Of a DNA stretch of 64,000 nucleotides, positions 1 through 64,000 are shown piece after piece. The stretch is taken from positions 22,203 through 86,202 of the forward strand of contig JBDTZG010000006.1 of the NCBI GenBank assembly GCA_040005235.1. The letters run 5' to 3'. The notes below the pieces were generated by a model that saw only the letters and a program-made list of their open reading frames with translations, had not been told where the DNA came from and made no database searches. The position numbers were made by a program, and so were the translations under genes. The number at the start of each line of letters is the position of its first letter. The first letter of the stretch is position 1. This stretch comes from Acidobacteriota bacterium. GTDB taxonomy: Bacteria; Acidobacteriota; Thermoanaerobaculia; Multivoradales; UBA5704.

Positions 1-423
1 CACTGCCTGCGCTCCAGCCCGGAAAAGTACGCCCGGCACCTGCTGCACCGGTCGGACGAGCTGGGCTACACCGCCGTGGTGATGGTGTGGGGACCCGGTC
101 AGCGCACGGGGCTGCACGACCATTCGGGCCTCTGGTGCGTCGAAGGCGTGGTCGAGGGGGAGCTGGAAATCACCCGCTTCGAGCGACTCGGCGAGAGCGA
201 GGCGATCCATTTCGAGGAGTGCGAGCGGATTCACGCGAGCGCCGGCTCCTCGGGTTCGCTGATCCCGCCGCACGAGTACCACATTCTGGCCAACGACAGC
301 CCGGGGCAGACCGCGATCACGCTCCACATCTACGGCGGCGAGATGACCACCTGCTCGGTGTTCGAGCCGCTGGCGGACGGCTCGTTCGTGCGCCGCGAGC
401 GGCAGCTCTCGTACGACGACTAG
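1..423 (+). CDS. Cysteine dioxygenase-like cupin, 5' end truncated by the window edge
   Basis: The reading frame is open from nt 1 through the stop at 421-423. The translation ...GLHDHSGLWCVEGVVEGELE... fits the type I cysteine dioxygenase cupin fold. It sits immediately upstream of a sulfite oxidase-like gene. Confidence 0.65.
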   Translation, partial: HCLRSSPEKYARHLLHRSDELGYTAVVMVWGPGQRTGLHDHSGLWCVEGVVEGELEITRFERLGESEAIHFEECERIHASAGSSGSLIPPHEYHILANDSPGQTAITLHIYGGEMTTCSVFEPLADGSFVRRERQLSYDD

Positions 424-432
424 GAGCGACTT

Positions 433-1521
433 TTGAGTCCCGAAGGAAAGCATCCGGATTTCATCGTTCGGCAGGAAGATCCTCTAAACGGCGGTTCGCC
501 GCTCGCCGACCTCGCCGCCACGCAGCGCACGCCGGTCGAGCGGTTTTTCGTCCGCAGCCATGGCGCGATTCCAGAAGCCTCCGCCGAACGCTGGCGGCTG
601 CGGATCACCGGGCTCGTGCGGTCGGCCCAAGAGCTGTCGCTCCAGGATCTTTCGAGCAATTTCAGGCGCCACTCGGTGGTCGCCGCGCTCGAATGCGCGG
701 GCAACCGGCGAAACGAGCTGATCGCGGTAGCCCCCACCCCGGGAGAGCTCGAATGGCACGCCGAGGCGATCGGCAACGCCGCCTGGAGCGGCTGGTCGCT
801 CGCCGAGGTGCTCGCCGCGGCCGGGCCGTTGCCCGAGGCGCGGCACGTAGAATTCGTCGGCGTCGACGAGACCGAGCGGCTCGGCCGGCGCTTTACGTTT
901 GGCGGCTCGGTACCGATCGAAAAGGCGCTGGCGCGCGAAGTGCTGCTCGCCGACACGATGAACGGCGAAGAGCTCCCCCCTGCGCACGGCTTTCCGCTGC
1001 GCGCCGTGGTTCCCGGCTATCTCGGAGCGCGTAGCGTCAAGTGGCTGGCGGAAATCCGGCTGCGCGAAGACCCTTCCGAGAACTACTTCCAAGCCCACGC
1101 CTACCGGCTCTTTCCGTCTTGGGTCAATCCGAGCAACGTGGTTTGGGAAAGCGGGTTAATGCTCGGCGAGATGCCGGTGACCTCGGTGCTCTCCACTCCC
1201 GCGCCGGGGGCGATCCTGCCGGCCGGAGAGGTCGAGGTGGCGGGCTACGCCTACGTCGGCGGCGGACGGGGGATCGATCGGGTGGATCTGTCGATTGACG
1301 GCGGCCGGACCTGGCGCGCCGCGGATCTCGGGATCGAAGAGGGAGGCTGGAGCTGGCGGTTGTACTCGGCGCGGGTCGATCTCGAACCCGGCGAGCACGA
1401 ATTGGTGGTCCGCGCATTCGACCGCTCGGCCCAGACTCAGCCGCGCGACGCCTCGGAAGTCTGGAACTTCAAGGGCTACGCCAACAACGCCTGGCACCGG
1501 GTGCCGGTCACGGTTCGCTGA
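433..1521 (+). CDS. Sulfite oxidase-family molybdopterin oxidoreductase
   Basis: TTG start with an AGGAG Shine-Dalgarno sequence 6 nt upstream. The Moco-binding Cys motif LECAGNRR is present, as is the SUOX dimerisation-domain-like C-terminus. 362 aa. Confidence 0.8.
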   Translation: MSPEGKHPDFIVRQEDPLNGGSPLADLAATQRTPVERFFVRSHGAIPEASAERWRLRITGLVRSAQELSLQDLSSNFRRHSVVAALECAGNRRNELIAVAPTPGELEWHAEAIGNAAWSGWSLAEVLAAAGPLPEARHVEFVGVDETERLGRRFTFGGSVPIEKALAREVLLADTMNGEELPPAHGFPLRAVVPGYLGARSVKWLAEIRLREDPSENYFQAHAYRLFPSWVNPSNVVWESGLMLGEMPVTSVLSTPAPGAILPAGEVEVAGYAYVGGGRGIDRVDLSIDGGRTWRAADLGIEEGGWSWRLYSARVDLEPGEHELVVRAFDRSAQTQPRDASEVWNFKGYANNAWHRVPVTVR

Positions 1522-1570
1522 TCTAGGGGCGCAGCATGCTGCGCCCCTCTCCGCTTATAATTTAGGCGCA

Positions 1571-1954
1571 ATGAGCATCTGCACCACCCAAGGGATCCGC
1601 GTCGAGGTTCAGAGCTATTACGACTCCGAACGGAGCGCGCCGCAGGAGAAGTATTTCTTCTTCGCCTACCGCGTACGGATCTCGAACCTCGGCGAGGAAA
1701 CCGCACAGCTCCTCTCCCGCGAATGGCTGATCACCGACGCGGACGGATTGGAGCAGAAGGTCGTCGGCCTTGGAGTGGTGGGCGAGCAGCCAATTCTCGC
1801 TCCGGGCGAGATGTTCGAATACACCAGTTTTTGCCCGCTCACCACGCCGGTCGGCGCCATGCAGGGCGCCTACCGGATGGCGACCGAAAGCGGCGCGCAG
1901 TTCGACGCCGAGATCGCGCCGTTCTCGCTGATCGTGCCCCACTCGCTCAATTAG
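1571..1954 (+). CDS. apaG: ApaG (DUF525) protein
   Basis: An internal ATG gives a 127-aa protein. MSICTTQGIRVEVQSYYDSERS...FFFAYRVRISNLG...GVVGEQPILAPGE...MQGAYRM aligns with E. coli ApaG along its whole length. Confidence 0.8.
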   Translation: MSICTTQGIRVEVQSYYDSERSAPQEKYFFFAYRVRISNLGEETAQLLSREWLITDADGLEQKVVGLGVVGEQPILAPGEMFEYTSFCPLTTPVGAMQGAYRMATESGAQFDAEIAPFSLIVPHSLN

Positions 1955-2625
1955 TCTTCGAGCACCCCGCGATACAGCAACCCCGCCACCACCGCCCCCA
2001 GCACCGGGCCGACCAGATAGACCCACAGATCAGTGGTGTTGCCGGAGGCGAGCGCCGGTCCGATCGAGCGGGCCGGGTTCAGGCTGGCTCCCGTGAGCGG
2101 ACCGCCCATCAGGATCGCCAACGTGAGCGTCATGCCGATCGCGAGCCCGGATTGTGCACCGGCCTTGCCGCTCACCGCGGCATTCAGAACCGTATTGACC
2201 AGGAAGAAGGTGAGGATTGCTTCGAGCACCAGGCCGATCAGCGGCGTGATCGTGACGGTGCTGCCGCCGATCTGAAGATTCTGGGAAAGGGTCGTGGCTC
2301 CCAGCCCGCCGACCACGCCGCCGAGCACCCAGCGAAGGGTGAACGCCGCGACCAGCCCGCCGAGGATCTGCACCACGATGTACGCCGCCGCCTTCCCGGC
2401 CTCGATCTTACCCGCCGCGAGAACGCCGAGCGTGACCGCCGGATTGATGTGCGTGCCCGAGATGTGACCGTAAGCGTAGGCAAACGCGACGATCACCAGG
2501 CCGTGAGCGAACGCGACGCCGACCAGACCGCCGATCCCCAACGCGCCGGCCCCGGCGCCGATGAAGATCAGAGCGAACGTGCCGATGAATTCGGCGATTA
2601 GCGCCTTTGAGAGCGAGTTCGACAT
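1951..2625 (-). CDS. aqpZ: Aquaporin Z (MIP family channel)
   Basis: 224 aa with two NPA motifs (HINPAVT, SLNPARS) and six predicted TM segments. GGAGGAG Shine-Dalgarno upstream of the ATG at 2625. Its stop overlaps the apaG stop on the opposite strand. Confidence 0.85.
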   Translation of the reverse strand: MSNSLSKALIAEFIGTFALIFIGAGAGALGIGGLVGVAFAHGLVIVAFAYAYGHISGTHINPAVTLGVLAAGKIEAGKAAAYIVVQILGGLVAAFTLRWVLGGVVGGLGATTLSQNLQIGGSTVTITPLIGLVLEAILTFFLVNTVLNAAVSGKAGAQSGLAIGMTLTLAILMGGPLTGASLNPARSIGPALASGNTTDLWVYLVGPVLGAVVAGLLYRGVLED

Positions 2626-2727
2626 GAGGGTTGCTCCTCCTTTGAAAGAAATCGAAAAGTGGACAGAGGATAGCCGCGAGCGCCAGGGATCGGCAACCGA
2701 CCGGCGCCGGAGTAGGATCGCGCCACG

Positions 2728-4110
2728 ATGCCCGAATCCAAGTCCCCTTCCCTGGCGCGCGATCTCACCGCGCGTGACGGCGCCTTGCTTACGATCGGCT
2801 CGATCGTCGGCACCGGAATCTTCCTCACCACCGGTTACATGGCCGCCGCCCTGCCGCACCCCGGGTTGATCATGCTGGCCTGGGTGGCGGGAGGCCTGCT
2901 GACCATCGCGGGCGCGCTCACCTATGGCGAGCTGGGGGCCATGTTTCCGCAGGCCGGGGGGCTGTACGTTTTCCTCAAGGAGGCCTACGGTCCGCTCTGG
3001 GGTTTTCTTTACGGCTGGACCGCGTTCCTGGTCATCATGACCGGCGGCATTGCGGCGGTCGCCGCCGCGGTGGGCAACGTCCTGGGTGGATTCATCCCGT
3101 ATTTTGCCTCCTCGCACCGGATCGCCGCGGTGCCGATCGGCCCCTGGACCTGGACGCTCTCGGGCGCGCAGATCGCCTCCGTGCTCGCAATCCTGCTGCT
3201 CACCGCGGTCAACCATCGGGGATTGAAAGCCGGGTCGGGGATTCAAAACGTGCTCACCTGGATCAAGATCGGATCGATCCTGGGGCTCGCAATCTTCGGT
3301 TTGTCGCGCTCGGCTCCCGCGATGCCGCATTACTTCGCCGCCATCCCCGGCCACCTCGCCGGCACGGCCCTGATCAGCGCCTTCGGTGTCGCGATGATCT
3401 CGGCGCTCTGGACCTTCGACGGCTGGTACGGCCTGACCTTCTCGGCCGGCGAGATGAAGAATCCCGGCCGCGATCTTCCTTGGGGCCTCCTGGTCGGCAC
3501 CTGCGTGGTCACCGGGCTCTATCTTCTGGTCAACGTGCTCTATCTGCGCGCCCTGCCGATCGCCCAGATGGCGGGGGTCGAGAAAGTCGGCGAAGCGTCG
3601 GCGACGGCGCTATTCGGCGCCGTCGGCGGCAAACTGCTCGGAGTCGCGGTCTTCATTTCCTGCTTCGGCGCCCTGGCTTCGACGATTCTCTACAGCTCGC
3701 GGATCTACCAGCCGATCGCTGCCGACGGCTTGTTCTTCCGGCGCCTCGCGGCCATCGATCCGAAGACCCAGGTTCCCGCCGCGAGCCTTTGGGCGCAGAC
3801 CGGCTGGTCGATCGTGCTCGCCCTGTCGGGGACGTTCGAGCAGCTCTACACCTACGTGATCTTCGCGAGCATCCTGTTCCAGATCGGAGTCGGCGCCGCG
3901 GTGTTCGTCCTGCGGGCCAAACGGCCGGACCTTCCTCGGCCCTACCGCACCTGGGGCTATCCGGTCGTCCCCGCCCTGTTCCTGCTCGCGTCGCTCGCCC
4001 TGGTGGCCACCACCCTGGCCGAAAAGCCGGTCGAGTCGCTCTGGGGGCTGGGGCTTGTGGCGTTGGGGCTGCCGGCCTACGCGATCTGGAAGCGGCGGGC
4101 GAAGGGGTAG
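2728..4110 (+). CDS. APC-family amino acid permease
   Basis: 460 aa with 12 predicted TM segments. N-terminal GSIVGTGIFLTTG motif typical of amino acid/polyamine/organocation transporters. Confidence 0.8.
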   Translation: MPESKSPSLARDLTARDGALLTIGSIVGTGIFLTTGYMAAALPHPGLIMLAWVAGGLLTIAGALTYGELGAMFPQAGGLYVFLKEAYGPLWGFLYGWTAFLVIMTGGIAAVAAAVGNVLGGFIPYFASSHRIAAVPIGPWTWTLSGAQIASVLAILLLTAVNHRGLKAGSGIQNVLTWIKIGSILGLAIFGLSRSAPAMPHYFAAIPGHLAGTALISAFGVAMISALWTFDGWYGLTFSAGEMKNPGRDLPWGLLVGTCVVTGLYLLVNVLYLRALPIAQMAGVEKVGEASATALFGAVGGKLLGVAVFISCFGALASTILYSSRIYQPIAADGLFFRRLAAIDPKTQVPAASLWAQTGWSIVLALSGTFEQLYTYVIFASILFQIGVGAAVFVLRAKRPDLPRPYRTWGYPVVPALFLLASLALVATTLAEKPVESLWGLGLVALGLPAYAIWKRRAKG

Positions 4111-4179
4111 AGGTTCTTCCCGTCCCTACCCTCCTGGCCCCGTTTGGGGTAGCGTTTTTCCGTCAGGTGGAGGACCTTC

Positions 4180-5571
4180 ATGCGATATCGATCTCACCTT
4201 CTCGCCATCTCGGCCTTCTTTCTTCTCGCACCGGCCACGCACCCCCAAGCCGCACCGTTTCTCTTTTCCGGGCCCTTTTCTTCCCTGCTCCCGAAGGGCG
4301 CCACGGCGGCGGCCCATGCCTCGGGCCTGTCTTTCGAAATCAAGATCTCGGACAACGGCCAGAAGATCGAGGGCGGACCGTTCGCCCTCGCCGTGCCCGG
4401 CGCCGCGAGGCCTTTTCGGTTGACGATCGAAGGAGCCGCCTTTTCAGCCGGCCGGTTGAGCGCGAAAGCGACGATTGCCAACGGTTCAGGCGCCGCCTTG
4501 GAAGGGCTGCGCCTGGATTGGGTCGAGGCGACCGAGACATTCGCCAAGAAGGACGCCGCAGGCAAGACGGTGATGGCCACCCGGTCTCAGAAGCTCGCGG
4601 CCGAGCCGCTTCATTTCGGCGATCTGGACGCGAACGAAACGAGCGACGCGCTGCCTCTGGTCGTCACCGACCTGGCCTTCGGCGCGGAGACGATCCAGAT
4701 CGTCGTCCGCGGCGTCGTCTCCGGCCTGCGGTACGAGAAAACCTTGGTCAACCCGAGCGCCTGCGGCAGCGGGCAGATCGAGGTGGACGGCCGCGCGAAC
4801 GTCTACCTGGCGGACACCTGTGGCCAGCGGATCGCCCGCATGAATCCCACTGGGGAGATCGCCGGAGTGGAGCTGCCGGCACAAACCCGGGGATTCGCCC
4901 GAGATGCCGGGAGCGGCCGGCTCGCCGCGACTTACGGGACCTATCGCGAGATCCGCCTGATCGGCGCCGAAAGCCAGGTGCTCGGCACGATCGGCGAGGT
5001 GCAGGGGCTCGACACCGTTCCCGATTTTCTACGGTTCGACGGCCCAGGAGATCTCTGGGTGGAGGCTGGCGGCGCGATCCTTCGCTTCAGCCCCAACGGC
5101 AAGCTCGAACAGCGCATCCGGTCGATCGGAGGGACGGACCTCTACGGCGTTCTTTCGTTCGACATCGCGAGGGACGGCACGCTCTGGATCGTCGCCTTGG
5201 GCGCGCTCTTTCGCCTCCCGGCGGACGGAACGGCCGGATCTCGCCTCGTGGGGCCGGGCCTCCGGGCCGGAGAGCTGACTTCGCCCGAGGCACCGCGCGC
5301 GGCACCGGACGGCACCGTCTGGGTGGTCGAAGCCGCGGACCCGACCCACGGCGCCCCCGAGCGCATTTCGGTCTTCGACCGCGAAGGCCACCTGATCCGC
5401 CTCTTCGGCCGAGGCGCCCGCGCGCCGCTCCCCAACTTCCCCGCCGCGTACCACGAAGCGCAAATCTTCCGCGCCCGCGACTTGGCCTTCGGCCCCGAAA
5501 ACAAGGTCTACGTCACGAGCCTGAGACCGGGAGCGAAGGGCGAATACGTGATGGTGTTCCGGCGGTTTTAG
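4180..5571 (+). CDS. Secreted NHL-repeat/beta-propeller-like protein
   Basis: Signal peptide (MRYRSHLLAISAFFLLAPATHPQA). NHL-like blades such as NVYLADTCGQRIARMNPTGE and DGTLWIV. 463 aa. Confidence 0.5.
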   Translation: MRYRSHLLAISAFFLLAPATHPQAAPFLFSGPFSSLLPKGATAAAHASGLSFEIKISDNGQKIEGGPFALAVPGAARPFRLTIEGAAFSAGRLSAKATIANGSGAALEGLRLDWVEATETFAKKDAAGKTVMATRSQKLAAEPLHFGDLDANETSDALPLVVTDLAFGAETIQIVVRGVVSGLRYEKTLVNPSACGSGQIEVDGRANVYLADTCGQRIARMNPTGEIAGVELPAQTRGFARDAGSGRLAATYGTYREIRLIGAESQVLGTIGEVQGLDTVPDFLRFDGPGDLWVEAGGAILRFSPNGKLEQRIRSIGGTDLYGVLSFDIARDGTLWIVALGALFRLPADGTAGSRLVGPGLRAGELTSPEAPRAAPDGTVWVVEAADPTHGAPERISVFDREGHLIRLFGRGARAPLPNFPAAYHEAQIFRARDLAFGPENKVYVTSLRPGAKGEYVMVFRRF

Positions 5572-5593
5572 GGGACAGCCCAGCCCGCCTCCC

Positions 5594-6913
5594 TCACAAT
5601 TCTTCCAGCAGCCATTGCGCGGCCGGAGCCCAGGTCAAACCTTCTGGTAGCGGCCGTCGCGGAGGCACCGCATCGAGCGTGACGAGGAAGGGCCGAGCGT
5701 CGGGATCCATAGAGGCCGCCGCTTCGAGCGCACGGAGCTCACGTTCCCAGGTCTCGTCGCCCTCGCTCTCCAGGCAGACCTGCACCAGGAGGGGCGAATC
5801 GCCTGCTCGGTGCGCGAGGAAGTCCACTTCGTACCCCTCCGACGTGCGCACGTACGAGACCGAGTAGCCACGACGTTCCAACTCGAGGAAAACTGCGGTC
5901 TCAAGTGCCCTCCCGTGATGCGTTCGGCCGCTGCGCTCGAATAGCGCGATCAAGCCCGGGTCGATCGGGTAGGCCTTTCGCGGGTTTACCATTCGTTGGC
6001 GCTCCGAGGCGCTGTGCAGATCGACCGTTCGAACGAGGAACGCATCTTCGAGGTGGGCGAGGTAAGCATGCAGCGTGTCCTTGCCGACCGAGATCCCTTG
6101 GGAGCGCAAGGTGTCGTAGTGCTTCTTGACGGAAAACGGTCCGCCCGGATTCGCCAGCAACTGACGCTCGATCCAGCGCAGCACCAACGGATGGCTGACC
6201 GCATGGCGATCGATGACGTCGCGCAGCACGACGACATCGACATAGCCGTTCAAGAGCGCCGCCCGGTCGCGCGGTTCGGTGCCCTGGGCTTCGGCGAACC
6301 CCCCCACGACGAGATATCGCCGCAAATTCTCGTCAAGCACGGCACGCTCCGCCGGCCGCAATCGATCAATCGGCCGCGTCGGTTCGGCTCCGGCGTGGCG
6401 TAGCGCCTCGCGGAAGCTGAAGGGATAGACCAGAACCTCCATCGACCGGCCGCGTAGGCTGGTCGCCACCTCGCGCGAAAGCAGCCGCGCCGACGATCCG
6501 GACACGAACATCTCGACGCCGCCCGCATCGATCAGGCGGCGCACCAACCCTTCCCACCCCGGCACGGTCTGCACCTCGTCCAAATAGAGGGTCATGCCGC
6601 CCGACTCCCGCACGCCAGGGAATCGGCGCGCGTGCTCGTCGAGCATCCAGCCCAGGTCGGCGACCGAGAGTCCCACCAAGCGCTCATCCTCGAGCGAAAG
6701 CAGAAGCTGCGCCTCGGGGGGGCTCCCGTCGGTCAATCGGTCGTTCCGGCACTGCGCAAGAAACGAGGTCTTTCCGCCGCGGCGCACACCGATCACCGCG
6801 AACGCCTTGCCGGGGATTCCAGGCAGTCGGACGTCACGCCGCGTCAGGCGGCCAGGCCCCACCGCGAGCGATTCGTCGAGCTTGAGGCGAAGGAGATCGT
6901 GAGAGATTGTCAT
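5594..6913 (-). CDS. AAA+ ATPase of the AAA_14/DUF4143 family
   Basis: Walker A-like GVRRGGKTS, then a DUF4143-type C-terminus (VDFLAHRAGDSPLLVQV). 439 aa. Confidence 0.75.
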   Translation of the reverse strand: MTISHDLLRLKLDESLAVGPGRLTRRDVRLPGIPGKAFAVIGVRRGGKTSFLAQCRNDRLTDGSPPEAQLLLSLEDERLVGLSVADLGWMLDEHARRFPGVRESGGMTLYLDEVQTVPGWEGLVRRLIDAGGVEMFVSGSSARLLSREVATSLRGRSMEVLVYPFSFREALRHAGAEPTRPIDRLRPAERAVLDENLRRYLVVGGFAEAQGTEPRDRAALLNGYVDVVVLRDVIDRHAVSHPLVLRWIERQLLANPGGPFSVKKHYDTLRSQGISVGKDTLHAYLAHLEDAFLVRTVDLHSASERQRMVNPRKAYPIDPGLIALFERSGRTHHGRALETAVFLELERRGYSVSYVRTSEGYEVDFLAHRAGDSPLLVQVCLESEGDETWERELRALEAAASMDPDARPFLVTLDAVPPRRPLPEGLTWAPAAQWLLEEL

Positions 6914-6984
6914 TTCTAGAAGGACAATATCCGATAAGTCGTCCTTCTCACAAGGACAGGAGCCGGCTCATCACTGGCTCACAA

Positions 6985-7326
6985 CTACCCCCCGAACTTG
7001 ATCGGGTCGCCCAGCTCGTCCAACGAGAAGTTCGCCATGATCTGGTGGCCGTTGAAATCGAGGACCCGGATGTCTTCTTCGTGCTCCAGATCTTTCAAGA
7101 TGTTGGCGAAGGAATGCTCGTAGCGCGCCTCGACGGCGTCTCGATCGACCTCGTAGGCGATGAACTTGTCGATCCCCTTGTAGCGGAGCTTCGAGACGAG
7201 ACGTTCGTCGGTCAGCTTGGGGTAGGTCGACAGGACGAGGATCGGCCCGGTGCCGGTGAAGATGATGTAGGCGCGCAACGTCGACTTGGGCATTCCGGGC
7301 TCCTCTGGAGGTGAATAGGCGGCCAA
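6985..7326 (-). CDS. Small conserved hypothetical protein (start at 7326 or internal ATG at 7293)
   Basis: The ORF is clean in high-GC context. The alternative start MPKSTLRAYIIFTGTGP has a GGAG Shine-Dalgarno 7 nt upstream. I do not recognise a family. Confidence 0.4.
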   Translation of the reverse strand: MAAYSPPEEPGMPKSTLRAYIIFTGTGPILVLSTYPKLTDERLVSKLRYKGIDKFIAYEVDRDAVEARYEHSFANILKDLEHEEDIRVLDFNGHQIMANFSLDELGDPIKFGG

Positions 7327-7350
7327 CGTAACCGGCCGCCCCCGGGGCTG

Positions 7351-8652
7351 TCAATGGTGAGCTGCGAGATAGCCCGAAACCAGCCGCGACATCGCGCGGA
7401 TCCCCACCGGGACCGCCCCGTCGTCGCCCCGGAACGTCGGGGTGTGCAGGCCCCCCGAGGTGGTTCTCGCGCCGAGCGTGCCGAGGCGGAAGTAGTAGCT
7501 CGGGACGGCGTTGGCGAAGAACGCGAAGTCCTCGCCCCCCATGGTCGGCTCGGAGACCGAATAGGCGTCGGCGCCGAGCGCTTTTTCGAGGATCGCGCGC
7601 GACTCCGCGGTGAGCGCCGGGTCGTTCACGGTCGGCGGCGCGGTGCGCTGGTAGTCGAGCTCGAACGAGCCGCCTCCGGCTTTCGTGGTGCCGTCCAGGA
7701 TTTCGCGCATCCGCCGTTCCACCAAATCCTGCACCGTGCCCGAGTAGGTCCGCACCGTCCCTTCGAGCCGGACCTCGCCGGGGATGATGTTGAATCGGTC
7801 GCCGCCGCGGATGATGCCGACGGTCACCACCGTGGTTTCGAGCGGCGGCACGTTGCGCGAGCGGATGGTCTGGAGCGCCATCACCGCCTGCGAGGCGATC
7901 ACCACCGGATCGACCCCCTGGTGCGGATAGGCGCCGTGCGACTGCTTGCCGATGATCTTGGCGACGAAATGGTCGACCGCCGCCCAGGTCGGGCCGGGGT
8001 TCGCGGCGATCTTGCCGACGGGAAGCTCGGGGTAGGAGTGGAGAGCGAAGATCGCGACCGGCTTCAGATCCTTGAAAATCCCCTCTTCGAGCATCACGTC
8101 CGCGCCGCCGCGCTCACCCGGCGGCGGGCCTTCCTCGGCTGGCTGGAAGATGAACATCACCGTTCCGGGCAAGTCCGCCTTCACCGCGGCGAGCACCTCG
8201 GCCACGCCGAGCTGCACCGAGGTGTGGATGTCATGGCCGCAGGCGTGGGCGATTCCCACCTCCTGCCCGTCGTAGGTGCCTCGCTTCGTCGATTTGAACG
8301 GCAGGTCGCTCACTTCGGTCACCGGCAGCGCGTCGATGTCGGCCCGCACCGCCACCACGGGACCCGGCTTGCCGCCCCGGAGAATGCCGACCACGCCGGT
8401 CTTCGCGATCCCGGTCTTGACCTCTAGGCCCAGCGCTCGCAGACGCTCCGCGACCAGAGCGGCGGTCTCCACTTCGCGGTTGCCCAGCTCCGGATTCGCG
8501 TGAATCCGGTGGCGGACCTCGGTGATCTCGGGAGTCACGCGGGCGACCTCGCGGTCGATCCGGGCGCCGAGATCGGTGACTTTGGGAGCGGCGGCCCCGG
8601 CGAGCGAGGGTAGGGCGAGGAGGAGGAACGAGAGGTAGGCTTTCGGGATCAT
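7351..8652 (-). CDS. M20 family amidohydrolase (aminoacylase/hippurate hydrolase-like), periplasmic
   Basis: Signal peptide. M20D motifs IHANPELG, metal ligands HACGHD...FQPAEE, and an M20 dimerisation region. 433 aa. Confidence 0.8.
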   Translation of the reverse strand: MIPKAYLSFLLLALPSLAGAAAPKVTDLGARIDREVARVTPEITEVRHRIHANPELGNREVETAALVAERLRALGLEVKTGIAKTGVVGILRGGKPGPVVAVRADIDALPVTEVSDLPFKSTKRGTYDGQEVGIAHACGHDIHTSVQLGVAEVLAAVKADLPGTVMFIFQPAEEGPPPGERGGADVMLEEGIFKDLKPVAIFALHSYPELPVGKIAANPGPTWAAVDHFVAKIIGKQSHGAYPHQGVDPVVIASQAVMALQTIRSRNVPPLETTVVTVGIIRGGDRFNIIPGEVRLEGTVRTYSGTVQDLVERRMREILDGTTKAGGGSFELDYQRTAPPTVNDPALTAESRAILEKALGADAYSVSEPTMGGEDFAFFANAVPSYYFRLGTLGARTTSGGLHTPTFRGDDGAVPVGIRAMSRLVSGYLAAHH

Positions 8653-8680
8653 CCGAGGATCTTAACCCGTACAGATTCAC

Positions 8681-9754
8681 CTACGGTTTCGGCGTCGCAT
8701 TCCCGCGAAACCCCCGCGGGTCCCGCCCGAAAGCCCGCAGTTGGCCGCAGGCGGCGCTGACGTCGTCGCCCCGGGTTTTCCGCACCGTGGCGGTATATCC
8801 GTGGCGGTAGAGGCGCTCCTGGAACGCGGCGGTCTGCTCCGGCGTGGAGGGAATCATCGTCGGACCGAGCACCGCGTCCGGATTGGTCGGAATCAGGTTG
8901 ATCTTGCAGGACAGGCCCTGGAGCAATCCGGCGAGCCGGTCGGCCTGGGCGAGCGAGTCGTTCACGTCTTTGATCAGGATGTATTCGAAGGTGATCCGCC
9001 GCCGCGGTTCGAGCGGAAAGCGGCGCAGCGCTTCGAGCAGATCGGCGAGCGGATAGCTGCGATTAATCGGCATAATCCGGCTGCGAAGCTCGTCGTCCGG
9101 CGCGTGGAGCGAGATCGCGAGGTTCGGCCGGCGCTTCCAGCGGGCCATCTCCTCAATGCCCGGGATGACCCCCGCGGTCGAGACGGTGATCCGGCGGATC
9201 GAAATGTGCTCGGCGAGGATCTCGATCGCCGAGCCGACGTTGTCCAGATTGAGCAGCGGCTCGCCCATCCCCATGAACACGAGGTTCAGGCCGTCGGCCG
9301 GATGATCGCGGTCCTGCTTGATCGAGAGGACCTGGGCGATGATCTCCCCCGCCGAAAGATTTCTCCCCGCGCCCCAATAGCCCGTGACGCAGAACGAGCA
9401 GGCGAGAGCACAGCCGGCCTGACTCGAAATGCAGAGCGTGCGCCGGTCGCCGTCGGGAATGTCGACCGCCTCGATCGAGGCGCCGTCGACCAGGCGGAAC
9501 AGATATTTCGCGGTGCCGTCCTCGGAGATTTCCCGCGCCGCGATCTCCGGCCGCTCGATGCGGAAATGCGCGGCGAGCGTCGCGCGCAAATCCTTCGCGA
9601 GATCGGTCATCGCGGCGAAATCCGCGAGCCCCCGGGAATGGATCGCGTCGTACAGCTGGCGGATGCGGAACGGCCGATCGACGTAAGGGGCGAGGGTCTC
9701 CGCGAGTTGGTTCCGATCGAGGCCCAGCAGATCGGGCTGCGGTGCCGGGTTCAT
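8681..9754 (-). CDS. rlmN: 23S rRNA (adenine2503-C2)-methyltransferase RlmN (radical SAM)
   Basis: Internal ATG at 9754 (MNPAPQPDLLGLDRNQL). Radical SAM CxxxCxxC motif (CALACSFC) and GMGEPLLN. 357 aa. Its ATG overlaps the upstream gene's stop as ATGA. Confidence 0.85.
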   Translation of the reverse strand: MNPAPQPDLLGLDRNQLAETLAPYVDRPFRIRQLYDAIHSRGLADFAAMTDLAKDLRATLAAHFRIERPEIAAREISEDGTAKYLFRLVDGASIEAVDIPDGDRRTLCISSQAGCALACSFCVTGYWGAGRNLSAGEIIAQVLSIKQDRDHPADGLNLVFMGMGEPLLNLDNVGSAIEILAEHISIRRITVSTAGVIPGIEEMARWKRRPNLAISLHAPDDELRSRIMPINRSYPLADLLEALRRFPLEPRRRITFEYILIKDVNDSLAQADRLAGLLQGLSCKINLIPTNPDAVLGPTMIPSTPEQTAAFQERLYRHGYTATVRKTRGDDVSAACGQLRAFGRDPRGFRGNATPKP

Positions 9755-10311
9755 TTCTTCCGGCGCAGGCGGCGGGTCGGATCGATGCCGATCGAGCGCA
9801 GGAACCCGAGGTCGCGGCCGTCGATTTGAAACGCGGGTTCGGGAGAGGGGACCAGCGCGGTGCTCTCGGGCCGCGCGCTCTTGCTGGGCTTCGCGAGCTT
9901 TTCGAGTTTGTCGTTCAAACGATCCGCGAGCACGGCGGCGCGGGCCGCCGGAACGAGAGGCGGTTCCTCGTCGCCTGCTTCCCGCTTGCAGTCGAGATGG
10001 AGGACCATCGCGTAGCCTTCCTCGCGAATACGGCGCAGCGAGCGCGACACGTCGGACGACTCCGAGATCGCCTCGGCGAGGGCGCGGCGCAAGTCGCGAA
10101 TCAGGGGCTTCAACCGTTCGTCCAGAGCGCGTTCCTCCTTGGCCTTCGATCCGCCGAAAACCGGTCGCCAAGGCGCCCGGCGATCCCTGCCGGGGTGAGT
10201 GGGCGACCGCTGCGGTTCCGAACCGACCGGCGGATTATCGCCGTCACCCCCCGGGGTGTCAAACCGAGCCGTCCCGGAAAATATCCCGGTCCCCGTTGAC
10301 TTTTCAGCCAT
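9751..10311 (-). CDS. Hypothetical protein translationally coupled to rlmN
   Basis: 186-aa ORF whose TGA overlaps the rlmN ATG (ATGA). No family recognised. Charged, low-complexity N-terminus. Confidence 0.4.
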   Translation of the reverse strand: MAEKSTGTGIFSGTARFDTPGGDGDNPPVGSEPQRSPTHPGRDRRAPWRPVFGGSKAKEERALDERLKPLIRDLRRALAEAISESSDVSRSLRRIREEGYAMVLHLDCKREAGDEEPPLVPAARAAVLADRLNDKLEKLAKPSKSARPESTALVPSPEPAFQIDGRDLGFLRSIGIDPTRRLRRKK

Positions 10312-10396
10312 CCGGTGCCTCGCTTCACCGGCTCGCCGGACCGTGGTAACCTTTCGCGCCGCCCGCGTTTTTCACCTCTCTGGGGCTCCCTTCCCG

Positions 10397-11392
10397 ATGA
10401 ATTTTTCCGATCTCGCGCCTTGGCTCGCCGCCCGAGGGTTCGCCTCCGAACGGATCGAGCCTTTGCCGGGCGACGTCTCGCCGCGCCGCTACGGCAGGGT
10501 CCGTCTCGCCTCCGGCGGCTCCGCGATCGTCGCGTTCTACCCGGAGGAGATCCGCCCGGCCGCCGAGCGGTTCCTGCGCGCCACCGCCCTGCTCCAAAGC
10601 ATCGAGGTTCCCGTGCCGGGGGTGCTCGCGGCCGATCTTTCGGAAGGCCTGATGTTGATCGAGGATCTTGGGGAAAAGACGCTCGCCGAGAGGCACGATC
10701 TGGACGACGAGAAGATTGCCCCGTATTTTCGCCATGCCGCGGAGCTCGGCCGACGGATCGCGAAGCTGCCGCCCGCGGCGTTGCTCGACGAGGCGACCGG
10801 GGAGCCGTGGAATCCGCCGCTCGACGGGCCGCTGCTCCGCCGCGAGCTGCAGCAGACGTGGGACGTGTTCCTGATCCCGCGCGCCCTGCTCGGTTCTCCG
10901 GAGCAGCATCGCGCGATCGGGACGCTGTTCGACGAGATCTGCGCCTGCATGGGCGCGGAGCCCCCCGTCGCCTGCCATCGCGATTTCATGGCGCGCAACC
11001 TGATTCCCCGATCGGCGATTTCCGGCGCAGTCGGCGAAGTCGCGGTGATTGATCATCAGGATCTGCGCTTCGGACCGCCCCGCTACGATCTCGCTTCGCT
11101 CTTGAACGACACGCGTTTCCCGAGCCCCGCGCTCGAAGCGGAGCTGCTGGAGTCGACTCTCGGCGATCCCGGAAAGATCGAGAGCTACCACCGGGCGGCG
11201 GCCCAGCGGACGCTCAAGGCGGTGGGCACTTTCGCCAAATTCGCCGACCGCGGCGCGCCTCGCCACCTGCCGCTGATCGCTCCGACGCTCGCGCGAGCCT
11301 TGCGCCACCTGGAACGAATCCCGGAAGGCGACGCGATCGTTTCCAAGCTCAAGGAGCTCTGGCGTCCCGCTCTCCTGCCGTCGCCGCACTGA
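10397..11392 (+). CDS. Aminoglycoside phosphotransferase-fold kinase (AmgK/anomeric sugar kinase-like)
   Basis: Start chosen at MNFSDLAPWL. Brenner motif CHRDFMARNLI (HRDxxxxN) and metal-binding VIDHQD. 332 aa. Confidence 0.6.
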   Translation: MNFSDLAPWLAARGFASERIEPLPGDVSPRRYGRVRLASGGSAIVAFYPEEIRPAAERFLRATALLQSIEVPVPGVLAADLSEGLMLIEDLGEKTLAERHDLDDEKIAPYFRHAAELGRRIAKLPPAALLDEATGEPWNPPLDGPLLRRELQQTWDVFLIPRALLGSPEQHRAIGTLFDEICACMGAEPPVACHRDFMARNLIPRSAISGAVGEVAVIDHQDLRFGPPRYDLASLLNDTRFPSPALEAELLESTLGDPGKIESYHRAAAQRTLKAVGTFAKFADRGAPRHLPLIAPTLARALRHLERIPEGDAIVSKLKELWRPALLPSPH

Positions 11393-11466
11393 TCTGCTAT
11401 GCTGCCGCCACGAGTCGGCGTACGTTTCGCTGCTCTTTGCGTCACGCTCCACCTGGAGACCACTAC

Positions 11467-11646
11467 ATGCCCAACCTTGGCGTTCCCGAACTGCTGATCA
11501 TCTTCGTCATCATCATCGTGCTCTTCGGTGCGACCCGTCTGCCGAATATCGGCAAGGGTCTCGGCGAGGGCATCCGCAACTTCAAGAAGGGGATGAAGGG
11601 CGAAGACGATCCCCAGCTCCCCGGCAAGACCACCGATCCCCGCTAG
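11467..11646 (+). CDS. tatA: Twin-arginine translocase subunit TatA/E
   Basis: MPNLGVPELLIIFVIIIVLFGATRLPNIGKGLGEGIRNFKKG is a canonical TatA TM helix plus amphipathic helix. 59 aa. GGAG upstream. Confidence 0.8.
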   Translation: MPNLGVPELLIIFVIIIVLFGATRLPNIGKGLGEGIRNFKKGMKGEDDPQLPGKTTDPR

Positions 11647-11704
11647 CACAGGATTTCGGTCAAATCGGCCCCGGTTCGAGCCGATTTGGCGCAGGCGTCA
11701 CGAA

Positions 11705-11749
11705 AAGAGGCTCCGGGCGGTTCGATCCGCCGGAGCCTCTTTTCTTTCG
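11705..11749. terminator. Bidirectional rho-independent terminator between tatA and the convergent transglycosylase gene
   Basis: Stem GAGGCTCCGG ... CCGGAGCCTC with a 13-nt loop. It is followed by TTTTCTTTCG on the + strand and by CTTTTCG on the - strand. Confidence 0.6.
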
Positions 11750-11763
11750 ACTTCAGGCGGCCC

Positions 11764-12438
11764 TTACCGGGTCATCGCGGCTAGCGTCTCGGTGATTTCG
11801 GCATGCGGCAGGGTGTCCGCATCGCCATGCCACAGCCGGCGATGAAGACCGAGGTAGCGATCCTGGACGCGCCGGACGTAGGAACGCGTCTCGCGAAACG
11901 GCGGCACGCCTTTCCATCGATCGACCATGCCGGGACCCGCGTTGTAGGCTGCGAGCGCCCTTTCGAGGTCGCCGTCGTAGCGATCCAACAGACTCGCGAG
12001 GTAGCGGCTGCCGGCTTCCAGGTTGGCCTTCGGATTGGTCAGGTCCGGGCTTTTCGGCGTGCCGCTGCCGTCGGGCCGGACCTGCATGAGGCCGACCGCG
12101 CCGCGCGGCGAAACGACGTTGGCGGCAAACCCCGATTCCATTTCGACCACCGAGGCGATCAACAGGCCGTCGACCCCCGTGCGGGCCGAGACGTCGACGA
12201 TCGCCGCGCCATAGGGGAGCGTTTCCAGATACCGGCGCTGCGCATCGCGTCCGGAGGACGAGACGGGAGTTGAGGCGGGTTCGGCCAGGGACGAGGGGGG
12301 CGGAGTCGTTTCGAGATCCGAAAGCGTCGGGATGGATGAGATCGAGGGGCTGGAGGTGAAGGTCAAAACCAAGAAAACCGCAATGGACACCACCAGGGCA
12401 GGCCGGTGCCAGGTTGTTCGTGTTTCGGTACTCTGCAT
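11764..12438 (-). CDS. Lytic transglycosylase (SLT domain), membrane-anchored
   Basis: Start at MQSTETRTTW with an N-terminal TM anchor. SLT motifs ESGFAANVVSPRGAVGLMQV and AYNAGPG. 224 aa. Confidence 0.75.
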   Translation of the reverse strand: MQSTETRTTWHRPALVVSIAVFLVLTFTSSPSISSIPTLSDLETTPPPSSLAEPASTPVSSSGRDAQRRYLETLPYGAAIVDVSARTGVDGLLIASVVEMESGFAANVVSPRGAVGLMQVRPDGSGTPKSPDLTNPKANLEAGSRYLASLLDRYDGDLERALAAYNAGPGMVDRWKGVPPFRETRSYVRRVQDRYLGLHRRLWHGDADTLPHAEITETLAAMTR

Positions 12439-12679
12439 GGGGAACGGCTCCCTTTGTCTTCCGTTGGGGCGTAGACCCGCCGCTTCGTGGATGTTTACGA
12501 AGCAGAGGTGCGCTGCGCGGAAAGTACACGCCGAGCCCGGGAGCCCGGGTCGGCGCCGCGAAATGGTAAGGAAAGCTTCTGCTAGTTCTGTGCCAGAACG
12601 CCCAGGGTTCGAACCGCCGTGCGGTTCAACCGGGGGTCGATCGAGGTGCCGGCGGCGGCACCTAGGCGAGGGGCGGTGT

Positions 12680-12946
12680 TCAGGTGACCGGATCCTTTCG
12701 CCGCTGAGCGCGGCGCCGATCGTAATCCTCGGAGTGGATTCCGAGAGTGGAGACTTTGTTGCGCAACGTGTTGCGATGGACGCCCAGCGAGCGAGCGGAC
12801 CGGCAGAAGTTGCCAGAGTTGGACTGTAGCGAGGCAAGGATGAACTGACGTTCGAACTCCCGCCGCGCCTGCTCCAGAGTTACGCCGCGACGAACCAGCT
12901 CATCGACGATGAGAAACAGACGCCCGTTCAAGTTCTGGTCGGCCAA
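12680..12946 (-). CDS. Fis-type helix-turn-helix DNA-binding protein
   Basis: 88 aa with a C-terminal Fis-type HTH (SARSLGVHRNTLRNKV). Confidence 0.55.
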   Translation of the reverse strand: MADQNLNGRLFLIVDELVRRGVTLEQARREFERQFILASLQSNSGNFCRSARSLGVHRNTLRNKVSTLGIHSEDYDRRRAQRRKDPVT

Positions 12947-13246
12947 GGTGAAATCTCCGCTGAGAAAAGGGGCTCGAAAGCGGGCTCTAGAATACCACAG
13001 CCCTTCCGTCTACCCAAGATGAAAACGTCGTTCGCAGCGCCACCCGACCGCTCTGCAAAGTTCCTGCGAGAGTCGGGGATCGCCCCCTGAAGTCGCCGAT
13101 CTCGCGGTTCCGGGGGGAGTGTTCTAGACTGTCGCCCTTCGGCAGAGTCCTGGCCCGAGATGTGCTCGACTAAGTCGAGGCCGTTCGGAGCCCTGGGTTT
13201 TGCCCTGACCGACCGAGCTAAAACCCGAAAAACACAGGAGATCGCG

Positions 13247-13519
13247 ATGGCCGAGAGAAAGCCTAACGAGCAGTTCATGAAGCCGCTGCAGCCCTCTGAG
13301 GCGCTCGCTGCGGTCGTCGGTAGCGCCCCGCTGCCGCGCACCGAGGTGACCAAGAAGGTCTGGGAGTACATCAAGAAGCACAATCTGCAGGACCCGGCCA
13401 ACAAGCGCAACATCGTTGCCGACGACAAGCTGAAGGCGGTTTTCGCGGGCAAGGGCACGGTCACGATGTTCGAGATGACCAAGCTGATCAACGCCCACCT
13501 CAAGGACCCGTCGAAGTAG
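13247..13519 (+). CDS. SWIB/MDM2 domain protein
   Basis: 90 aa starting MAERKPNEQFMKP, with AGGAG 6 nt upstream. TEVTKKVWEYIKKHNLQDPANKRNIVADDKLKAVFAG is a typical SWIB domain. Confidence 0.7.
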   Translation: MAERKPNEQFMKPLQPSEALAAVVGSAPLPRTEVTKKVWEYIKKHNLQDPANKRNIVADDKLKAVFAGKGTVTMFEMTKLINAHLKDPSK

Positions 13520-13614
13520 CAGGCGCCGCGCGGAGCGGCGCGCCCGTGGGCAGCGGGCGCCGCCGCTTCGACCAGGCGGTCCGCCGCCTCGCGCAATTCT
13601 GAGATCTCCGCACT

Positions 13615-14586
13615 GTGGTTACCCACGTCCCGATCGGCACGCCGCTCCTTTGGGGCGGATTTTTTCTCCTCATCTTCGCCCTGCTCGCGCTCGATCTCGG
13701 CGTGTTCAACCGCCGCGAGCATCGGGTCGGCCTGACCGAGGCGATCGTTTGGAGCGTCGTCTGGACGCTCGTGGCGTTGGCATTCAACGTTTGGGTCTAC
13801 CTGCGTTTCGGTCACACTCCGGGGGTAGAGTTCCTGACCGCCTACGTGATCGAACGCTCCTTGAGTTTCGACAACATCTTCGTCTTCATCGTGGTCTTCA
13901 ACTACTTCGCGGTGCCGGACGAGCTTCATCACCGGGTGCTGTTCTGGGGCATCCTCGGCGCTCTCGTCGCCCGCGGCCTGTTCATCGGTCTGGGGACCGC
14001 GCTGCTCGCGAAATTCTCCTGGTTGATCTACCTGTTCGGCGCCTTCCTGATCTACACCGGCTGGAAGGTCCTGCGCGAGAAAGAAACGAAAATCGAGCCG
14101 GAGCGGAACCCGGTGGTCAAGCTATTCCGCCGTCTGTTCCGGATCACCGAGAGCTATCGGGGCAAGAACTTCTGGTCGCGCGAAAACGGCTTGCTCTACG
14201 CGACCCCGCTCCTGCTCGTCCTGGTGGTGATCGAGGCAAGCGACATCCTGTTCGCGGTCGATTCGATTCCCGCCGTCTTCGGCGTCACGCGCGATTCGTT
14301 CATCGCCTTCACCTCGAACATCTTCGCCATTCTGGGGCTGCGCGCGCTGTACTTCCTGCTCGCCGGTCTGATGCACAAATTCGGCTATCTGAGCTACGGC
14401 CTGGGCTTGGTGTTGATCTTCATCGGCGCCAAGATGGTCCTTCATCCGTGGATCGAAATCCCGATCGAGCTATCGCTCGGCTTGGTGCTCGTCCTGCTCG
14501 CCGGCTCGGTCGCCATCTCGCTGCTCCGTCCGCCCAAAGCGCCGGAAGAAGTCGTGGCCGCAACCTCCGAGTCGTCCGCCGACTAG
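13615..14586 (+). CDS. TerC family integral membrane protein
   Basis: GTG start. Multiple TM helices with TerC motifs (LSFDNIFVF, FAVDSIPAVFGVT). 323 aa. Confidence 0.8.
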   Translation: MVTHVPIGTPLLWGGFFLLIFALLALDLGVFNRREHRVGLTEAIVWSVVWTLVALAFNVWVYLRFGHTPGVEFLTAYVIERSLSFDNIFVFIVVFNYFAVPDELHHRVLFWGILGALVARGLFIGLGTALLAKFSWLIYLFGAFLIYTGWKVLREKETKIEPERNPVVKLFRRLFRITESYRGKNFWSRENGLLYATPLLLVLVVIEASDILFAVDSIPAVFGVTRDSFIAFTSNIFAILGLRALYFLLAGLMHKFGYLSYGLGLVLIFIGAKMVLHPWIEIPIELSLGLVLVLLAGSVAISLLRPPKAPEEVVAATSESSAD

Positions 14587-14626
14587 AGAACCCGCACTTC
14601 GCCGATCGCTTCCGGAGGTCCGCTCG

Positions 14627-16339
14627 ATGAAACGGTTTGCCGCCTTTCTCCTTCTCGTCGCCCTGCTCGTCGCGAGCGGGCCATTGCCGGCGGCCTTCGA
14701 GCCCGCCCCGATCGGCCGCGGGGGAGCGGTCTCCGCAAACGATCGCCGTGCCTCGGCGGTGGGGCTGGAAGTCTTAAAGAGCGGCGGTAACGCGGTCGAC
14801 GCCTCGATCGCGACGGCGTTGGCCCTCGCCGTGGTCTTCCCCGAAGCGGGCAACCTGGCGGGCGGTGGTTTCGCAGTCCTGCGCCAGAAGGGCACTTTTG
14901 CCGCGCTCGATTTTCGCGAGGTGGCGCCGGCTGCGGCGAGCCTCGGCATGTACCTCGACGAGAAAGGCGAACCGAGGAAAGGCGCCTCGACCCTCGGACC
15001 GCTCGCCACAGGAACCCCCGGCTCGCCCGCCGGGCTCTGGGAGCTGCACGAAAAGTACGGCAAGCTCCCCTGGGCGCGCCTGGTCGATCCGGCCGAGCGC
15101 CTGGCGCGCGAAGGGTTCACGGTCGATCGTCACCTTCACGAACGGCTGATCCATCCCGACCAGCAGCGACTCGCGCAGTTTCCCGAGACGCAAAGCTTCT
15201 GGCGCGCGGGGACCGAGCCGCTGCCGGTCGGCACGTTGATCCAACAGCCGGCGCTCGCCAAGACCCTCGCCGCCTATCGGGATCACGGGCCGGAGGCCAT
15301 CACCGGCGGCGCCGTAGCCGCGGCGGTCGAAGCGGCGTCAAAGCGGCACGGCGGAGTGCTCACAGCGGCGGATCTTGCCGCCTATCGGCCCACCTGGCGC
15401 GAGCCGCTCCGCTTTGCCGCGTTCGGCTGGCAACTCGCGACGATGCCCTTGCCCTCCTCCGGCGGCATGATCCTCGGCGAGACGTTCGGCCAGCTGGAGC
15501 GCCTCTCGTGGCCCAAGCTGCCGCGCTTCGGCGCCGATCGCGCCCATCTGCTTGCTGAGGCGCTCCGCCGTTCGTTCGCCGACCGCTACCTGCTGGGCGA
15601 TCCCAAGACCACCCGTGCCGGCGCGGCCCAGCTGCTCGATCCCGCCTGGCTCGACCGCCGCGCCGCCTCGATCGACCGCGTAAAGGCGTCGCCCTCGAAA
15701 GGGATCTTCCCCTGGCCGGGCGACGCGCCGCCGGCCGAAAAGCCGGAGACCACGAATATTTCGGTCATCGACGCGGACGGCAACCTGATCGCGCTCACCA
15801 CGACGCTGAACGACCTGTTCGGCTGCGGCCTCTACGTTCCCGAGATCGGTTTTTTGAACAACGAGATGGACGACTTCGCGACCGCGCCGGGACGGCCGAA
15901 CCTGTTCGGCCTGATCCAGGGCGAGGCCAACGCCGTGGCGCCGGGCAAGAAGATGCTCTCCTCGATGGCGCCGACGATCGCCTGGCGCGCGACGCCCGCG
16001 GGCGAAGAGGCCATCGCCATCGGTGGCCGCGGCGGTTCGCGGATTCCCACCCATGTCGCACAGGTGCTGCTGAATGTGATGGTCGACGGCGATTCGCTCG
16101 CCGAGGCGCTCGGCCGGCCCCGCCTGCACCATCAATGGCTGCCCGATCAGATCGAGGTCGAGCCGGACACGTTCTCGCCCGAAACCCGCGCCGAGCTGGA
16201 ACGGCGCGGGCATGTCATTCAGCCGGCGATCCAGAGCGCAAGGGTGTTCGCGATCCACCGTCTGCCCGACGGCCGGATCGAAGCCGCGGGCGACCCGCGC
16301 GGCCCGAGCGGCGCTGCGGTGGTCGATCCGGAACGTTGA
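14627..16339 (+). CDS. ggt: Gamma-glutamyltranspeptidase
   Basis: Signal peptide. Catalytic Thr context TTNISVIDADGN and GGT small-subunit motifs. 570 aa. Confidence 0.85.
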   Translation: MKRFAAFLLLVALLVASGPLPAAFEPAPIGRGGAVSANDRRASAVGLEVLKSGGNAVDASIATALALAVVFPEAGNLAGGGFAVLRQKGTFAALDFREVAPAAASLGMYLDEKGEPRKGASTLGPLATGTPGSPAGLWELHEKYGKLPWARLVDPAERLAREGFTVDRHLHERLIHPDQQRLAQFPETQSFWRAGTEPLPVGTLIQQPALAKTLAAYRDHGPEAITGGAVAAAVEAASKRHGGVLTAADLAAYRPTWREPLRFAAFGWQLATMPLPSSGGMILGETFGQLERLSWPKLPRFGADRAHLLAEALRRSFADRYLLGDPKTTRAGAAQLLDPAWLDRRAASIDRVKASPSKGIFPWPGDAPPAEKPETTNISVIDADGNLIALTTTLNDLFGCGLYVPEIGFLNNEMDDFATAPGRPNLFGLIQGEANAVAPGKKMLSSMAPTIAWRATPAGEEAIAIGGRGGSRIPTHVAQVLLNVMVDGDSLAEALGRPRLHHQWLPDQIEVEPDTFSPETRAELERRGHVIQPAIQSARVFAIHRLPDGRIEAAGDPRGPSGAAVVDPER

Positions 16340-16424
16340 GCCGGCAGTGATTTCTTTCCCTGCCGTGATCCGCGGAGATTCCAGGTAAACTCCGGCCGTT
16401 TTTCCAGCGAGGGGAGTTAAGAGC

Positions 16425-17564
16425 ATGGTCCAGGTGCTGGTGCCCAAAGAGCGCCGATCCGGCGAAACGCGTGTCGCCGCGACGCCCGAGACGGTCAAGA
16501 AAATGGTCAAGGAAGGGCTCGCCGTGGCGGTCGAGCGGGGAGCCGGCGAGGCCGCGTATTTTTCCGACGCGGATTACGAAGCGGCGGGCGCCACCCTCTC
16601 CGACGCCCCCGACTGGTCCGCCGCCGACGTGGTCTTGAAAGTCGCGCCGTTGGCCGAAAACGAAACGCCGAAATCCGGCGCGCTCGCGATCGGCCTGTTC
16701 GCCCCGCACGGTCCCCTCGACCGCGTCCGCCGCTTGGTCGAGGGAAACGTCACCACCCTCTCGATGGAGCTGGTGCCGCGCATCACCCGCGCTCAAGGAA
16801 TGGACGCCCTCTCCTCTCAAGCGTCGATCGCCGGCTACAAAGCGGTTCTGCTCGCCGCAGTCCATCTGCCGAAATACCTGCCCCTCCTGATGACCGCCGC
16901 CGGCACGATCAAACCGGCCAAAATCGTCATCATGGGCGCCGGAGTGGCGGGCCTCCAGGCGATCGGCACGGCGCGCCGCCTAGGCGCGGTGGTCGAAGTC
17001 TCGGACGTCCGGCCCGAGGTCAAAGAACAGGTCGAATCGCTCGGCGCCCGCTTCATCGAGCTGCCGATGCTCGAACAGGAAAGTGGAGCGGGAACCGGCG
17101 GCTACGCCCGCCAGATGGGCGAAGACTTCCTCATCCGCCAGCGCGAAATCGTCCGCGAACGTCTGAAGACGGCGGACGCTGCGATCACCACCGCCCTGGT
17201 CCCCGGCCGGAAAGCCCCCACCCTCCTGACCCGCGAAATGGTCGAAGCCATGCGCCCCGGTTCCGTGATTATCGACCTCGCAGTCGAACAAGGCGGCAAC
17301 TGCGAGCTGTCGCAAGCCGACCAGGAGGTCGTCCACCAGGGCGTCCGCATCCTGGGCCCGTCGAACCTCCCCGCCACCCTGCCCCACGACGCGAGCACCC
17401 TCTACGCGAGAAACGTCCTCGCCCTCTTGCTCCACGTGACGAAGAAGGGCGAGATGGCTCTGGATCCAGAGGAGGAGATCGTCAAAGCTACGCTCCTCAC
17501 CCACGCCGGAACCGTCCTGCACGGCCCGACGGCGGAGCGGTTGGCGAGCGAAGCCGGGGCCTGA
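16425..17564 (+). CDS. pntAA: NAD(P) transhydrogenase alpha subunit, soluble part (PntAA)
   Basis: N-terminus MVQVLVPKERRSGETRVAATPETVKKMVKEGL and the Rossmann motif IVIMGAGVAGLQA match PntAA rather than alanine dehydrogenase. 379 aa. No pntAB or pntB lies downstream. Confidence 0.7.
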   Translation: MVQVLVPKERRSGETRVAATPETVKKMVKEGLAVAVERGAGEAAYFSDADYEAAGATLSDAPDWSAADVVLKVAPLAENETPKSGALAIGLFAPHGPLDRVRRLVEGNVTTLSMELVPRITRAQGMDALSSQASIAGYKAVLLAAVHLPKYLPLLMTAAGTIKPAKIVIMGAGVAGLQAIGTARRLGAVVEVSDVRPEVKEQVESLGARFIELPMLEQESGAGTGGYARQMGEDFLIRQREIVRERLKTADAAITTALVPGRKAPTLLTREMVEAMRPGSVIIDLAVEQGGNCELSQADQEVVHQGVRILGPSNLPATLPHDASTLYARNVLALLLHVTKKGEMALDPEEEIVKATLLTHAGTVLHGPTAERLASEAGA

Positions 17565-17804
17565 TCGGGCGCGGCGGAGTACCCGGCGCACGCGCCCACC
17601 CGATTTGTGAGCTTCCGGACCGACTGGCCGAATTCCCCGACCCCGGCTTGCGACGCAACGCAGCGCTGCACAAACGCTGCGCACCTGAATCCGAGGTGCG
17701 CTTGGTGAATGCATTGGGCCCGCGCGTTCGATCATCGGGACGCAAGCTCGAATCGTCGGTACTCGCGTCCGCCGGGGCGCTCCGCGGGAGCTGAAACGAG
17801 GAGA

Positions 17805-18674
17805 TTACGGCTCGGCCAGAACCTCGGTGGCGGAAGAAGCCACTGCGGCCCGTCGCAACCAGCGGCCCAGCTGCTCACGGTCCTGACACCCCAGAATCTT
17901 CTCCTGTTGCGCTTCGCTCGCCTCGACCTCGCGTGCCGCCAAAACTTCGAGAATCGATCGGGCGACTCCATCGGCCCGGCCTTCCTCTCGGCCTTCCACC
18001 TTGCCCGCAGCTTTCGCAGAAGCTTCTCGCTTCAGAATCACGGGGTTCCCTTTGGCGACCAGCGCCTCGGCCACCGCGTTGTCGGCGATGGCGGCATCGA
18101 GCAGCGCAGCGACCTTGAGCGGAGTCGCCAAGCAGTGATCCTCAATATTTGCCCCCACCTCCAGCCGGCGCCAGGTACGCTCCTCGGGAGACCACTCGCC
18201 GACTTCGCCGTTCTTGACCCATACGGCGAAGATCCTCCGCACCCCGCGACGGTGCATGCGCTCGGCCTTCTCGGTCGCGAGTTTCTCGCTCTGCTTCGAA
18301 ACGATCTCGAACGCGATCTCCTCCAGGTGGCGTCGCCCGGTCGCCGGGTCCGTTCCCTCCCGGCGGACGCAGGTGTCGGACGCAAAGTCTGAGTCCACGC
18401 CATACCGGGTGATCAGGTCGGTCGAAGCGCGGTATCCGGAGGCGACATGTGCCCGGAGCACGTAGTCGAGCTCGGTCTGCTGATCGGCGTGGGGCGCCTC
18501 CGCCGGAAACGCCTCCATCCGCCGTCCGCCGATGATCTCGTCCCGGGTGACCTCCGGCTCGACCAGATGATCGTCGACGTTCGGAAACGAGCCGCGGCCG
18601 GGCAAACGCATCGCCGAGCCCGACCCATCCGGTCCGGGCGCCTTGAAGCTGTAGGCCCTGCGGTTCTCGTCCAT
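17805..18674 (-). CDS. Uma2-family (DUF820) endonuclease fused to a DUF4351-like C-terminal domain
   Basis: Uma2 core (EEIAFEIVSKQSE...GVRRIFAVW) followed by KVEGREEGRADGVARSILEVLAAR...QLGRWL, which resembles the DUF4351 tail of Rpn-type nucleases. 289 aa. Confidence 0.6.
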   Translation of the reverse strand: MDENRRAYSFKAPGPDGSGSAMRLPGRGSFPNVDDHLVEPEVTRDEIIGGRRMEAFPAEAPHADQQTELDYVLRAHVASGYRASTDLITRYGVDSDFASDTCVRREGTDPATGRRHLEEIAFEIVSKQSEKLATEKAERMHRRGVRRIFAVWVKNGEVGEWSPEERTWRRLEVGANIEDHCLATPLKVAALLDAAIADNAVAEALVAKGNPVILKREASAKAAGKVEGREEGRADGVARSILEVLAAREVEASEAQQEKILGCQDREQLGRWLRRAAVASSATEVLAEP

Positions 18675-18970
18675 CCGTCGAATGATAACCGACTGCCGAA
18701 ATCCCGCCTCGGTTGGTCCCCGGCCGCCATCCGCGCTGCCGCCGAAAGAGGGTACTTTACCCGCTCCCTATCAGAGCGCCCACGAAGCCGCCGAGAGTTG
18801 CCGAGTCGGGTCCTCAAAAGGCTGCGTGACGCCGACAAAGTCGAGAGCCTCGGCCCTCCGATGGCGGTAAGGAAGGGCGGCATGAACCCAAGATGACCCT
18901 TTCTTGGCGCCTTCTTCGCGTTTGGAATCAATGGGATGAAGACCCAGCAACTCGGCGTTGAAGCTCGCTC

Positions 18971-18999
18971 TTGACAGGGCTCGTGATCTTTTCGATACT
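18971..18999 (+). promoter_or_regulatory. Sigma70-like promoter (TTGACA-17 nt-GATACT) facing the low-GC island
   Basis: Exact TTGACA at 18971-18976, a 17-nt spacer, then GATACT at 18994-18999. It lies about 210-260 bp upstream of the island's first ORF. Confidence 0.35.
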
Positions 19000-19209
19000 A
19001 CGCGCCACCCAGAAAGTCTTATGGCCTAAACAGGGTACTTGTCCCGCTGGATGCTTTTGAGGCACCATTGAGTAAAGAGCTGTGCGCCGCCGCCCGCCGC
19101 TTCCGGGCCTAGCCAGGTTGCCCCCAGCTCTCGCAAATAGCGGTTCAGGCGAACAGTCTGGACCATTACCCGGACAGGGGGTTCGCCCCACGGTGGGCGA
19201 GGCCGGCCC

Positions 19210-19956
19210 ATGTCCTTAACCCGCGGCAACTATTGTTGCCTAATTACGGTGGTCCCAATGGTTCAAAAGAAGCTCTTGGCCTGTTTCGGCCTTGCTGTCG
19301 GCATTCTGTTCGCGGTTCCCCCTGATGTACAAGGCGAGTTTTTCGGCATACCTCTCTCCGACACCCTATTCACCTTTGAGGTCAAGGTTCCTGGCTCCGA
19401 GTGCATCAGCGTACGCGACTCGAAAAGTTTCATCGACAAGCTATTGGGAAGTAATGATCAGGCGCCAGCGAAAATCAAGAATTGCCCCCAAGTTGCAACC
19501 CGCGAAGGAACGTTATTCCATATCCAAGACACGACCAATGGCTATTGGTACGGCTTCATAGTTGTCCGAGAAGCCAAAGGCGGGGTGTCGGTTTCTCGAT
19601 TTAGCCTCACCCAGGATCGGATCGCTGGGCAAGCTGTTGTTCAAGATGCTGACAAACCACAATTGGTCCAGGTCGGCGGCGAAGCCTCGTTTCCATTCTC
19701 CAAGAAACCGGCGGCCCCCAAGATCAGGCTTGAATTGCTTGGAGAGGAAGAGGGTTCCTTTCCCAATTCTCCACCCTATACCGATCCGATTGACTCCGAT
19801 AATCATGCCCAAGCAGAATTCCTTAGACTCATATACGGAGACCCAAGCGCATCGATTTGCTGCGTCGGATGCGGTCCGATTCGAGTTTGTGGCGATAGCG
19901 TAAATCTCGGTTGCGGCGCATGCGGTGGTGGCGGTGGCGGGTATGGTCAAATCTAA
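19210..19956 (+). CDS. Secreted protein with a Cys/Gly-rich C-terminal tail (low-GC island gene 1); probable true start 19258
   Basis: Signal peptide MVQKKLLACFGLAVGILFAVPPDVQG. Tail ICCVGCGPIRVCGDSVNLGCGACGGGGGGYGQI. GC is about 50%, against about 68% in the flanks. Confidence 0.5.
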   Translation: MSLTRGNYCCLITVVPMVQKKLLACFGLAVGILFAVPPDVQGEFFGIPLSDTLFTFEVKVPGSECISVRDSKSFIDKLLGSNDQAPAKIKNCPQVATREGTLFHIQDTTNGYWYGFIVVREAKGGVSVSRFSLTQDRIAGQAVVQDADKPQLVQVGGEASFPFSKKPAAPKIRLELLGEEEGSFPNSPPYTDPIDSDNHAQAEFLRLIYGDPSASICCVGCGPIRVCGDSVNLGCGACGGGGGGYGQI

Positions 19957-20032
19957 ATGGGTGGATTTCGCCGGAAAATTCATCTTGTAGGCAGCTAGAC
20001 CCTTTCCCCCAAGTCTGGGCAGGAGATGAACT

Positions 20033-21361
20033 TTGTCTGTCCGAGGACGTCCTTTTTTCCTCGCAGGTACACTCTGTCTACTTTGGGTGGTCGTAATTCT
20101 AAGTTGCCATTCAACGAGGCTGGTCCTTGCCGAGCCAACAATTGTCAACGCCGGAATGGGCGCTCCCCAGGACCTGTGGTTTTCTCCCGACGGATCACTG
20201 GTCGCTGCCTATTCGAAGGGGCTTGCGCTTACGATTGTCAAATATGACCCAAGGACGGCAATGCCGCCGAAGGTAAAGCTGCTGGACTTCAGGGTTCTTG
20301 GAAAAGAACTGGGCTCCGTCACTGGACTTACCACGAATTTGCCTCTTCCGGCGTTAGGATCAGACGTTGTTGGGCGGTCGAATGGTGGACGCGGGACCAA
20401 GCTTATTTATTCAATTTCGGCAGACGCCAAGACCATTGCGTGGGCTGATGGCTCTACGGTAAAGGTGAGGGCGACTCAAGACTTCACCGGTCGCATGGGC
20501 GCTCAGGGCATGGTGACAGCCGACGAGACCGTCTTTTCGGTAGTACTGACCGCAGAAGGTATGGTCAGTGTCCTTGGACCCAGCGGAACGCTTACGACCT
20601 ATAGCAGTGGTACGCAGGAGAGACTGCTTCCGTACATAAAGCTCCCGACCGGAAGATGGAAGCTCAGCTCGCGAGGTCCTCGAATTGCGGCTGCAGATTT
20701 TGCAGGAGGTAAAGCAGGACTGGTGGTCCTTGATCCGCCTTCGATGTTAGGCAAAGAATCTAGGTCTCCGGCGATTATCTTTCCAGGGGAAGAAATGGCC
20801 GAAGGAAGTCAAGTGGTGTTGGCTGCCAGCAAACGACTCCTAATCGGAGGCAGAGACGGATTGATAACAAGAGTTACATACAGCAAAGAAGGCCGAGCCA
20901 AGGCAAGCTTGCTTCTGCCGACCGGCGGAGGAGTGCGAGCAATTGCGCCGCTTGGAGGAAGTGACTTTGCCGTCGGAGGTGATTTCTCTGGAGTTTTTTT
21001 AGTCTCTCGGTTTCAGTTGGTTCAGTCGATTGCGGCTGGTCCGGCTGGGGTTCGACGAATCGCTGTCAACGGCGACTACATCGCTATTGCAACTGATCGT
21101 GAGCTTTTGGTCATGAAACGCACTCTTTCAATCAGGCTGGACGAATCCGGGAAATATTGGATCGGTTTGATGCTGTCGATAATTGGCGTCCTTGGATTTT
21201 ATCAAACCTGCCTAGGCGAGCGAGGAACCAATGGGCTTCCCAACCGGGTGGACACACTCGTTGAGCTCGGTGCCGAAACGATTTCGCCAAGCCTTACCCC
21301 CCACACCCCAACCGAACCCGCTTCTTCTCCGCCCGGTGTTCCGCCAGCGACAGCTCCTTGA
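20033..21361 (+). CDS. Membrane-anchored 7-bladed beta-propeller protein (low-GC island gene 2)
   Basis: N-terminal signal/TM, repeated WD40/PQQ-like blades, and a C-terminal TM (YWIGLMLSIIGVLGFYQ). Low GC. The 3' end runs about 67 nt into the convergent high-GC neighbour, so the terminal residues may be a read-through artefact. Confidence 0.5.
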   Translation: MSVRGRPFFLAGTLCLLWVVVILSCHSTRLVLAEPTIVNAGMGAPQDLWFSPDGSLVAAYSKGLALTIVKYDPRTAMPPKVKLLDFRVLGKELGSVTGLTTNLPLPALGSDVVGRSNGGRGTKLIYSISADAKTIAWADGSTVKVRATQDFTGRMGAQGMVTADETVFSVVLTAEGMVSVLGPSGTLTTYSSGTQERLLPYIKLPTGRWKLSSRGPRIAAADFAGGKAGLVVLDPPSMLGKESRSPAIIFPGEEMAEGSQVVLAASKRLLIGGRDGLITRVTYSKEGRAKASLLLPTGGGVRAIAPLGGSDFAVGGDFSGVFLVSRFQLVQSIAAGPAGVRRIAVNGDYIAIATDRELLVMKRTLSIRLDESGKYWIGLMLSIIGVLGFYQTCLGERGTNGLPNRVDTLVELGAETISPSLTPHTPTEPASSPPGVPPATAP

Positions 21362-23255
21362 ACGCTGGAAAGTCTGCGATTTCCACAAAGCGCCTTTTCG
21401 TTTCCGCCGTCCGTTCCAAGATCGCCAATCCGTCTTCGAAGCGCACGGTCTGGTGGAAGCTGCCCAGCGCGTTTTCGGTCGCGGTGTCTTGGGGTTCCAG
21501 TTTGCAGGCAGCCTCCGGCAGGCGGAAGCGCCAGATGGTTTTGGCGATGCCGGGGGAGAGGACGACCGGGATGGGGTTCGTGGCCCGATTGTCGAGCACT
21601 CCGGTCGAGGGGGTGGCCGAGAGCGAGGTCGCTTGGAAGGAGCGGGAGGCGTTGCCGAGCAGGCCGGGGATGGTGAGCTGGATCGACGCCGTGGCGTGGG
21701 GGAGACCTTCTCGTTCGGGTTGCCAGCTCAGGCGACCGAGGGTGGCTCCCGGGAACAGTCCGGCGAAGAGGGCGCGCAGGGTGGCGTCGATCTCGTTGGG
21801 CTGCTTGTCCGCTAGGGTTTCGATCATCGAGGCCGCTTGCCAGCCGGAGAGGTCGAGCTTGGCTTGGCCTTTGGCGTCTCCCGTCGGCGGTTCGGCCGTG
21901 GCGACGCTCAGGTCGATCGTCAGGGTACGGGCCTCGCCGACCGGCAGCGTCGGCGTCCGGACAAGCTCGCTCTGTTCCCCTTGGTCGCCGCGGACGACCA
22001 GGGCGTCCTGGTCCTGGTCGTGCGGCGCGAGCCAGACCAGCGAGGAGCCGATCTCTTGGGTCGCGTCGACGAACAGGTAACCTCCAGCGACCGGAGCCCC
22101 AGGCGGTAGGTCGAGACCGGCGACCGGGAGCGCCGCGATCGCGTGGTTGAAATCGAACGGCGAGGGAAAATCGCGGTCGATCCGGCCGAATCGATCTAGG
22201 CGGATCAGCACCGGATAGGCCTCGATGCCGGCCGCGGCGAGCAGATCGACCAGCAGAACCGCCTTGTCCTTGCAGTCGCCGTACTTCTTGCCGATCGCCT
22301 CGGCCGGCGCGTGCGGAATGTAGCCGCCGACTCCGACCTCGATCGCGACGTAGCGGACATCGCGCTGGGCGTAGCGGGCGAGCGCCGCGAGTTTTTGCTG
22401 CCTCGTGGCCGTGGCGCCCAATGCCCGGACCACTCGGTCCGCTTCGGCCCTCACTTCCGGCGCGCCGCGCGGCACGGTTCGGAGCAGGTTCGCCCACCAG
22501 GCGGCGACGCCTTTCCAATCGGGCGCCGGCCCCCAGGCGAAACGCAGGGTCGGCCCCGGATCGGTGGGGGCCGAATCGAGATCGCGGTCGGCGGGCAGGT
22601 CGTGCCCGGTAATGCGAACTCCTCCAGCGATCGGCTCGATCTCCAGGTTGCCGGTCGGACCGGAGACATGGAACCGAAAGCCCGGCCCCGCGCCGTTGAC
22701 TTCGACCGATAGGGCGGCGGTCTTGTCGCGGCCGGGGGAGAGGTCGATCAGGCCGCCGGGAAAGTACGGCTGTTCGACGACCGCCGATTCGACTTCCAGG
22801 GTCGAGCCGACCGGTCCGGCAGGGAAGTTCACGGTGCGGACTTTGACCGCGCTGTGGAGCACCCCGGCCGAGCTGACCTCAGCGGTGTCGAGAGCCTTCT
22901 TGCCCGCTTCGATCACCTTGCCGCCGGGCTGGATCGTCCGGGCGGCGAGTTGCTCGATGTGGGCGTTCTCGTCGTACCCGACGGGGTAGGGGGACCAAGC
23001 GGCGAAGTCCTCCGCCGCTTCGAGCCGGACGCGAATCTTCTCGCTGGTGCGCATCGAGCCGTCCGGGCGCACCTCGGCGACCACCGTTCGTTCGAGTACG
23101 GTCGCGGCACGGGCCGGGTTCCCGCCGAATGATCCGAGCGCCACGAGCGCGCCGGCCGTTCCTATCGTTGCGAGCCGGACGAGCAGGGTGGGCGGAAAAT
23201 TCCGCCGCCGCCCGGCAACCGACCTAGCGACGGACGAGGACGAGAGCCTGTGCAT
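21294..23255 (-). CDS. DUF3857 plus transglutaminase-like domain secreted protein
   Basis: Start at MHRLSSS followed by a signal sequence. Transglutaminase core YGDCKDKAVLLVDLLAAAGIEAYPVLI. 653 aa. Confidence 0.7.
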   Translation of the reverse strand: MHRLSSSSVARSVAGRRRNFPPTLLVRLATIGTAGALVALGSFGGNPARAATVLERTVVAEVRPDGSMRTSEKIRVRLEAAEDFAAWSPYPVGYDENAHIEQLAARTIQPGGKVIEAGKKALDTAEVSSAGVLHSAVKVRTVNFPAGPVGSTLEVESAVVEQPYFPGGLIDLSPGRDKTAALSVEVNGAGPGFRFHVSGPTGNLEIEPIAGGVRITGHDLPADRDLDSAPTDPGPTLRFAWGPAPDWKGVAAWWANLLRTVPRGAPEVRAEADRVVRALGATATRQQKLAALARYAQRDVRYVAIEVGVGGYIPHAPAEAIGKKYGDCKDKAVLLVDLLAAAGIEAYPVLIRLDRFGRIDRDFPSPFDFNHAIAALPVAGLDLPPGAPVAGGYLFVDATQEIGSSLVWLAPHDQDQDALVVRGDQGEQSELVRTPTLPVGEARTLTIDLSVATAEPPTGDAKGQAKLDLSGWQAASMIETLADKQPNEIDATLRALFAGLFPGATLGRLSWQPEREGLPHATASIQLTIPGLLGNASRSFQATSLSATPSTGVLDNRATNPIPVVLSPGIAKTIWRFRLPEAACKLEPQDTATENALGSFHQTVRFEDGLAILERTAETKRRFVEIADFPAFKELSLAEHRAEKKRVRLGCGG

Positions 23256-25176
23256 CGCTTTTGGCCGCCGTCGCGAACAGGTCGCGCGCAAAGTCGCATT
23301 CCTCTCGGCTGGAAAGCTGCTTTTCGCGCACTGCGAACGTGCGGTGGATCGTCGCCTTCCGGCCCGGATCGTCGATCTGAATCGCGAGCGCGAACGCCCC
23401 TGCCGCGCTGTCGCTTTTGGCGGTGCGGGGCGCGGATTCGACATGCCACCCCTCTGGCCAGGCGATCTCGAAATCGACTTGCTCGGTATAGGGGAAATCG
23501 AACAGGATCGGGGAGCGGCGCTGCGCCGTGGAGGCCGAGAACGGTTCCCTCTGCGGTCCGAGCGGCCGGCTCGTGGCGAGCGTCGCCTCATCGCCGAGGG
23601 CGTCGTCTTCCTTTTGGATCATCGTCCAGGTCATCGAGAGACTGCGATCTTCGACCGATTCCTTGGTGGCCACCTCGGTGAAGTCATACCCCTCGAAGTG
23701 CTCGGCGAGCCAGTCGTTCCAGGCCTCGGTGGTTTTCTCCGGCGTTTCGCGCCAACGGAGCTTGGACGTCGCCGAGAGCCCGGAGAGCTCCAGCTTGCCG
23801 GTTCCGGAAAGGCGGCCGCCTGCGCCGACTTGAAGCGTGACGGTCGCTTTTTCGACGTTCTGCTCGGCGGGGCTTTGGGCGAGCACCACCCCTTCCGGTT
23901 TCTTCGGGTCGGGCAGCAGGGCGGCCGTCCCTTCGTAGTCGGCGTCGAGGCGGCCGAAGCCGAGGCGGCGATCGGTCGGATCGAGGTAGACGCGCCCGCC
24001 ATCCTTCGGTCCCAGCTCGACCGCCACCAGCACGCGATCGAACCAAGCGGGGTTGGCGACCTGGGCATCGATCAGGCCGCTGCTTCGCGAGCCCGCCCAG
24101 ACCCGCTTGGCGTCGAGCTTCAGGGCGTCGAGCATGGTTTCGAGCAGCAGCGCTTTTTCCGCCGCCGTGCCGTGTCCGGCGCGCAGGATCGCGTCGGCCG
24201 AAGGCTCCGTCCCGGTGAGGAAGATGCCGGTATTGTCGTCATCGAGCGCGATCTCGTCGCGGACGAAGGTATAGATCGCCGCGGCCCGGTCGCGCGGGCC
24301 GGTTCCCGCCTTCTGGGCCAGGGCCTGCGCCTTCTTACCCGATTCGCCACCGCGGCGACGGGCCTTTTCCCAGGTCTCCTTCAAGAAATCAGAGGTCGCC
24401 GCCCAATTCTCCATCAGCCGCAGGTGGACGGTCCCCTCGTCGAACACGGTCGGTACCAGCATGATCTGGGTCGCGAGATCGGCGAACGGCAGGCCGTATG
24501 GCTCGTCCAGGATCGGCGGCAGATTCTCGGCCCATGCGCGCAGCGTGCGTTTTCCGACGTCGCGCCCCTGTTCGGTCTTCACCCCAGCCCGGAACGGGTC
24601 GCGCATCCAGGTCTGAACTCCGAGCGAGCCGGGGATCAGATAGCGGATCTCGGCCGAGCGGACCGGAATGTCGGACGAGAAGTAAAACGGCTCCAGGTAA
24701 AAGATGTTGTCGAAGCGCAGCTCGTACTCGGCGTCGAGGATCGCGCCCACCTCGACGTTGGGGAAGGCGAGCGAGGTGACGAAGTACTTTCGGCTTTTGG
24801 AGAGCTTGCGCTTAAACTTGGCGTCCTTGGCTAGCTCGACCACTCGACCGTCGGGGAGCACGGTGCGTGCCGTGAGGCTGTAGAGCCGGACGAACGAGGA
24901 ATGGAAGAGCTGGATCTCGCCCCGGTCTTTGCCCTGCTCGGTGAGGATCTTCACCCGCTCGCGCACGATCACGCGGGACGAAATGTCGCTGCTCGCCGGG
25001 TCCATCATGCGGAATTCGGCTTTCCGGAAAAGCACCACGGCGCGGGCGTTCGGCGAGCCGGCCACCTGGGTGAGGACTTTTTCTTCGGCCGAAATCGGCG
25101 GAAATTCAGCCCGCGCTGCGGGCGGCAGGAGCACCAGGAGGCTGAAGACGGGGACGAATAGGGCGATTCGAGACAT
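23224..25176 (-). CDS. DUF3857-domain secreted protein, paralogous partner of the downstream gene
   Basis: Signal peptide MSRIALFVPVFSLLVLLPPAARA. DUF3857/DUF3858-like architecture. 650 aa. Overlaps the downstream gene's start by 32 nt. Confidence 0.6.
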   Translation of the reverse strand: MSRIALFVPVFSLLVLLPPAARAEFPPISAEEKVLTQVAGSPNARAVVLFRKAEFRMMDPASSDISSRVIVRERVKILTEQGKDRGEIQLFHSSFVRLYSLTARTVLPDGRVVELAKDAKFKRKLSKSRKYFVTSLAFPNVEVGAILDAEYELRFDNIFYLEPFYFSSDIPVRSAEIRYLIPGSLGVQTWMRDPFRAGVKTEQGRDVGKRTLRAWAENLPPILDEPYGLPFADLATQIMLVPTVFDEGTVHLRLMENWAATSDFLKETWEKARRRGGESGKKAQALAQKAGTGPRDRAAAIYTFVRDEIALDDDNTGIFLTGTEPSADAILRAGHGTAAEKALLLETMLDALKLDAKRVWAGSRSSGLIDAQVANPAWFDRVLVAVELGPKDGGRVYLDPTDRRLGFGRLDADYEGTAALLPDPKKPEGVVLAQSPAEQNVEKATVTLQVGAGGRLSGTGKLELSGLSATSKLRWRETPEKTTEAWNDWLAEHFEGYDFTEVATKESVEDRSLSMTWTMIQKEDDALGDEATLATSRPLGPQREPFSASTAQRRSPILFDFPYTEQVDFEIAWPEGWHVESAPRTAKSDSAAGAFALAIQIDDPGRKATIHRTFAVREKQLSSREECDFARDLFATAAKSDAQALVLVRR

Positions 25177-25380
25177 CGATCCTCCGAAAATCGGATCAGG
25201 AACGTGCGCGCGTAAGGCTCATGCTAGCAGGCCTCCGCCAACCCCTTGGACACCGTCGCCACGGTTTCGTGGTGAATTGTGACGAAGTCGTCATCCAAAG
25301 CGTCGGGCGCCGCGTAGAGGGTTTGAACAGGCGGACCGAGGCCACCTTCGGAGCCTTTCGGGGGCCGCCGCAGGAACCGG

Positions 25381-26067
25381 GTGGAAGACCAGGAGGTTCA
25401 GGTGCCGCAAGCGCTGCAGGCCGGTCAATGGTTCGGACAGGGGCCGACGGCCGCCGGGAACGGCGGAGCGCTTCGCTCTGGCGTATATTCCGGGCAAACG
25501 TTCGCCACTCGGGAGACCGTCCGCTTGAGCCTCCGTACCGCCGATGCCGACGATTCGGCACTGCTCGCCGCCATCGCGCGAGGCGAGATCAACGCCTTTC
25601 AGGTTTTCTACGATCGCTATGCCGCGCGCGTCACCTCCTACGTGCGGCAGCTGAGCCGCGACCGGGAATCGGTCGAGGACATGGTCCAAGACGTGTTCGT
25701 CGCAGTGTGGAGGAAGGCCGGGAGCTACAGCCCGGAGCGGGGCGACGCGGCGGGCTGGCTCTATACGATGACCCGCAACAAGCTGGTCGACCAGTGGCGT
25801 CGCGTCCGCGAAAAGGCGGTCGAGCTCGACGCCATGCACTCCTGGGAAATGCCGGCGATTGCGCCGCCCGAAGAAGATCTCTACCTGTCCGTCCGCCAGG
25901 CGCTGTTCCAGGTTGCCCCGGATCAGCGCGAGGCGATCGAAATGGCCTATTTCGGCGGCCTCACCTACGAGGAGACGGCGGTTCGTCTCGACCTTCCCGT
26001 GGGCACCTTGAAATCGAGAATTCGCGCCGGTCTGCGCTCTTTGCGCTCGGTGCTGGAAGCGGGGTAA
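25381..26067 (+). CDS. ECF (sigma-70 family group IV) sigma factor; start uncertain (possible TTG near 25531)
   Basis: Region 2 (DMVQDVFVAVWRK) and region 4 (AYFGGLTYEETAVRLDLPVGTLKSRIR). The 50-aa N-terminal extension is unusual for this family. Confidence 0.7.
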   Translation: MEDQEVQVPQALQAGQWFGQGPTAAGNGGALRSGVYSGQTFATRETVRLSLRTADADDSALLAAIARGEINAFQVFYDRYAARVTSYVRQLSRDRESVEDMVQDVFVAVWRKAGSYSPERGDAAGWLYTMTRNKLVDQWRRVREKAVELDAMHSWEMPAIAPPEEDLYLSVRQALFQVAPDQREAIEMAYFGGLTYEETAVRLDLPVGTLKSRIRAGLRSLRSVLEAG

Positions 26068-26071
26068 ATTC

Positions 26072-26728
26072 GTGCATCCACCCGAAGACATCCTCCTTTC
26101 GTTCGTTTCGGGCGAGGCCGATCTCGCCCGGCGGGCGCTGATCGAAGGGCATCTCGACGGTTGCCCCGATTGCCGCGCGTCTATCCGGTCGCTCTCGGTG
26201 CCGGGGGCCCGGTTGTTGGCCGGGATGCCCGGCAAAGCAGCCGATTCGGCCGGCTCCTCCGGACTTTGGGATCGCCTGCGCGCCCGCGTGGCGGAGATCG
26301 GACCGCCGCCGTCGTTCGAAACGTCCCCTTTAGCCCAATATCCAGTGCCGGCCGGGGCGTTGCGCGAGCTCGGCGACCGCAGCGGAGTCGAGCCGCAATG
26401 GCGGTTCGCGGGCACTATAGGGGCCGCGTTCACCATCCTCTCCCGCGACGCCGGGACCGGGGCGATGCTACTTCTCGGCCGGATAAAGCCGGCGAAGTTC
26501 TTTCCCGAGCACCGCCACGCCGGGCTCGAAGAGATTCTGATCCTCCGCGGCGGCTTCGAAGACCAATACGGCGACTTTACGGCCGGCATGTACACGTCGT
26601 ACGAGCCGGGCACCGTCCATCGCCCGTGGATCGACGAGCAGGAGCCCTGCTGGATGCTCAGCCGGCTGGAGAAACCGGTCGAGTTCCTCGGCTGGCGGGG
26701 CGTGGCGCAGCGGATGCTGGGCAACTAG
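26072..26728 (+). CDS. ChrR-family anti-sigma factor (zinc-binding N-domain plus cupin C-domain)
   Basis: GTG start 5 nt after the sigma factor's stop. HLDGCPDCR zinc motif. C-terminal cupin (FFPEHRHAGLEEILILRG). Confidence 0.75.
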   Translation: MHPPEDILLSFVSGEADLARRALIEGHLDGCPDCRASIRSLSVPGARLLAGMPGKAADSAGSSGLWDRLRARVAEIGPPPSFETSPLAQYPVPAGALRELGDRSGVEPQWRFAGTIGAAFTILSRDAGTGAMLLLGRIKPAKFFPEHRHAGLEEILILRGGFEDQYGDFTAGMYTSYEPGTVHRPWIDEQEPCWMLSRLEKPVEFLGWRGVAQRMLGN

Positions 26729-26992
26729 GTCAAAATCTGGCAATAGTTGGACAAGACATCTAGGGTCACTGCTGCGAGCGGCAGGAAGATCGCGGCCGGA
26801 ATCTTCGCAGCTAGGTGCCCGAGTCCCGATTGCAGTGCGACCCGGCGCGATTCGAGATCGTGGCGCGCGGCAAATCCGGGGTGGGCGGTGCTTACGACGC
26901 CTGGCGGCGGCTCCCCGTGCGCCTCAGAGGCGAGAAGTTCGATCCGCGCCACGGGCGGAAAGAGGAGTGAGCAAGCGGGGGCATAGAATCCC

Positions 26993-27400
26993 TTGATCCC
27001 GCTGATGAATTGGATTGTGCTCGGCTTCCTGCCGATCGACCGCATGCGCCAAAGTCGCCATCCGGCCTATGGTGCCGCTTGCGGCCAGCTGCTGCTCGCC
27101 CGGCGCACCGCCTACGAAACCGCCGGAGGGCCGCGATCGCCCGCTTCGTCCATGACGCGCTCAAGCTGGCTCGCAGCTTCCGCGCCGGCAGGCCCCTGGT
27201 CGCTCGCCCTCTCCACTGTCGCCCTAACGGCCGGCTGGGCGGCGCGCTTCGCCGCAGCGATCCGGTTTCGCCAGCCGCTCCTCGGCGCGCTTCTCCACCC
27301 GCTTGGGATCGCCCTCTTCCTCGCGATCCAATGGCACGCCCTCGCCCGCCACTACGTGGGGAAGCCGGCGGTCTGGAAGGGGCGGGCGCTCGCGGGGTAA
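26993..27400 (+). pseudogene. 3' remnant of a family-2 glycosyltransferase gene
   Basis: YGAACGQLLLARRTAYETAGG matches a GT2 motif, and the C-terminal membrane-tail-like LLHPLGIALFLAIQWHALARHYVGKPAVWKGR is present. There is no N-terminal catalytic half upstream, and the neighbouring frame carries the expected continuation, which implies a frameshift. Confidence 0.35.
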
Positions 27401-27410
27401 CCAACTGGTT

Positions 27411-27833
27411 TCAGACACTGCCACGCGGAACGACCCACTCAACGGGCTGACCCGTGACCCTAGCGATCTGATCAAAGTCGGCGTCGTAGTGAAGTACGGT
27501 GAGCCCTGCCGATTCCGCTGCAGCCGCGACGATCAAGTCTGGAATTGGCAGGCGGTGTCTTCCCGTTCGCGCTAGCTCGCCCTGTACCTCGATCGCCCTG
27601 TCGAAGATCTGCTCCGTGAGGAGTACGCTCTCGAAGGCCAGCTTACGGCGCAGCCGAATCCTCTCGTGTTCCTCATGGTTGCGGGCACTGAATAGAACTT
27701 CGAGGTCGACGACCGCGCAGGTGGCGATCTCGCCTGACTCGATCAGCGGCGCGAGGCGCGCGCGAACCGTCGCCAAAGGCATCCGAGCAAGGGCACTCTT
27801 ATCAGCGAGGAACCGAGCCCGCATCAGCGCCAA
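27411..27833 (-). CDS. vapC: PIN-domain toxin VapC
   Basis: 140 aa with PIN acidic residues (D at the N-terminus, E, D...D). Overlaps vapB by 10 nt. Confidence 0.75.
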   Translation of the reverse strand: MALMRARFLADKSALARMPLATVRARLAPLIESGEIATCAVVDLEVLFSARNHEEHERIRLRRKLAFESVLLTEQIFDRAIEVQGELARTGRHRLPIPDLIVAAAAESAGLTVLHYDADFDQIARVTGQPVEWVVPRGSV

Positions 27834-28036
27834 GCTTGCGCCATGATTTGCGGGTCCGCCAAATCCATCCCCTCCATGACCGAGAGGGCGCGAACCTCCT
27901 CACGCCGAGCTACCGCACGCAGGACCTCGCGGAACGCCACTTCGATGGTTTCGCGGACGGTCTTTGTCGATAAAGCATCTCGCGTGGCTGCGAGCAACTC
28001 CTCGTCAATCTCAACGCTCGTCTTTCGGACGGCCAT
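27824..28036 (-). CDS. vapB: VapB-type antitoxin
   Basis: 70 aa. MAVRKTSVEIDEELLAATRDALSTKTVRETIEVAFREVL fits the ribbon-helix-helix/VapB pattern. Immediately upstream of vapC. Confidence 0.65.
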   Translation of the reverse strand: MAVRKTSVEIDEELLAATRDALSTKTVRETIEVAFREVLRAVARREEVRALSVMEGMDLADPQIMAQAWR

Positions 28037-28119
28037 ATCTTCTGCCTCGTCGCAAATATATCAAAGATTCGGCTCCGAGGATATCATTTATGGTGCGCCG
28101 GATATATCGCTTCGTCTAC
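28037..28119 (-). promoter_or_regulatory. Putative vapBC promoter/operator with repeated GGATAT half-sites
   Basis: AT-rich stretch GGATATCATTTATGG...GGATATATCGC directly upstream of vapB. Confidence 0.3.
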
Positions 28120-28956
28120 CTACAGCCAGCGGATCGCACCGCCCTGAATCGCCTTGGTCTTCGGGTCCTGAACGAAAGCCGCGACGCCGAGTTTCCTTCC
28201 GGCCGTCGCCTCTCCGACCTGTAGATCGACCGAACCGGTGCCATGACCACCCGGGGCGGCGCCGAGGGCGAAGGCCCGCAGTAGCCTACGGACGACGGCG
28301 TCGTTTTTGAGCGTCCGGCCGCCGTTTTCACCTCGGCCGACTTTCGTCACCAGGCCGTTTTCGACCAATGCTACGAGCACGTCCGCGTCGCGCGGCAGCG
28401 CTCCGGCGTGGGAGGCGGTGACCTTCGCGCGCAGGCCGGCGGGGGTTTTCTCAACCGTAAGGTCCAGATCGACCGCCGGTTTTTCCGCCAGCGCCTTGGC
28501 GATCGCCGCGCGCACTTTTCGCTCTTCCGAGCCGGTCATCTCCTCAGTGCCGTTCACCACCAGCTGCGGCGTATAGATCCGGTTCGTGTTGTACGCCTGG
28601 GCGTATTGCTTCTGGCGCGCCGACCAGTCGGCCGAGGAGAAGGGATCGGTCCAGCCGATGTAATCCCAATAGTCGACGTGGTACGCGAGCGGCACCACCT
28701 TGCCCGCGAAGGCCGGTTCGGCGGCGATTTCCGACAGCAGCCGGTCGGCCGGCGGGCAGCTCGAACACCCCTGCGAGGTGAACAGCTCTACCACCGCGAT
28801 GCTCCCCGCCGGAGGAGGAGCCGCAGCAAGCGCCGGAGTCGAGGATTGAGATGGCGAGTGGAGCATCAGAAAGGCGGCGAGCGCCAAGGCGCCGAGTGCC
28901 AGCGCCGGAATCAGCCGTGCGGAGTGGGAAGTGGAGGAAGTTGGAGTATCGAGCAT
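28120..28956 (-). CDS. DUF1223 thioredoxin-like secreted protein
   Basis: Start MLDTPTSS with an AGGAGG Shine-Dalgarno. TM/signal sequence. ELFTSQGCSSCPPAD is characteristic of DUF1223. 278 aa. Confidence 0.6.
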   Translation of the reverse strand: MLDTPTSSTSHSARLIPALALGALALAAFLMLHSPSQSSTPALAAAPPPAGSIAVVELFTSQGCSSCPPADRLLSEIAAEPAFAGKVVPLAYHVDYWDYIGWTDPFSSADWSARQKQYAQAYNTNRIYTPQLVVNGTEEMTGSEERKVRAAIAKALAEKPAVDLDLTVEKTPAGLRAKVTASHAGALPRDADVLVALVENGLVTKVGRGENGGRTLKNDAVVRRLLRAFALGAAPGGHGTGSVDLQVGEATAGRKLGVAAFVQDPKTKAIQGGAIRWL

Positions 28957-29158
28957 GGTGAGACCTCCTGGGCCCGGCGACACATCGTCGCTCTGGGTGC
29001 TTGTCGTTGATCCGATCGCCTGGGGAGATTTGGATTCATGCGCGCTCCAAGCGATAGTGCCGGATTTCGAGGCTGGTAGTGCGCATACCGGACCTCCGGG
29101 GGAAAAGGCTAACACGCGCCCCGATCGTGTGCAGCGAACGCACCGGATCGTTGCGTCC

Positions 29159-30751
29159 TTACGGACTCCCGACCAGAAACCGCGCGAGCCGCTCCCAGCG
29201 TTCGGGCCGGGGACGAAGCCGAGCCGGGATTTTCCGGGGCGTTGCGGGCTGGGAGCGGTCGGAGAGTGGAACCGCGCTCACTTCTAGAGGGAAGGCGCGC
29301 CGCCGCTCGCCCGGGCCGAGCAGCCAGATCTTGACCTGGGTCGGCGGGTCATCGGCCAGGAGTACCGTGGAGCGGACAGCTTGGATCACCTCCGAGCCGC
29401 GCCCCCGGCCGCGGCGGACCAGGATCGCGCAGCGGTTCGCGGGCCAGCTCGCGCCGAGCCGGGCGACCGAGCCGTCGAGCGGGATCAACGAGGGTGCCGG
29501 CCGGGAGGCCGTTGCCTGAGGAAGGTAGTGAGCGAGGCAGATCTCGGTCGAGGCGTTCAACGCGAGAACCGGCTCGCCCGGTCGAGCCGAAGCGGCGATC
29601 ACCCGCGCGGCCCAGAGCCAATCGGAGCGGTGTGCGTAGTCCCAGACGATGCCGATCGCCGCGGCGATCCCGAACGCCCCGACCAGGGCGAGCTGCAGCT
29701 CCACGCGAAGTGCCGGCCGGATCGCCAGCGCCTGAAGCCGCCGGCAGCTTTCGGCGAGACCGAGGCCGAGCAGGACGGCGAGAAACAGCCAGCCGATCAG
29801 CATGTAGCGCGCCTCGCTCCAGTGTCCGGAGAGCTGGAGCACGACCTCGACCCCCATGGTTCCCGCAATCGCCCCCGCGATCACCGCCCGGCCCTCTCCA
29901 CTCCGAGCGGCGCGCCAAACGCCGAGACCCACGAGAGCCAGCGCCAGCAGCCCGGTCCAGCCGAGAGCGTGAGAGTCCGTCCCGAACGTCAGCTCATGCC
30001 AGCGTTCGATCAGAGGGCCGAGATGCCAGCGGGTTGGGGGGCGCTGCATTCTTTGGTGTCGCGCGGCGAGCATGACGGAGAGCCAGGGGGCATAGGCGAG
30101 TCCCCAGCCGAGCAGGAAGAGGGGGACCGCCATCAGCAGACGGCGGGTTCTTCGGCGCGTTTCTTCTTCCTCGTCAAAAGCCCGTTCGATCGCGAGCCAG
30201 GCGATCGGCGCGAGAATCGCGACCGAGAGGTAATGGGTGTAGAGAGTCGCGAGCACGGCGAAGAAGAAGCCGACCCCGCGGCGGCCATCCGGAGAATCGA
30301 GCAGCCGGTCCGCCGTTGAGAGCGAGAGAGCCGCGCAGAACAGGGCGAGCGAGTAGGGGCGCAGCTCTTGGGAGTAATGGACGTGAAATGGTGCGAGCGC
30401 CATCGCCGACCCCACCAGCAGACCTTCGAGCCGGCCGAACCGGCGGGCGACCCAGCGCGCGACGATCAGGACCGTGCCGATGCCGAACGCGATCGGAATC
30501 ATCCGCCGCGCCGACTCGCCGAGCCCCAGGCAAAGGCCGAGCCAGGAGAACACCCCTTCAAGCGGCGGATGGACCGCGTCGGCCCGCAAGGCTCCGAGCA
30601 TCTCTCCGAAACCGCCGCTCGCCTGGTTCGTCTCGATGATCTCGTCGAGCCAGAGCGAAAAGCTGCCGAGGTTCGCCACGCGGGGCAGAAGCGCCAGCAG
30701 GGCGAGGCACACCAACAGCCCTCCGGAAAGACCTCGATTTAGAACGCGCAT
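29159..30751 (-). CDS. GT39/GT83 (PMT/ArnT-like) membrane glycosyltransferase
   Basis: 530 aa, polytopic. N-terminal SLWLDEIIETNQA motif typical of ArnT/PMT-family glycosyltransferases. Confidence 0.7.
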   Translation of the reverse strand: MRVLNRGLSGGLLVCLALLALLPRVANLGSFSLWLDEIIETNQASGGFGEMLGALRADAVHPPLEGVFSWLGLCLGLGESARRMIPIAFGIGTVLIVARWVARRFGRLEGLLVGSAMALAPFHVHYSQELRPYSLALFCAALSLSTADRLLDSPDGRRGVGFFFAVLATLYTHYLSVAILAPIAWLAIERAFDEEEETRRRTRRLLMAVPLFLLGWGLAYAPWLSVMLAARHQRMQRPPTRWHLGPLIERWHELTFGTDSHALGWTGLLALALVGLGVWRAARSGEGRAVIAGAIAGTMGVEVVLQLSGHWSEARYMLIGWLFLAVLLGLGLAESCRRLQALAIRPALRVELQLALVGAFGIAAAIGIVWDYAHRSDWLWAARVIAASARPGEPVLALNASTEICLAHYLPQATASRPAPSLIPLDGSVARLGASWPANRCAILVRRGRGRGSEVIQAVRSTVLLADDPPTQVKIWLLGPGERRRAFPLEVSAVPLSDRSQPATPRKIPARLRPRPERWERLARFLVGSP

Positions 30752-30929
30752 GCCCGTTTATCGGATGCGGACCCGTACAGTGTTTAGCCCCCGGGGACCA
30801 ATCTCGGCCGGAACGGTGCCAAACGCTTGCGGGCTGCCGGGAAAGATCGGCGTCCTCTCGTGCCACAATTGCTTCGCCGTGACCGAACCGACACCGATAT
30901 CCGCAGCTCGTCCCAACCTCGCCGCGCGC

Positions 30930-33473
30930 GTGCCGCAAGCGGGCACCAGCGACCCGGACGAAATCCTCAGCCGCTTCATCGATTGGGCGACCGACATGGG
31001 CTACGAGCTCTACCCGGCCCAGGAAGAGGCGCTGCTGGAGCTGATGGCGGGCAAGCACGTCATCCTCAATACGCCCACCGGCTCGGGCAAATCGCTGGTC
31101 GCCCTCGGCCTACATTTCAAGGCGATGTGCGAGGGGCAGGTCTCGTACTACACCAGCCCGATCAAGGCGCTCGCCTCCGAGAAGTTCTTCTCGCTGTGCA
31201 ACGACTTCGGGCCGGAAAACGTCGGCATGCTGACCGGCGACGCGAGCATCAATCCGACCGCCCGGGTGCTCTGCTGCACGGCGGAGGTGCTCTCGAACAT
31301 GGCGCTTCGCCAGGGCGAAACGCTCGACGCGCCGTACGTGGTGATGGACGAATTCCATTACTACTCGGACGCCGAGCGCGGCATCGCCTGGCAGGTCCCT
31401 CTGCTGGTGCTCCCGTATACCCGATTCCTGCTCATGTCGGCCACTCTGGGCGACGTCTCGGCGATCGCCGAGCAGATCAAGAAGCGCACCGGCGGCGAGG
31501 TCGCCCACGTGATCTCGGAGCACCGGCCGGTGCCGCTCGATTTCGAGTATCGCGAGACGCCGCTTCACGAGACGATCGAAGTACTGCTCGAACAGGGCCG
31601 CTCGCCGATCTACATCGTCAACTTCACCCAGCGCGAATGCGCGGAGCTGGCGCAGTCGCTCACCAGCATGAAGACCTCCACCCGCGAGGAGCGCGAGAAG
31701 ATCCGCGACTCAATCGCCGGTGCCCGGCTCGACACGCCGTACGGCAAGGAGTTCCGCCGTTTTCTCTCGTTCGGCATCGGCGTCCACCACGCGGGGCTCC
31801 TGCCGAAATATCGCCTCTTGGTGGAGCAGCTCGCGCAACAGGGGCTGCTGCGCGTGATCTCGGGAACCGACACGCTGGGCGTCGGCGTGAACATCCCGAT
31901 CCGCACCGTGCTGTTTACCAAGCTCGCGAAGTTCGACGGCAAGAAGGTGGCGACCCTTTCGGTGCGCGACTTTAAGCAGATCGCCGGCCGCGCCGGACGA
32001 AAAGGTTTCGACACCCGGGGGAGCGTCGTCGCCCAAGCGCCGGAGCACATTATCGAGCAGCGGATGCGGGAGCGAAAATCGAGCGGCGGCGGCAAGAAAT
32101 CGAAGGCGCCGCTGCGAGGCCCCGCCAAGGGCGAGGTCTCTTGGAGCGAAGAGACGTTCCAGCGGTTGATCCAAAAGCCGCCCGAGACGCTTCGCTCCCG
32201 GTTCCGCATCACCCACGGCATGGTGCTCAACCTGCTCCAGCGCGACGCTGAGATCAACGATCCGAACCGCCCGAACTTCTCCTCGCTCCGCGAGCTGATC
32301 GAACGCTCGCACGAGGACGAGGCGAGCAAAGCGAAATGGTTGCAGTTCTCGGGCGTAATCGTCCGCTCCCTCTTTAGGGCGGACGTGCTGCGCGTCACCA
32401 AAGACACCAAGCGCAACTATTACTGGGTGGTGATCGCGGAAGATCTGCAGTGGGATTTTTCGCTCCATCACGTCTTATCGCTGTTCCTGATCGAAACGCT
32501 CGGCCAGCTCGATCCCGAGTCCGAAACCTACGCGCCCGATCTGATCACCTTGGTCGAATCGATCCTGGAAAATCCGGAGGCGGTCCTGCGCCGCCAGGTC
32601 GATAAGCTCAAGACGGTGTTGATCACCCAGCTCAAGGCGCAAGGGGTCGACTACGACGAACGGATGGAGCGGCTGGAAGAGGTCACCCATCCGCAACCCA
32701 TGGCGGATTTCCTTCAGCACCACTTCCTCCGCTTCCGCCGCGACCACCCCTGGGTCGGCAATCGCGACATCGCACCGAAATCGATCGGCCGGGAGATGCT
32801 TGAAGGGTTCTTCGGCTTCTCCGACTACGTCCGCCAGTACGGCCTTCAGCGGAGCGAGGGGGTCCTCCTGCGCTACATCTCGCAGCTCTACAAGACGCTG
32901 GAGCAAAGCGTGCCCGAGCTGGCCAAGAGCCCCGAGGTCTACGACGGCATCGGCTTCTTCCGCGCGCTCCTCCAGCATACGGATACGAGCCTGATCGAAG
33001 AATGGGAAAGCCGCCTTCACCCCGAGCTGCTGCTCGAAAAGCCGGAGGAAAGCGAAAGGGACCGCCGCGAGTTGCGGGTCAAAGAGCTGCTCGGCAACCC
33101 GATGGCCTTCGGAGCCCGGGTCCGCGCGGAGCTACACCTCCTGCTCCGCGCGCTCGCCAATCGCGACTGGGAAGAGGCGGCGGCCTCGATCCTCCCCGCC
33201 CCCGACGATCCGGAAGGCCCCTGGACCCCGGAGCGCTTCGAAGCCGCCCTCGCCCCGTTCCTCGCCGAGTACGGAGATCTCACCTTCGGCCCCGAGGCCC
33301 GCCGCCACCAATGGACGACGATCAAAAAGACCGGCAACCGCACCTGGGAAGTCGCCCAGACCCTCCTCGACCCCCAAGGCGACAACCTCTGGGCGGCGCG
33401 CGGCACCATCGATCTCACCGACCCGAGTGTCCTCGAAGGTCCGCTCGTGCACTTGGAGCGGATCGGGCCGTAG
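30930..33473 (+). CDS. DEAD/DEAH-box helicase with DUF3516 C-terminal domain; start uncertain (GTG 30930 or ATG 30750)
   Basis: Walker A NTPTGSGKS, DEAD-box-equivalent motif II DEFH (MDEFHYY), motif III SATLGD, and the helicase C-domain. A long DUF3516-like C-terminus. The ATG at 30750 would overlap the divergent gene's start codon (CATG). Confidence 0.75.
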   Translation: MPQAGTSDPDEILSRFIDWATDMGYELYPAQEEALLELMAGKHVILNTPTGSGKSLVALGLHFKAMCEGQVSYYTSPIKALASEKFFSLCNDFGPENVGMLTGDASINPTARVLCCTAEVLSNMALRQGETLDAPYVVMDEFHYYSDAERGIAWQVPLLVLPYTRFLLMSATLGDVSAIAEQIKKRTGGEVAHVISEHRPVPLDFEYRETPLHETIEVLLEQGRSPIYIVNFTQRECAELAQSLTSMKTSTREEREKIRDSIAGARLDTPYGKEFRRFLSFGIGVHHAGLLPKYRLLVEQLAQQGLLRVISGTDTLGVGVNIPIRTVLFTKLAKFDGKKVATLSVRDFKQIAGRAGRKGFDTRGSVVAQAPEHIIEQRMRERKSSGGGKKSKAPLRGPAKGEVSWSEETFQRLIQKPPETLRSRFRITHGMVLNLLQRDAEINDPNRPNFSSLRELIERSHEDEASKAKWLQFSGVIVRSLFRADVLRVTKDTKRNYYWVVIAEDLQWDFSLHHVLSLFLIETLGQLDPESETYAPDLITLVESILENPEAVLRRQVDKLKTVLITQLKAQGVDYDERMERLEEVTHPQPMADFLQHHFLRFRRDHPWVGNRDIAPKSIGREMLEGFFGFSDYVRQYGLQRSEGVLLRYISQLYKTLEQSVPELAKSPEVYDGIGFFRALLQHTDTSLIEEWESRLHPELLLEKPEESERDRRELRVKELLGNPMAFGARVRAELHLLLRALANRDWEEAAASILPAPDDPEGPWTPERFEAALAPFLAEYGDLTFGPEARRHQWTTIKKTGNRTWEVAQTLLDPQGDNLWAARGTIDLTDPSVLEGPLVHLERIGP

Positions 33474-33539
33474 GGGGCCAGAGCGGGATGCAGGTGGTTG
33501 AAAATTGACCTCCCGCTGTCGCAAGGCGAGATTCAGGGT

Positions 33540-33800
33540 CAGCGGGACGGGTTCCTCGACTTCCTGTTCGCTCAAGCGCTACTTCACGCTGCGTGAAGCG
33601 TTGTTCCTCGTGCAGTTGATGCCCGCTTTGGAGCAACAATCTGTCCAAGCGGCTGGTGAAGAGCCCGAAGTTATATTTGAACGACACGGGGCTCCTCACC
33701 CATCTGCTCGGCGTAACCGACGGAAGGCTCCACGAAGAGCCGCGCCTCCTTGGCCCCATCCTGGAGAATTTCGTCGCCCTGGAGCTGTGCAAGCAGGTCC
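33540..33800 (+). pseudogene. Frameshifted 3' fragment of a DUF4143 AAA-ATPase gene
   Basis: LKRYFTLREALFLVQLMPA in one frame shifts into SKRLVKSPKLYLNDTGLLTHLLG...ENFVALELCKQ in another. Both match the DUF4143 C-terminus. There is no ATPase domain upstream. Confidence 0.45.
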
Positions 33801-33811
33801 GGTTGTATACG

Positions 33812-34624
33812 ATGGCCTTCCCTAGCATGCCTGAACAATTCAATATCGTTGCCGCCCACCACCGCCTGGAGGCCGTTTGGCATGGCCCTTCGCCGGATTC
33901 CGCGCCGACGATCGTGATGCTCCACGAGGGGCTCGGCTGCGTCGCCGGCTGGCGCGATTGGCCGGCTCGGCTCTCGCGGGAGACGGGGCTGGGGGTACTC
34001 GTCTACAGCCGGTGGGGGTATGGCGGGTCCGATCCGGTGGCGCCGCCCCGGCCGCTTGGCTATATGCACGACGAGGCGCTCGATTCGCTGCCCGAAGTGC
34101 TGGCCGCCGCGGGCGTACGCGACGCGATTTTGCTCGGCCACAGCGACGGTGCCTCGATCGCCCTGATCTATGCCGGCAGCTCCCTCTCGAAGCTGGCCGG
34201 TGCGCCGCGGATTCGCGGCTTGGCGCTGCTTGCGCCGCACGTCTTCTGCGAGGAGATCTCGGTCGCGGCGATTTCCCGCGCCCGCGAGGCGTATCTTCAT
34301 GGCGATCTCCGGGAGCGACTCGCAAGGCATCACGGCGAAAACGTCGACGGCGCGTTCTGGGGCTGGAACCGCGTCTGGCTCGATCCCGGTTTTCGCGATT
34401 GGAATCTCGAAGAGTTCTTGCCCGGCATCGAGGTTCCCGTGCTCGTCATCCAGAGCCAAACCGATCCGTACGGCACTCTCGCCCAGGTCGAAGCGATCGA
34501 ACGCGGCGTGCGCGGGCCGTTCTCGCGGCGGATCCTTCCGGAGTGCGGCCACGCGCCACAGAAGGACCGGCCGGACGAGACGACGGCGGCGGTGATCGAT
34601 TTCGTGGCACGGACCCTGCTCTAA
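33812..34624 (+). CDS. Alpha/beta hydrolase
   Basis: Start MAFPSMPEQF. Nucleophile elbow GHSDG. His near the C-terminus (ECGHAP). 270 aa. Confidence 0.7.
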   Translation: MAFPSMPEQFNIVAAHHRLEAVWHGPSPDSAPTIVMLHEGLGCVAGWRDWPARLSRETGLGVLVYSRWGYGGSDPVAPPRPLGYMHDEALDSLPEVLAAAGVRDAILLGHSDGASIALIYAGSSLSKLAGAPRIRGLALLAPHVFCEEISVAAISRAREAYLHGDLRERLARHHGENVDGAFWGWNRVWLDPGFRDWNLEEFLPGIEVPVLVIQSQTDPYGTLAQVEAIERGVRGPFSRRILPECGHAPQKDRPDETTAAVIDFVARTLL

Positions 34625-34689
34625 CCCTTCCTCGTTGGCGGCATTCCTCCTGCGAACACTCCATTTCGCCGCCACCGAAGGAGGACACG

Positions 34690-36009
34690 ATGAAAATCCA
34701 AAGATGGACTTCGATGGCGGTGATCCTGGGGGTCATCGTCCTGTCGGCTGGCATGACCGCCTCTCCCGCGCGGGCCGATCATGGGTCGTTACGGGGCGAG
34801 GTCGGGATCTACTACGACGAGCTGTCCCCCTATGGGGACTGGGTGGATGACTCGCAGTACGGCGCGGCCTGGTGCCCGCGGCATGTGGGGTCGGATTGGC
34901 GACCGTATTCCGACGGTCGTTGGGTCGACAGCGATTACGGCTGGACCTGGGCTTCGGATGAGCCGTTCGGCTGGGCGACCTATCACTACGGCCGCTGGGC
35001 CTTCGATTCCCGCTACGGCTGGATCTGGGTTCCCGGCACGGTCTGGGCTCCGGCTTGGGTCTCGTGGCAGTACGGGGGCGGCTATGTCGGCTGGGCTCCG
35101 TTGCCGCCGACAGTCGGGTTCGACTTGAACGTCGGCATCCGTCTCGGAGGGCTCTCCCTGAGCACCGTGATCCAACCGCGCGACTACCTCTTCGTCTCCG
35201 AGCGTGGATTCCTGGAGCCGCGGGTCGGCCGCTATGCCGTGCCCCGGACGCGGAACCAGGATCTCTGGCGTAGGGCACGCAACGTGACGAGTTACACCGT
35301 GGTCAATAACCGGGTGATCAATCGCGGTATCGCGATCAACAGCATCGAGCGGGCGACCGGACGCAGAGTTCCGCGCTTCCGGGTTGCGGAAGTGAATAGC
35401 CGCGGCTCAGCGGGGGTCTCCAGGGATCAGCTCAGGGTCTTCCGTCCGCCCTCCGCGCAGCTTCGCTCGATCGACGTCGCAGTTCGCAACGACGCCGGAG
35501 TGCGGCCGGGAATCGGCCGCGATCAACGGAACGATCAACGAGCCGACGACCGAGGTCGTCGCCCGGACGTGAAGCCGGTACCCCGCGGTCAGGAACGCCG
35601 CGACCAGGTCGGAATTGGAACGAAGCCGGCACCCCCCGGCCAGGAGCGCCGGAACCAGATCGAGCCCCGGCCGAACAGCCGCCCGAACAACCGGCCGGTC
35701 ACGAAGCCCGCAGAGCGTCCCAACGCCCGGCCGCCGGTAGTCCAAAATCAGCCGCATCGGCCCGAGCCTCCGCAGGTGAACAAGCCCCGGCCGCAAGGAA
35801 ATCCGCGCCCCGAGGCGAATCGCCCTCAGCCGCGCCAGAACGAGCGTCCTAACGCCCGGCCGCAGCAGCCGCCGCGGCAAAACGATCGGCCCAACGCCCG
35901 CCCCACGCAGCCCCGGGGAGAGCGTCCGGCGGCCAAACCTAACCGGCCGCACGGCGGTGGTGGTGGGGGCGGCAACGCCAAGCCGAAGCAGCATGGTCAC
36001 GGCGGCTAA
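34690..36009 (+). CDS. Secreted WxxGxW-repeat protein with a Pro/Arg/Asn/Gln-rich low-complexity tail
   Basis: GGAGG Shine-Dalgarno. Signal peptide. Repeated YGWxW/YGxW units. The C-terminal 180 aa are degenerate repeats of ERPNARP and the protein ends in HGGGGGGG. Confidence 0.55.
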   Translation: MKIQRWTSMAVILGVIVLSAGMTASPARADHGSLRGEVGIYYDELSPYGDWVDDSQYGAAWCPRHVGSDWRPYSDGRWVDSDYGWTWASDEPFGWATYHYGRWAFDSRYGWIWVPGTVWAPAWVSWQYGGGYVGWAPLPPTVGFDLNVGIRLGGLSLSTVIQPRDYLFVSERGFLEPRVGRYAVPRTRNQDLWRRARNVTSYTVVNNRVINRGIAINSIERATGRRVPRFRVAEVNSRGSAGVSRDQLRVFRPPSAQLRSIDVAVRNDAGVRPGIGRDQRNDQRADDRGRRPDVKPVPRGQERRDQVGIGTKPAPPGQERRNQIEPRPNSRPNNRPVTKPAERPNARPPVVQNQPHRPEPPQVNKPRPQGNPRPEANRPQPRQNERPNARPQQPPRQNDRPNARPTQPRGERPAAKPNRPHGGGGGGGNAKPKQHGHGG

Positions 36010-36049
36010 GCCGTCCGTTCAACCGCAGTTACTGTAGAGTTCCGTTGCA

Positions 36050-36090
36050 GATGGCGGTGCGACCTACACCGCCATCGGCAATTCTTGCTT
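36050..36090 (+). terminator. Rho-independent terminator
   Basis: Perfect 10-bp stem GATGGCGGTG/CACCGCCATC with a 7-nt loop, followed by the T-rich GGCAATTCTTGCTT. Confidence 0.5.
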
Positions 36091-36177
36091 GACCGCCCCC
36101 CGGAAACCTCGCCCTCTCCCGGCCCGTAGTAGCTTCAGCGTTCGCTTTCGACCGTTTGGCCGCGGAGGGACTTTCGG

Positions 36178-38589
36178 ATGAATCTCCTGCTCGACACCCG
36201 CCTCGCGTTTCGTTCCCTAGTCAAGCGGCCGGGGGCGGCATTGGTGATGATCCTCACCCTCGCTGTCGGCCTGGGCGTGAACGCTGCGATCTTCGGCGTG
36301 CTCGACCGGCTGGTTCTGCGGCCGTTCGTCTTTCCCGACGTGGACCGCATGGTCCTCCTTTCCGAGACTTCGAAGAGCGAAGAGCTGGATTCGTCGAACG
36401 TCGCCCCCGCGAATTGGTTCGAGGTCCGGCGCGAGGCCAAAGGGATCTTCGAAAGCGTGGCGGCGTTCTCGGGGTGGAACGCCAACCTGATCGGCGCGGA
36501 CGGCCCGGAGAGGGTCCTGGGTACCCGCGTCTCGACGGAGTTCTTTCGGTCCTTGCGCGTCGAGCCCGCGGCGGGTCGATTCTTCCTTCCGGGGACTCCC
36601 GATCCCGACGCGGTGGTGATTGCCGATTCGCTCTGGCGCCGGCTTGGAACCGATCCGGGAATCGTCGGCAAACCGCTTTCGATCAATGGCCGCAGCTATC
36701 AAGTGGTGGGCGTCGCTCGGCCCGGGTTCAATTTTCCGGAAGGGAGCGAGGTCTGGTCGACGCTCGTCCTCAGCCCGGACGAAGCCGCGAGCCGGACGGA
36801 TCATTACCTGAGCGTGCTCGGCCGTCTCGCGCCCGGAGTTTCGCTGTCGGCCGCCGCCGCCCGTTTCGAGGTCCTTGCGGCGGGCCTGCGAGCCCGCAAC
36901 CCTGAAACCAACGCCGGCCGGGGCATCCGGGTCCGTACTTTGACCGAAGGATTGCAGGACGAAGGGACGCCCTCGATCCTCGGCCTCTGGCAGGCTGCGG
37001 CGGCGTTCGTTCTGCTGATCGCCTGGGTCAATCTCGCCAACCTGATGCTCGCCCGCGGTTCCGAACGGCGGCGCGACCTCGCGGTGCTCGAAGCGCTCGG
37101 CGCGAGCCGAGGTCGCCGGGTGCTCACTCTGCTCTCCGAGGGCGCGGTCGTGGCCATCGCAGGGGCGCTCCTTTCGCTGCCGATCGCCGCCTTGGCGATT
37201 CGCCTGATGCGCGACGCGATGCCGGCGACGATCCGCAAATTCATCTACGGGTGGGACCAGCTCGGCCTCGACGGCCGGACGTTCGCTTTCACCCTCGGCC
37301 TGGCCGTGTTCTCGGTCCTGGCGTTCAGCGTCTGGCCGGCGCTGCGCTCTTCCGGTTCAGGGATTGGCGGCGCGCTCCGCCAGGATCGGCGCGGAGGATT
37401 GGGAATCGGCGCCCAGCGTGGCAGGAGCGCGCTGGTCATCGTCGAGGTCGCCGCCGGTCTCGTCCTCCTGGTGTCGGCCGCGCTCTGCGTGCGGGGTGCC
37501 ACCCGGCTTCTCGACGGACCGCAAGGGTACGACCCCGACCATCTGCTGACGCTACGGGTGACGCTCGACGAGGCCCGTTATCCGGACGACGCCTCGCGGC
37601 GCGCCTTCGCCCGAGGAGCGGTCGCCCGCTTGGCCGCGCAGCCTGGCGTCGCATCCGTCGCGGAGGCAAACGTGATGCCCGCGACCGGCAACAACAACGT
37701 CTTTCCGCTGGCGATCGAAGGGGAGGCCCCGCCGGACAAAAGCGATCCGCCGCAGGTGGATGGCCGGATGGTCTCGCCGCGCTATTTCGAGACGCTCGGC
37801 CTGCCGATCCTGTCCGGCCGCGGGATCGCCGCCTCCGACGGTCCGGACACGCTCCCCGTCGCCGTGATCAGCCGCTCGATGGCCGAGCGCTACTGGCCAG
37901 GTCGTGACCCATTGGGCAAGAGGTTCCGGGCAGGCGAAGAGGGCCAGCCCTGGCTGACCGTGGTGGGGGTGGCGGGCGACCACATCCATCATTGGTTCAA
38001 CCGGCGCAATTACCCGACGTTCTTCGAGCCGCTGGAGCAGCATCCGCGGCCGCGTCTCACCCTCGCGGTGCGGACGCTCGGCGAGCCCGAGTCGTTCGCC
38101 CGCGAGGCAAGAAAGGCGTTGCGCGCGCTCGATCCCTATCAGCCGGTCTACGACGTGGGGAGCATGCGCCGCTCGATCTCCGAGTCGACGATCGGCCTGC
38201 AATACGTTGCGGCGGTGATGGCGGCTTTCGCGTTCTTCGGCGTGATTCTCGCGATCTCGGGCGTCTACGCCGTGATGGCCTATCGGGTCAGCCTGCGCCG
38301 CCAGGAGATCGGGGTCCGCGTGGCGCTCGGAGCGACGAAGCGCGACGTGCTCGGCCTCACCCTCGGCCAGGCGCTCCGCCTGACCGCACTCGGCCTCGTC
38401 GGCGGAGCGATCCTTTCCGCCTTCGCCGGACGGGCGATCAGCGGGCTCCTGCGCGGGGTTACCGAGGTCGACCCCAAGCTGATCGTCGGCGGGGTGGCGC
38501 TCTTGGGCGCCGCGATGCTGCTTGCGGCGTTCATCCCGACCCGCCGCGCCCTCGCGCTCGATCCGGCCGAGGTGCTGCGCAACGAGTAG
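36178..38589 (+). CDS. ADOP-family duplicated FtsX/MacB-like ABC permease
   Basis: 803 aa with two MacB_PCD-FtsX modules in tandem. This architecture is characteristic of the acidobacterial duplicated orphan permeases. No ATPase gene is adjacent. Confidence 0.8.
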   Translation: MNLLLDTRLAFRSLVKRPGAALVMILTLAVGLGVNAAIFGVLDRLVLRPFVFPDVDRMVLLSETSKSEELDSSNVAPANWFEVRREAKGIFESVAAFSGWNANLIGADGPERVLGTRVSTEFFRSLRVEPAAGRFFLPGTPDPDAVVIADSLWRRLGTDPGIVGKPLSINGRSYQVVGVARPGFNFPEGSEVWSTLVLSPDEAASRTDHYLSVLGRLAPGVSLSAAAARFEVLAAGLRARNPETNAGRGIRVRTLTEGLQDEGTPSILGLWQAAAAFVLLIAWVNLANLMLARGSERRRDLAVLEALGASRGRRVLTLLSEGAVVAIAGALLSLPIAALAIRLMRDAMPATIRKFIYGWDQLGLDGRTFAFTLGLAVFSVLAFSVWPALRSSGSGIGGALRQDRRGGLGIGAQRGRSALVIVEVAAGLVLLVSAALCVRGATRLLDGPQGYDPDHLLTLRVTLDEARYPDDASRRAFARGAVARLAAQPGVASVAEANVMPATGNNNVFPLAIEGEAPPDKSDPPQVDGRMVSPRYFETLGLPILSGRGIAASDGPDTLPVAVISRSMAERYWPGRDPLGKRFRAGEEGQPWLTVVGVAGDHIHHWFNRRNYPTFFEPLEQHPRPRLTLAVRTLGEPESFAREARKALRALDPYQPVYDVGSMRRSISESTIGLQYVAAVMAAFAFFGVILAISGVYAVMAYRVSLRRQEIGVRVALGATKRDVLGLTLGQALRLTALGLVGGAILSAFAGRAISGLLRGVTEVDPKLIVGGVALLGAAMLLAAFIPTRRALALDPAEVLRNE

Positions 38590-38598
38590 CTCAGGGGG

Positions 38599-39099
38599 CT
38601 ATTGCCCTCCGGGCTTCTTTGCGGCGTCGAGCTCCTTCTGCTTATCGCGCACCATCTGCTGCAGCTCGGCCTGATGCGCTTTGCCGATCTCGGCGCCGAT
38701 CTGGGCGCCTTTCTGAAATAGCTCTGGCATCTTGGTCAGGGCCTTCTTGCCGGTCGGCGTGCGATAAAACGCGATCATCTCGCGCGTTTCCGCTTCGGTG
38801 AACGTCTCCATGTAAACCTTGATCAGCTGCGGCGCCATTGCGTCCCAGGTCAAATACTTGGTCGACCATTCGAGCAGGAGGCCGCGAAAGGGCGCGATGC
38901 CCGGGTTGGCTTTGATCTGCGCATCGATCATCGCGGTGGCGCCGCCCAGCATCGTTTTCTCCAGGTCCATCAGTCCGAACAGCTCGGTCACCGCCTGCTG
39001 GTGCGAGCCGACCGCAGGCTTGGAAGCCGCGCCGGGTGATTGCGCGTGGGCGGACGCCGTACAAAGGAGCAGCAGGGCAGCGGTCAAGAGTTTGCGCAC
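38599..39099 (-). CDS. DUF2059 secreted protein
   Basis: Signal peptide. YMETFTEAETREMIAFYRTPTGKKALTKMPEL resembles the DUF2059 core. 166 aa. Confidence 0.55.
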   Translation of the reverse strand: MRKLLTAALLLLCTASAHAQSPGAASKPAVGSHQQAVTELFGLMDLEKTMLGGATAMIDAQIKANPGIAPFRGLLLEWSTKYLTWDAMAPQLIKVYMETFTEAETREMIAFYRTPTGKKALTKMPELFQKGAQIGAEIGKAHQAELQQMVRDKQKELDAAKKPGGQ

Positions 39100-39144
39100 G
39101 GTTCTTCCTTTTCGGAGGGGGTGGGTGATGCTAGATCGATTCGA

Positions 39145-39966
39145 TCACGCCTCGAACATTGCGCTGATCTCGCGGTAGGGCACGGCGTCCTCCGCGAAGG
39201 TGAACGTGCCGTGCTCGCGCATCTCCCGGCCGGCGCGGAGGAACGCCCCAAGGGCCGCGCGGGAAAGGGCGCTTCCCACGCTCACCCGCTTGACGCCGAT
39301 TTCGGACAGCTCGGCGAGGGTGAGCTGGACGCCTTGGAGACCCATCACCACATTCATAGGGCGATCGACGGAGCGGACCACCGTGGCGATGTCCTCGCGG
39401 CTCGTGAGGCCTGGAGCGTAGAGCACGTCGGCGCCCGCCTCTTGATAGGCCTGAAGCCGGGCGATCGTGTCTTTGAGATCCGGCCGGCCGACCAGGAAGT
39501 TTTCGGCCCGGGCGGTAAGCGTGAACGGGAAGGGGAACGAGCCCGCCGCCTCCGCCGCGGCGCGGACCCGCTCGACCGCGAGATCGAGAGGGTAGATTGG
39601 ATCGTCCTTCCTCTGGGTGTAGTCCTCGATCGACCCGCCGACCAGCCCGGTCGCCGCGGCGATGCGGATCGTCTCCGCGACGATTCCCGGCTCGTCCCCG
39701 AAGCCATGCTCCAGATCGGCGCTCACCGGCAGGTCGGTCGCCGAAACGATGCTCCCCACGTGGTTCATCATCTCGTCGCGGCTCGTCACGTTGTCCCGCC
39801 GCCCGACCGAGAACGAATACCCGGCGCTGGTGGTCGCGAGCGCCTCGAATCCTAGATGCGCGAGAAGCCGAGCGGTTCCCACGTCCCACGGATTGGGGAT
39901 GATGAACGCGCCGTCCCGCTCATGAAGCGCGCGAAAGTCGGTTCCTTTTTCGGCTGGGGTCCTCAT
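39145..39966 (-). CDS. Isocitrate lyase/PEP mutase superfamily enzyme (methylisocitrate lyase / carboxyvinyl-carboxyphosphonate phosphorylmutase-like)
   Basis: IIPNPWDVGTARLLAHLGFEALATTSAGYS and the EDY/GADVLY motifs of the ICL/PEPM fold. 273 aa. Confidence 0.75.
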   Translation of the reverse strand: MRTPAEKGTDFRALHERDGAFIIPNPWDVGTARLLAHLGFEALATTSAGYSFSVGRRDNVTSRDEMMNHVGSIVSATDLPVSADLEHGFGDEPGIVAETIRIAAATGLVGGSIEDYTQRKDDPIYPLDLAVERVRAAAEAAGSFPFPFTLTARAENFLVGRPDLKDTIARLQAYQEAGADVLYAPGLTSREDIATVVRSVDRPMNVVMGLQGVQLTLAELSEIGVKRVSVGSALSRAALGAFLRAGREMREHGTFTFAEDAVPYREISAMFEA

Positions 39967-39987
39967 GTTGGCGCTCTCCTGCGGATC

Positions 39988-40371
39988 TCAGAGTCCCAGC
40001 GCCGTCGGATGCCGCGGCTGGTAGAGCCCGAGCTCGCCGCCACTCGGCAGCGGAATCGTCGTCTTCAGGCCCCAGGGGGCTTGGTCGACCTCCGTGCAAG
40101 CAATGCCCTTGGCCGCGAGCGATTTAACCGTCGCATGGAGGTCCTCGCACATCAGATAGACGACCGCGCCGAGGAGCTGATGCCCCGCGTGCACCTGCTC
40201 GGGAGAATCGTCGCCTTCGATGGGATGGAGGGCCGCCTCCGCCGGGGGCAGAGCGAAGATCAGCCAGCCATGCCCGGCGTCGACCGAGCGAAGCTCCAGG
40301 ACATCGGTGAAGAAGGCCCGATCGGCTTCTGGGTCGCGGCTGTAGAAGAGAACGTGGGCGCCGTTGAACAT
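39988..40371 (-). CDS. VOC (glyoxalase/bleomycin-resistance fold) protein
   Basis: 127 aa starting MFNGAHVLFYS, with the paired beta-alpha-beta-beta-beta module signature. The longer 263-aa ORF appears to be an N-terminal over-extension. Confidence 0.6.
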   Translation of the reverse strand: MFNGAHVLFYSRDPEADRAFFTDVLELRSVDAGHGWLIFALPPAEAALHPIEGDDSPEQVHAGHQLLGAVVYLMCEDLHATVKSLAAKGIACTEVDQAPWGLKTTIPLPSGGELGLYQPRHPTALGL

Positions 40372-40549
40372 GGCCGGGACCCTATCAACTTTTGAGCCCG
40401 AAGCTGATCGGCGGAAACCTATTTTGGCCGAGCGGCATAGCTCAAAGGTAGGGCAAGAGTGTGCCTCTGGCTTTTCAGTCGAAACTGCTACCCTCGACCT
40501 CAGCGCGGCGCGAAGGTGCGTCTCGCGCCCCCGATAGGAGATTCCGCCC

Positions 40550-40849
40550 ATGGTTACAGTCGCCCTGTTCGTCCGTTTGGAAGCAAAGCCCGGTAAGGAA
40601 GACGAGGTCGAGAGCTTCCTCAAAGGTGGTCTCGCAATCGTCGAGGGGGAACCGGCAACCACCGCTTGGTTCGCTCTTCGCCTTGGACCCTCGACCTTCG
40701 GCATTTTCGATGCGTTTCCGGACGAGTCCGGCCGGCAGGCGCATCTGAGCGGCCAAGTGGCTGCCGCCCTGATGGCCAAGGCGCCCGACCTTTTGTCCCA
40801 GCCCCCGTCGATCGAAAAAGTCGACGTCTTGGCCGCGAAACTGCCCTAG
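40550..40849 (+). CDS. ABM-domain (antibiotic biosynthesis monooxygenase-like) protein
   Basis: AGGAG Shine-Dalgarno. 99 aa. The ferredoxin-like fold signature VTVALFVRLEAKPGKEDEVESFLK...FGIFDAFPDE. Confidence 0.65.
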   Translation: MVTVALFVRLEAKPGKEDEVESFLKGGLAIVEGEPATTAWFALRLGPSTFGIFDAFPDESGRQAHLSGQVAAALMAKAPDLLSQPPSIEKVDVLAAKLP

Positions 40850-40855
40850 AGCCCC

Positions 40856-41395
40856 TCAGATCCTTTCGATCGCGTCGGCGGGCAGACGGGCGAGCAGCTC
40901 GCGCACCGTCCGCCCTGCCGGCGGCACGGGTTCGTCGGGGATTAGGTCGGCGAGCGGTTGAAGGACGAAACGCCGCTCGGCGAGCAGCGGATGGGGCAGC
41001 AAGATCTCGGGGCGAGCGGAGATTCGCTCGCCGAACCAGAGTAGGTCGAGATCGAGCGGCCGCGGCCCCCAGCGCTCGCTCCGTCGTCGGCCGACCGAGC
41101 GCTCGATTGCCTGGCAGAGCGCTAGGAGCGATTCGGCGTCCAGGGGAGAACGGGCGACGAGCGCGCTGTTCAGGTAGTCCGGCTGGGCAACGGCTGAGAC
41201 CGCGGTTGTGCGGTAGATCGGCGCCATCCGGATCTCCGAAAGATGTGCGCCCAAAACGCCAAGGGCCCGGTCGAAGTGATCTTCGACGGGCCCGAGGTTG
41301 CCACCGAGGGCTAGCGCGACCCGAGGCTCACTCCTCGTCGTCGATGTCCTCTTCTTCGTCGTCGGTCCCGAGGTCGGCTCCGACCAGCTCGTCAT
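40856..41395 (-). CDS. folK: 6-hydroxymethyl-7,8-dihydropterin pyrophosphokinase (HPPK)
   Basis: [11 protein letters not shown]...[12 protein letters not shown]...[17 protein letters not shown] are canonical FolK motifs. The only in-frame canonical start is the ATG at 41395, which overlaps the upstream gene by 68 nt. Confidence 0.7.
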
Positions 41396-41639
41396 CGATC
41401 AATTCGTCGTCCGCGACGACCTCGCCCGGGGCCTCTTCCGGCTCGTCGTCGAACGTGCGCGCCACTTCCGCTTTGCGCTTCTTGCGCGCCGCCTGGGTCG
41501 CGGCGAGTTGGGTCGAAGGAGCGGCGTGGGACTGGTTCGCGCCGCACTTCGGGCAGATCGGCTCCGGCTTGCCCAGGTCGTAGAACTTGGTGCCGCAGCT
41601 ATAGCACTCGTGCTTGCTTCCGAGCTTGGTTTCGGCCAT
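41328..41639 (-). CDS. FYDLN-motif zinc-ribbon protein with acidic tail (TIGR02300-like)
   Basis: [35 protein letters not shown], then a strongly acidic C-terminus ([11 protein letters not shown]). 103 aa. Confidence 0.65.
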
Positions 41640-41785
41640 TGAGACGGATCTCCGCCGCGGCGAAGAAGCCGCGTTTTCAGGCGCGGGAACGTAGCACCCG
41701 CTCCCGGTGGTGTCAACGGTGGAAAGAAAAAGACCGCCGGAGTGAGTACGCACCCCGGCGGCCTTGGTTCTTCAGGCGGAACATC

Positions 41786-43495
<1,710 letters not shown>

Positions 43496-43568
43496 AATGT
43501 GCCTCCTCGCGGCGTCTTCGGGGAGCGGATCATCGGGCCTCTAGTAAGCGGTTGCGGGAATCAAGGCG

Positions 43569-45404
43569 TCAGCGCGAAGGGTCGCCCGCACTCATCCGAG
43601 AACTTCGGGAATGCAGGGAGCGGGCCAACCTCGTCTTCTCGGCGAGGAGCCTCTCCAAGCGAACGTGATCCCCAGCGCGCTCGGCCCGAAGGACATCGCT
43701 CGCCAGATCTTTGAGCCGCTGCTGCTGCCAACGGCGTACCAGTTTTTCGAGGGACCCGGAAAGCCCAGGCTTTCCAGGGGTAACGGAGCCTTCTATCACG
43801 ATTTGAGACAGGCGGGCAATTGCCCGATCATCGGGTTCCAGCTCGGCGCGCACCGAGCGAACATCCGGGGGGGAGCCAATGCTCCGGCCGTATAAAGCAA
43901 CGAACGCACGGAAAATATTCCGGCATTCGGCATCGAGAAACGCCTCGGGCTCCGGAAGCTCGGAAACCGGCGGCAATCCGTCTCCCGAGAGCAGGAATTC
44001 GAGCACCTGCTCCTCGGTGGTCCGCACCAGACGGGCGACGTGGAGCTCCGGCTCGGCCGGGCCGCCCGCGCCGCCCGCTCGGGGCGATTCGCCCCGGTTC
44101 GGGGGGGGCTCGGCCCCCATCCGCCGCGACATCAGCTCGACCGGCACTTGAATCCTCTCCGCGGCGACCCGGGCGTAGCTCCAGCGCAAAATCGCATCCG
44201 GGATCGGGCGGAGCAGCTCGGCCACCGCGGCTGCCGCTTTGGCCTGTTCTCGCGGCTCGTGCGCGCTTTCGGCCGGGGCGATCCGCTCCAGCTCGGCGAT
44301 CACGCCGTCGGGAGCCTCGGCGATCGCTGCGGCCACCGCCTCCGGCCCTTGGGCCTGGCGCAGAGAATCGGGATCGTGCCCTTCGGGGAAGCGCGCACGG
44401 CGCACGGCGAGCCCTTCGGAAAGCAGCAACGGCAGCGCCCGGCGGAAGGCGTTTTCCCCGGCGTTGTCCCCGTCGTAGGCGATCACCGCCTCTTCCGCAT
44501 AGCGCTTCAAGAGCTTCGCCTGCTCGGGGGTTAAAGCGGTGCCCATCCCCGCCACCGCTCCTTCCAAACCGCAAGCGACGGCGCCAAGGACGTCGAAATA
44601 CCCTTCGACCAAGATCGCCTTGCCGGTTTCACGGATCGCCCGCTTCGCCTGGTCCAGGCCGTAAAGCAGCGTCCCCTTATGAAAGCTTGCGGTCTCCGCG
44701 GTGTTCACGTACTTCGCCTTGTCGTCCCCTAAGGTCCGGCCGCCGAAACCGACCAGGCGTCCCGCTGCGTTCCTGATCGGGAACATCAGACGGTTGCGGA
44801 ACCGGTCGTAGGGGTCTCCCCCTTGCCGTTCGGCACTCCGTTCCGGCCGGGTGATCAGGCCGGAGGCTTCGAGGTCGCCCGTGGGGATCTTGTTGCGCAG
44901 GGCTTCGAACAGGCCGCGCCACCCCTCGGGTGCGTAGCCCAGGCCGAAGCGCTCGATCAGCGCGGGCGGAATGCCCCGCTTTTCGAGGTACCCCCCGGCA
45001 AAAGAGGAGCGCTTCAGCTGATCGACGAAATACCCCTGGGCGGCGGTGAGCGCCCCTTCGAGGTCTCGCTCGTCCCGGCCGCCCCGCCGCTCCGGCGCCG
45101 CGGGAAGCGAAATTCCATAGCGGCGGGCGAGCGACTCGATCGCGGCCGGAAAGTCGTCGCCCGAAAGCAGCATGTGGAGTTTGATCGCGTCGCCGCCCTG
45201 GCCGCAGCCGAAGCAGTAGAACAGCCCCGGGCCGGGATCGACCCCGAACGAGGGGCTTTTCTCTTTGTGCAGCGGGCAGAGACCCTGATACCTCTTCCCG
45301 GCCTTCTGCAGCCGGGTATGGTCCGAGGCGACGCTCAGGATGTCCGCCGCGTCGCGGACCGCCTGGATCAGCTGCGGGGTCAGATGTACGTTGCCGAGGG
45401 CCAT
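43569..45404 (-). CDS. dnaG: DNA primase
   Basis: Start MALGNVHLTPQLIQ. Zinc ribbon CPLHKEKSPSFGV...FYCFGCG. TOPRIM domain (EGYFDV). 611 aa. Confidence 0.85.
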   Translation of the reverse strand: MALGNVHLTPQLIQAVRDAADILSVASDHTRLQKAGKRYQGLCPLHKEKSPSFGVDPGPGLFYCFGCGQGGDAIKLHMLLSGDDFPAAIESLARRYGISLPAAPERRGGRDERDLEGALTAAQGYFVDQLKRSSFAGGYLEKRGIPPALIERFGLGYAPEGWRGLFEALRNKIPTGDLEASGLITRPERSAERQGGDPYDRFRNRLMFPIRNAAGRLVGFGGRTLGDDKAKYVNTAETASFHKGTLLYGLDQAKRAIRETGKAILVEGYFDVLGAVACGLEGAVAGMGTALTPEQAKLLKRYAEEAVIAYDGDNAGENAFRRALPLLLSEGLAVRRARFPEGHDPDSLRQAQGPEAVAAAIAEAPDGVIAELERIAPAESAHEPREQAKAAAAVAELLRPIPDAILRWSYARVAAERIQVPVELMSRRMGAEPPPNRGESPRAGGAGGPAEPELHVARLVRTTEEQVLEFLLSGDGLPPVSELPEPEAFLDAECRNIFRAFVALYGRSIGSPPDVRSVRAELEPDDRAIARLSQIVIEGSVTPGKPGLSGSLEKLVRRWQQQRLKDLASDVLRAERAGDHVRLERLLAEKTRLARSLHSRSSRMSAGDPSR

Positions 45405-45644
45405 GGGTCGGGTTCTAGGGTCTGGAGTCGTTGTCGATTTGAGACGCCTGCGGGCGACCGATTTCCTGTCATCGGTAAAATCTGCCCGCGGGATACCTCT
45501 TGGAGTGCGCATCGGCTCTTAATTGAGGACGCGACATCGAGCCTCGGAGCGCGCCGCACCAAGGCGCCCCGGCCCAAAGCTCCACTCAAGACTTAGAACG
45601 TTCGGCCGCGCAATTCCGTTCCTCATTCCACCTATAAGGCGCGA

Positions 45645-48218
45645 TCAGGCGTTCCGGAGAGTCACGACGGTCGCGCCGTTGCCGCCCTCTTCCGGATCGC
45701 CCGGCCGAAGGTTCGCGACCGCCCGGTGGCTGCGCAGGTGCTCCCGGACCGCCTGGCGGAGCTTTCCCGAGCCGTGGCCGTGGACCACCCGGATCTCCTT
45801 GTGAGGGCCGCGAACGGCATGGTCCAGGTAGGCGTCGAGCTGTTCGAGGGCGGATTCCACCCGTTGGCCGATCAGGTGCAGCTCCGGAGGGGTCGAGGCG
45901 CTCTCCTCGGCATCGCGCGAGCTGCCGCGCACTCCGCCCAGCCCTCCCGGCACGGCGCGCGGCCCGCGGACCCCTCGAACGCTCCCTTCCACCCGGCCCG
46001 CGCGATCCCCTGCGACAAACGCCTCCGCCTTGGCCGGTCCGTCGCTCCCGGGGGCCAGCGCGCCCAGCTCTTCGGCTCGGCAGCGGACCCTCTTGCCGTG
46101 GACGGAGACTTCCGCCCGGCCACCTTCGAGTTTTTCGAGCTTTCCCTGCCAACCGAGACCCAGATGGCGCACCAGGCCGCCGACCTGGAGAGGTCCGGAC
46201 GGCGCCTCGGGCTCCTCGACCAGCTCCGGCGCCTCGGCGAACAGGCGCTCGGCGGCCTCTACCTCCAGGCCGCGGCGTTTGCCCTGCTCGAACCGCTCGC
46301 GGATGCGCTCGACCTCCTCGCGCAGCTTTGCCGAGGTCTCGCGCCGGAAGGCGTCGAGGTCGCCCTTCAATTTCTTCCCTACGGTCTTCCGTTCTTCCGT
46401 TGCGGCGGCCAGCTCCTCGGCCAGCCTACGGCGGAGCTTTTCGGCGTCCGCGCGCTCGGTCTCCAGCTCGGAGCGCGTCTCGGCCAGCACTTGCCGGGCC
46501 CTCTCGACCTCGACCAGCAGGCGGCGCAGATCGCGGTGCTCGGAGCCGAGCCGGGCCTCCGCCCGGTCTAGCCACTCGGCCGGCAGGCCAAGGCGGCGCG
46601 CCAAGGCGATCGCCTCGCTCCCTCCCGGAGGTCCTGGCACCAAACGGAACGTCGGCCGGCCGGTTTGCGGATCGAACTCCATCGCCGCACACGAGGCGCC
46701 GCCGGTTTCGAGCGCCGAGGCGGCGAGCTGCGTCAGGTGGGTGGTGATGACGGCGAGGGTCTTCTTCTGCGCCAAGCTTTCGAGCAGCGAGGTCGAGAGC
46801 GCGGCCCCCTCTTCCGGGTCGGTGCCGGAGCCCAGCTCGTCGAGCAGCACCAAACTGTTCGGGCCGGCGGCCTCCCAGGCTTCTTTCAATCGCAGCAGCC
46901 GGCCGGAAAACGTCGAGCGGTCGGCGAGCAAATCCTGCTCGTCGCCCACGGTCGCCACCAGGCGGGAGAGGAACGGCACTCGGCTGCCCGGTGCGGCCGG
47001 AATCAGCAGGCCGCAAAGGGCCGAGGCGGCAAGCAGGCCGGCGGTCTTCAAAGCGACCGTTTTTCCGCCCGCGTTCGGGCCGGTGATCACCAGAATGCGG
47101 CGCTCGCCCATCAACGACAGATCGAGCGGTACGATCGTCCCGCCGTGTCCCGCCTGCCCAAGCGCCTCGCGCCGCGCCTCGGACAGGCGCGAATCGAGCA
47201 GCGGGTGGCGCGCGGAGAGGAGGATCAACTCGGGGGAGTAAGACGAAGAGGCCCCTGCCCCCGGGCCGATCTCGGGCAGCTGGGCCTCGGCGACCCCGGC
47301 ATAGCGCAACGCGGCCTGGAGCAGGTCGAGCTCGGCGACGAAATCCGCGATGCCGCCCGGGCCGGAAATCGCGGGAAGCTCCGCCCGCGCCGCGGCGATC
47401 AGCTCGTTCAAGATCCGCCGACGCTCAGATTCCTCGTCTTCGACCGACTGCTGCAGCTCGTTGTTCGACTCGACGACCTCGATCGGCTCGAAATAGAAGC
47501 TCTTGCCGGTACCCGACCGGCCATGGATCAAACCGCCGCTCCGGCCCTTGGCGCCCGCGTCGAGCATCAGGACCAGCCGTCCGCCGCGCAGAGGAATCGT
47601 CTCCTCCGACAGCTCGGTCCGATGGTTCTGGACGTAGCCGCCCAGCTCGGAATAGAGCTGATCCCGTACCCGGCGGATCTGCTTGCGCAACGCCGCGAGC
47701 TTCGGGCTCGCGTCTTCCCGCACCTCGCCCCGCCGGTCGAGCGCGCGGTCGATCTTCGACAGCAGCTGTTGCAGGTCGGGCACTCGAAGCGCGAGCTTGA
47801 GGAGAGCTGGGCAGAACTCCGCGCCGCGAATCCGCGACGCCGCCAGGCGCGAAGCGCGCAGCAGATCGGCCAGCCGGACGAGATCCAGGCCCTGCATGGG
47901 AGGCCGGCCGGTCACCAAGCGCTCGACCAGCTCGCCCACCGGAACGTCGAAATCGGGGACCAGAGGACCCAACCCCAACAGCCGGCCGGCCTCCTCGATC
48001 CGCCGCCGCTGGGCGAGCAAGGGCTCCTCTTCCGTGAACGGAGCGAGCGCGAGCACCCGCTCCCGTCCCAAGTCGGTCGAGGCGAAATGGGCGACCACTG
48101 CGAGCAGAGAAGGCAGCTCCAACGCCAAGGCGGTCGCCTCGGACAGGACGGAGTTCTCCCCGCCGGGCTCGCCGGGACTTTCGTCGTCGAAATCGTCGAA
48201 GTCGGGGGGCTGGTTCAT
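45645..48218 (-). CDS. mutS2: Endonuclease MutS2 (MutS domain plus C-terminal Smr)
   Basis: Walker A GPNAGGKT. DE motif LVLLDELGSGTDP. C-terminal Smr (LHLIGQRVE...VVHGHGSGKLRQAV). The start at 48218 (MNQPP) is chosen so that it does not overlap the rpsU terminator hairpin. Confidence 0.85.
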   Translation of the reverse strand: MNQPPDFDDFDDESPGEPGGENSVLSEATALALELPSLLAVVAHFASTDLGRERVLALAPFTEEEPLLAQRRRIEEAGRLLGLGPLVPDFDVPVGELVERLVTGRPPMQGLDLVRLADLLRASRLAASRIRGAEFCPALLKLALRVPDLQQLLSKIDRALDRRGEVREDASPKLAALRKQIRRVRDQLYSELGGYVQNHRTELSEETIPLRGGRLVLMLDAGAKGRSGGLIHGRSGTGKSFYFEPIEVVESNNELQQSVEDEESERRRILNELIAAARAELPAISGPGGIADFVAELDLLQAALRYAGVAEAQLPEIGPGAGASSSYSPELILLSARHPLLDSRLSEARREALGQAGHGGTIVPLDLSLMGERRILVITGPNAGGKTVALKTAGLLAASALCGLLIPAAPGSRVPFLSRLVATVGDEQDLLADRSTFSGRLLRLKEAWEAAGPNSLVLLDELGSGTDPEEGAALSTSLLESLAQKKTLAVITTHLTQLAASALETGGASCAAMEFDPQTGRPTFRLVPGPPGGSEAIALARRLGLPAEWLDRAEARLGSEHRDLRRLLVEVERARQVLAETRSELETERADAEKLRRRLAEELAAATEERKTVGKKLKGDLDAFRRETSAKLREEVERIRERFEQGKRRGLEVEAAERLFAEAPELVEEPEAPSGPLQVGGLVRHLGLGWQGKLEKLEGGRAEVSVHGKRVRCRAEELGALAPGSDGPAKAEAFVAGDRAGRVEGSVRGVRGPRAVPGGLGGVRGSSRDAEESASTPPELHLIGQRVESALEQLDAYLDHAVRGPHKEIRVVHGHGSGKLRQAVREHLRSHRAVANLRPGDPEEGGNGATVVTLRNA

Positions 48219-48254
48219 CACGGGCTCTTCGGTGATTAGGTTCAACAGGTTGGG

Positions 48255-48298
48255 GTCAAAAGAAAAGCGGGAGCGGGGTAACAACCCCTCTCCCGCTT
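48255..48298 (-). terminator. Rho-independent terminator downstream of rpsU
   Basis: On the minus strand: AGCGGGAGAGGGG-TTGTTA-CCCCGCTCCCGCT followed by TTTCTTTTGA. Confidence 0.6.
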
Positions 48299-48338
48299 AC
48301 AAGTGCTGCCGGTGTCGCGAGGCGTCAACCTCAGCGGA

Positions 48339-48548
48339 TCAGGACAGTCCCTGGCGCCGCTCCTCGACCAACTTGCGCGCTTGCTTTTTGCGCGCTTGGA
48401 TGGTCTTCCTCTTGCGCTTGACGGAGGGCTTCTCGAAGTGCTGCCGCTTGCGCAGCTCGGTCAGAATGCCGGACTTTTCGATCTTCCGCTTGAAACGGCG
48501 GAGGGCATTCTCGAAGCTCTCTTCTTCACGCACATGCACGACGGGCAT
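48339..48548 (-). CDS. rpsU: 30S ribosomal protein S21
   Basis: 69 aa. [42 protein letters not shown] is canonical S21. Confidence 0.85.
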
Positions 48549-48711
48549 CCGAAATCACCTCTCTTCTGGCGCGACTCGATGGGTCAGTCGGAAGGCGACG
48601 TTCGGCAAACAAAGAACGGCCTACCCGCCCATGGCGCGAATCTCCATCATCTCAGGGTGGGGCGGGGGAGGTCAAGGGGTACGTTGTGCTTCGGAAGGGG
48701 ATCTCTGTGGG

Positions 48712-49143
48712 TCAGGTTCGTACTTTCGTCGGCTTGCGCAAAGTCTTTCGGGGCAGGGATCGCCGGACGAGCCTGCGAACTCTACGTGCTACCGCCACCG
48801 CGCGGCGAGCTGCGGGGAGTGAAATCTCCTCCCAACCGGGATATCGGGCGCTGGTTGCATACTCCGTCAACCGCACCTGCTCCTCGGCGCTCAGGTCAGG
48901 TCTGAGCTCGGCCGGCATGAGCGACCACAGCCTTTCGAGGTCATGGGTCTTGGGGAAGTCAATTCCTTCCAAGACAAGAACCGCCTTCAGGTACTTCTCC
49001 ACACATTGCTGGGCGTGAAAACAAACCGTGTCCGTAGGGCAGCTCGCCCCAAGGGTAAGAGTGTGAGCGGCATTCGCGAGGTCGTTGTCCGCCTTCAACA
49101 GCCAATCTCTGCAGACGCCGATCCGCAGCTCACGGTCGGGCAT
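48712..49143 (-). CDS. HEPN-domain protein (toxin-like half of a HEPN/MNT pair)
   Basis: 143 aa with an Rx4-6H-like HEPN motif context (KTHDLERLWSLMP). Overlaps the MNT gene by 14 nt. Confidence 0.6.
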   Translation of the reverse strand: MPDRELRIGVCRDWLLKADNDLANAAHTLTLGASCPTDTVCFHAQQCVEKYLKAVLVLEGIDFPKTHDLERLWSLMPAELRPDLSAEEQVRLTEYATSARYPGWEEISLPAARRAVAVARRVRRLVRRSLPRKTLRKPTKVRT

Positions 49144-49453
49144 AGAGTACCTTGCCCTCCAGCGATGCAGGTCGTTCGATGGTCCCGGGGATCTCCTGTC
49201 GCCACCGGAATTCCTCTGGACTCGTTACCACGATGTCCTTCGGGACAGGGATGCCCTGTAGAGCAAGCCGGATCTCTATCTGCTTTTCCCGCTTGGAACC
49301 GAGAAACGGCATCACGACAAGCAGATCGACGTCGCTATCGGGGCCTTCTTCGCCACGGGCGTACGAACCGAAAAGAATGATCTTCTCGGGGTGAAAGCCG
49401 CTGACGATGCGGCGCACCATCTGCTGGATCTCGCTTCTGGCCATGGTGTCCAT
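49130..49453 (-). CDS. Minimal nucleotidyltransferase (MNT), HEPN partner
   Basis: GS motif LFGSYARGEEGPDSDVDLLVV. 107 aa. Confidence 0.7.
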   Translation of the reverse strand: MDTMARSEIQQMVRRIVSGFHPEKIILFGSYARGEEGPDSDVDLLVVMPFLGSKREKQIEIRLALQGIPVPKDIVVTSPEEFRWRQEIPGTIERPASLEGKVLYARP

Positions 49454-49609
49454 CCTGACCGAGTCGGCTGGGGAAGTGTCTCCGCACGTTACGTCATGTT
49501 ACGACGCCGGCAGCACCTTCGCCAGCGTCTCGGATCAGACCATGAGGGGAAGGGCTTGGCGCCTGGGCGTTTCATTGTAGGCTTTCGGCAGGAGGCGGCT
49601 GAGAGACTC

Positions 49610-49999
49610 ATGACCCGGACCTCGATTTCAAGTACCGATCTGGCAAACGAGACGCAGGAAGTGGTCGGTCGAGTGCAATCCGGCGAGGTGGCGGTCGTCG
49701 AGACCGCTGGACGGGAATTGGCCGTCCTTTTGGACCCGGTTGATTTTCGCCTCCACCAGGCGCTCGCCCATTGCGCGACCGAGGATCGAGAACGCCTCGG
49801 GCCAAGCGATCCCGACGTTGAGGCGCTGCGGGCCTATTTGGCGGAAGAGATCAGCCTCGGGAAGACTGCCGACCTCCTGGGCCTTTCGCGATTCGAGCTT
49901 CAAGACCGTTTTTTTCGCCTCGGTGTGCCCTTGCGCCTCGGGCCAGCGACGATCGAGGAAGCACGGGCCGAGGTCGCAGCAGCTTTGAAGATTGATTAA
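49610..49999 (+). CDS. Fused Phd/YefM-like antitoxin domain plus UPF0175-like domain protein
   Basis: N-terminal ISSTDLANETQEVVGRVQSGEVAVVETAGRELAVLLDPVDF fits Phd/YefM. C-terminal ISLGKTADLLGLSRFELQDRFFRLGVPL fits the UPF0175 family. 129 aa. No adjacent toxin. Confidence 0.5.
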   Translation: MTRTSISSTDLANETQEVVGRVQSGEVAVVETAGRELAVLLDPVDFRLHQALAHCATEDRERLGPSDPDVEALRAYLAEEISLGKTADLLGLSRFELQDRFFRLGVPLRLGPATIEEARAEVAAALKID

Positions 50000-50018
50000 G
50001 CGTATCGAAGCCCGGTTT

Positions 50019-50819
50019 ATGACGAAACGTTCCACCATCCTCACCCTCCTGGTCCTCGCGCTCGCCGCCGTGAGCGCCCTGCTCGGTTTCCTCGCCCTGC
50101 GCGCCCGCTGGCAGAGTACGGCGGGCGCCACCCCCGTCCAGCGCGGCCGGAAGGTCGCCGAGCGGATGGGCTGCTTCGCCTGTCACGGACCGGGCGGAGA
50201 GCGTGGCATCCCGAACCCGGGCGCGCAGGGCGAAACCGTTCCGGAGTGGAGCGGCGGCACCTGGATGATGTGGAACGACAAGGAGGAAGATACCCGCGCC
50301 TGGATCCTCGACGGCCATCCGCCAGGCCGCAAGCCCGATGAGGCGGCGCTTCTCCGCATGCCCGCCTACCGCGGCCTCCTCTCCGAACGGGAACTGGCGG
50401 ACCTTTCGTCCTACGTGCAGACCGTCTCCGCCGCGGGAGGCCCCGACGATCCCCAAGAGATCGAAGGCATGAATCAAGCCCAGGCGCTCGGCTGTTTTGG
50501 CTGCCACGGGCCTGAAGGGCGTGGCCTGGTCGAGAACCCCCGCTCCTTCAAAGGCTACGTGCCCCCCTGGGACGGCGCCGACTTCACCGAGCTGGTCGCC
50601 AACGAAGCCGAGTTTCGGCAATGGGTTCGGAACGGAACCTCGAGTCGGATGAAGCAAAATCCCGCCGCCCAGGTGTTTCTCAAGCGCCAGCCGATCAAGA
50701 TGCCCGCCTTCGGCCCGAAGGCGACCGATGGCGATCTCGCGGCTCTTTGGGTCTATGTGCAGTGGGTGAGGACACACCCGCGGACCGGGATGGCTGGGGC
50801 GGAGTCGAAAGCGGGTTAA
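50019..50819 (+). CDS. Dihaem c-type cytochrome, membrane-anchored
   Basis: N-terminal TM/signal sequence. Two CxxCH motifs (CFACHG, CFGCHG). 266 aa. Confidence 0.7.
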   Translation: MTKRSTILTLLVLALAAVSALLGFLALRARWQSTAGATPVQRGRKVAERMGCFACHGPGGERGIPNPGAQGETVPEWSGGTWMMWNDKEEDTRAWILDGHPPGRKPDEAALLRMPAYRGLLSERELADLSSYVQTVSAAGGPDDPQEIEGMNQAQALGCFGCHGPEGRGLVENPRSFKGYVPPWDGADFTELVANEAEFRQWVRNGTSSRMKQNPAAQVFLKRQPIKMPAFGPKATDGDLAALWVYVQWVRTHPRTGMAGAESKAG

Positions 50820-50858
50820 AGAGCGAGCGTGGTAGGTTAACCCGGAGTGCTGTGAGCC

Positions 50859-51206
50859 ATGCAGCCTGTGCCCCTAGATACCCAACCGACGCGTCTTCCG
50901 CCGACTTCGGAGTCTCTCCTCGACGACTCCCAGAGGCCGTATTTTCTCTGGTGGACGAACGCCACGGCGGGGGATCTCAAGGTGCATCTTGTGGCCGACG
51001 ACCCGGAGGAGCGCGCCTATTGGATGGGTGCCTTGCTCCGCGAAGCCAACACCCGCGACGTCTGGCTCTTCACAACTCCTGATGCCATCAAAGCCCTTTG
51101 GCCAAGGCTGATTCGCTATCTCGGACGCTCCCGGGACATGTGGGCCTGGCTTCTGGAGCTTCCGAAACCCGAATGGCCGCCGCTTAGCCAAATCCGTGCC
51201 GAGTAG
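50859..51206 (+). CDS. Hypothetical protein
   Basis: 115-aa ORF with coding-like composition. No family recognised. Confidence 0.3.
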   Translation: MQPVPLDTQPTRLPPTSESLLDDSQRPYFLWWTNATAGDLKVHLVADDPEERAYWMGALLREANTRDVWLFTTPDAIKALWPRLIRYLGRSRDMWAWLLELPKPEWPPLSQIRAE

Positions 51207-51263
51207 GCGCAAGACGTTTGATCGACGACTGTTCTAAACGCTTAAGGCATTAGGGAGCCCCCC

Positions 51264-52088
51264 TCACCGCTCCTCCCGCCCCCCACCCCCCGAAAGCCGA
51301 TGCGCCAGCAAAATCGGTAACGTCGTCACCGCGATCACGAACAGGGCGGTCACGTTGGTCACCGGCCGATCGCGCGGGCGGGTGAGCTGGTCGAGAATCC
51401 AGATCGGCAGGGTCCGCTGCTGGCCCGCGGTGAAGGTGGTGACGATCACTTCGTCGAAGGAGAGGGAGAAGGCGAGCATCCCTCCGGCAAGGAGCGCGGT
51501 GGCGAGGCTTGGGAGGACGATCCGGCGGAAGGTTTGGAAAGTGTCGGCTCCCAGATCCATCGAGGCTTCGATTTGGGAGCGGCCGGTGCGCCGGAGGCGG
51601 GCTGCGACGTTGTTGTAGACGGTGACGATGCAGAACGTTCCGTGGCCGGCGACGATGGTCCAGAAGCTGAAAGGGAGTCCGGTGAGCGCGAGGCCTGATC
51701 GTAGTGCGATGCCGGTGACGATGCCGGGGAGCGCGATCGGCAGGATCACCAGCAGAGTGACCATCTCGCGTCCGGCGAAGCGGCCTCGGACCACGGCGAG
51801 AGCGGCGAGTGTTCCTAGAACCACGGCAACCGCCGTCGAGACCGCCGCGACGCGGAGCGAGAGGGAAAACGCCTGCCACAGATCGGCGCGCTCCCAAGCT
51901 ACGCTGAACCAGCGGAGGGTGAGGCCGGGGGGCGGAAAGCTGAGCGTCGCTTCGTCGGTGGTGAAGGCGTAGAGGAAGACCACGAGCAGCGGCAGGTGGA
52001 GGAAGAGGATCGCGCCGAGGGCCGCGAGCTTTAGGCCGAGCGGGGCGCGTTCTCCAGCTCCCGATTTGGATCTGGCGCTAGAGAGCAT
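51264..52088 (-). CDS. Polyamine-type ABC transporter permease (PotC/PotI-like)
   Basis: Six TM segments and an EAA-like loop ([19 protein letters not shown]). Overlaps the potB-like gene by 11 nt. Confidence 0.8.
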
Positions 52089-52983
52089 CGAACGCTCCCA
52101 GCCGCCGCGCCCAGGCGAGGTAGGCGGCCATGATCAACATGGGCACCACGGTCATTGCGGCAGCGAGCGGGACGTTTCCCGCCGTGCCCTGGTGTCGGAG
52201 GACGGCCTGGCCGATGAACAGGCTCGAATCGCCGATCGTGCCGGGGATGATGAAATCGCCGAGAGTGAGCGAAAACGTGAAGATCGAGCCTGCGATTACG
52301 CCGGGGAGGGCGAGCGGCAGCGTCACCTTGCGAAAGGTTTTTCCCGGTGGAGCGCCGAGATCGGCGGAGGCTTCGAGCAACGATTTCGGCACCCGTTCGA
52401 GCGCCGCCTGGATCGGCAGGATCATGTACGGGAGCCAAATGTAGAGGAAGACCAGGAAGCGGCCGAGAGTTGAGAACGAGAGCGACGGACCGCCGATTCC
52501 GGGGATCGCGAGCACCGCATCGAGCACGCGGCCCAACCCTGCGGCGGAGAAGAACCAGGAGAGGATCCCCTCTTTCGCCAGGATCAATTTCCAAGAATAG
52601 ACGCGCACGATGTAGCTCGACCAGAGCGGCAGGATAACCCCGAGGTAGAGCAGCGATCGCACCCGGCCGCGGGCGTAGCGCGCCATGTAATAGGCGAGCG
52701 GGAAGGAGAGCAGGGCGGCGGCGATCGTCACTGTGGCGGCCATCAGGGTCGTGCGGCGGAAAATGTCGAGATTCGCCGGAGTGAAGAGCTGCGCGTAGGT
52801 GGCGAAGGAGAAACTCCGCACCACCTGGCCGGTGAACTCGTCGACGTGGAAAAAGCTCTGGACCAAGAGCGCGGCGAGGGAACCGAGGTAGACGACGCCC
52901 AGCCAGAGCAGCGGCGGACCGAGCAGCAGACCGAGCGCCCAGCGTGGATGGCGGAATAGAAAGTTGGCGGCGCGGCGGAGCAT
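52078..52983 (-). CDS. Polyamine-type ABC transporter permease (PotB/PotH-like)
   Basis: Start [13 protein letters not shown] loop [20 protein letters not shown]. 301 aa. Confidence 0.8.
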
Positions 52984-52996
52984 TTTCGGTTCCCGA

Positions 52997-54067
52997 TCAC
53001 CCGACAAGCGCGCGAATCGCGGAGGGTTCCCAGGCGAGCCGGACCCGCCTCCCCTGAGCGCAGGCGGCATCCGCCGCATCCGCGTCGAGGTTCTGCGCCA
53101 CCACGGCCAACTCGCCGCCCTCGTCGAGTTCGACCGTGTAACGGGTGTGCATGCCGAGGTAGACCGCCTCGCGGATCGATCCTGTTGCGCTCGCCTCGCC
53201 CGGTCCGGCGGAAGCTTCGGGCGCAAGCAGGCGGATCCGCTCCGGACGAATCGCCGCGGGACCGGGCGTACCCGTCAGCCGCTGGGCTAGATCCCCAAGC
53301 AGCAGGTTCGTGGTGCCGACGAAACCGGCGACGAACACCGTCCTCGGCCGTTCGTAGACCTCGGCGGGAGTGCCCACCTGCTCGACGCGCCCCTGGTTGA
53401 AGACCGCCAGGCGATCGGACATCGCGAGCGCCTCTTCCTGGTCATGGGTGACGAACAGAAAGGTGATCCCCACCTGGCGCTGGATCGCTTTCAGCTCCGT
53501 CTGCATCTGTTGCCGAAGCTTCAAATCCAAAGCGCCGAGCGGCTCGTCGAGCAGCAGAACGCGCGGCCGGTTGATCAGGGCGCGGGCGAGCGCCACCCTT
53601 TGACGTTGCCCGCCGGAAAGCTGCGCCGGTTTCCGCGCGCCATAGTCGGGCAGACAGACCAGGTCGAGCGCCTCGGCCACCCGGCGACGGATCTCGGGTT
53701 TCGCCACCTTCTTGATCGTCAGGCCATAGGCGACGTTGTCCGCCACCGAAAGGTGAGGGAACAGCGCGTAGTCCTGGAAGACCGTGTTGACGTCCCGTTC
53801 GTAGGGAGGCAGATCGGTGACGTCGCGGCCGTGCAGCTCGACCCGGCCGGCGGTCGGCCGTTCGAATCCGGCGAGCATGCGCAGGCAGGTGGTCTTGCCC
53901 GAGCCTGAGGGGCCGAGCATCGCGAAGAACTCGCCGTCGGCGATTTCGAGCGAGACGCCGTCCACCGCGCGCACCTCGCCGAAATGACGCGAGACGTCGA
54001 CGAACCGAACGGCCATCGCGGCCATCGCGGCCATCGCGGTCATCGCCGTTCGTCCGTCGAGATTCAA
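52997..54067 (-). CDS. Polyamine-type ABC transporter ATP-binding protein (PotA/PotG-like); start ambiguous within an AMA repeat
   Basis: Walker [10 protein letters not shown], signature [15 protein letters not shown], Walker [12 protein letters not shown], and a TOBE-like C-terminus. Confidence 0.8.
54010..54045. repeat. Four tandem copies of the 9-bp unit GGCCATCGC in the potA 5' region
   Basis: GGCCATCGC x3 plus GGTCATCGC. It encodes [12 protein letters not shown] in the potA frame. Confidence 0.6.
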
Positions 54068-54085
54068 TTCGAGATCCTGAGTTGC

Positions 54086-55309
54086 CTACCGGCCGCCGAG
54101 GATCGCGATGTAGTCCGTCGTCCAGCGGTAGTAGGGGACGCAATTCTTTGTGCCGTCGCCGCAGTCGGAGGTCGGCGTCCGCCAGAAAGCGATCCTGTCG
54201 AAGTTGTCGAATCCGTTCGTGGCGCAGCCGGTGTCGGTCAGAAGCGCATTGCCTTTGCAGGCCGCGGGCACCGCGGGGACTGAGCCGAACCAAGACGCCA
54301 CGTCGCCCTGGACCTTCGGCGCGATCGAATGCTCCAGCCACTTATAGGCACAGTTCGGATGCTTCGCGTCGACGTGCAGCATGGTCGTATCCGCCCAGCC
54401 GGTCGCCCCTTCTTTGGGAAAGACGCTCGCGACGGGCTGCTTGTCCGCTTGGAGCAGGTTGACCTGGAACGGCCAAGTGCCCGAAGCGACCACCCCCTCG
54501 TTCTTGAAGTCGTCGATCTGGGCGTTGGCGTCGTGCCAGTACTTGCCGATCAGGGTCTTCTGGCCGCGCAGCAGGGCGAGTGCCTCTTTGTATTGCGGTT
54601 CGGTGAGCGAGTACGGATCTTTGATTCCGAGCGCGGGCTTTGCCGACTTCAAGTAAAGCGCGGCGTCGGCAATATAGATCGCGCCGTCGTACGCTTGGAT
54701 CCGTCCCTTGTTCGACTTGCCGTCGGGCAAGGTTGTCTCGTTGAACACCACGTTCCAGCTGTCGGGCGGCTTGGTGCCGAACACCTTGGTGTTGTACATC
54801 AGCACGTTCGGCCCCCACTGATAGGGAACGCCGTAATGTTTGCCGCCGACCGTGTGCCATGCCGCGTTCTGAAGCCGCGGATCGACTTGGCCCCAACTGG
54901 GAATCAGGGCGGTGTTGATTTTTTGGATCTTTCCCCCGGCGACCAACCGGAGCGAGGCGTCACCCGAGGCGGTCACGAGATCGAAGCCCCCGTCGTTCAT
55001 CAACGCGACCATCTCGTCCGAGGTGGCGGCCGTCTTCACGCTCACCTTGCAGCCAGTCTCCTTCTCGAAGCCGGTCACCCAGTCGTAGGTCTTGTCGGTG
55101 TCGCCCCGCTCGACATAGCCGATCCAGGCGACGATCGAAACCTCCCCCTCGCCAGGTCCCACCGCCTGGAGGGGGTTGCTCGGACCGGTCGAGGCGGCGG
55201 CCGCGCCGCCGTCCGGGACTTCCGGCGCCTTCGGCGCGCAGGCGACGGGCAGGATCGCGAAGATTGCGGCGAAGATCGGCATCTTCCACGGCGAGCGTCG
55301 GCGGATCAT
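54086..55309 (-). CDS. Polyamine-type ABC transporter periplasmic substrate-binding lipoprotein (PotD/PotF-like)
   Basis: Start MIRRRSPWKMPIFAAIFAILPVACA with a lipobox. SBP_bac_1-like body. First gene of a four-gene ABC operon. Confidence 0.75.
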   Translation of the reverse strand: MIRRRSPWKMPIFAAIFAILPVACAPKAPEVPDGGAAAASTGPSNPLQAVGPGEGEVSIVAWIGYVERGDTDKTYDWVTGFEKETGCKVSVKTAATSDEMVALMNDGGFDLVTASGDASLRLVAGGKIQKINTALIPSWGQVDPRLQNAAWHTVGGKHYGVPYQWGPNVLMYNTKVFGTKPPDSWNVVFNETTLPDGKSNKGRIQAYDGAIYIADAALYLKSAKPALGIKDPYSLTEPQYKEALALLRGQKTLIGKYWHDANAQIDDFKNEGVVASGTWPFQVNLLQADKQPVASVFPKEGATGWADTTMLHVDAKHPNCAYKWLEHSIAPKVQGDVASWFGSVPAVPAACKGNALLTDTGCATNGFDNFDRIAFWRTPTSDCGDGTKNCVPYYRWTTDYIAILGGR

Positions 55310-55451
55310 GAGCGGCTCCTTGCTCGGAATCGAAAGGTCGGTTCCGGGAGGTGTGGTCGGCAAATCGTTGAAGGGAAGACTAGTGTCCGGACGGGGCCGT
55401 CCGCAAGGCGCCGGTTTCGTTCCGCCCGCATCTCGTGTCCAAGCAGGTAGG

Positions 55452-56126
55452 ATGAACCTACAAGCCCTAGCGATCCCGATCCGGATTCCGATGATGACCC
55501 CCAGGGAGCAGAGCCCCGCCTCGTTCCGAGCGCTCCCCCTCGATTCGGTCGAGGACGAGCGGCGGCTGCTCGCCGACTATTCGCGCGGCGATCGCGCCGC
55601 GGCCGAACGGCTGGTGGCGAGTACCTACCGCCAGGTGTTCGCGTTTCTCGCCAAGCTTTGTGGCGGCGACGCGGATCTGGCGGCCGATCTCACGCAGGAC
55701 ACCTACAAGAAGGCGTGGGACGCCCTCTCCCGGTTCGACGGCCGGTCGAGATTCGCCACCTGGCTCTGCCGGATCGCCTACACCACGTTCCTCAATCACA
55801 TCCGCCGGCCTCGGCGCGTGGTGCAGATTGAGGACGACGTGGCGGATCAGGTCGCCGATCCCGATCCGAGCCCCGAGGATCTCGCAGGGCTCGCGGTCTC
55901 GGGCGAGCGCCTGCGCCACGCGGTGATGGCTCTGCCCGAGCCGCTGCGCGAAACGATCACCGCCCATTTCTGGGGCGGCACCGACATTCCGGACATCGCC
56001 CGTGACGAGGGGGTCACCGCCGTGGCGATCCGCAAGCGGATCAAGAAAGCGCTCGCCGTGCTCGCGCATTCGCTCGATAGAACCTTCGGCTCGTCGACCG
56101 AAGCCACCGGGGAGGACGCGCGATGA
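55452..56126 (+). CDS. ECF sigma factor
   Basis: Region 2 (LTQDTYKKAWDAL...FATWLCRIAYT) and region 4 (ITAHFWGGTDIPDIARDEGVTAVAIRKRIKKA). Its stop overlaps the next gene's start (ATGA). Confidence 0.7.
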   Translation: MNLQALAIPIRIPMMTPREQSPASFRALPLDSVEDERRLLADYSRGDRAAAERLVASTYRQVFAFLAKLCGGDADLAADLTQDTYKKAWDALSRFDGRSRFATWLCRIAYTTFLNHIRRPRRVVQIEDDVADQVADPDPSPEDLAGLAVSGERLRHAVMALPEPLRETITAHFWGGTDIPDIARDEGVTAVAIRKRIKKALAVLAHSLDRTFGSSTEATGEDAR

Positions 56127-58351
56127 ACGCCAACGCTGAGCGAAACGAAATCCGCGAGAGCGAGCTGCGCCGCCTGTTGTCGGAAGCGCCGCCGACCGGC
56201 CCGGCGCTCGATCCGCCGGCCGACCTCTTGGCCAAGCTGCAGGAAGGGATTCCGGACGCGATCGAGCTGCATCCCGCGCTGCGCGGCGGCGAAAACGTCC
56301 TGCCGTTCCGGGCGCCCGCGCCGCGGACCCCCATGGCCCGCCGCAATGTCTGGCTGATCGCTGCGAGCCTGCTCGCGATGGCCGGGGCGGGCTACTTCTC
56401 CTTGCGGGTGCGCGACGTGGTTTCCGTGCCGGAAAATGTGGCGGCCCATGAGTCGGTGGAAGCGGCGAACGGGCGCGGCGCGATTCCGACCGGGGCCGAC
56501 TCGGCCCCTCTGCCCAAAACGCCGGCCGAAGGCACCGAAGCCGGGATTCAATCCCCTTCGGGATCTCCCGCAGCTCCGCCGCCGCCGGCCGACCTCAAAG
56601 CGCTCGGCTACCTCGGCGGCCCACCGGCTTCGGAGGCGGCCCCGGAAAAAGGCAAGCTCTGGGACCGACTCGACGAGACTCGTCGGCAGGCGACTCCGGC
56701 AGAGCAGGCCCGGGCCAACGAGGCGCTTCGGCGGCGCGAGGGCAGGCAGGCGAAAACCGAGCAGCCCGTGGAGGTCCCCGAGGGCGTGGAAGGCGGAGTC
56801 GAAGGGGGAGTGCCCGGAGGGGTCGCGGGCGGCGTGGTGGGGGGAGTTGTAGGCGGCGTGCCCGGCGGAGTGATGACGGGCGCCGCGGCTCCCTTCCCGG
56901 CGACCGAGCCGGCCAAGCCGGCCCCCTCGACCGGCGGAACGGCCGAGCCGAACGACCAGCCGTACGCCGACACCTTCTTCGAGAGCGCCGGGGTCAATCC
57001 GTTCATCGACACCGACGAGGACCGGCTCTCGACGTTCGGGCTCGACGTCGATACCGGTTCCTTCACGGTGATCCGGCGCTACCTGGAAGAGGGCCATCGG
57101 CCGCCGAAGGATGCGGTGCGTCTCGAAGAGGTGGTCAACTTCTTCGATTATGCCGATCCGGCTCCGGCCCACGGCGATTTCGCGGTTCGCCTCGAAGGCG
57201 CGCCGAACCCGTTCGGTCCGCAGGGCAAAATCAACGAACGCCACCGCCTGGTGCGGGTGGGGATCAAAGCCCGCGAGATCGATGCCGTCCGGCGCAAGCC
57301 CTCGGTGCTGACCTTCGTGGTCGACATCTCGGGCTCGATGGACCAGGAGAACCGGCTCGGACTGGTGAAGCGGGCGCTTGAGCTTCTGGTCGCCGAGTTG
57401 CGCGAAGACGACAGGGTGGGCCTGGTGATCTTCGGCAGCGAGGCGCGCACGATTCTCGAACCGACGACCGACCGCTCGGCGATTCGGGAGGCGATCGAAC
57501 GGCTGCGGGCGGAAGGCTCGACCAACGCCGAGGCGGGATTGAACCTCGCCTACGACGTGGCCCGTCGGGCCTACCGTGCGAACGGCAACAACCGGCTGAT
57601 CCTCTGTTCCGATGGGGTCGCGAATGTCGGAAACACCGGCCCGCAATCGATCCTCAAGCGGATCGGTAAGGAGACTCGGGCAGGCATTGAGCTTTCGACC
57701 GTCGGATTCGGCATGGGCAATTACAACGACGTGCTGATGGAGCAGCTGGCAGACAAAGGGGACGGACGTTACGCCTACGTGGACACGATCGAAGAGGCGC
57801 ATCGGATCTTCGTCGACGGGCTCGCCGGAACGCTCCAGACGATCGCCAAGGACGCCAAGGTGCAGGTGGAATTCGATCCTACAGTGGTCCAGAGCTGGCG
57901 CCTGCTCGGTTACGAAAACCGCGACATCGCGGACGACAAATTCCGCGACGACACGGTCGATGCGGGGGACATCGGCGCGGGACATGCGGTGACCGCGCTC
58001 TACGAGGTGAAGCTCGCCGAGCGGCCGGCGGCGGGTAAACCGAACCCGGCGATCGCCAGGGTTCACCTGCGCTGGTTCTCGAAGGAATCCGAGCGGGTGA
58101 TCGAATCGGTCCAGGCTCTGCCGCTCGACCGGCTCGCTCCCAAGTGGCAATCTGCGAGCCCGGCGTTCCGGTTGGCGACCCTCGCCGGCCAGTTCGCCGA
58201 GATCCTGCGCGGCTCCCCTTGGGCGAAGGGCGAGAGTCCGGTCGAAGTCGCCCGCCGCGCGCGAGAGCTTGCCGATCAGACCTCGGGCAAGCTGCACACC
58301 CAGGCGATCGATCTCGCGACATTGGCGGATTTGGCGGCCCGGGCGAGGTAG
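56123..58351 (+). CDS. Anti-sigma-factor N-domain/TM fused to a periplasmic vWA plus DUF3520-like (YfbK-type) module
   Basis: Cytoplasmic N-domain, one TM (VWLIAASLLAMAGAGYF), a (GGV)n 9-bp tandem repeat, and a vWA MIDAS motif (VVDISGSMD...S...T). 742 aa. Translationally coupled to the ECF sigma gene. Confidence 0.6.
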   Translation: MNANAERNEIRESELRRLLSEAPPTGPALDPPADLLAKLQEGIPDAIELHPALRGGENVLPFRAPAPRTPMARRNVWLIAASLLAMAGAGYFSLRVRDVVSVPENVAAHESVEAANGRGAIPTGADSAPLPKTPAEGTEAGIQSPSGSPAAPPPPADLKALGYLGGPPASEAAPEKGKLWDRLDETRRQATPAEQARANEALRRREGRQAKTEQPVEVPEGVEGGVEGGVPGGVAGGVVGGVVGGVPGGVMTGAAAPFPATEPAKPAPSTGGTAEPNDQPYADTFFESAGVNPFIDTDEDRLSTFGLDVDTGSFTVIRRYLEEGHRPPKDAVRLEEVVNFFDYADPAPAHGDFAVRLEGAPNPFGPQGKINERHRLVRVGIKAREIDAVRRKPSVLTFVVDISGSMDQENRLGLVKRALELLVAELREDDRVGLVIFGSEARTILEPTTDRSAIREAIERLRAEGSTNAEAGLNLAYDVARRAYRANGNNRLILCSDGVANVGNTGPQSILKRIGKETRAGIELSTVGFGMGNYNDVLMEQLADKGDGRYAYVDTIEEAHRIFVDGLAGTLQTIAKDAKVQVEFDPTVVQSWRLLGYENRDIADDKFRDDTVDAGDIGAGHAVTALYEVKLAERPAAGKPNPAIARVHLRWFSKESERVIESVQALPLDRLAPKWQSASPAFRLATLAGQFAEILRGSPWAKGESPVEVARRARELADQTSGKLHTQAIDLATLADLAARAR

Positions 58352-58372
58352 CCCTCACCACTGCCCGGGGCA

Positions 58373-58394
58373 GGGGGTAAGGGCTTTTACCCCC
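58373..58394. terminator. GC-rich hairpin between convergent genes (possible bidirectional terminator)
   Basis: GGGGGTAA-gggctt-TTACCCCC. It overlaps the stop codon of the minus-strand membrane-fusion gene. The T-tract is weak. Confidence 0.3.
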
Positions 58395-59259
58395 GCCGCA
58401 CCCGTACCACGGCCCCGGGCTGAGCCGTGAGGTTGGCCCCGTCGAGCCGGGCCTCGACGAAGATCATCCGCGATGCCGGATCGATCTCCGGCGAGATCCG
58501 CTCGATGGTGCCGGAGAGATCGCCCAGATCGGCGGCCGAGGCGACGATCGGCGCGTCGAGAGCAAGGCTCTTCGCCTCGGCGGGCGGCACCGCGAAGCGG
58601 ACGATCAATCCCCCCTCGCTCACCAGCCGGACGATCGGCGTGCCGGCTCCTACGGTCGCCCCGGGATCGAGAAAGCGCTCAGCCACCGTTCCGGCAAACG
58701 GCGCCCGGATCTCGCTTTCGCCGACCGCGATCTCGGTCAACCGGACCCGCGCCCGCTCGCCGGAAACCCGGGCGCGGGCGGATTCGAGCGCCGCCTCGGC
58801 CTGCTGCTTCTGGATCTCGGCCTGGGCCAGATCCTCTTTCGAAAACGACTCGGGGATCGACAGCCGCCGCTTCTGACGGCTTTCGGCATCGGCGAGCGCG
58901 AGGTTTGCCTGCCGCTCCGCCGCCTGCGCTTCGCTCAGAGAGGCCCGCATTTGATCCAGCTCCCGGGCGAGCGAGGCGGCATCGAGCCGCGCGATCGACG
59001 CCCCTTTCGCCAGGCGATCGCCCGGCCGGACGAAGACCGCCTCCAACCGGCCGCCCGCCGCGGCGGCCACCGAAGTGGATTGGCGAGAAACGAGAACGCC
59101 CAGATAACCCGTGGGCCGGCCGGCCGAGGCCGCCGCGATCCGCTCGACCGGTGCGTCGGAACCCGGGGGAGTGGCGGGTTTGGCGGTCTGACCGACGGGC
59201 TTTTCGCCGCCGCAGGCCGCGAATCCCAAGAGAGCGAGCGGTAGAACCCAGGATTTCAT
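58387..59259 (-). CDS. Efflux-type periplasmic adaptor (membrane fusion protein, HlyD-like) lipoprotein
   Basis: Lipobox LLGFAACGG. Coiled-coil hairpin and beta-barrel MFP domains. 290 aa. No cognate pump gene is adjacent. Confidence 0.6.
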   Translation of the reverse strand: MKSWVLPLALLGFAACGGEKPVGQTAKPATPPGSDAPVERIAAASAGRPTGYLGVLVSRQSTSVAAAAGGRLEAVFVRPGDRLAKGASIARLDAASLARELDQMRASLSEAQAAERQANLALADAESRQKRRLSIPESFSKEDLAQAEIQKQQAEAALESARARVSGERARVRLTEIAVGESEIRAPFAGTVAERFLDPGATVGAGTPIVRLVSEGGLIVRFAVPPAEAKSLALDAPIVASAADLGDLSGTIERISPEIDPASRMIFVEARLDGANLTAQPGAVVRVRRG

Positions 59260-59262
59260 GGG

Positions 59263-60138
59263 GTGATCTTACCTCTGCCGCCAAGCAGACCCCCGGCATG
59301 CCGCGTGCTAGCATCCTCCCTCGTGAAAGACCCCCGCTTAAAAGCCCTGATCGACGACCTTTCCGCCCGCGAATCGATCCTCATCGCCTACTCGGGCGGC
59401 GTAGATTCGGCGCTGGTTGCCGCCTTGGCGTTTCGCGCCGTGGGGGATCGGGCGCTCGCAGTCACCGCGGCGGCCGAGACGCTCGCGGGCGCCGAGCTCG
59501 ACCATGCGCGAGCCCAAGCGGCGGAGATCGGCATCCGGCACGAAACGGTCACCTACAGCGAGCTGGACGATCCGGAATTCGTCGCCAACCCGAGCCACCG
59601 CTGCTACGTCTGCCAAGGGATGAGAATGGACGCGATGCTTACACTCGCCGCGGCACGCGGTTACGCCACGGTGTGCGACGGAACGAACGCTTCGGACCCA
59701 GGTCCCGACCGGCCGGGATTGAAAGCGATCCGCGAACGGGCGGTCTACTCTCCCTTGTTCGAGCACGGCATCGACAAGGCGACCACCCGGGCTCTCGCCA
59801 AGGAGCTGGGCCTTTCCGCTTGGGATCGGCCGGCGAACGCCTGCCTCTCCTCCCGCATTCCCCACGGTCAGCTGGTCACCCTTGGCAAGCTCAAGCGGAT
59901 CGAGGCGGCCGAGGAGATCGTGGCGCGCGAAGGGTTCCGTGTCGTCAGAGTGCGCCACGAAGCCGAAGGCGCCCGGGTCGAAGTGGCGGCCGACGAGGTG
60001 GCCCGGCTCGCCGACCTCTGGCCGAAGCTGGAAGCCCCGCTCCGCGGTCTCGGCTTCGCCAGGGCGAGCTACGACCCCTCGGGCTACCGCCGCGGCGGAG
60101 CGGATCTGCCCAGCCAACCCGAGACCCCGGCCGCGTGA
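59263..60138 (+). CDS. larE: LarE-like ATP-dependent sacrificial sulfur transferase (PP-loop ATPase); possible GTG start at 59326
   Basis: PP-loop SGGVDS. Conserved Cys context PANACLSSRIP. 291 aa from the first start. Confidence 0.65.
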   Translation: MILPLPPSRPPACRVLASSLVKDPRLKALIDDLSARESILIAYSGGVDSALVAALAFRAVGDRALAVTAAAETLAGAELDHARAQAAEIGIRHETVTYSELDDPEFVANPSHRCYVCQGMRMDAMLTLAAARGYATVCDGTNASDPGPDRPGLKAIRERAVYSPLFEHGIDKATTRALAKELGLSAWDRPANACLSSRIPHGQLVTLGKLKRIEAAEEIVAREGFRVVRVRHEAEGARVEVAADEVARLADLWPKLEAPLRGLGFARASYDPSGYRRGGADLPSQPETPAA

Positions 60139-60917
60139 ATCGCGATCAGCTCTCCGCGCTGCTCGCCGATGTGGCGGCCGGCACGACGCCTCCCGCCGAA
60201 GCGCTCGAACAGCTCGCCGAGTTGCCCTACGCCGATCTCGGTTTCGCGAGGCTCGATTTCCATCGCGAGCTGAGGAACGGTTTGCCCGAAGCGGTCTACG
60301 CCGAAGGCAAAACCCCCGAAGACCTGCGGAAGATCGCCGCCCGCTTCGTCGAAGCGCACGGCCGGCTGCTCGTGACCCGGCTCTCCGCCTCGGCAGCCGA
60401 GGTGCTCTGCGCCGATCTGCCCAACGCCACCTACCACCAACGCGCCCGAGTGCTCACGGTCGGCGGTCCGGTCGAGGTGGTGGCGGGAACGGTCTCGGTG
60501 CTCGCCGCCGGAACCTCTGACTTACCCGTCGCCGAAGAGGCCGCGGTCTGCGCTCGCTGGTTCGGCTGCCCGGTCGAAACGTCCTACGACGTAGGGGTCG
60601 CCGGCCTTCATCGCCTGCTCTCCCAACTCCCGGAGATCCGCAAAGCCGCGGTGGTCATCGCCGTCGCCGGAATGGACGGCGCGCTCCCCACGGTGGTTGC
60701 AAGCCTCACCTCGGCCCCCGTGGTCGCGGTCCCCACCTCCGTAGGCTACGGCGCGGCGTTTCACGGCTTGGCGCCGCTTCTCACCATGCTGAACGCCTGC
60801 GCCCCGGGCATTGGAGTGGTGAACATCGACAACGGCTACGGCGCCGCGGTGTTGGCGCACCGGATCGCGCGCTCCCGGCAAGGGGTGCCCTTGCCGCGTT
60901 GCGACAAGATCGGGTAG
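60135..60917 (+). CDS. larB: LarB-like PurE-family carboxylase/hydrolase (nickel-pincer cofactor pathway)
   Basis: GTG start overlapping the larE stop. PurE-like core VVIAVAGMDGALPTVVASLTSAPVVAVPTSVGYG. 260 aa. Confidence 0.65.
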   Translation: MNRDQLSALLADVAAGTTPPAEALEQLAELPYADLGFARLDFHRELRNGLPEAVYAEGKTPEDLRKIAARFVEAHGRLLVTRLSASAAEVLCADLPNATYHQRARVLTVGGPVEVVAGTVSVLAAGTSDLPVAEEAAVCARWFGCPVETSYDVGVAGLHRLLSQLPEIRKAAVVIAVAGMDGALPTVVASLTSAPVVAVPTSVGYGAAFHGLAPLLTMLNACAPGIGVVNIDNGYGAAVLAHRIARSRQGVPLPRCDKIG

Positions 60918-60962
60918 AAAGAGACTCGGAAGCGAAAGATCACCCTCTCGCTTGGAGGTTCC

Positions 60963-62414
60963 ATGACGGTTCAGTCGCCCCCTTCGCTCGACATCGCCGA
61001 GAATCTCGGGGAGCTGCGCACGCTCCTCGGTGCCCGGCTGCTTACCGAAGATTCGATTCTCGACAGTTTCCGCTCCGACTTTGGCCGGATGGTTGAGCGG
61101 CGTCCGGCCGCGGTCGCGCAGTGCACGACTTCGGCCGAAGTGGCCGAAGTCGTCCGTTTCTGCCGCCGGAATGCGATCGCGCTCGCACCCCGTGGCCAGG
61201 GCCACACCCAGACCGGCCAGGCCACGACCGAGGGTGGAATCGTCCTCGACACCGCCCTCTTGAATACCATCTACGAAATCGACGCCAAGGGTCTCTTCGC
61301 CGACTGCGGCGCCGGAGTGGTCTGGCGCGATCTGGTGAAAGAGTCGATCGACCGCGGACTCATCCCGCCAACGCTCACCAACAACCTAGGGGTGACGGTA
61401 GCCGGCACCACCTCCATGGCCGGTTTGGGCGTCGCGAGCTTCCGGAACGGTTCGCAGGCCGACAACGCGATCGAGATCGAGGTGGTGACGGGCGAGGGCG
61501 AGATCGTCGTCTGCTCGCACGAGAAGAACCGCGAGCTGTTCGACGCCGTTCGCTGCACGCTCGGCCAGATCGGCATCATCACCCGGGTGAAGACCCGCCT
61601 TCGGCCCGCCAAGCCGACCGTGCGCCAGTACAGCCTGGTCTACGACGACCTCGGCGCCTTCATGGCCGACGCGAAAAAGGTGATGGACGGGACGACGTTC
61701 GCCAGCATGGGCGGCATCTGTTCGCCCGCGCCGCTCGGTTTCCGCCGCATCGGCGAAGGGATGGAGCCGGGGGTCGGCGTGGTCGGCTTCGGCCACTGGA
61801 TCTTCCCGATGTTCCTGACCATCGAGTTCGGCCCCGGCGAAGAGCCGGACGACGACCAGGCGCTCGCCGAGCTATCGCCCTACCGGATCGCCCACATCGA
61901 GGACGCCACGCTGTTCGATTTCTGCCAGCGGATGGAGCCGATGTTCGCGATCTGGCGCCGCACCGGCTACTGGGATCACACTCACCCCTGGATGGAGACG
62001 ATCCTCCCTTGGGACGGCGCCAGGGAATACATCGAGATGATCCTCGCCAACCTCCCCCCCGCGGCGCTCGGCTTGGGCGGCCACGTCCTTCTCTGGCCGT
62101 CGCGCACCGACTGCTCCGAGGTGCCGTACTTCATGCATCCGGGGGGAGACTACGTCCTCGGCTGGGGCGTGCTCGGCGGAATGCCCAAAGAGCCGGCGGA
62201 CTTCTACGAGAAATACCTCCAGAACCTCGATTTCGCGAGCGAGCTGTCGATCCACCAGTTCGGCGGCAAGCGCTACCTCTCGGGCTACATCACCTTCGAC
62301 TCGGCCGAGCGCTGGGCGCTCCACTACGGCGACCAGTGGGAGCCGCTCAAGGCCGCGAAGAAGAAGTACGACCCCGACGGCATCCTCGCGCCGGGCTTCA
62401 TCGTTTGGGAGTAG
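60963..62414 (+). CDS. FAD-linked oxidase (PCMH-type FAD-binding domain)
   Basis: FAD_binding_4-like N-domain (ALAPRGQGHTQTGQATTEGGIVLDT). 483 aa. A GC-rich hairpin follows at 62424-62462. Confidence 0.7.
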   Translation: MTVQSPPSLDIAENLGELRTLLGARLLTEDSILDSFRSDFGRMVERRPAAVAQCTTSAEVAEVVRFCRRNAIALAPRGQGHTQTGQATTEGGIVLDTALLNTIYEIDAKGLFADCGAGVVWRDLVKESIDRGLIPPTLTNNLGVTVAGTTSMAGLGVASFRNGSQADNAIEIEVVTGEGEIVVCSHEKNRELFDAVRCTLGQIGIITRVKTRLRPAKPTVRQYSLVYDDLGAFMADAKKVMDGTTFASMGGICSPAPLGFRRIGEGMEPGVGVVGFGHWIFPMFLTIEFGPGEEPDDDQALAELSPYRIAHIEDATLFDFCQRMEPMFAIWRRTGYWDHTHPWMETILPWDGAREYIEMILANLPPAALGLGGHVLLWPSRTDCSEVPYFMHPGGDYVLGWGVLGGMPKEPADFYEKYLQNLDFASELSIHQFGGKRYLSGYITFDSAERWALHYGDQWEPLKAAKKKYDPDGILAPGFIVWE

Positions 62415-62504
62415 GGGCGGGCGCAACCCCCGCGAGCGATTGAAGCCCCTCGCGGGTTGCGGTCCCCACCACCCGAGGCGCGGCCACCACTCCGCCCGCT
62501 CCGC

Positions 62505-62913
62505 GGAAAGTTCCTGGGGCTCCACGGAATGTTCCTGAGGTCCAGAGGAAAACTCCTGAGGTCGCGAGGAATGTTCCGGAACACCGGAGGAGCATTCCTG
62601 AGATCAAGCGGAACGTTCCTGAGTTTCAGGGGAATGTTCCTGAGTATCAGCGGAGCATTCCTGCCAAAGCACGGAACGTTCCGTAGCGCTAGGAGAACAT
62701 TCCTGAGATTTAGAGGAATGTTCCTGTGCCTTAACGGAGTATTCCTGAGATTCAGCGGAACATTCCTGAGAACCAGAGGAATATTCCTGAGCACCAGCAG
62801 AGCATTCCGGAGCTTCAGAGGAGTTTTCCTCCGGTCCAGTGGAGCATTCCGCGCGCCAAACGGAGTATTCCTCTCATCCTGCGGAGCGTTCCGTGCACCC
62901 GGCGGAGCGGGTT
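62505..62913. repeat. Array of about 19 head-to-tail 21-bp repeats, consensus GGA-RNN-TTCCTGAG-N7
   Basis: Direct reading shows the unit length is exactly 21 bp throughout, with conserved GGA...TTCCTGAG and a variable centre and spacer. Both strands remain open through the array: + frame GxFLRxx, - frame LRNxPLx. It is not CRISPR, because there are no spacers. A related palindrome GGAAAC-agcg-GTTTCC lies at 62942-62957. Confidence 0.85.
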
Positions 62914-63251
62914 TTGCGGTCTCAACACTGCTGTGGCCACCGGAAACAGCGGTTTCCGCCTCCGCGACGCCCCCGGTCTCACCCTATCCCCAGGTGCCGC
63001 GAGACGCCGCACCTGGGACCCGGCCCGATCCGGCGCTTCGCACGCTTCGAGTTGGAGCGATTCGGACCAACCGGGCGAACTGCACAGCCTTTTGAGCAGC
63101 CTTTCGGAGTAATCTTCCCTGTATCGCTGTCTTCGAACCGTCACCGCGCTGCCGTGCGCGGGTGAAAGAATTCGCGGGCCGCTCCCTCCGGAAGGGGGCT
63201 GTCCGCACCCGGAACTTCGATTCGAGTCCTCGCCTGGGGAGAGAACCTCAC

Positions 63252-64000
63252 ATGCTCAAATTCCGCACTCTGCCGTTCCTCGCCCTTGTTGGCTTGGCTT
63301 TTGTCGTCGTTTTGCAGCCTGCCGACGCCCAGTGCGTCAGCTTGACCACTCTGGGATCGGCCGTCACCCAGAACTTCGACACCCTGTCGAACACAGCCGG
63401 GAGCACGACCAACAACCTGACCATCACGGGTTGGTTCCTGACCGAGTCGGGGGGCGGTGCGCGCGACAACGAGCAGTATGCGGTCGACAACGGTGGCAGC
63501 GGCACGGGAGACACGTACAGTTACGGAACGACGGCTGCCACCGACCGCGCTCTGGGCAGCCTTCGCTCCGGCACGCTGATCCCGATCTTCGGCTCCTGTT
63601 TCACCAACAACACGGGTGCCACGATTGGCAACCTGGCGATCGCCTATACCGGTGAGGAGTGGCGCCTGGGAACGGCCGCACGGACCGACCAGATCAATTT
63701 CGAATACAGCACCGATGCGACCGACCTGGTGACCGGCACCTGGACCGGCGTCGCCGCTCTGAACTTCGTCACCCCCGTCACCGCCACGACCGGAGCGAAA
63801 GACGGCAACTTGGCCGCCAACCGGACGGCGCTCTCCAGCACGATCTCCTCCCTTTCGATCGCCAACGGCGCGACCTTCTGGATTCGCTGGATCGATACCG
63901 ACGCGACCGGCGCGGACGACGGCCTGTCGGCCGACGATTTCTCACTCACGCCGACCGGCACGGTGGTGCTGCCCAACCTGACGGTCAACGACGTTTCGTT
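63252..64000 (+). CDS. Secreted protein, 3' end truncated by the window edge
   Basis: ATG at 63252 with a signal peptide MLKFRTLPFLALVGLAFVVVLQPADA. The frame is open to the end of the window. Thr/Gly/Asn-rich beta-rich composition. Confidence 0.5.
   Translation, partial: MLKFRTLPFLALVGLAFVVVLQPADAQCVSLTTLGSAVTQNFDTLSNTAGSTTNNLTITGWFLTESGGGARDNEQYAVDNGGSGTGDTYSYGTTAATDRALGSLRSGTLIPIFGSCFTNNTGATIGNLAIAYTGEEWRLGTAARTDQINFEYSTDATDLVTGTWTGVAALNFVTPVTATTGAKDGNLAANRTALSSTISSLSIANGATFWIRWIDTDATGADDGLSADDFSLTPTGTVVLPNLTVNDVS

What the first reader, a model, noticed from the sequence alone, without database searches (positions are those of the whole stretch)
19210..21361. Low-GC two-gene island encoding a secreted Cys/Gly-tailed protein and a membrane-anchored beta-propeller
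Base composition drops from about 68% to about 50% GC over roughly 2.2 kb and returns to the flanking level near 21290, i.e. at the 21294 stop of the convergent transglutaminase-like gene, about 67 nt before the island ORF's annotated end. The two ORFs there encode a signal-peptide protein ending in ICCVGCGPIRVCGDSVNLGCGACGGGGGGYGQI and a seven-bladed propeller with an N-terminal signal and a C-terminal TM anchor. I recognise neither family. The pair looks like a horizontally acquired extracytoplasmic module: a secreted ligand, toxin or adhesin plus a membrane receptor or chaperone-like propeller. It carries no integrase, transposase or tRNA anchor.
Basis: seen in the sequence. Interest (0 to 1): 0.7.

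Follow-up and report, generated by a model that had tools for sequence, protein, structure and literature searches.

The report
Low-GC cysteine-knot and propeller gene pair
A 2.5-kb AT-richer islet in an Acidobacteriota genome carries two unannotated genes, one for an exported protein ending in a six-cysteine knot and one for a membrane-tethered propeller-like protein; the two always occur side by side in relatives, so this is a real, undescribed two-protein cell-envelope module whose job is still unknown.

Summary
Window 18882-21440 is 54% GC against a 66% background (z = -7), and nothing else in the 64 kb is like it. It holds two genes under purifying selection. ORF1 (19258-19956) has a Sec signal, a beta-rich body and a near-invariant tail CCxxCx5Cx7-8CxxC followed by glycines. 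ORF2 (20033-21361) has two transmembrane helices flanking a ~350-aa all-beta domain with sub-threshold WD40-type blade motifs.

Neither protein matches Pfam, NCBIfam, PADLOC, PHROGs or PDB. ORF1 belongs to a rare family: 63 clusters among 1.8 billion representatives, and every named member is Thermoanaerobaculia/Acidobacteriota. In all 11 distinct loci with enough sequence, an ORF2 relative lies adjacent to ORF1. Ten of those loci are sharp low-GC islets.

"Recently acquired island" is not supported. A relative with ~85% nucleotide identity has the cassette at the same site, with the same synonymous divergence as the flanks. Its AT-ending codons persist far longer than the flanking substitution regime allows (P = 3e-11).

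I read it as an old accessory envelope module. The exported disulfide-knot protein probably works bound to the membrane-tethered propeller, most plausibly as an effector/keeper pair. The function is unproven.

The parts
18882..21440 (.). Low-GC islet (54.4% GC against 66.3% background)
   Evidence: Maximal-scoring low-GC segment and z = -7. Profiles. The left edge coincides with the point where homology to the syntenic locus L006 resumes (18893).
18893..19257 (+). Conserved upstream region of ORF1. It holds a sigma-70-like site, TTGACA-17-GATACT, at 18971-18999.
   Evidence: The promoter-like match scores 10/12. The region aligns with L006 and both hexamers are identical there. There is no Rfam hit and no unusual RNA stability (z = -0.77).
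19258..19956 (+). ORF1: 232-aa exported protein with a beta-rich body and a six-cysteine C-terminal knot
   Evidence: ORF list. Homologues. dN/dS is 0.23 against the L006 orthologue. AF2 gives pLDDT 62 and a mostly beta model. No curated family matches.
19258..19335 (+). Sec-type signal peptide (MVQKKLLACFGLAVGILFAVPPDVQG), probably cleaved before EFFGIP
   Evidence: The sequence has a basic n-region and a hydrophobic core. 55 of 65 family members have a hydrophobic N-terminal segment followed 5-14 residues later by the conserved motif. The cleavage site is inferred, not measured.
19336..19368 (+). Conserved mature N-terminus (EFFGIPLSDTL; family consensus [EQ]xFxVPxSDxV)
   Evidence: P32 and S34 are nearly invariant across 65 sequences. 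Alignments.
19855..19953 (+). C-terminal knot ICCVGCGPIRVCGDSVNLGCGACGGGGGGYGQI
   Evidence: 52 of 65 members share the spacing C-C-x2-C-x5-C-x7/8-C-x2-C. Eight lack the 2nd and 4th Cys together, and one lacks the 3rd and 5th together. A profile of the tail has no PDB relative.
20021..20025 (+). AGGAG ribosome-binding site, 7 nt before the TTG start of ORF2
   Evidence: Read directly from the sequence.
20033..21361 (+). ORF2: 442-aa membrane protein, TM - ~350-aa all-beta domain - TM - short tail
   Evidence: ORF list. Orthologue at 83% identity. Divergent relatives lie next to ORF1 relatives. dN/dS is 0.19. No curated family matches.
20051..20107 (+). First hydrophobic helix (residues 7-25), preceded by Arg residues; probable signal-anchor with the N-terminus inside
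   Evidence: Kyte-Doolittle scan of all 8 family members. Relatives have 20-40-residue basic extensions before it.
20108..21154 (+). Extracytoplasmic beta-rich domain with WD40/PD40-like blade motifs (WFSPDGSLVA; LIGGRDGLITRV; AVGGDFSGVFLV)
   Evidence: AF2 secondary structure is all-beta, but pLDDT is 34. The only weak hits are all to WD40 or propeller proteins: Utp13, RACK1, THOC3, PkwA (E = 0.0027), WDR61, ANAPC4_WD40 and Lactonase. Internal repeats were not detected by hhalign.
21155..21217 (+). Second transmembrane helix (YWIGLMLSIIGVLGFYQTCLG), followed by basic residues
21218..21358 (+). Short, variable, Pro-rich cytoplasmic tail. Its last 68 nt (21294-21361) overlap the 3' end of the convergent DUF3857/transglutaminase-like gene.
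   Evidence: The overlap is also present in L003 (65 nt). Tails differ in length and sequence among relatives.

Best explanation
This is an old, vertically retained accessory module of Thermoanaerobaculia-type Acidobacteriota. It consists of two proteins that act together outside the cytoplasm.

ORF1 is exported by Sec. In the oxidising periplasm it folds into a beta-sandwich-like body. Its C-terminal 33 residues are locked by three disulfides, inferred as C1-C6, C2-C4 and C3-C5.

ORF2 sits in the inner membrane with both ends inside the cell. It presents a WD40-like propeller-type platform to the periplasm and has no enzymatic or signalling output domain.

I infer that the propeller binds ORF1 through one of its two near-invariant ends, the mature N-terminus or the knot, and so holds, presents or neutralises it at the membrane. 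The role I favour is an effector plus a membrane-bound keeper or immunity partner, that is, a bacteriocin-like or conflict-type pair.

The low GC is not a fresh scar of transfer. The cassette evolves at its own AT-richer steady state because the GC-raising force acting on the core genome (selection on codons or recombination-linked biased gene conversion) hardly acts on it.

Shown: the gene pairing, purifying selection, vertical co-divergence, a distinct substitution regime, the Cys co-loss pattern and the two-helix topology pattern. Inferred: export, the disulfide map, the propeller fold, physical binding and the biological role.
For: **Pairing.** ORF1-like and ORF2-like genes are adjacent in 11 of 11 distinct loci with enough sequence. 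Gaps range from a 20-nt overlap to 163 nt. No third gene family is shared across the loci as a whole.

**Real genes.** dN/dS is 0.23 and 0.19.

**Vertical retention.** There is 20-kb synteny at ~85% nt identity, with the cassette at 83.5%. dS is 0.44/0.49 against 0.38-0.50 in the flanks.

**Own substitution regime.** At four-fold sites, 94 of 302 are A/T in both genomes. The maximum under the flank regime is 15.8%, even from an all-A/T ancestor (P = 3e-11). The W->S rate is 4.3-fold lower and the S->W rate 2-fold higher than in the flanks.

**Family-wide low GC.** The cassette is 10-18 GC points below its high-GC flanks in the window, L001, L003/6, L004, L008, L012, L013, L014 and L015. Accessory genomes being AT-richer than core genomes is established (PMC5303225).

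**Disulfides and extracytoplasmic location.**
- A signal-like N-terminus followed by a conserved motif is found in 55 of 65 members.
- The 2nd and 4th Cys are always present or absent together: 52 six-Cys members against 8 four-Cys members.
- One member lacks the 3rd and 5th Cys together.

**ORF2 topology and fold.** Two hydrophobic helices with flanking basic residues are scored in every member. Every weak hit is to a WD40 or propeller protein, and the hits align on blade motifs.

**Conflict-type reading.**
- Tandem, orphan and truncated ORF1 copies lie beside a single ORF2 (L001, L012).
- One MAG carries two cassettes (L005 and L013).
- TA, defence or mobile genes are neighbours in most contexts: Uma2; HicB with DISARM DrmA/B and a caspase; DUF433; HopA1 with APH; CHAT and Gp49/HTH_37; IS200-like genes.
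Against: - There is no direct evidence that the two proteins touch. A mirror-tree test was weak (Spearman 0.31, permutation P = 0.14). No complex could be modelled.
- No toxin, enzyme or immunity domain is recognisable.
- The C-terminal tail is the most conserved part of ORF1, whereas polymorphic toxins vary at that end.
- No dedicated secretion system is nearby, so a Sec substrate in a diderm would stay in the periplasm.
- Two contexts (L014, L015) are plainly housekeeping, and TA genes are common in such genomes anyway.
- The propeller fold rests on sub-threshold hits. The ORF2 model failed and internal repeats were not detected.
- The C3-C5 inference rests on one sequence. The 4-Cys variants may represent only one to three independent losses.
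Confidence: 0.4

Rival explanations
1. A recently acquired foreign island. The cassette came from a low-GC donor not long ago and has simply not yet ameliorated. The pairing reflects the donor's operon.
For: There is a sharp compositional step of ~12 GC points and ~30 GC3 points. The family is rare and patchy. Mobile, TA or defence genes are neighbours in several loci. Short contigs L007, L009 and L010 have flanks near the cassette's own GC and could be lower-GC hosts.
Against: The cassette occupies the same insertion site in a relative whose flanks differ by dS ~0.4-0.5, and the cassette shows the same dS. A/T four-fold sites persist at twice the maximum allowed by the flank regime (P = 3e-11). 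There are no att-like flanking repeats, integrase or tRNA. There are no matches in plasmid, phage or IMG/VR collections. Every named host is Thermoanaerobaculia/Acidobacteriota.
Confidence: 0.12
2. A surface or matrix building block plus its anchor. ORF1 is a polymerising or adhesive Ig-like subunit whose conserved N-terminus and Cys-rich C-terminus join subunits head to tail. This would resemble donor-strand or disulfide-linked fibres such as Bacillus Ena pili. ORF2 is the membrane platform that assembles or anchors it. Tandem ORF1 paralogues are major and minor subunits.
For: Both termini of mature ORF1 are the most conserved parts, while the middle varies and carries indels. Tandem paralogues exist. 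There are weak repeated matches of the ORF1 body to Ig-like repeats of an inverse autotransporter (P0062) and to beta-rich adhesin repeats (EtpA, E = 0.008). ORF2 lacks any output or catalytic signature.
Against: The paired loss of the 2nd and 4th Cys argues for intramolecular disulfides. There is no usher, secretin, sortase or other outer-membrane export component next to any cassette. The adhesin-repeat matches are individually insignificant. Ena-type connectors are N-terminal (own knowledge).
Confidence: 0.15
3. A periplasmic metal- or redox-active protein. The two CxxC(G) knuckles of the tail bind a metal, as in a zinc ribbon or rubredoxin, or act as a thiol-disulfide relay. ORF2 is its docking partner.
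For: The four best-conserved cysteines form CxxxC...CxxC. Together with the second Cys they give two CxxC(G) knuckles 13 residues apart. AF2 places short beta-hairpins there.
Against: Export by Sec into an oxidising compartment favours disulfides. The pairwise co-loss of cysteines fits structural disulfide pairs. There is no thioredoxin-like or metallochaperone family match. The motif has no PDB relative.
Confidence: 0.08
4. A ribosomal peptide precursor. The Cys/Gly tail is a core peptide that is cut off, and perhaps modified, to give a small antimicrobial or signalling peptide. The 170-residue body is a carrier or leader, and ORF2 is the producer's immunity or processing protein.
For: The tail is retained even in a shortened ~115-residue paralogue (L012 9558-9971). 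Many members have a GGG run just before the first Cys. A Cys/Gly-rich C-terminus superficially recalls microcin B17 or SCIFF-type precursors (own knowledge).
Against: A Sec signal peptide is atypical for such precursors. No radical-SAM enzyme, cyclodehydratase, lanthipeptide synthetase or C39-peptidase transporter is next to any of the cassettes. The GGG run is absent in the window's own subfamily. There is no NCBIfam RiPP match.
Confidence: 0.07

Closest known systems
WD40 / PD40-type beta-propeller proteins (for example the bacterial WD40 protein PkwA, or the periplasmic TolB propeller)
   Same: ORF2 has repeated blade-like motifs: hydrophobic-x-F-S-P-D-G-x-L-V-A, and G-x-x-D-G-x-I/V-x-V. 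These align to WD40 blades of PkwA and WDR61. The domain is all-beta and large enough for about seven blades. It probably serves as a protein-binding platform.
   Different: No match reaches any family threshold. Internal repeats were not detected. The domain is clamped between two transmembrane helices and has no N-terminal TolB-like domain or other partner domain.
Methylamine dehydrogenase-type pairs (a seven-bladed propeller heavy subunit plus a small disulfide-rich light subunit in the periplasm)
   Same: The architecture is analogous: a periplasmic propeller encoded next to a small exported subunit rich in disulfides (own knowledge of MauB/MauA).
   Different: There is no sequence relation. 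The ORF1 tail has no tryptophans for a TTQ cofactor. No mauG-, mauD- or mauE-like genes are nearby. ORF2 is membrane-anchored.
Bacteriocin/effector-immunity gene pairs and polymorphic toxin loci
   Same: The cassette is small, self-contained and accessory. It shows tandem, orphan and truncated copies of the exported partner next to one membrane partner, several cassettes per genome, and AT-rich composition.
   Different: There is no recognisable toxin or immunity domain and no dedicated secretion system. The C-terminus is the conserved part rather than the variable part.
Three-disulfide mini-domains (knottins, defensin-like bacteriocins such as laterosporulin)
   Same: About 30 residues with six cysteines in an exported protein.
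   Different: The spacing CC-x2-C-x5-C-x7/8-C-x2-C and the inferred C2-C4 link do not fit the cystine-knot (C2-C5) or CS-alpha-beta patterns (own knowledge). The motif is fused to a ~170-residue body and has no PDB relative.
C-terminal sorting signals (PEP-CTERM, MYXO-CTERM, GlyGly-CTERM, LPXTG)
   Same: A short, strongly conserved C-terminal element on an exported protein, with a dedicated membrane protein encoded next to it.
   Different: The ORF1 tail has no transmembrane helix and no basic cluster. ORF2 matches no sortase, exosortase or rhombosortase family.

Membership tests
WD40 / beta-propeller superfamily (ORF2) | Significant match to a propeller repeat or domain profile | tested here: inconclusive
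   No Pfam hit for the window protein at E <= 10. One of 8 relatives hits ANAPC4_WD40 at E = 0.0065. PDB profile search: PkwA at E = 0.0027, WDR61 at E = 0.08. All hits are propellers and all are below curated cut-offs.
WD40 / beta-propeller superfamily (ORF2) | Six to eight repeated four-stranded blades closing a ring | tested here: inconclusive
   The AF2 model is all-beta but has pLDDT 34 and pTM 0.31. hhalign between segments gives no significant repeat (best P = 0.006). The blade number cannot be stated.
Horizontally acquired genomic island | Composition deviating from the host | tested here: met
   54.4% against 66.3% GC, z = -7. GC3 is 0.51-0.54 against 0.79-0.83.
Horizontally acquired genomic island | Mobility hallmarks: integrase or transposase, tRNA target, flanking direct repeats | tested here: not met
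   No tRNA in 64 kb. The neighbours are pntA, a Uma2-family gene, transglutaminase-like genes and GGT. No flanking repeat pair was found.
Horizontally acquired genomic island | Absent from the same site in close relatives, or divergence discordant with the flanks | tested here: not met
   The cassette is present at the same junction in L003/L005/L006. Its dS equals that of the flanks.
Known anti-phage defence systems (PADLOC) and phage protein families (PHROGs) | Match of either protein to a system component model | tested here: not met
   No hit for ORF1, ORF2 or their relatives. DISARM DrmA/DrmB are only neighbours, in L001.
RiPP precursors (SCIFF, microcin B17-like, NHLP/Nif11 type) | An adjacent maturation enzyme or C39-peptidase transporter, and a leader without a Sec signal | tested here: not met
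   No such genes occur in any of the contexts. ORF1 has a Sec-type signal. There is no NCBIfam RiPP match.
C-terminal protein-sorting signals (PEP-CTERM, MYXO-CTERM, GlyGly-CTERM, LPXTG) | Motif followed by a transmembrane helix and a basic cluster, plus a cognate sortase-type enzyme | tested here: not met
   The tail ends in a Gly-rich stretch with no hydrophobic helix. There are no NCBIfam or Pfam sorting-domain or sortase hits.
Zinc-ribbon / rubredoxin-like metal site (ORF1 tail) | Four Cys in two knuckles that coordinate a metal | not testable with these tools
   Two CxxC(G) knuckles are present. Export and pairwise Cys co-loss favour disulfides. Metal content needs experiment.
Methylamine/aromatic amine dehydrogenase light subunit | Two conserved Trp forming TTQ, and mauG-type maturation genes | tested here: not met
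   There is no Trp in the conserved tail. No such neighbours were found. There is no sequence match.

The most novel reading that the evidence does not exclude
A previously undescribed, class-restricted two-component envelope system. It would be built around a new three-disulfide C-terminal knot that docks into a membrane-clamped WD40-like propeller. It would work as a Sec-exported effector with a membrane-bound immunity partner or receptor, meaning a new kind of bacteriocin-like or envelope-defence pair. It would be kept for long periods at an AT-rich compositional steady state inside 65-73% GC genomes, for example because it is kept at low expression or rarely recombines.
Probability: 0.25. 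Interest if true: 0.75.

Novelty: categorically new. Interest (0 to 1): 0.55.

Why it matters
Two protein families with no curated relative form a strictly paired, selected module. This gives a concrete target for finding a new extracytoplasmic protein-protein system in a poorly studied soil phylum.

The six-cysteine tail is a sharply defined motif with no relative among solved structures, and its covariation already predicts a disulfide map.

The cassette is also a clean natural example that a low-GC islet need not mean recent transfer. It has co-diverged with 90%-GC4 flanks while holding ~50-60% GC4, with a measurably different substitution regime. That bears on how island-prediction methods and 'amelioration clocks' are interpreted.

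The novelty rating is by exclusion: no known kind passed a membership test. It is not based on a demonstrated new mechanism.

Tried and rejected
1. **Curated family searches.** Pfam, NCBIfam, PADLOC and PHROGs were run on both proteins and on 65 ORF1 and 8 ORF2 relatives. Only noise came back.
2. **PDB sequence and profile searches.** These were run for ORF1, ORF2 and the isolated tail. There was nothing significant. The EtpA hit (E = 0.008) is a sum of weak repeat matches.
4. **Word-indexed homologue searches for ORF2.** These found only the orthologue, even with a profile. The ORF2 family had to be recovered from gene context.
5. **Mobile-element origin.** There was no match in plasmids, phages or IMG/VR, using either the close or the broad ORF1 subfamily.
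6. **Third conserved gene.** An all-against-all comparison of flanks found only IS200/Y1-transposase-like relatives, shared by L012 and L013.
7. **Internal repeats in ORF2.** hhalign found none that were significant.
8. **ORF1/ORF2 mirror-tree co-evolution.** This was weak and not significant once the close pair is discounted.
9. **Regulatory RNA in the 260-nt leader.** There was no Rfam hit, and folding energy is ordinary.
10. **Operator-like 25-nt direct repeat upstream.** It is only partly conserved in L006 and absent from other loci.
11. **Literature.** Searches found nothing describing this pair.
Full report
**1. Observation**

GC falls from 0.64-0.70 to 0.52-0.56 between about 18.8 and 21.4 kb. 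No other 1-kb bin of the 64-kb window goes below 0.606. The maximal-scoring low-GC segment is 18882-21440 (2559 bp, 54.4% GC). The lowest 2-kb window is 7 sd below the rest.

GC3 is 0.54 in ORF1 and 0.51 in ORF2. It is 0.79-0.83 in pntA, the Uma2-family gene and the two DUF3857/transglutaminase-like genes.

The two ORFs are as described, with three corrections:
- The trough is ~54% GC, not ~50%.
- The islet includes ~375 bp upstream of ORF1.
- ORF1 starts at 19258. In the orthologous locus the 19210 ATG is followed by a stop after one codon.

ORF2 starts at TTG 20033, behind an AGGAG site. It runs 68 nt into the convergent gene. There is no tRNA in the window, no mobility gene among the neighbours and no flanking repeat pair.

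**2. The proteins**

Neither protein matches Pfam, NCBIfam, PADLOC or PHROGs. The same holds when 65 ORF1 relatives and 8 ORF2 relatives are scanned individually.

*ORF1.* The word-indexed search found eight relatives. An exhaustive HMMER search found 63 clusters among 1.84 billion representatives, 62 of them 134-252 aa long; the one large hit, P0062 (2192 aa), is a spurious repeat match. The family has five conserved elements:
- a signal-like N-terminus
- a conserved motif, [EQ]xFxVPxSDxV, at the predicted mature end
- an R-E-G motif
- a GxFP motif
- the tail.

In 52 of 65 members the tail has the spacing C-C-x2-C-x5-C-x7/8-C-x2-C, followed by a Gly-rich end. Eight members lack the 2nd and 4th Cys together, and none lacks just one of them. 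One member lacks the 3rd and 5th together. This covariation points to disulfides C2-C4, C3-C5 and, by elimination, C1-C6. It therefore points to an oxidising, extracytoplasmic location. The C3-C5 and C1-C6 links are weakly supported.

The AF2 model is a mostly-beta body with short C-terminal hairpins (pLDDT 62). It has no informative structural neighbour. A profile of the tail alone has no PDB relative.

*ORF2.* In all eight compared members there is one N-terminal helix, preceded by basic residues and sometimes by a 20-40-residue extension. There is also one C-terminal helix followed by basic residues. Between them lies a ~350-residue beta-rich domain. This fits an N-in/C-in protein with a periplasmic domain and no output domain.

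Every weak database hit is to a WD40 or propeller protein: Utp13, RACK1, THOC3, PkwA at E = 0.0027, WDR61, ANAPC4_WD40 and Lactonase. The alignments fall on blade motifs. The AF2 model failed (pLDDT 34) and repeats were not detectable. 'Propeller' is therefore likely, and 'seven-bladed' is unverified.

**3. The pair is a unit**

An ORF2 relative lies adjacent to an ORF1 relative, and directly downstream of the ORF1 copy it is paired with, in every locus with enough sequence:

| Locus | ORF2 evidence | Note |
|---|---|---|
| L001 | 31% identity, E = 5e-46 | two tandem ORF1 paralogues |
| L004 | partial gene, cut by the contig end | |
| L007, L008, L011, L013 | profile hits | |
| L012 | profile hit | three ORF1-type genes, one shortened to ~115 aa but keeping the tail |
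| L014, L015 | profile hits | |

The syntenic L003/L005/L006 locus is a further case. Gaps range from a 20-nt overlap to 163 nt.

Apart from IS200/Y1-transposase-like relatives near L012 and L013, no third gene family is shared. One MAG (GCA_035607435.1) carries two cassettes. Every member that carries a source name is Acidobacteriota or Thermoanaerobaculia.

Neighbouring genes vary:

| Locus | Neighbours |
|---|---|
| Window | Uma2-family nuclease gene |
| L001 | HicB-like gene, DISARM DrmA/DrmB, an EACC1-type caspase |
| L004 | DUF433 |
| L008 | HopA1 and APH |
| L012 | CHAT-TPR and Gp49/HTH_37 |
| L014, L015 | housekeeping genes |

**4. Age and composition**

Contig L006 is collinear with window 9096-29043 at ~85% nucleotide identity. 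The cassette block is at 83.5%. dS is 0.44 for ORF1 and 0.49 for ORF2, against 0.38-0.50 for four flanking genes. dN/dS is 0.23 and 0.19. So the cassette was already in place at the split of these lineages, and both genes are under purifying selection.

At four-fold sites the flanks have GC4 of 0.89-0.93. The cassette has 0.50-0.58 in the window and 0.55-0.65 in L006. I fitted a two-state model to the flanks. Under that regime, even an ancestor with A/T at every four-fold site would leave at most 15.8% of sites A/T in both genomes. The observed figure is 94 of 302 (31%, P = 3e-11). The estimated W->S rate is 4.3-fold lower and the S->W rate 2-fold higher than in the flanks.

The cassette is therefore not ameliorating at the host's pace. 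It sits near its own AT-richer steady state.

The same 10-18-point GC deficit appears around cassettes that share only 20-40% protein identity, in ten distinct high-GC contexts. The likely cause is inferred: the GC-raising force of the core genome, whether codon selection or recombination-linked biased conversion, acts weakly on a rarely recombining, weakly expressed accessory gene pair. That fits the general finding that accessory genomes are AT-richer than core genomes (PMC5303225). Selection for AT-richness, for example through silencing, is an alternative I cannot separate from this.

**5. Mechanism**

*Shown:* strict pairing, selection, vertical retention, the distinct substitution regime, Cys covariation and the two-helix pattern.

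*Inferred:* Sec export and oxidative folding of ORF1, a periplasmic WD40-like platform in ORF2, and binding of ORF1 to that platform through its conserved N-terminal motif or its knot.

For the biological role I favour an effector plus a membrane-bound keeper or immunity partner. The reasons are the tandem, orphan and truncated ORF1 copies next to one ORF2, the multiple cassettes per genome, the patchy distribution, and the frequent TA, defence or mobile neighbours. This is a weak preference (about 0.25-0.3), because there is no toxin domain and no secretion system, and because the conserved end is the C-terminus.

The rivals are:
- a polymerising surface subunit with its anchor
- a metal or redox site
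- a cleaved peptide precursor
- a recent foreign island.

The last is largely refuted by section 4. An annotation artefact is excluded by the dN/dS values and by conservation across about 60 clusters.

**6. Comparison with known systems**

ORF2 works like, and may belong to, the WD40/PD40 propeller superfamily, but membership was not demonstrated. The propeller-plus-disulfide-rich-subunit layout recalls methylamine dehydrogenase, but the defining Trp residues and maturation genes are absent. The tail is not a cystine knot or a CS-alpha-beta defensin by spacing or by the inferred connectivity. It is not a sorting signal, because it has no helix or basic cluster. It is not a recognisable RiPP core, because it has a Sec signal and no maturase. 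No defence-system model matches.

**7. Verdict**

The feature is real and statistically strong. It is a conserved, previously undescribed two-gene envelope module of Thermoanaerobaculia-type bacteria, with a distinctive six-cysteine knot and a stable low-GC signature. Its function is unknown.

I rate it 'categorically new' by exclusion. Interest is moderate (0.55). It would rise if binding and an effector/immunity or defence role were shown.

**Limits**
- The alignment admissible for the ORF2 structure was shallow.
- Complex modelling was not possible.
- Only two lineages were available for the substitution analysis.
- Most family members sit on short metagenomic contigs without taxonomy.

Noticed in passing
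window 18893-19257: The ~365 bp upstream of ORF1 are at least as conserved against L006 as the coding sequence. Blocks around 19050-19090 are perfectly conserved, and so is a promoter-like TTGACA-17-GATACT at 18971-18999, which implies a ~260-nt leader. There is no Rfam hit, and folding energy is ordinary (z = -0.77).
   Followed up: partly
window 18741-18765 and 19024-19048: A 25-nt direct repeat (84% identical) contains a near-palindrome, GGGTAC-TT-(T/G)(A/T)CCC. The two copies bracket the promoter-like site. There are 2 matches against 0.09 expected by chance. Related AGAGGGTA(C/T) copies occur upstream in L006, but the second site is diverged there and the motif is absent from other loci. 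It may be an operator or a remnant of an element.
   Followed up: partly
window 17805-18674 (-) and L003 1591-2612 / L006 ~8500-9500: The Uma2-family (putative restriction endonuclease-like) gene between pntA and the cassette is the one badly conserved piece of the syntenic block: 66% aa identity over about 100 residues, dS 0.86. In the relative it is replaced or rearranged into two ORFs at ~58-60% GC. This looks like a second variable spot beside the cassette.
   Followed up: partly
window 21294-21361; L003 5030-5094: ORF2 and the convergent DUF3857/transglutaminase-like gene overlap tail to tail by 68 nt (65 nt in the relative). The last ~150 nt of the transglutaminase-like gene (to ~21440) are also GC-poor. 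The ORF2 C-terminal residues within the overlap are invariant between the two genomes.
   Followed up: partly
window 21294-25176 (-): There are two tandem paralogous genes with DUF3857 / transglutaminase-core / DUF3858 architecture. The long Arg-rich N-terminal extension of the first ORF call (765 aa) is probably spurious, with the true start near MHRLSSS...
   Followed up: no
L001 4810-13581: Immediately downstream of the cassette in this metagenomic contig lie DISARM DrmA (1045 bits) and DrmB, followed by a 1131-aa caspase with an EACC1-type domain. The first ~1 kb of the caspase gene is itself low-GC (51% against ~70%).
   Followed up: partly
L012 8305-9225; L013 3465-4082, 6600-7295, 8722-9342: IS200/Y1-transposase-like (HuH motif SNHFHLLL) genes or fragments lie 0.7-7 kb upstream of the cassette in two unrelated loci. 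They are 51-59% identical to each other, although the cassettes there share only ~24% identity. There are three copies or fragments in L013.
   Followed up: partly
L005 and L013 (both GCA_035607435.1, Thermoanaerobaculia MAG): One genome carries two different cassettes. One is 80% and the other ~40% identical to the window's ORF1. They sit on different contigs, so the module is paralogous or repeatedly gained within a lineage.
   Followed up: partly
L012 12352-13818 (-): A 488-aa multi-pass membrane protein with a long coiled-coil-like middle and no family match heads the minus-strand ORF1-like/ORF2-like pair in this locus. It is not seen in the other loci.
   Followed up: no

Follow-up and report, generated by a model that had tools for sequence, protein, structure and literature searches.

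The gene pair at positions 55452 to 58351 of the window, by which we mean the whole 64-kb stretch of DNA that was analysed, probably forms a self-contained, autoregulated two-gene ECF module of a Thermoanaerobaculia-like acidobacterium, in which a membrane protein would act as the anti-sigma factor of the stress-type sigma factor encoded directly ahead of it. We put the probability of this reading at roughly 0.75. Observed are the anatomy and domains of the two genes, their strict co-occurrence and coupling, and the conservation of a promoter motif and of an N-terminal module; that the partner physically binds sigma, what it senses, and how it lets sigma go are inferred. Pairs of ECF sigma and anti-sigma factors are among the main ways in which bacteria signal across the membrane. 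The features of the locus are the following.

55413..55442, + strand: putative autoregulatory ECF-type promoter, upstream of the sigma ATG
55452..56126, + strand: ECF (group 4) sigma-70 factor gene, 224 aa (Pfam, TIGR02937)
55611-55817, + strand: sigma2 of the ECF sigma, ~aa 54-122 (Pfam Sigma70_r2, 1.2e-14)
55905-56057, + strand: sigma4 of the ECF sigma, ~aa 152-202 (Pfam Sigma70_r4_2, 1.9e-7)
56123..56126, + strand: ATGA start/stop overlap of the sigma TGA with the partner ATG, read from the sequence
56123..58351, + strand: putative single-pass anti-sigma factor, whole gene, 742 aa
56123..56338, + strand: cytoplasmic N-terminal module, proposed sigma-binding domain, aa 1-72
56339..56419, + strand: transmembrane helix, aa 73-99, hydrophobic core VWLIAASLLAMAGAGYFSL (AF2 helix)
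56420..56974, + strand: long, mostly disordered periplasmic linker, aa 100-284 (pLDDT)
56780..56875, + strand: GGVx peptide repeat, eight 12-nt units (TRF and in-frame dissection)
56975..57229, + strand: vWF_A N-terminal domain (PF12450), aa 285-369 (Pfam 5e-24; high pLDDT)
57308..57802, + strand: VWA domain with complete MIDAS, aa 396-560 (Pfam VWA 6.7e-19, VWA_2 4e-20)
57827..58324, + strand: YfbK_C/DUF3520 domain (PF12034), aa 569-734 (Pfam 6.2e-33)

The reading frame at 55452-56126 matches Pfam Sigma70_r2 with 54.3 bits (cutoff 24), Sigma70_r4_2 with 31.1 bits (cutoff 25.7), and TIGR02937 with 86 bits against a cutoff of 42.9, and Pfam returned no match to the r3 or r1.1 domains. Sigma2 and sigma4 alone, at scores above the family cutoffs, identify the product as an ECF (group 4) sigma-70 factor, in agreement with the ECF sigma of the initial annotation. 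Its best solved relatives are 8z6g_B, an unnamed RNA polymerase sigma factor (6e-14), and 6in7_B, a sigma-H factor (7.3e-14), with SigK and CnrH also among them (CnrH at 9e-10). Translation may alternatively start at 55491/55494; the start at 55452 is supported by the conserved spacing between promoter and ATG.

The promoter consists of a -35 element GGTTTC (55413-55418), a 16-nt spacer, and a -10 element CGTGTCCAA (55434-55442), followed after a gap of 9 nt by the sigma ATG. A dyad GTTTC-N15-18-TGTC is found in 23 of 37 orthologous upstream regions, with a maximum of 8 in shuffled sequences. The strict pattern was seen once in the 64-kb window, where 0.02 occurrences were expected, and a single time in each of 23 loci linked to the sigma gene, where it invariably sits immediately ahead of the sigma ATG; close variants are present in other loci. 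The conserved GGTTTC-N16-CGTGTCCAA is thus a putative autoregulatory promoter, and since the ATG lies only 9 nt past the -10 element, the mRNA made from it is apparently leaderless or nearly so. The 64-kb window holds no further copies of the motif, and hence no regulon member is named.

The partner gene begins within the end of the sigma gene, the ATGA overlap reported by the initial annotation being read directly from the sequence. In its 742-aa product the vWF_A, VWA, and YfbK_C domains score 84.5, 69.2, and 115 bits, each above the Pfam gathering score, and alignment shows the MIDAS residues (D401-x-S403-x-S405, T467, and D497) to be invariant among 72 homologues. The three domains and the intact DxSxS...T...D MIDAS make this a vWA protein of the YfbK type. 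AF2 predicts one transmembrane helix, at aa 73-99, and alignments show W77, L78, A80, A81, S82, and G90 of this region to be conserved. The Arg residues ahead of the helix predict an N-in orientation, which would place the vWA module outside. The earlier description of a large extracytoplasmic vWA (MIDAS)/DUF3520 module of the YfbK type agrees with the Pfam matches, the invariant MIDAS, and this predicted topology. Foldseek matched the VWA domain to the vWA structures 4fx5, 8s05/5a8j, and 6fpy. The linker, at aa 100-284, has a pLDDT <50 across aa 103-181 and 211-277 (AF2), contains a conserved QPVEVPE motif and one predicted helix (aa 178-209), and is highly variable in both length and sequence between homologues. 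A TonB-dependent-receptor-like N-terminus ('ITVAGESPLLDERR...NVGGNESGQQS') was suspected in the linkers of homologues P0041, P0063, and P0074; Pfam gave no confirmation.

Comparison of 79 related genomic loci showed a clear association between the N-terminal part of the membrane protein and the sigma gene. All 42 loci whose partner has the long N-terminal extension carry an orthologous ECF sigma gene immediately upstream of it, in the same orientation, whereas the flanks retrieved for the 27 loci with YfbK-like homologues that lack it contain no ECF sigma. Most of these 27 are from Chloroflexota, and Poribacteria, Planctomycetota, and Ignavibacteriales contribute one locus each. The sigma gene is therefore co-conserved with the membrane protein, which had been named beforehand as something the pairing depends on. 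The junctions of the 42 sigma-linked loci comprise 38 4-nt overlaps (ATGA/GTGA), 2 1-nt overlaps, 1 2-nt gap, and 1 broken reading frame. The VWA domain is missing from many family members and the N-terminal module is retained across ectodomain variants; a VWA-less member, P0133, is ATGA-coupled to an orthologous sigma (E 1.6e-86). Because so many members have no VWA, MIDAS-based sensing cannot be the mechanism of the whole family. The relatives of the window pair are Acidobacteriota MAGs, and flanking genes are conserved with the pair in the nearest relatives only, with no protease or other partner gene conserved near it.

The N-terminal module itself is small. AF2 predicts, with low to moderate confidence, a first helix at aa 12-20 and a second at aa 34-42, the latter preceded by an invariant PP (P31, P32); the rest of aa 1-72, after this two-helix part, is a variable segment rich in Arg. 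Alignments show conservation of L19, P31, P32, L35, I43, and P44, and the consensus of the ~45-residue module reads E-R-x-I-x-R-x-L ... E-P-P-x-G-L-L-x-x-I-K-x-E-I-P. A profile search with the N-terminal alignment in a word-indexed protein database returned only 4 fragments; an exhaustive search of representatives returned 365 clusters, in which the module is fixed in position at residues 1 to ~85.

The initial annotation had proposed to look for an anti-sigma fold of the zf-HC2/RskA type in the first ~90 residues, and here a two-helix module is predicted instead. Across the 41 N-termini examined from the family, Pfam gave no zf-HC2/RskA match with E<=10, the HxxxCxxC motif is absent from the N-terminus, and aa 1-75 contain no Cys and one His. 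A four-helix anti-sigma domain of class I is out of reach for a module with only two short helices predicted, and the missing motif and Pfam match likewise separate it from zinc-binding anti-sigma factors. No Pfam anti-sigma family was detected in the N-terminus, the scan of the 41 family N-termini yielding only noise besides DUF3379, the anti-sigma family associated with ECF28. The DUF3379 resemblance is weak (9 of 41 N-termini, best E 0.0027), and it vanishes in a scan of 110-residue pieces taken from nine relatives and from the window copy. A profile search against PDB sequences gave chance-level matches only (best E 0.078).

The NCBIfam model NF052375, 'antisigma', is matched at E<=10 by the N-terminus of 37 of 41 relatives, all sub-threshold (best E 1.6e-8), over profile positions 36-107. 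The itemised matches start at position 33 or 36, reach up to 144 of 217, and score 17-33 bits against the >=100 bits of the equivalog, and the resemblance is one of local similarity, not membership. Neither the copy in the window nor L002, the relative nearest to it, matches the model at all; their homology to the matching sequences is taken from the N-terminal alignment.

In CnrY-type anti-sigma factors, the sigma-binding part is formed by two short helices ahead of the membrane anchor/partner-binding part (CnrH-CnrY structure 4CXF). The window module is like class II CnrY/NepR in size alone, no sequence similarity to CnrY or NepR having been detected. We offer only as a tentative and somewhat doubtful proposal that this cysteine-free, two-helix module of ~45 residues is a distinct minimal anti-sigma class, neither class I/ZAS nor a recognisable relative of CnrY/NepR, which would serve a large and mainly acidobacterial family (at least 365 clusters at 50 % identity) with a vWF_A-N and YfbK_C sensor core and an optional MIDAS VWA insert.

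The architecture of a sigma factor with a vWA partner is already catalogued as ECF226/ECF289 putative anti-sigma, and the window locus is categorically nothing new. ECF226 (Acidobacteria, Planctomycetes, Verrucomicrobia) has at +1 a one-TM putative anti-sigma factor with DUF3520 and von Willebrand domains (Casas-Pastor 2021, NAR 49:986; PMC7826278; bioRxiv 10.1101/2019.12.11.873521 supplement). The same sources give Acidobacteria as the majority of the group, with no conserved genes past the pair, report no conserved promoter motif, and list ZAS/CAS-type anti-sigma domains in the table (PMC7826278; bioRxiv 10.1101/2019.12.11.873521 supplement). ECF289 (Proteobacteria), derived from the old ECF20 group, likewise has at +1 a one-TM putative anti-sigma factor with DUF3520 and von Willebrand domains (PMC7826278; bioRxiv 10.1101/2019.12.11.873521 supplement).

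Compared by group description, the window pair agrees with ECF226 in its phylum (its relatives are Acidobacteriota), in the +1 position of a one-TM partner with DUF3520 and von Willebrand domains, and in flanks that are unconserved beyond the nearest relatives. It differs in the clear promoter motif conserved among the sigma orthologues and in an N-terminus without a zinc motif, where ZAS/CAS domains are listed for ECF226. ECF289 partners are like the window protein in the make-up of the ectodomain, in lying at +1, and in having one TM, and a self-regulating promoter is inferred in both; the ECF289 -10 CGTCTxA resembles the CGTGTCYAA / GCGTCTAA of the window sigma and its orthologues, while the phylum and the -35 element (CCCAAGGA in ECF289, GGTTTC in the window) differ. 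E. coli YfbK and other stand-alone vWF_A-VWA-YfbK_C proteins, close homologues of which occur in Chloroflexota and other phyla, have the same three-domain ectodomain and intact MIDAS, but their N-termini are short and lack the conserved cytoplasmic module, and an ECF sigma gene does not stand next to theirs. No characterised function for YfbK itself was apparent in the titles and abstracts of a literature search, and literature searches found no experimentally studied vWA/DUF3520 anti-sigma factor or pair. Together, the co-conservation and the published classification of the architecture support, at the level of sequence, the sigma/anti-sigma pairing that had been proposed.

We envisage that the sigma gene is driven by its own ECF-type promoter, GGTTTC-N16-CGTGTCCAA, on a probably leaderless mRNA, and that ATGA translational coupling would keep sigma and partner at a fixed protein ratio. 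The first ~45 conserved cytoplasmic residues, with their two short helices, would bind the sigma factor and sequester it at the membrane, and the disordered spacer of ~185 residues, including the GGVx tract, would position the folded vWF_A-VWA(MIDAS)-YfbK_C ectodomain on the periplasmic side. A change in the ectodomain, for instance when a ligand from the envelope or from outside is bound in a metal-dependent way or is lost, would lead to inactivation of the anti-sigma factor, most likely by regulated proteolysis, and to release of sigma, which would also raise transcription of its own operon.

The partner might instead be an envelope protein, an adhesin or an envelope-maintenance factor with an uncleaved signal-anchor, which is co-transcribed under sigma control and inhibits nothing, so that co-conservation would reflect operon or regulon membership only. 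Neither Pfam nor PDB searches recognise an anti-sigma domain in it, and by Foldseek the ectodomain fold is like that of vWA proteins that serve as adhesins or bind ligands, among them pilus tip adhesins, ITIH1, and ArnB, both as this alternative would have it. However, a plain membrane anchor needs no conserved cytoplasmic motif of ~45 residues, and this motif is confined to the versions linked to a sigma gene (42/42 vs 0/27), is retained across ectodomain variants, and resembles a curated anti-sigma model; the 4-nt translational coupling, moreover, is typical of stoichiometric partners. We consider a purely envelope role unlikely. A FecR-like regulator with a positive or dual role, whose N-terminal fragment would be needed for sigma activity after proteolytic release, would have an anatomy identical to that of an anti-sigma factor, and nowhere do the sequence data tell a pro-sigma activity from an inhibitory one; class I inhibitors, moreover, do not resemble the minimal N-terminal domain. 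Against this, neither the full-length protein nor its first 80-110 residues match the FecR family, no TonB-dependent transducer gene was identified in the immediate flanks as judged from the ORF list, these flanks are not conserved with the pair, and the published classification treats the architecture as anti-sigma. Such a role appears improbable to us, and an anti-sigma partner is the reading we prefer.

A further alternative concerns the GGVx tract, which could be a slipped-strand contingency locus, so that rapid change of linker length from strain to strain would tune signalling. The initial annotation had described a slippage-prone (GGV)n repeat of 9 bp at 56790-56880 that could vary between strains; the tract proved to consist of eight 12-bp units at 56780-56875 (EGVE GGVE GGVP GGVA GGVV GGVV GGVP GGVM, that is, EGVE and 7 x GGVx), with TRF periods of 12 and 24 and 67-90 % matches. 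Unit number does vary, with 0-8 units among 120 homologues and 4-7 among relatives at >=74 % identity, but slippage finds no support in the DNA. The units are 63-67 % identical, synonymous codons differ from unit to unit, and exact matches extend over at most 5 nt at offset 12 and at most 9 nt at offset 24. These are not the near-identical, mispairing units of simple-sequence contingency loci, and the scrambled codons make the tract a poor slippage substrate. Every length change is in frame and at the scale of species divergence, and the tract is missing from about half of the sigma-linked family. A contingency locus is thus very improbable. The tract, which AF2 predicts to be disordered, is a variable, disordered periplasmic spacer in this model. 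An artificial long GGVx query found nothing significant; among its 22 weak matches, 2 carry the JGI name 'periplasmic protein TonB', and in one of these, P0283, the same tract stands just ahead of a Pro-rich stretch and a TonB-C-like motif. This is only a hint that a GGVx periplasmic spacer may be common to TonB-like proteins.

DUF3520/vWA-type anti-sigma factors (ECF226, ECF289) are known from genome surveys only, with ligand, structure, and regulon unreported. To the published architecture this analysis adds the conserved promoter motif, the VWA-less members, and GGVx as a variable disordered spacer, and it disposes of the idea of a hypermutable switch in the GGVx tract. The promoter motif provides a reporter handle, and the minimal N-terminal module a handle for a test of sigma binding. 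The MIDAS domain is dispensable in many members, which points to vWF_A-N/YfbK_C as the conserved sensing core of the family.

The ECF sigma factor gene and the membrane protein gene directly downstream of it probably encode a sigma/anti-sigma pair, a reading to which we assign a probability of about 0.75. The locus is laid out as follows.

55413-55442: ECF-type promoter motif, with GGTTTC at 55413-55418, a 16-nt spacer and CGTGTCCAA at 55434-55442; the sigma ATG lies 9 nt beyond
55452-56126, + strand: ECF sigma factor ORF, 224 aa, Sigma70_r2 and Sigma70_r4_2
56123-58351, + strand: vWA protein ORF, putative anti-sigma, 742 aa, with three Pfam domains well over gathering score: vWF_A (aa 285-369), VWA (aa 396-560) and YfbK_C/DUF3520 (aa 569-734)

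The sigma product exceeds the TIGR02937 ECF cutoff, a Pfam scan found no domains in it beyond the two listed, and its nearest solved structures are all ECF sigmas: 8z6g_B (6e-14), 6in7_B (sigma-H factor, 7.3e-14), SigK and CnrH. The stop codon (TGA) of the sigma gene and the start codon of the downstream gene share an ATGA, as the initial annotation had noted. Long ORFs also run antisense to the vWA gene (e.g., 55847-58297 on the - strand; one is of 816 aa) and most likely arise, as is common, from the high G+C content; the + strand frame is strongly supported by Pfam and by homologues.

The pairing of the two genes was examined in 79 loci, one genome per species, by ORF calling and HMM searches. 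Ten are cut by a contig end, 42 encode a vWA protein with a long N-terminal extension and 27 one with a short N-terminus. An orthologous ECF sigma gene lies immediately upstream on the same strand in 42/42 long-extension loci, joined by a 4-nt ATGA/GTGA overlap in 38, a 1-nt overlap in 2 and a 2-nt gap in 1, with an assembly-broken ORF in the last. No ECF sigma gene was found in the fetched flanks of the 27 short-N-terminus loci, 23 of which include at least 600 nt upstream; these are mostly from Chloroflexota, with single loci from Poribacteria, Planctomycetota and Ignavibacteriales. This contrast shows that the sigma gene is co-conserved with its partner; a lack of such co-conservation would, for the initial annotation, have refuted the pairing. 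Gene neighbors beyond the pair are not conserved save in the two nearest relatives. At one Acidobacteriota locus (L027:2527-5518), the usual ATGA ends the sigma gene yet the vWA ORF opens 682 nt later, probably through an assembly frameshift or as a pseudogene. Two near-identical pairs with identical locus coordinates (L036 and L038) lie on two contigs of one Acidobacteriota MAG (CAWHUF01), to be explained either by a recent duplication of the pair or by redundancy among the binned contigs.

The extension that accompanies the sigma gene is not a classical anti-sigma domain. The first ~280 residues of the 742-aa protein have no Pfam match, and the zf-HC2/RskA fold proposed for the N-terminus was without a match at E<=10 in all 41 family N-termini. 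The N-terminus contains no cysteine, and a profile search of PDB sequences found no related solved structure. Alignments instead reveal a conserved module of ~45 residues, comprising helix 1 (ERxIxRxL), a short linker to EPP and helix 2 (xGLLxxIKxEIP), followed by an Arg-rich segment that varies between homologues and then by the TM helix (WLIAASL). Two profile matches link this module to anti-sigma factors. The NCBIfam profile NF052375, "anti-sigma factor," matches this region in 37/41 relatives (positions 36-107 of the 217-position profile, with a best E of 1.6e-8), well short of its 100-bit family cutoff; it does not match the window's own copy or its closest relative, in both of which PPTGPAL is inserted between the two helices. 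DUF3379, a family named as ECF28 anti-sigma, is weakly matched by 9/41. A four-helix class I domain would need more residues than the module has; its size is similar to that of class II domains (CnrY/NepR), an assignment backed by no sequence similarity. An exhaustive profile search found the module in 365 clusters (50% identity), in every case within residues 1 to about 85. It follows the sigma factor from one type of ectodomain to another, which is how a sigma-binding domain should behave.

In an AlphaFold2 model built from a 72-homologue alignment (mean pLDDT 73), the N-terminus has two short helices, aa 12-20 and aa 34-42, predicted with low to moderate confidence. A long TM helix spans aa 73-99, and disordered segments at aa 103-181 and 211-277 are separated by a single helix. 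The ectodomain, aa 285 to the C-terminus, is folded with confidence. Arg residues ahead of the TM helix lead us to expect an N-in topology with the vWA module outside. Foldseek neighbors of the ectodomain are vWA-plus-beta-sandwich proteins (4fx5, ArnB/VWA2, ITIH1). MIDAS residues D401, S403, S405, T467 and D497 are unchanged across the 72 homologues, which bears out the MIDAS-bearing vWA domain first described. An Acidobacteriota MAG encodes a 100% identical protein, and relatives come from Thermoanaerobaculia/Holophagales MAGs. The wider family is more varied.

Ectodomain composition among 149 listed representatives of module-bearing clusters
vWF_A-N + VWA + YfbK_C: 22
vWF_A-N + YfbK_C without VWA: 45
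YfbK_C only: 15
vWF_A-N only: 6
None of the three: 61, mostly short sequences

Three longer scanned sequences among the 61 have CarboxypepD_reg with weaker Ig-like matches. In many of the proteins that lack VWA and MIDAS (P0130-P0272; L080:480-1988), vWF_A-N runs straight into YfbK_C; the one looked up, P0133, is joined through an ATGA to an orthologous ECF sigma gene (E 1.6e-86). With VWA missing from so many members, ligand binding through the MIDAS cannot be how the family as a whole senses, and judged by domain content the conserved core would be vWF_A-N/YfbK_C.

Upstream of the sigma genes, a GTTTC-N15-18-TGTC dyad occurs in 23/37 regions (shuffles <=8). The strict promoter pattern has 1 occurrence in the 64-kb window, against 0.02 expected, so no further regulon members were seen there, and in related loci it is confined to sigma genes with one stray match excepted. 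This placement suggests that the operon is probably autoregulated. The motif-to-ATG spacing is the same across related loci, which suggests a leaderless or near-leaderless sigma transcript and supports the start at 55452. Many orthologues have a sigma N-terminus some 13 residues shorter than the one here (55452-55494), and in-frame ATGs at 55491/55494 offer alternative starts; promoter spacing favors 55452.

Alternative readings of the membrane protein are that it is a co-transcribed envelope protein or a FecR-like positive regulator. Both sit less easily than an anti-sigma factor with a cytoplasmic module that is conserved and sigma-specific, and the same is true of a third proposal, that the GGVx tract is a slippage-driven variable linker. 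The tract, initially described as a slippage-prone 9-bp repeat, has TRF periods of 12 and 24 and consists of eight in-frame 12-nt units at 56780-56875 (EGVE GGVE GGVP GGVA GGVV GGVV GGVP GGVM). Synonymous codons vary between units and the longest exact runs are 5 nt (offset 12) and 9 nt (offset 24), which makes it a peptide-level repeat and a poor substrate for slipped-strand mispairing. It is predicted to be disordered, its GGV units number 0-8 (mostly 4-6) in 120 homologues, and roughly half of the broader sigma-linked family does without it; these are the traits of a variable, low-complexity spacer in the periplasm. In P0283, a 90-aa fragment annotated by JGI as "periplasmic protein TonB", a GGIEGGVAGGVEGGVPGGVVGGVVGG tract directly precedes PPPPP and a TonB-C-like motif; such tracts may be a common periplasm-spanning spacer in these bacteria, a hint only, as the search E-value for P0283 is not significant. 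In some homologues (P0041, P0063, P0074, P0092; about aa 170-250), the linker helix is replaced by a segment reading "ITV(A/T)(G/A)ESPL(L/M)DERR(I/M)STGA...DRVNVGGNESGQQS", whose likeness to the N-terminus of acidobacterial TonB-dependent receptors found no Pfam support.

The sigma/anti-sigma reading thus stands, with the repeat redescribed and an N-terminal domain shorter than the classical fold. Most likely, the N-terminal module would sequester the sigma factor at the membrane and the ectodomain would be the sensor of an extracytoplasmic cue. Once the anti-sigma had been inactivated, for which regulated proteolysis is the probable route, the released sigma factor would amplify its own operon. 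Casas-Pastor et al. (2021) had already described this design when they reclassified ECF sigmas: their ECF226 (Acidobacteria 56%, Planctomycetes 33%, Verrucomicrobia 11%) is listed with a putative +1 anti-sigma with one TM, DUF3520 and von Willebrand domains and no other conserved context, and ECF289 of Proteobacteria has the same anti-sigma architecture. The window pair shares every describable feature of ECF226, as judged by the group's published description. No conserved promoter is reported for that group, in contrast to the conserved GGTTTC-N16-CGTGTCCAA at the window sigma gene and most related loci. Literature searches found no experimental study of a DUF3520/vWA-type anti-sigma, and the titles and abstracts retrieved for "YfbK" included no functional study. 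The finding is correct and ordinary: this bacterium carries one more example of a kind of ECF sigma/anti-sigma pair that is catalogued yet experimentally untouched.

Follow-up and report, generated by a model that had tools for sequence, protein, structure and literature searches.

An array of 19 tandem 21-bp units is located between a gene for an FAD-linked oxidase and a gene for a large secreted protein in a 64,000-nucleotide (64-kb) stretch of Acidobacteriota DNA, hereafter called the window. Judging from sequence comparisons, this array is a member of a previously undescribed family of non-coding arrays in the Thermoanaerobaculia (Acidobacteriota). Literature searches on the unit strings (GGAACGTTCC and GGAANNTTCC), on 21-bp repeats and on Thermoanaerobaculia repeats found no published description of such arrays. 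We give roughly even odds (a probability of about 0.5) to the reading that the array is a non-coding cis element, which would serve as a helically phased platform of double-stranded DNA for a symmetric (dimeric) protein. The supporting features are a short palindromic core that is nearly unchanged between related arrays, a strictly kept 21-bp phase, and a unit profile that is symmetric with respect to the two DNA strands.

Architecture of the array and its intergenic setting

The array and its surroundings have the following features, given in window positions.

60963 to 62414, plus strand: upstream gene (context), encoding an FAD-binding oxidase with FAD_binding_4 and Cytokin-bind domains
62411 to 62472, plus strand: GC-rich hairpin GCAACCCCCGCGAG...CTCGCGGGTTGC, directly after the oxidase stop codon and within the segment that is absent from a close relative
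62425 to 63076, no strand assigned: extra segment of about 620-650 bp that is missing in the relative, with a right boundary uncertain by about 30 bp
62483 to 62496, plus strand: flank motif GCCACCACTCCGCC, one mismatch from GACACCNCTCCGCC
62495 to 62504, no strand assigned: left arm, CCCGCTCCGC, of a perfect inverted repeat (10-bp arms) around the array
62505 to 62903, no strand assigned: array of 19 units of 21 bp, with the palindromic core GGA-RYRY-TCC at unit positions 1-10
62902 to 62911, no strand assigned: right arm, GCGGAGCGGG, of the same bracketing inverted repeat
62904 to 62924, no strand assigned: degenerate 20th unit, GGAGCGGGTTTTGCGGTCTCA, with GGA retained and TCC gone
62989 to 63017, plus strand: hairpin with a 13-bp stem, CCCAGGTGCCGCG aga CGCCGCACCTGGG, in the right arm of the extra segment
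63252 to 64000, plus strand: 5′ end of the downstream gene for a large secreted protein, which has a signal peptide and exceeds 1300 amino acids in the source contig

The units are arranged head to tail in a single register, and each is exactly 21 bp long with no indels. The consensus unit is GGAACATTCCTGAGATCCAGC, wherein the core is followed by a variable 11-bp spacer (window consensus TGAGATCCAGC). Five core positions (G2, A3, T8, C9 and C10) are invariant, G1 is present in 17 of the 19 units and T7 in 18 of them, and there is free variation at positions 4-6, 15-17 and 21. TRF reports arrays with periods of 21, 42 and 63 spanning positions 62498 to 62872. The string GGANNNTTCCTGAG, with at most one mismatch, occurs 11 times inside the array, compared with 1.3 occurrences expected over the entire window. 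The array is also AT-richer than its surroundings, with a GC content of about 50% versus 66% for the window. The complete intergenic stretch is identical in two independent public assemblies, and therefore an assembly artefact is excluded.

An earlier, sequence-only reading of this DNA had described about 19 tandem 21-bp repeats in an 840-bp gap between the two genes. Both statements hold, since there are 19 units plus the degenerate 20th, and the gap measures 837 bp. That reading had also proposed a unit of two helical turns with an 11-nt core, GGA-N3-TTCCTGAG. The 21-bp phase stands, whereas the conserved element is instead a 10-bp palindrome, GGA-N4-TCC.

The array is positioned between the hairpin that follows the oxidase gene, which is terminator-like but lacks a T-run, and a conserved region upstream of the secreted-protein gene. 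Single GGAANNTTCC sites outside the array, which might hint at a regulon, number 2 in 64 kb compared with 1.4 expected.

A family of intergenic arrays and an associated small gene

There are more than 118 loci among 185,579 species genomes that match the pattern GGA-N3-TTCC in 21-bp phase. A unit like that of the window is found at nine loci (L003, L012, L013, L031, L069, L100, L102, L106 and L108), all in MAGs of the Thermoanaerobaculia, plus one labelled Holophagales. A scan of metagenomes adds eight further arrays of 15-26 units, all of them intergenic. In total, the family comprises about 20 intergenic arrays of 12-28 units each, and there are at least 2-3 arrays per genome among these Thermoanaerobaculia MAGs, where they occupy unrelated intergenic contexts. 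All sit between genes that are backed by GC3 and Pfam. Such copies in clearly non-coding contexts elsewhere are what the sequence-only reading had expected of a DNA element.

The array is placed between convergent genes at three independent loci:

Arrays L100/L131: between convergent OsmC and ECF sigma factor genes
Array L102: between a convergent PIN gene and EgtD-like methyltransferase gene
Arrays L106 and L121: between convergent GNAT and FGE-sulfatase or methyltransferase genes

At other loci, including that of the window, the flanking genes are co-directional and the array starts 11-200 bp past the upstream stop codon. An all-against-all blastp comparison of the flanking ORFs from 27 loci, seeking a gene family common to the array neighbourhoods, recovered only synteny between close relatives.

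The wider scan also recovers arrays of other kinds. Among its 118 genome loci, 51 arrays reside in long ORFs and carry random bases at unit positions 4-6. One of the strings GGAACGTTCC, GGAATGTTCC or GGAACATTCC is present in 20 of the 67 non-ORF arrays versus 2 of the 51 ORF arrays, and several phyla are represented. At an orthologous locus, arrays of the Pyrinomonadaceae type (GGAAnnTTCC plus TCCTCGGAGGA) likewise stay in phase when aligned, with no small indels. Conservation limited to the core is also seen in other Thermoanaerobaculia arrays, whose spacers are different. The existence of non-ORF GGAAYRTTCC arrays with a 21-bp period in other phyla suggests that this architecture may be more general.

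Within the family, conservation is concentrated in the two outer triplets of the core. In 191 units pooled from ten arrays, GGA (positions 1-3) is 96-98% conserved and TCC (positions 8-10) is 98-99% conserved, and the information content is below 0.7 bit at every position outside these triplets. Purines and pyrimidines tend to alternate in the centre of the core (RYRY), and the preference in the spacer is weak and symmetric. The pooled profile is reverse-complement symmetric about two dyads that are 10.5 bp apart. This symmetry persists for 165 units oriented by a shared downstream gene, where it applies to each of the seven mirrored position pairs (p = 0.04-0.97, none significant after correction). 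Therefore, there is no strand bias of the type associated with RNA or coding sequence.

Pairs of related arrays show which positions change. One genome carries two copies of a 729-bp array-bearing block (L003 and L012) that are 77% identical and can be aligned unit by unit. Mismatches are found at 1 of 90 sites for the six core positions versus 72 of 225 sites for the other positions (p = 2e-11), and the sole gap in the array is one whole unit. Similarly, two species carry orthologous arrays (L106 and L121) downstream of the same GNAT gene, whose proteins are 79% identical. These arrays differ at 9 of 126 core sites versus 143 of 315 other sites (p = 2e-16). Again there is a single gap in the array, which is 21 nt long, and the flanking intergenic DNA has indels of 6 and 7 nt. 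Non-core change thus amounts to 32-45% between these paralogous or orthologous arrays, with the core nearly unchanged. Arrays located upstream of the orphan small gene described below are colinear unit by unit between species (z = 8.8 for a pair with 28 units each, and z = 4.7-7.5 for other pairs), with a non-core identity of only about 50% versus 80-88% DNA identity for the adjacent gene.

Arrays persist at orthologous loci in species whose neighbouring proteins are only 74-79% identical. At the sequence level, these comparisons demonstrate purifying selection on the core and the phase of the family arrays. Therefore, core, phase and approximate unit number are maintained while the rest drifts near saturation. 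The restriction of indels to whole units could partly reflect a slippage mechanism rather than selection.

A subset of the arrays is found in front of an orphan gene (MGEKSYAARLDRWQS...) that encodes a protein of 122-130 amino acids. There are only 18 clusters of this protein at a threshold of at least 75% identity, and all are from this lineage. In all seven intact copies examined, which include two paralogues in one genome and copies with differing upstream neighbours, the array ends 56-154 bp upstream of the start codon. Furthermore, there is a conserved promoter-like block into which the last array cores extend. Deletion has left only a remnant of an eighth copy (L150), in which most of the array, the promoter and 22 codons are gone. 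At the small-gene loci, the array likely controls the promoter.

The orphan protein is predicted to form three long helices followed by a basic disordered tail (pLDDT 74). Structure and fold searches together with Pfam and NCBIfam scans, remote homologues included, returned a generic helical bundle, nothing informative and no DNA-binding homologue. There are 41 remote-homologue clusters of similar small proteins. The gene is not encoded within the 64-kb window. The three-helix protein can be considered a candidate for binding the arrays, by analogy only with autoregulation of the ParR/parC type.

A proposed double-stranded DNA platform and its alternatives

As a platform, the array would present about 20 copies of a 10-bp site with two-fold symmetry, GGA-RYRY-TCC, placed 21 bp apart. 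Because this spacing corresponds to exactly two turns of B-DNA, all of the sites would be located on the same face of the helix. Most likely, a putative symmetric, dimeric protein would bind cooperatively at each unit, and this binding would build a filament or a wrapped nucleoprotein structure of several hundred base pairs. The arrays form a lineage-specific, dispersed family whose members can be gained, lost or duplicated as a block, and an array once in place is kept for a long time under selection on core, phase and, roughly, unit number. A symmetric site, strict spacing, strand symmetry, a free spacer and a constraint on unit number are features that we would expect of a double-stranded DNA platform and not of a gene or a structured RNA. 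It is from these features that we infer a protein that reads the sites, its dimeric state and a role for the complex.

Several observations fit less well with a platform. Apart from the small gene at a subset of loci, the arrays have no common neighbouring gene. In addition, half-sites that are 7 bp apart centre to centre, as in the array core, are unusual for helix-turn-helix dimers. The array also has a very stable predicted fold-back as RNA or single-stranded DNA, and it could have a structural role as a single strand. Finally, many arrays, including that of the window, follow the 3′ end of a gene or separate two convergent genes, positions that offer no promoter to regulate, and therefore a single function is not evident. 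Arrays at gene ends, such as that of the window, possibly have a roadblock, insulator, structural or titration role. Another possibility for the window array is the simple tolerance of a duplicated module.

Perhaps the arrays serve a hitherto unknown chromatin or insulator system that is lineage-specific and directed by sequence, wherein they act as loading platforms and a small orphan protein polymerizes on the phased GGA-N4-TCC sites. We consider this more elaborate proposal to be distinctly doubtful. An orphan protein, possibly the three-helix one, would wrap 400-600 bp into a defined nucleoprotein body that controls the gene for the protein itself and that marks or insulates other intergenic boundaries. 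Duplication of the array-plus-gene module would then seed orphan arrays such as that of the window.

If a protein does read the arrays, several chromosomal sites in a poorly studied lineage of uncultured soil bacteria would specify a nucleoprotein structure of 400-600 bp that is sequence-specific and helically phased. Its architecture would resemble that of a plasmid centromere, but it would be chromosomal and long kept by selection. GGA-RYRY-TCC at 21-bp spacing provides a precise and testable motif for DNA-affinity capture, and there is one candidate partner gene.

An alternative that we regard as unlikely is that the array is a mobile or selfish modular repeat. Such a MITE- or BOX-like element would be non-autonomous, have short inverted-repeat ends and spread or duplicate between intergenic sites without any gain for the host, and GGA-N4-TCC would represent sites for its own transposase or recombinase. 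A close relative, whose oxidase is 90% identical (L123-L125), has the same order of oxidase and secreted-protein genes with only 222 bp between them and no array. In the extra segment of the window, the array is preceded by a left arm of 80 bp and followed by a right arm of about 170 bp. The junctions of the segment share a short direct repeat, CGGGCG(C)AAC, and in the relative this site is occupied by about 35 bp of different sequence. Given this relative and the duplicated 729-bp block, an array-bearing block can therefore be gained, lost or duplicated. The perfect 10-bp inverted repeat around the window array and the recurrence of GACACCNCTCCGCC about 10 nt beyond where several family arrays end are also consistent with mobility, as is the presence of multiple arrays per genome in unrelated contexts.

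However, no transposase or recombinase gene adjoins any of the copies, and the outer arms are not conserved between genomes beyond an end motif of about 14 nt. Rather than being numerous and near-identical, the copies are few and old. The two copies of the 729-bp block are the best within-genome pair, and others share only the core. There is no match in plasmid, phage or viral collections. Moreover, dead selfish DNA would not be expected to persist so long at orthologous loci with such strong purifying selection on its core and phase. Evidence for true transposition of the array block is incomplete.

It is also conceivable, but quite unlikely, that the array functions in a transcript. It could be a 3′ or 5′ UTR element that folds into a long imperfect hairpin to affect transcription termination, exonuclease block or RNase III cleavage, or it could be a CsrB-like sponge. 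The predicted fold-back is indeed very stable on both strands (-220 and -205 kcal/mol, z about -9.8). Placement shortly after stop codons at many loci and between convergent genes at three would suit a UTR element, and about 20 GGA motifs at 21-nt spacing over 400 nt match the layout of CsrB. However, the stability of the fold-back arises because the composition of the unit is symmetric. There is no excess of complementary pairs at mirrored variable positions in any of three registers (z from -2.7 to +1.4), and comparison with shuffles of unit order or columns gives z values from -3.7 to +2.4 with inconsistent sign.

Likewise, the strand-symmetric profile has no one-strand excess of G-U-type changes. 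A bulge created by a small indel would not disrupt a hairpin, yet the phase is strictly kept. Because its complement UCC always accompanies GGA, the GGA motifs would be paired and not exposed as they are in CsrA sponges. There is no Rfam match for the window region or for five related loci, and a scan of positions 62300 to 63400 for promoter and terminator consensus sequences found nothing.

It is very improbable that the array represents iterons or a partition centromere belonging to an integrated plasmid or prophage. Such elements do contain short repeats in tandem and in helical phase, each with a conserved core, but the flanking genes are ordinary chromosomal genes, and there is no rep, par or integrase gene nearby. 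A blastn search with the array against 72,556 plasmids and 50,697 phages returned no match, and a pattern scan of viral contigs found only short, near-perfect, unrelated arrays of 5-6 units. Furthermore, there are several arrays per chromosome at syntenic positions across species. The proposal from sequence alone that this is a protein-binding array therefore survives as to kind, a DNA element with core-only conservation, 21-bp phase and strand symmetry, but not as to plasmid-type iterons.

We reject, as having almost no chance of being correct, the idea that the array encodes, or once encoded, a heptad-repeat protein (LRNxPLx if read from the minus strand, GxFLRxx if read from the plus strand). 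On sequence evidence, the array is non-coding. Both frames are free of stops across the window array. However, this openness, which is complete or nearly so in three of the six frames, arises only because the consensus unit contains no stop in those frames. Stops are found in all six frames in 7 of 10 arrays (nine related arrays and the window array itself, read from source contig L119), the open frame differs among the rest, and the eight metagenome arrays carry stops in most frames. Of the six frames, the minus frame does have the largest proportion of synonymous differences (29 of 77 differing codons). The description of these differences as mostly synonymous in the sequence-only reading is not upheld, since 48 are non-synonymous.

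Other features also argue against coding. GC3 is 0.60 in the LRNxPLx frame versus 0.89 and 0.84 in the two flanking genes, and one of the invariant bases A3, T8 or C10 falls at a third codon position whichever frame is chosen. The minus-strand ORF continues through the hairpin into the 3′ end of the oxidase gene, the annotation of the source contig has no gene call at the array, and the unit profile lacks the asymmetry of a coding strand. A search for LRNxPLx heptad proteins in 5.8e9 protein clusters returned one spurious match, which is a singleton ORF call on the orthologous array L121 that runs on into out-of-frame junk, and neither array translation matches Pfam. By their construction, arrays of this type lack stops in several frames and are liable to be called as ‘repeat proteins’, which calls for caution in annotation given that one such call on an array is already in public data. 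True heptad coding arrays with the repeat EASxxPP do exist in large Thermoanaerobaculia ORFs (L040 and L103), and they likewise have a 21-bp period and even a GGAAGCTTCC-like string. However, they are located within long ORFs with a flank GC3 of 0.95, whereas the family of the window array has stops in all frames and no ORF context.

Comparison with known systems

Two other known systems were considered for the window array and rejected. In CRISPR arrays, which are accompanied by cas genes, the repeats measure at least about 23 bp and alternate with unique spacers of comparable size. The window array has a 10-bp core, an 11-bp spacer and a 21-bp period, and there are no cas-like neighbours. 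A series of ECF-sigma promoters (GGAAC ... CGT) does not fit, as AAC is not conserved across the family and the spacing from GGAAC to the next CGT is 20 nt, not 16-17.

The sponge RNAs CsrB and RsmZ also have about 20 conserved GGA motifs spaced by about 20 nt over about 400 nt. In contrast to these RNAs, the arrays have an equally conserved UCC, are strand-symmetric and have no evident hairpins that would present GGA in loops, nor is there an Rfam match, promoter or terminator.

REP/BIME, BOX and ERIC elements and MITEs are likewise lineage-specific, intergenic, multi-copy and palindromic, vary in presence between relatives, and frequently follow stop codons or separate convergent genes. BOX elements also hold a tandemly repeated internal module. 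However, the family arrays lack the GTAG or CGTC tag of REP/BIME, and hairpin pairing is not kept by covariation, unlike the stem of the imperfect palindrome of 20-40 bp that typifies REP/BIME. They maintain a strict 21-bp phase over hundreds of base pairs with only 6 of 21 positions constrained, and they combine a low copy number with long retention. No RAYT (TnpA-REP) or transposase gene was seen in the retrieved array flanks. The distribution of the arrays resembles that of REP/BIME or BOX elements, without their tags and hairpin covariation.

Arrays of the parC/ParR type and iteron arrays share with the family tandem short repeats at a multiple of the helical repeat, wherein a conserved core is joined to a freer spacer. 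The parC of plasmid R1 has 11-bp iterons, pSK41 has 20-bp repeats, and the omega system has heptads. As with parC/ParR, cooperative coating by dimers into a filament would be expected. Just as parC is located upstream of parMR, at some loci the array is directly upstream of a small gene and overlaps its promoter. The family differs in being chromosomal and dispersed with several arrays per genome, in having 12-28 units rather than 4-10, and in having GGA-N4-TCC, a 10-bp palindrome, as its core. The family also lacks ParA, ParM and Rep genes, and many copies are at gene 3′ ends. Although it is not a member of those families, the array may, by analogy, be functionally akin to the centromere, operator and iteron arrays of plasmids.

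The small gene beside the arrays

There is an orphan small gene associated with the 21-bp arrays, and it is confined to the Thermoanaerobaculia lineage, where its products form 18 clusters at a minimum of 75% identity. An array of 20-28 units is located upstream of the gene in every intact copy listed here, and the distance from the end of the array to the start of the gene is 56-154 bp.

Orphan small gene and its decayed module
L031, 1677-2069: orphan small gene
L069, 1006-1374: orphan small gene
L108, 5743-6123: orphan small gene
L136, 8843-9217: orphan small gene
L147, L148 and L149, 3001-33xx: orphan small gene
L150, 2895-3315: decayed copy of the array-plus-small-gene module

The product is 122-130 amino acids in length, with the sequence MGEKSYAARLDRWQS..., and is predicted by structure modelling to carry a basic tail and three long helices. 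There are 41 clusters of remote homologues representing similar small proteins. When compared with L148 as the reference, the decayed copy exhibits a 489-bp deletion wherein the first 22 codons, the promoter block and most of the array are gone.

Repeats and RNA elements in the window and near array loci

The window gap that holds the array (62415-63251) was compared with the corresponding region of an array-less relative (L123, 6453-6674). Where the relative has what looks like a canonical terminator after its oxidase gene (GGGCGCC...GGCGCCC plus a T-rich run), the window carries a different GC-rich hairpin that lacks a T-run.

Several other elements were observed in the window and near array loci.

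Additional elements
Window, 35829-35912: two copies of a 42-bp tandem unit (81% match)
Window, 54010-54046: 4.1 copies of the 9-bp tandem unit CGGCCATCG
L003, 469-503 and 2389-2423: dispersed repeat of ~32-35 bp
L012, 4670-4704 and 6479-6512: the same dispersed repeat
L100, 1211-1256, minus strand: Acido-Lenti-1 RNA motif (RF01687), match below threshold

The dispersed repeat is present in at least four copies, 94-100% identical, across two array loci of the MAG SMAG_U4328, and is unrelated to the 21-bp arrays. The RF01687 match (33.9 bits, E=3e-4) falls below the gathering score of 37 and is located immediately downstream of OsmC, some 300 bp from the array.

Arrays and coding sequence

A 21-bp array of GGAAGCTTCCGCACCACCTCC resides inside an ORF of more than 3 kb at two loci (L040, 1685-2041; L103, 4952-5245). 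This look-alike is truly coding, encodes heptads of the EASxxPP type, and has flanks with a GC3 of 0.95. Thus, one DNA string is found in both coding and non-coding arrays of Thermoanaerobaculia. The public gene call P0001 (L121, 1987-2607; 206 amino acids, no domains) is an ORF that runs through the array downstream of a GNAT gene and then on into junk sequence, and it exemplifies how arrays come to be annotated as hypothetical proteins.

Related or analogous arrays in other groups

The core GGAAYRTTCC is likewise seen in non-ORF 21-bp arrays from Planctomycetaceae, Bacteroidales/Tannerella, Spirochaetes, Verrucomicrobiia and other Acidobacteriota.

Arrays with palindromic cores
L004, L014, L018, L035, L050, L053, L073, L077, L092, L105: non-ORF, GGAAYRTTCC core
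L007, L011, L041, L059, L066, L088: Pyrinomonadaceae type

The 10-bp palindrome GGAAYRTTCC is carried by 20 of the 67 arrays outside long ORFs, but by only 2 of the 51 coding arrays. The Pyrinomonadaceae-type unit, GGAAnnTTCC plus TCCTCGGAGGA, is doubly palindromic. At one orthologous locus of this type (L041 and L059), the arrays align in phase, small indels are absent, and the central dinucleotide varies among CG, CA, TG and AA. The GGAAYRTTCC arrays of these other groups could be either analogous or related to the family found in the window.
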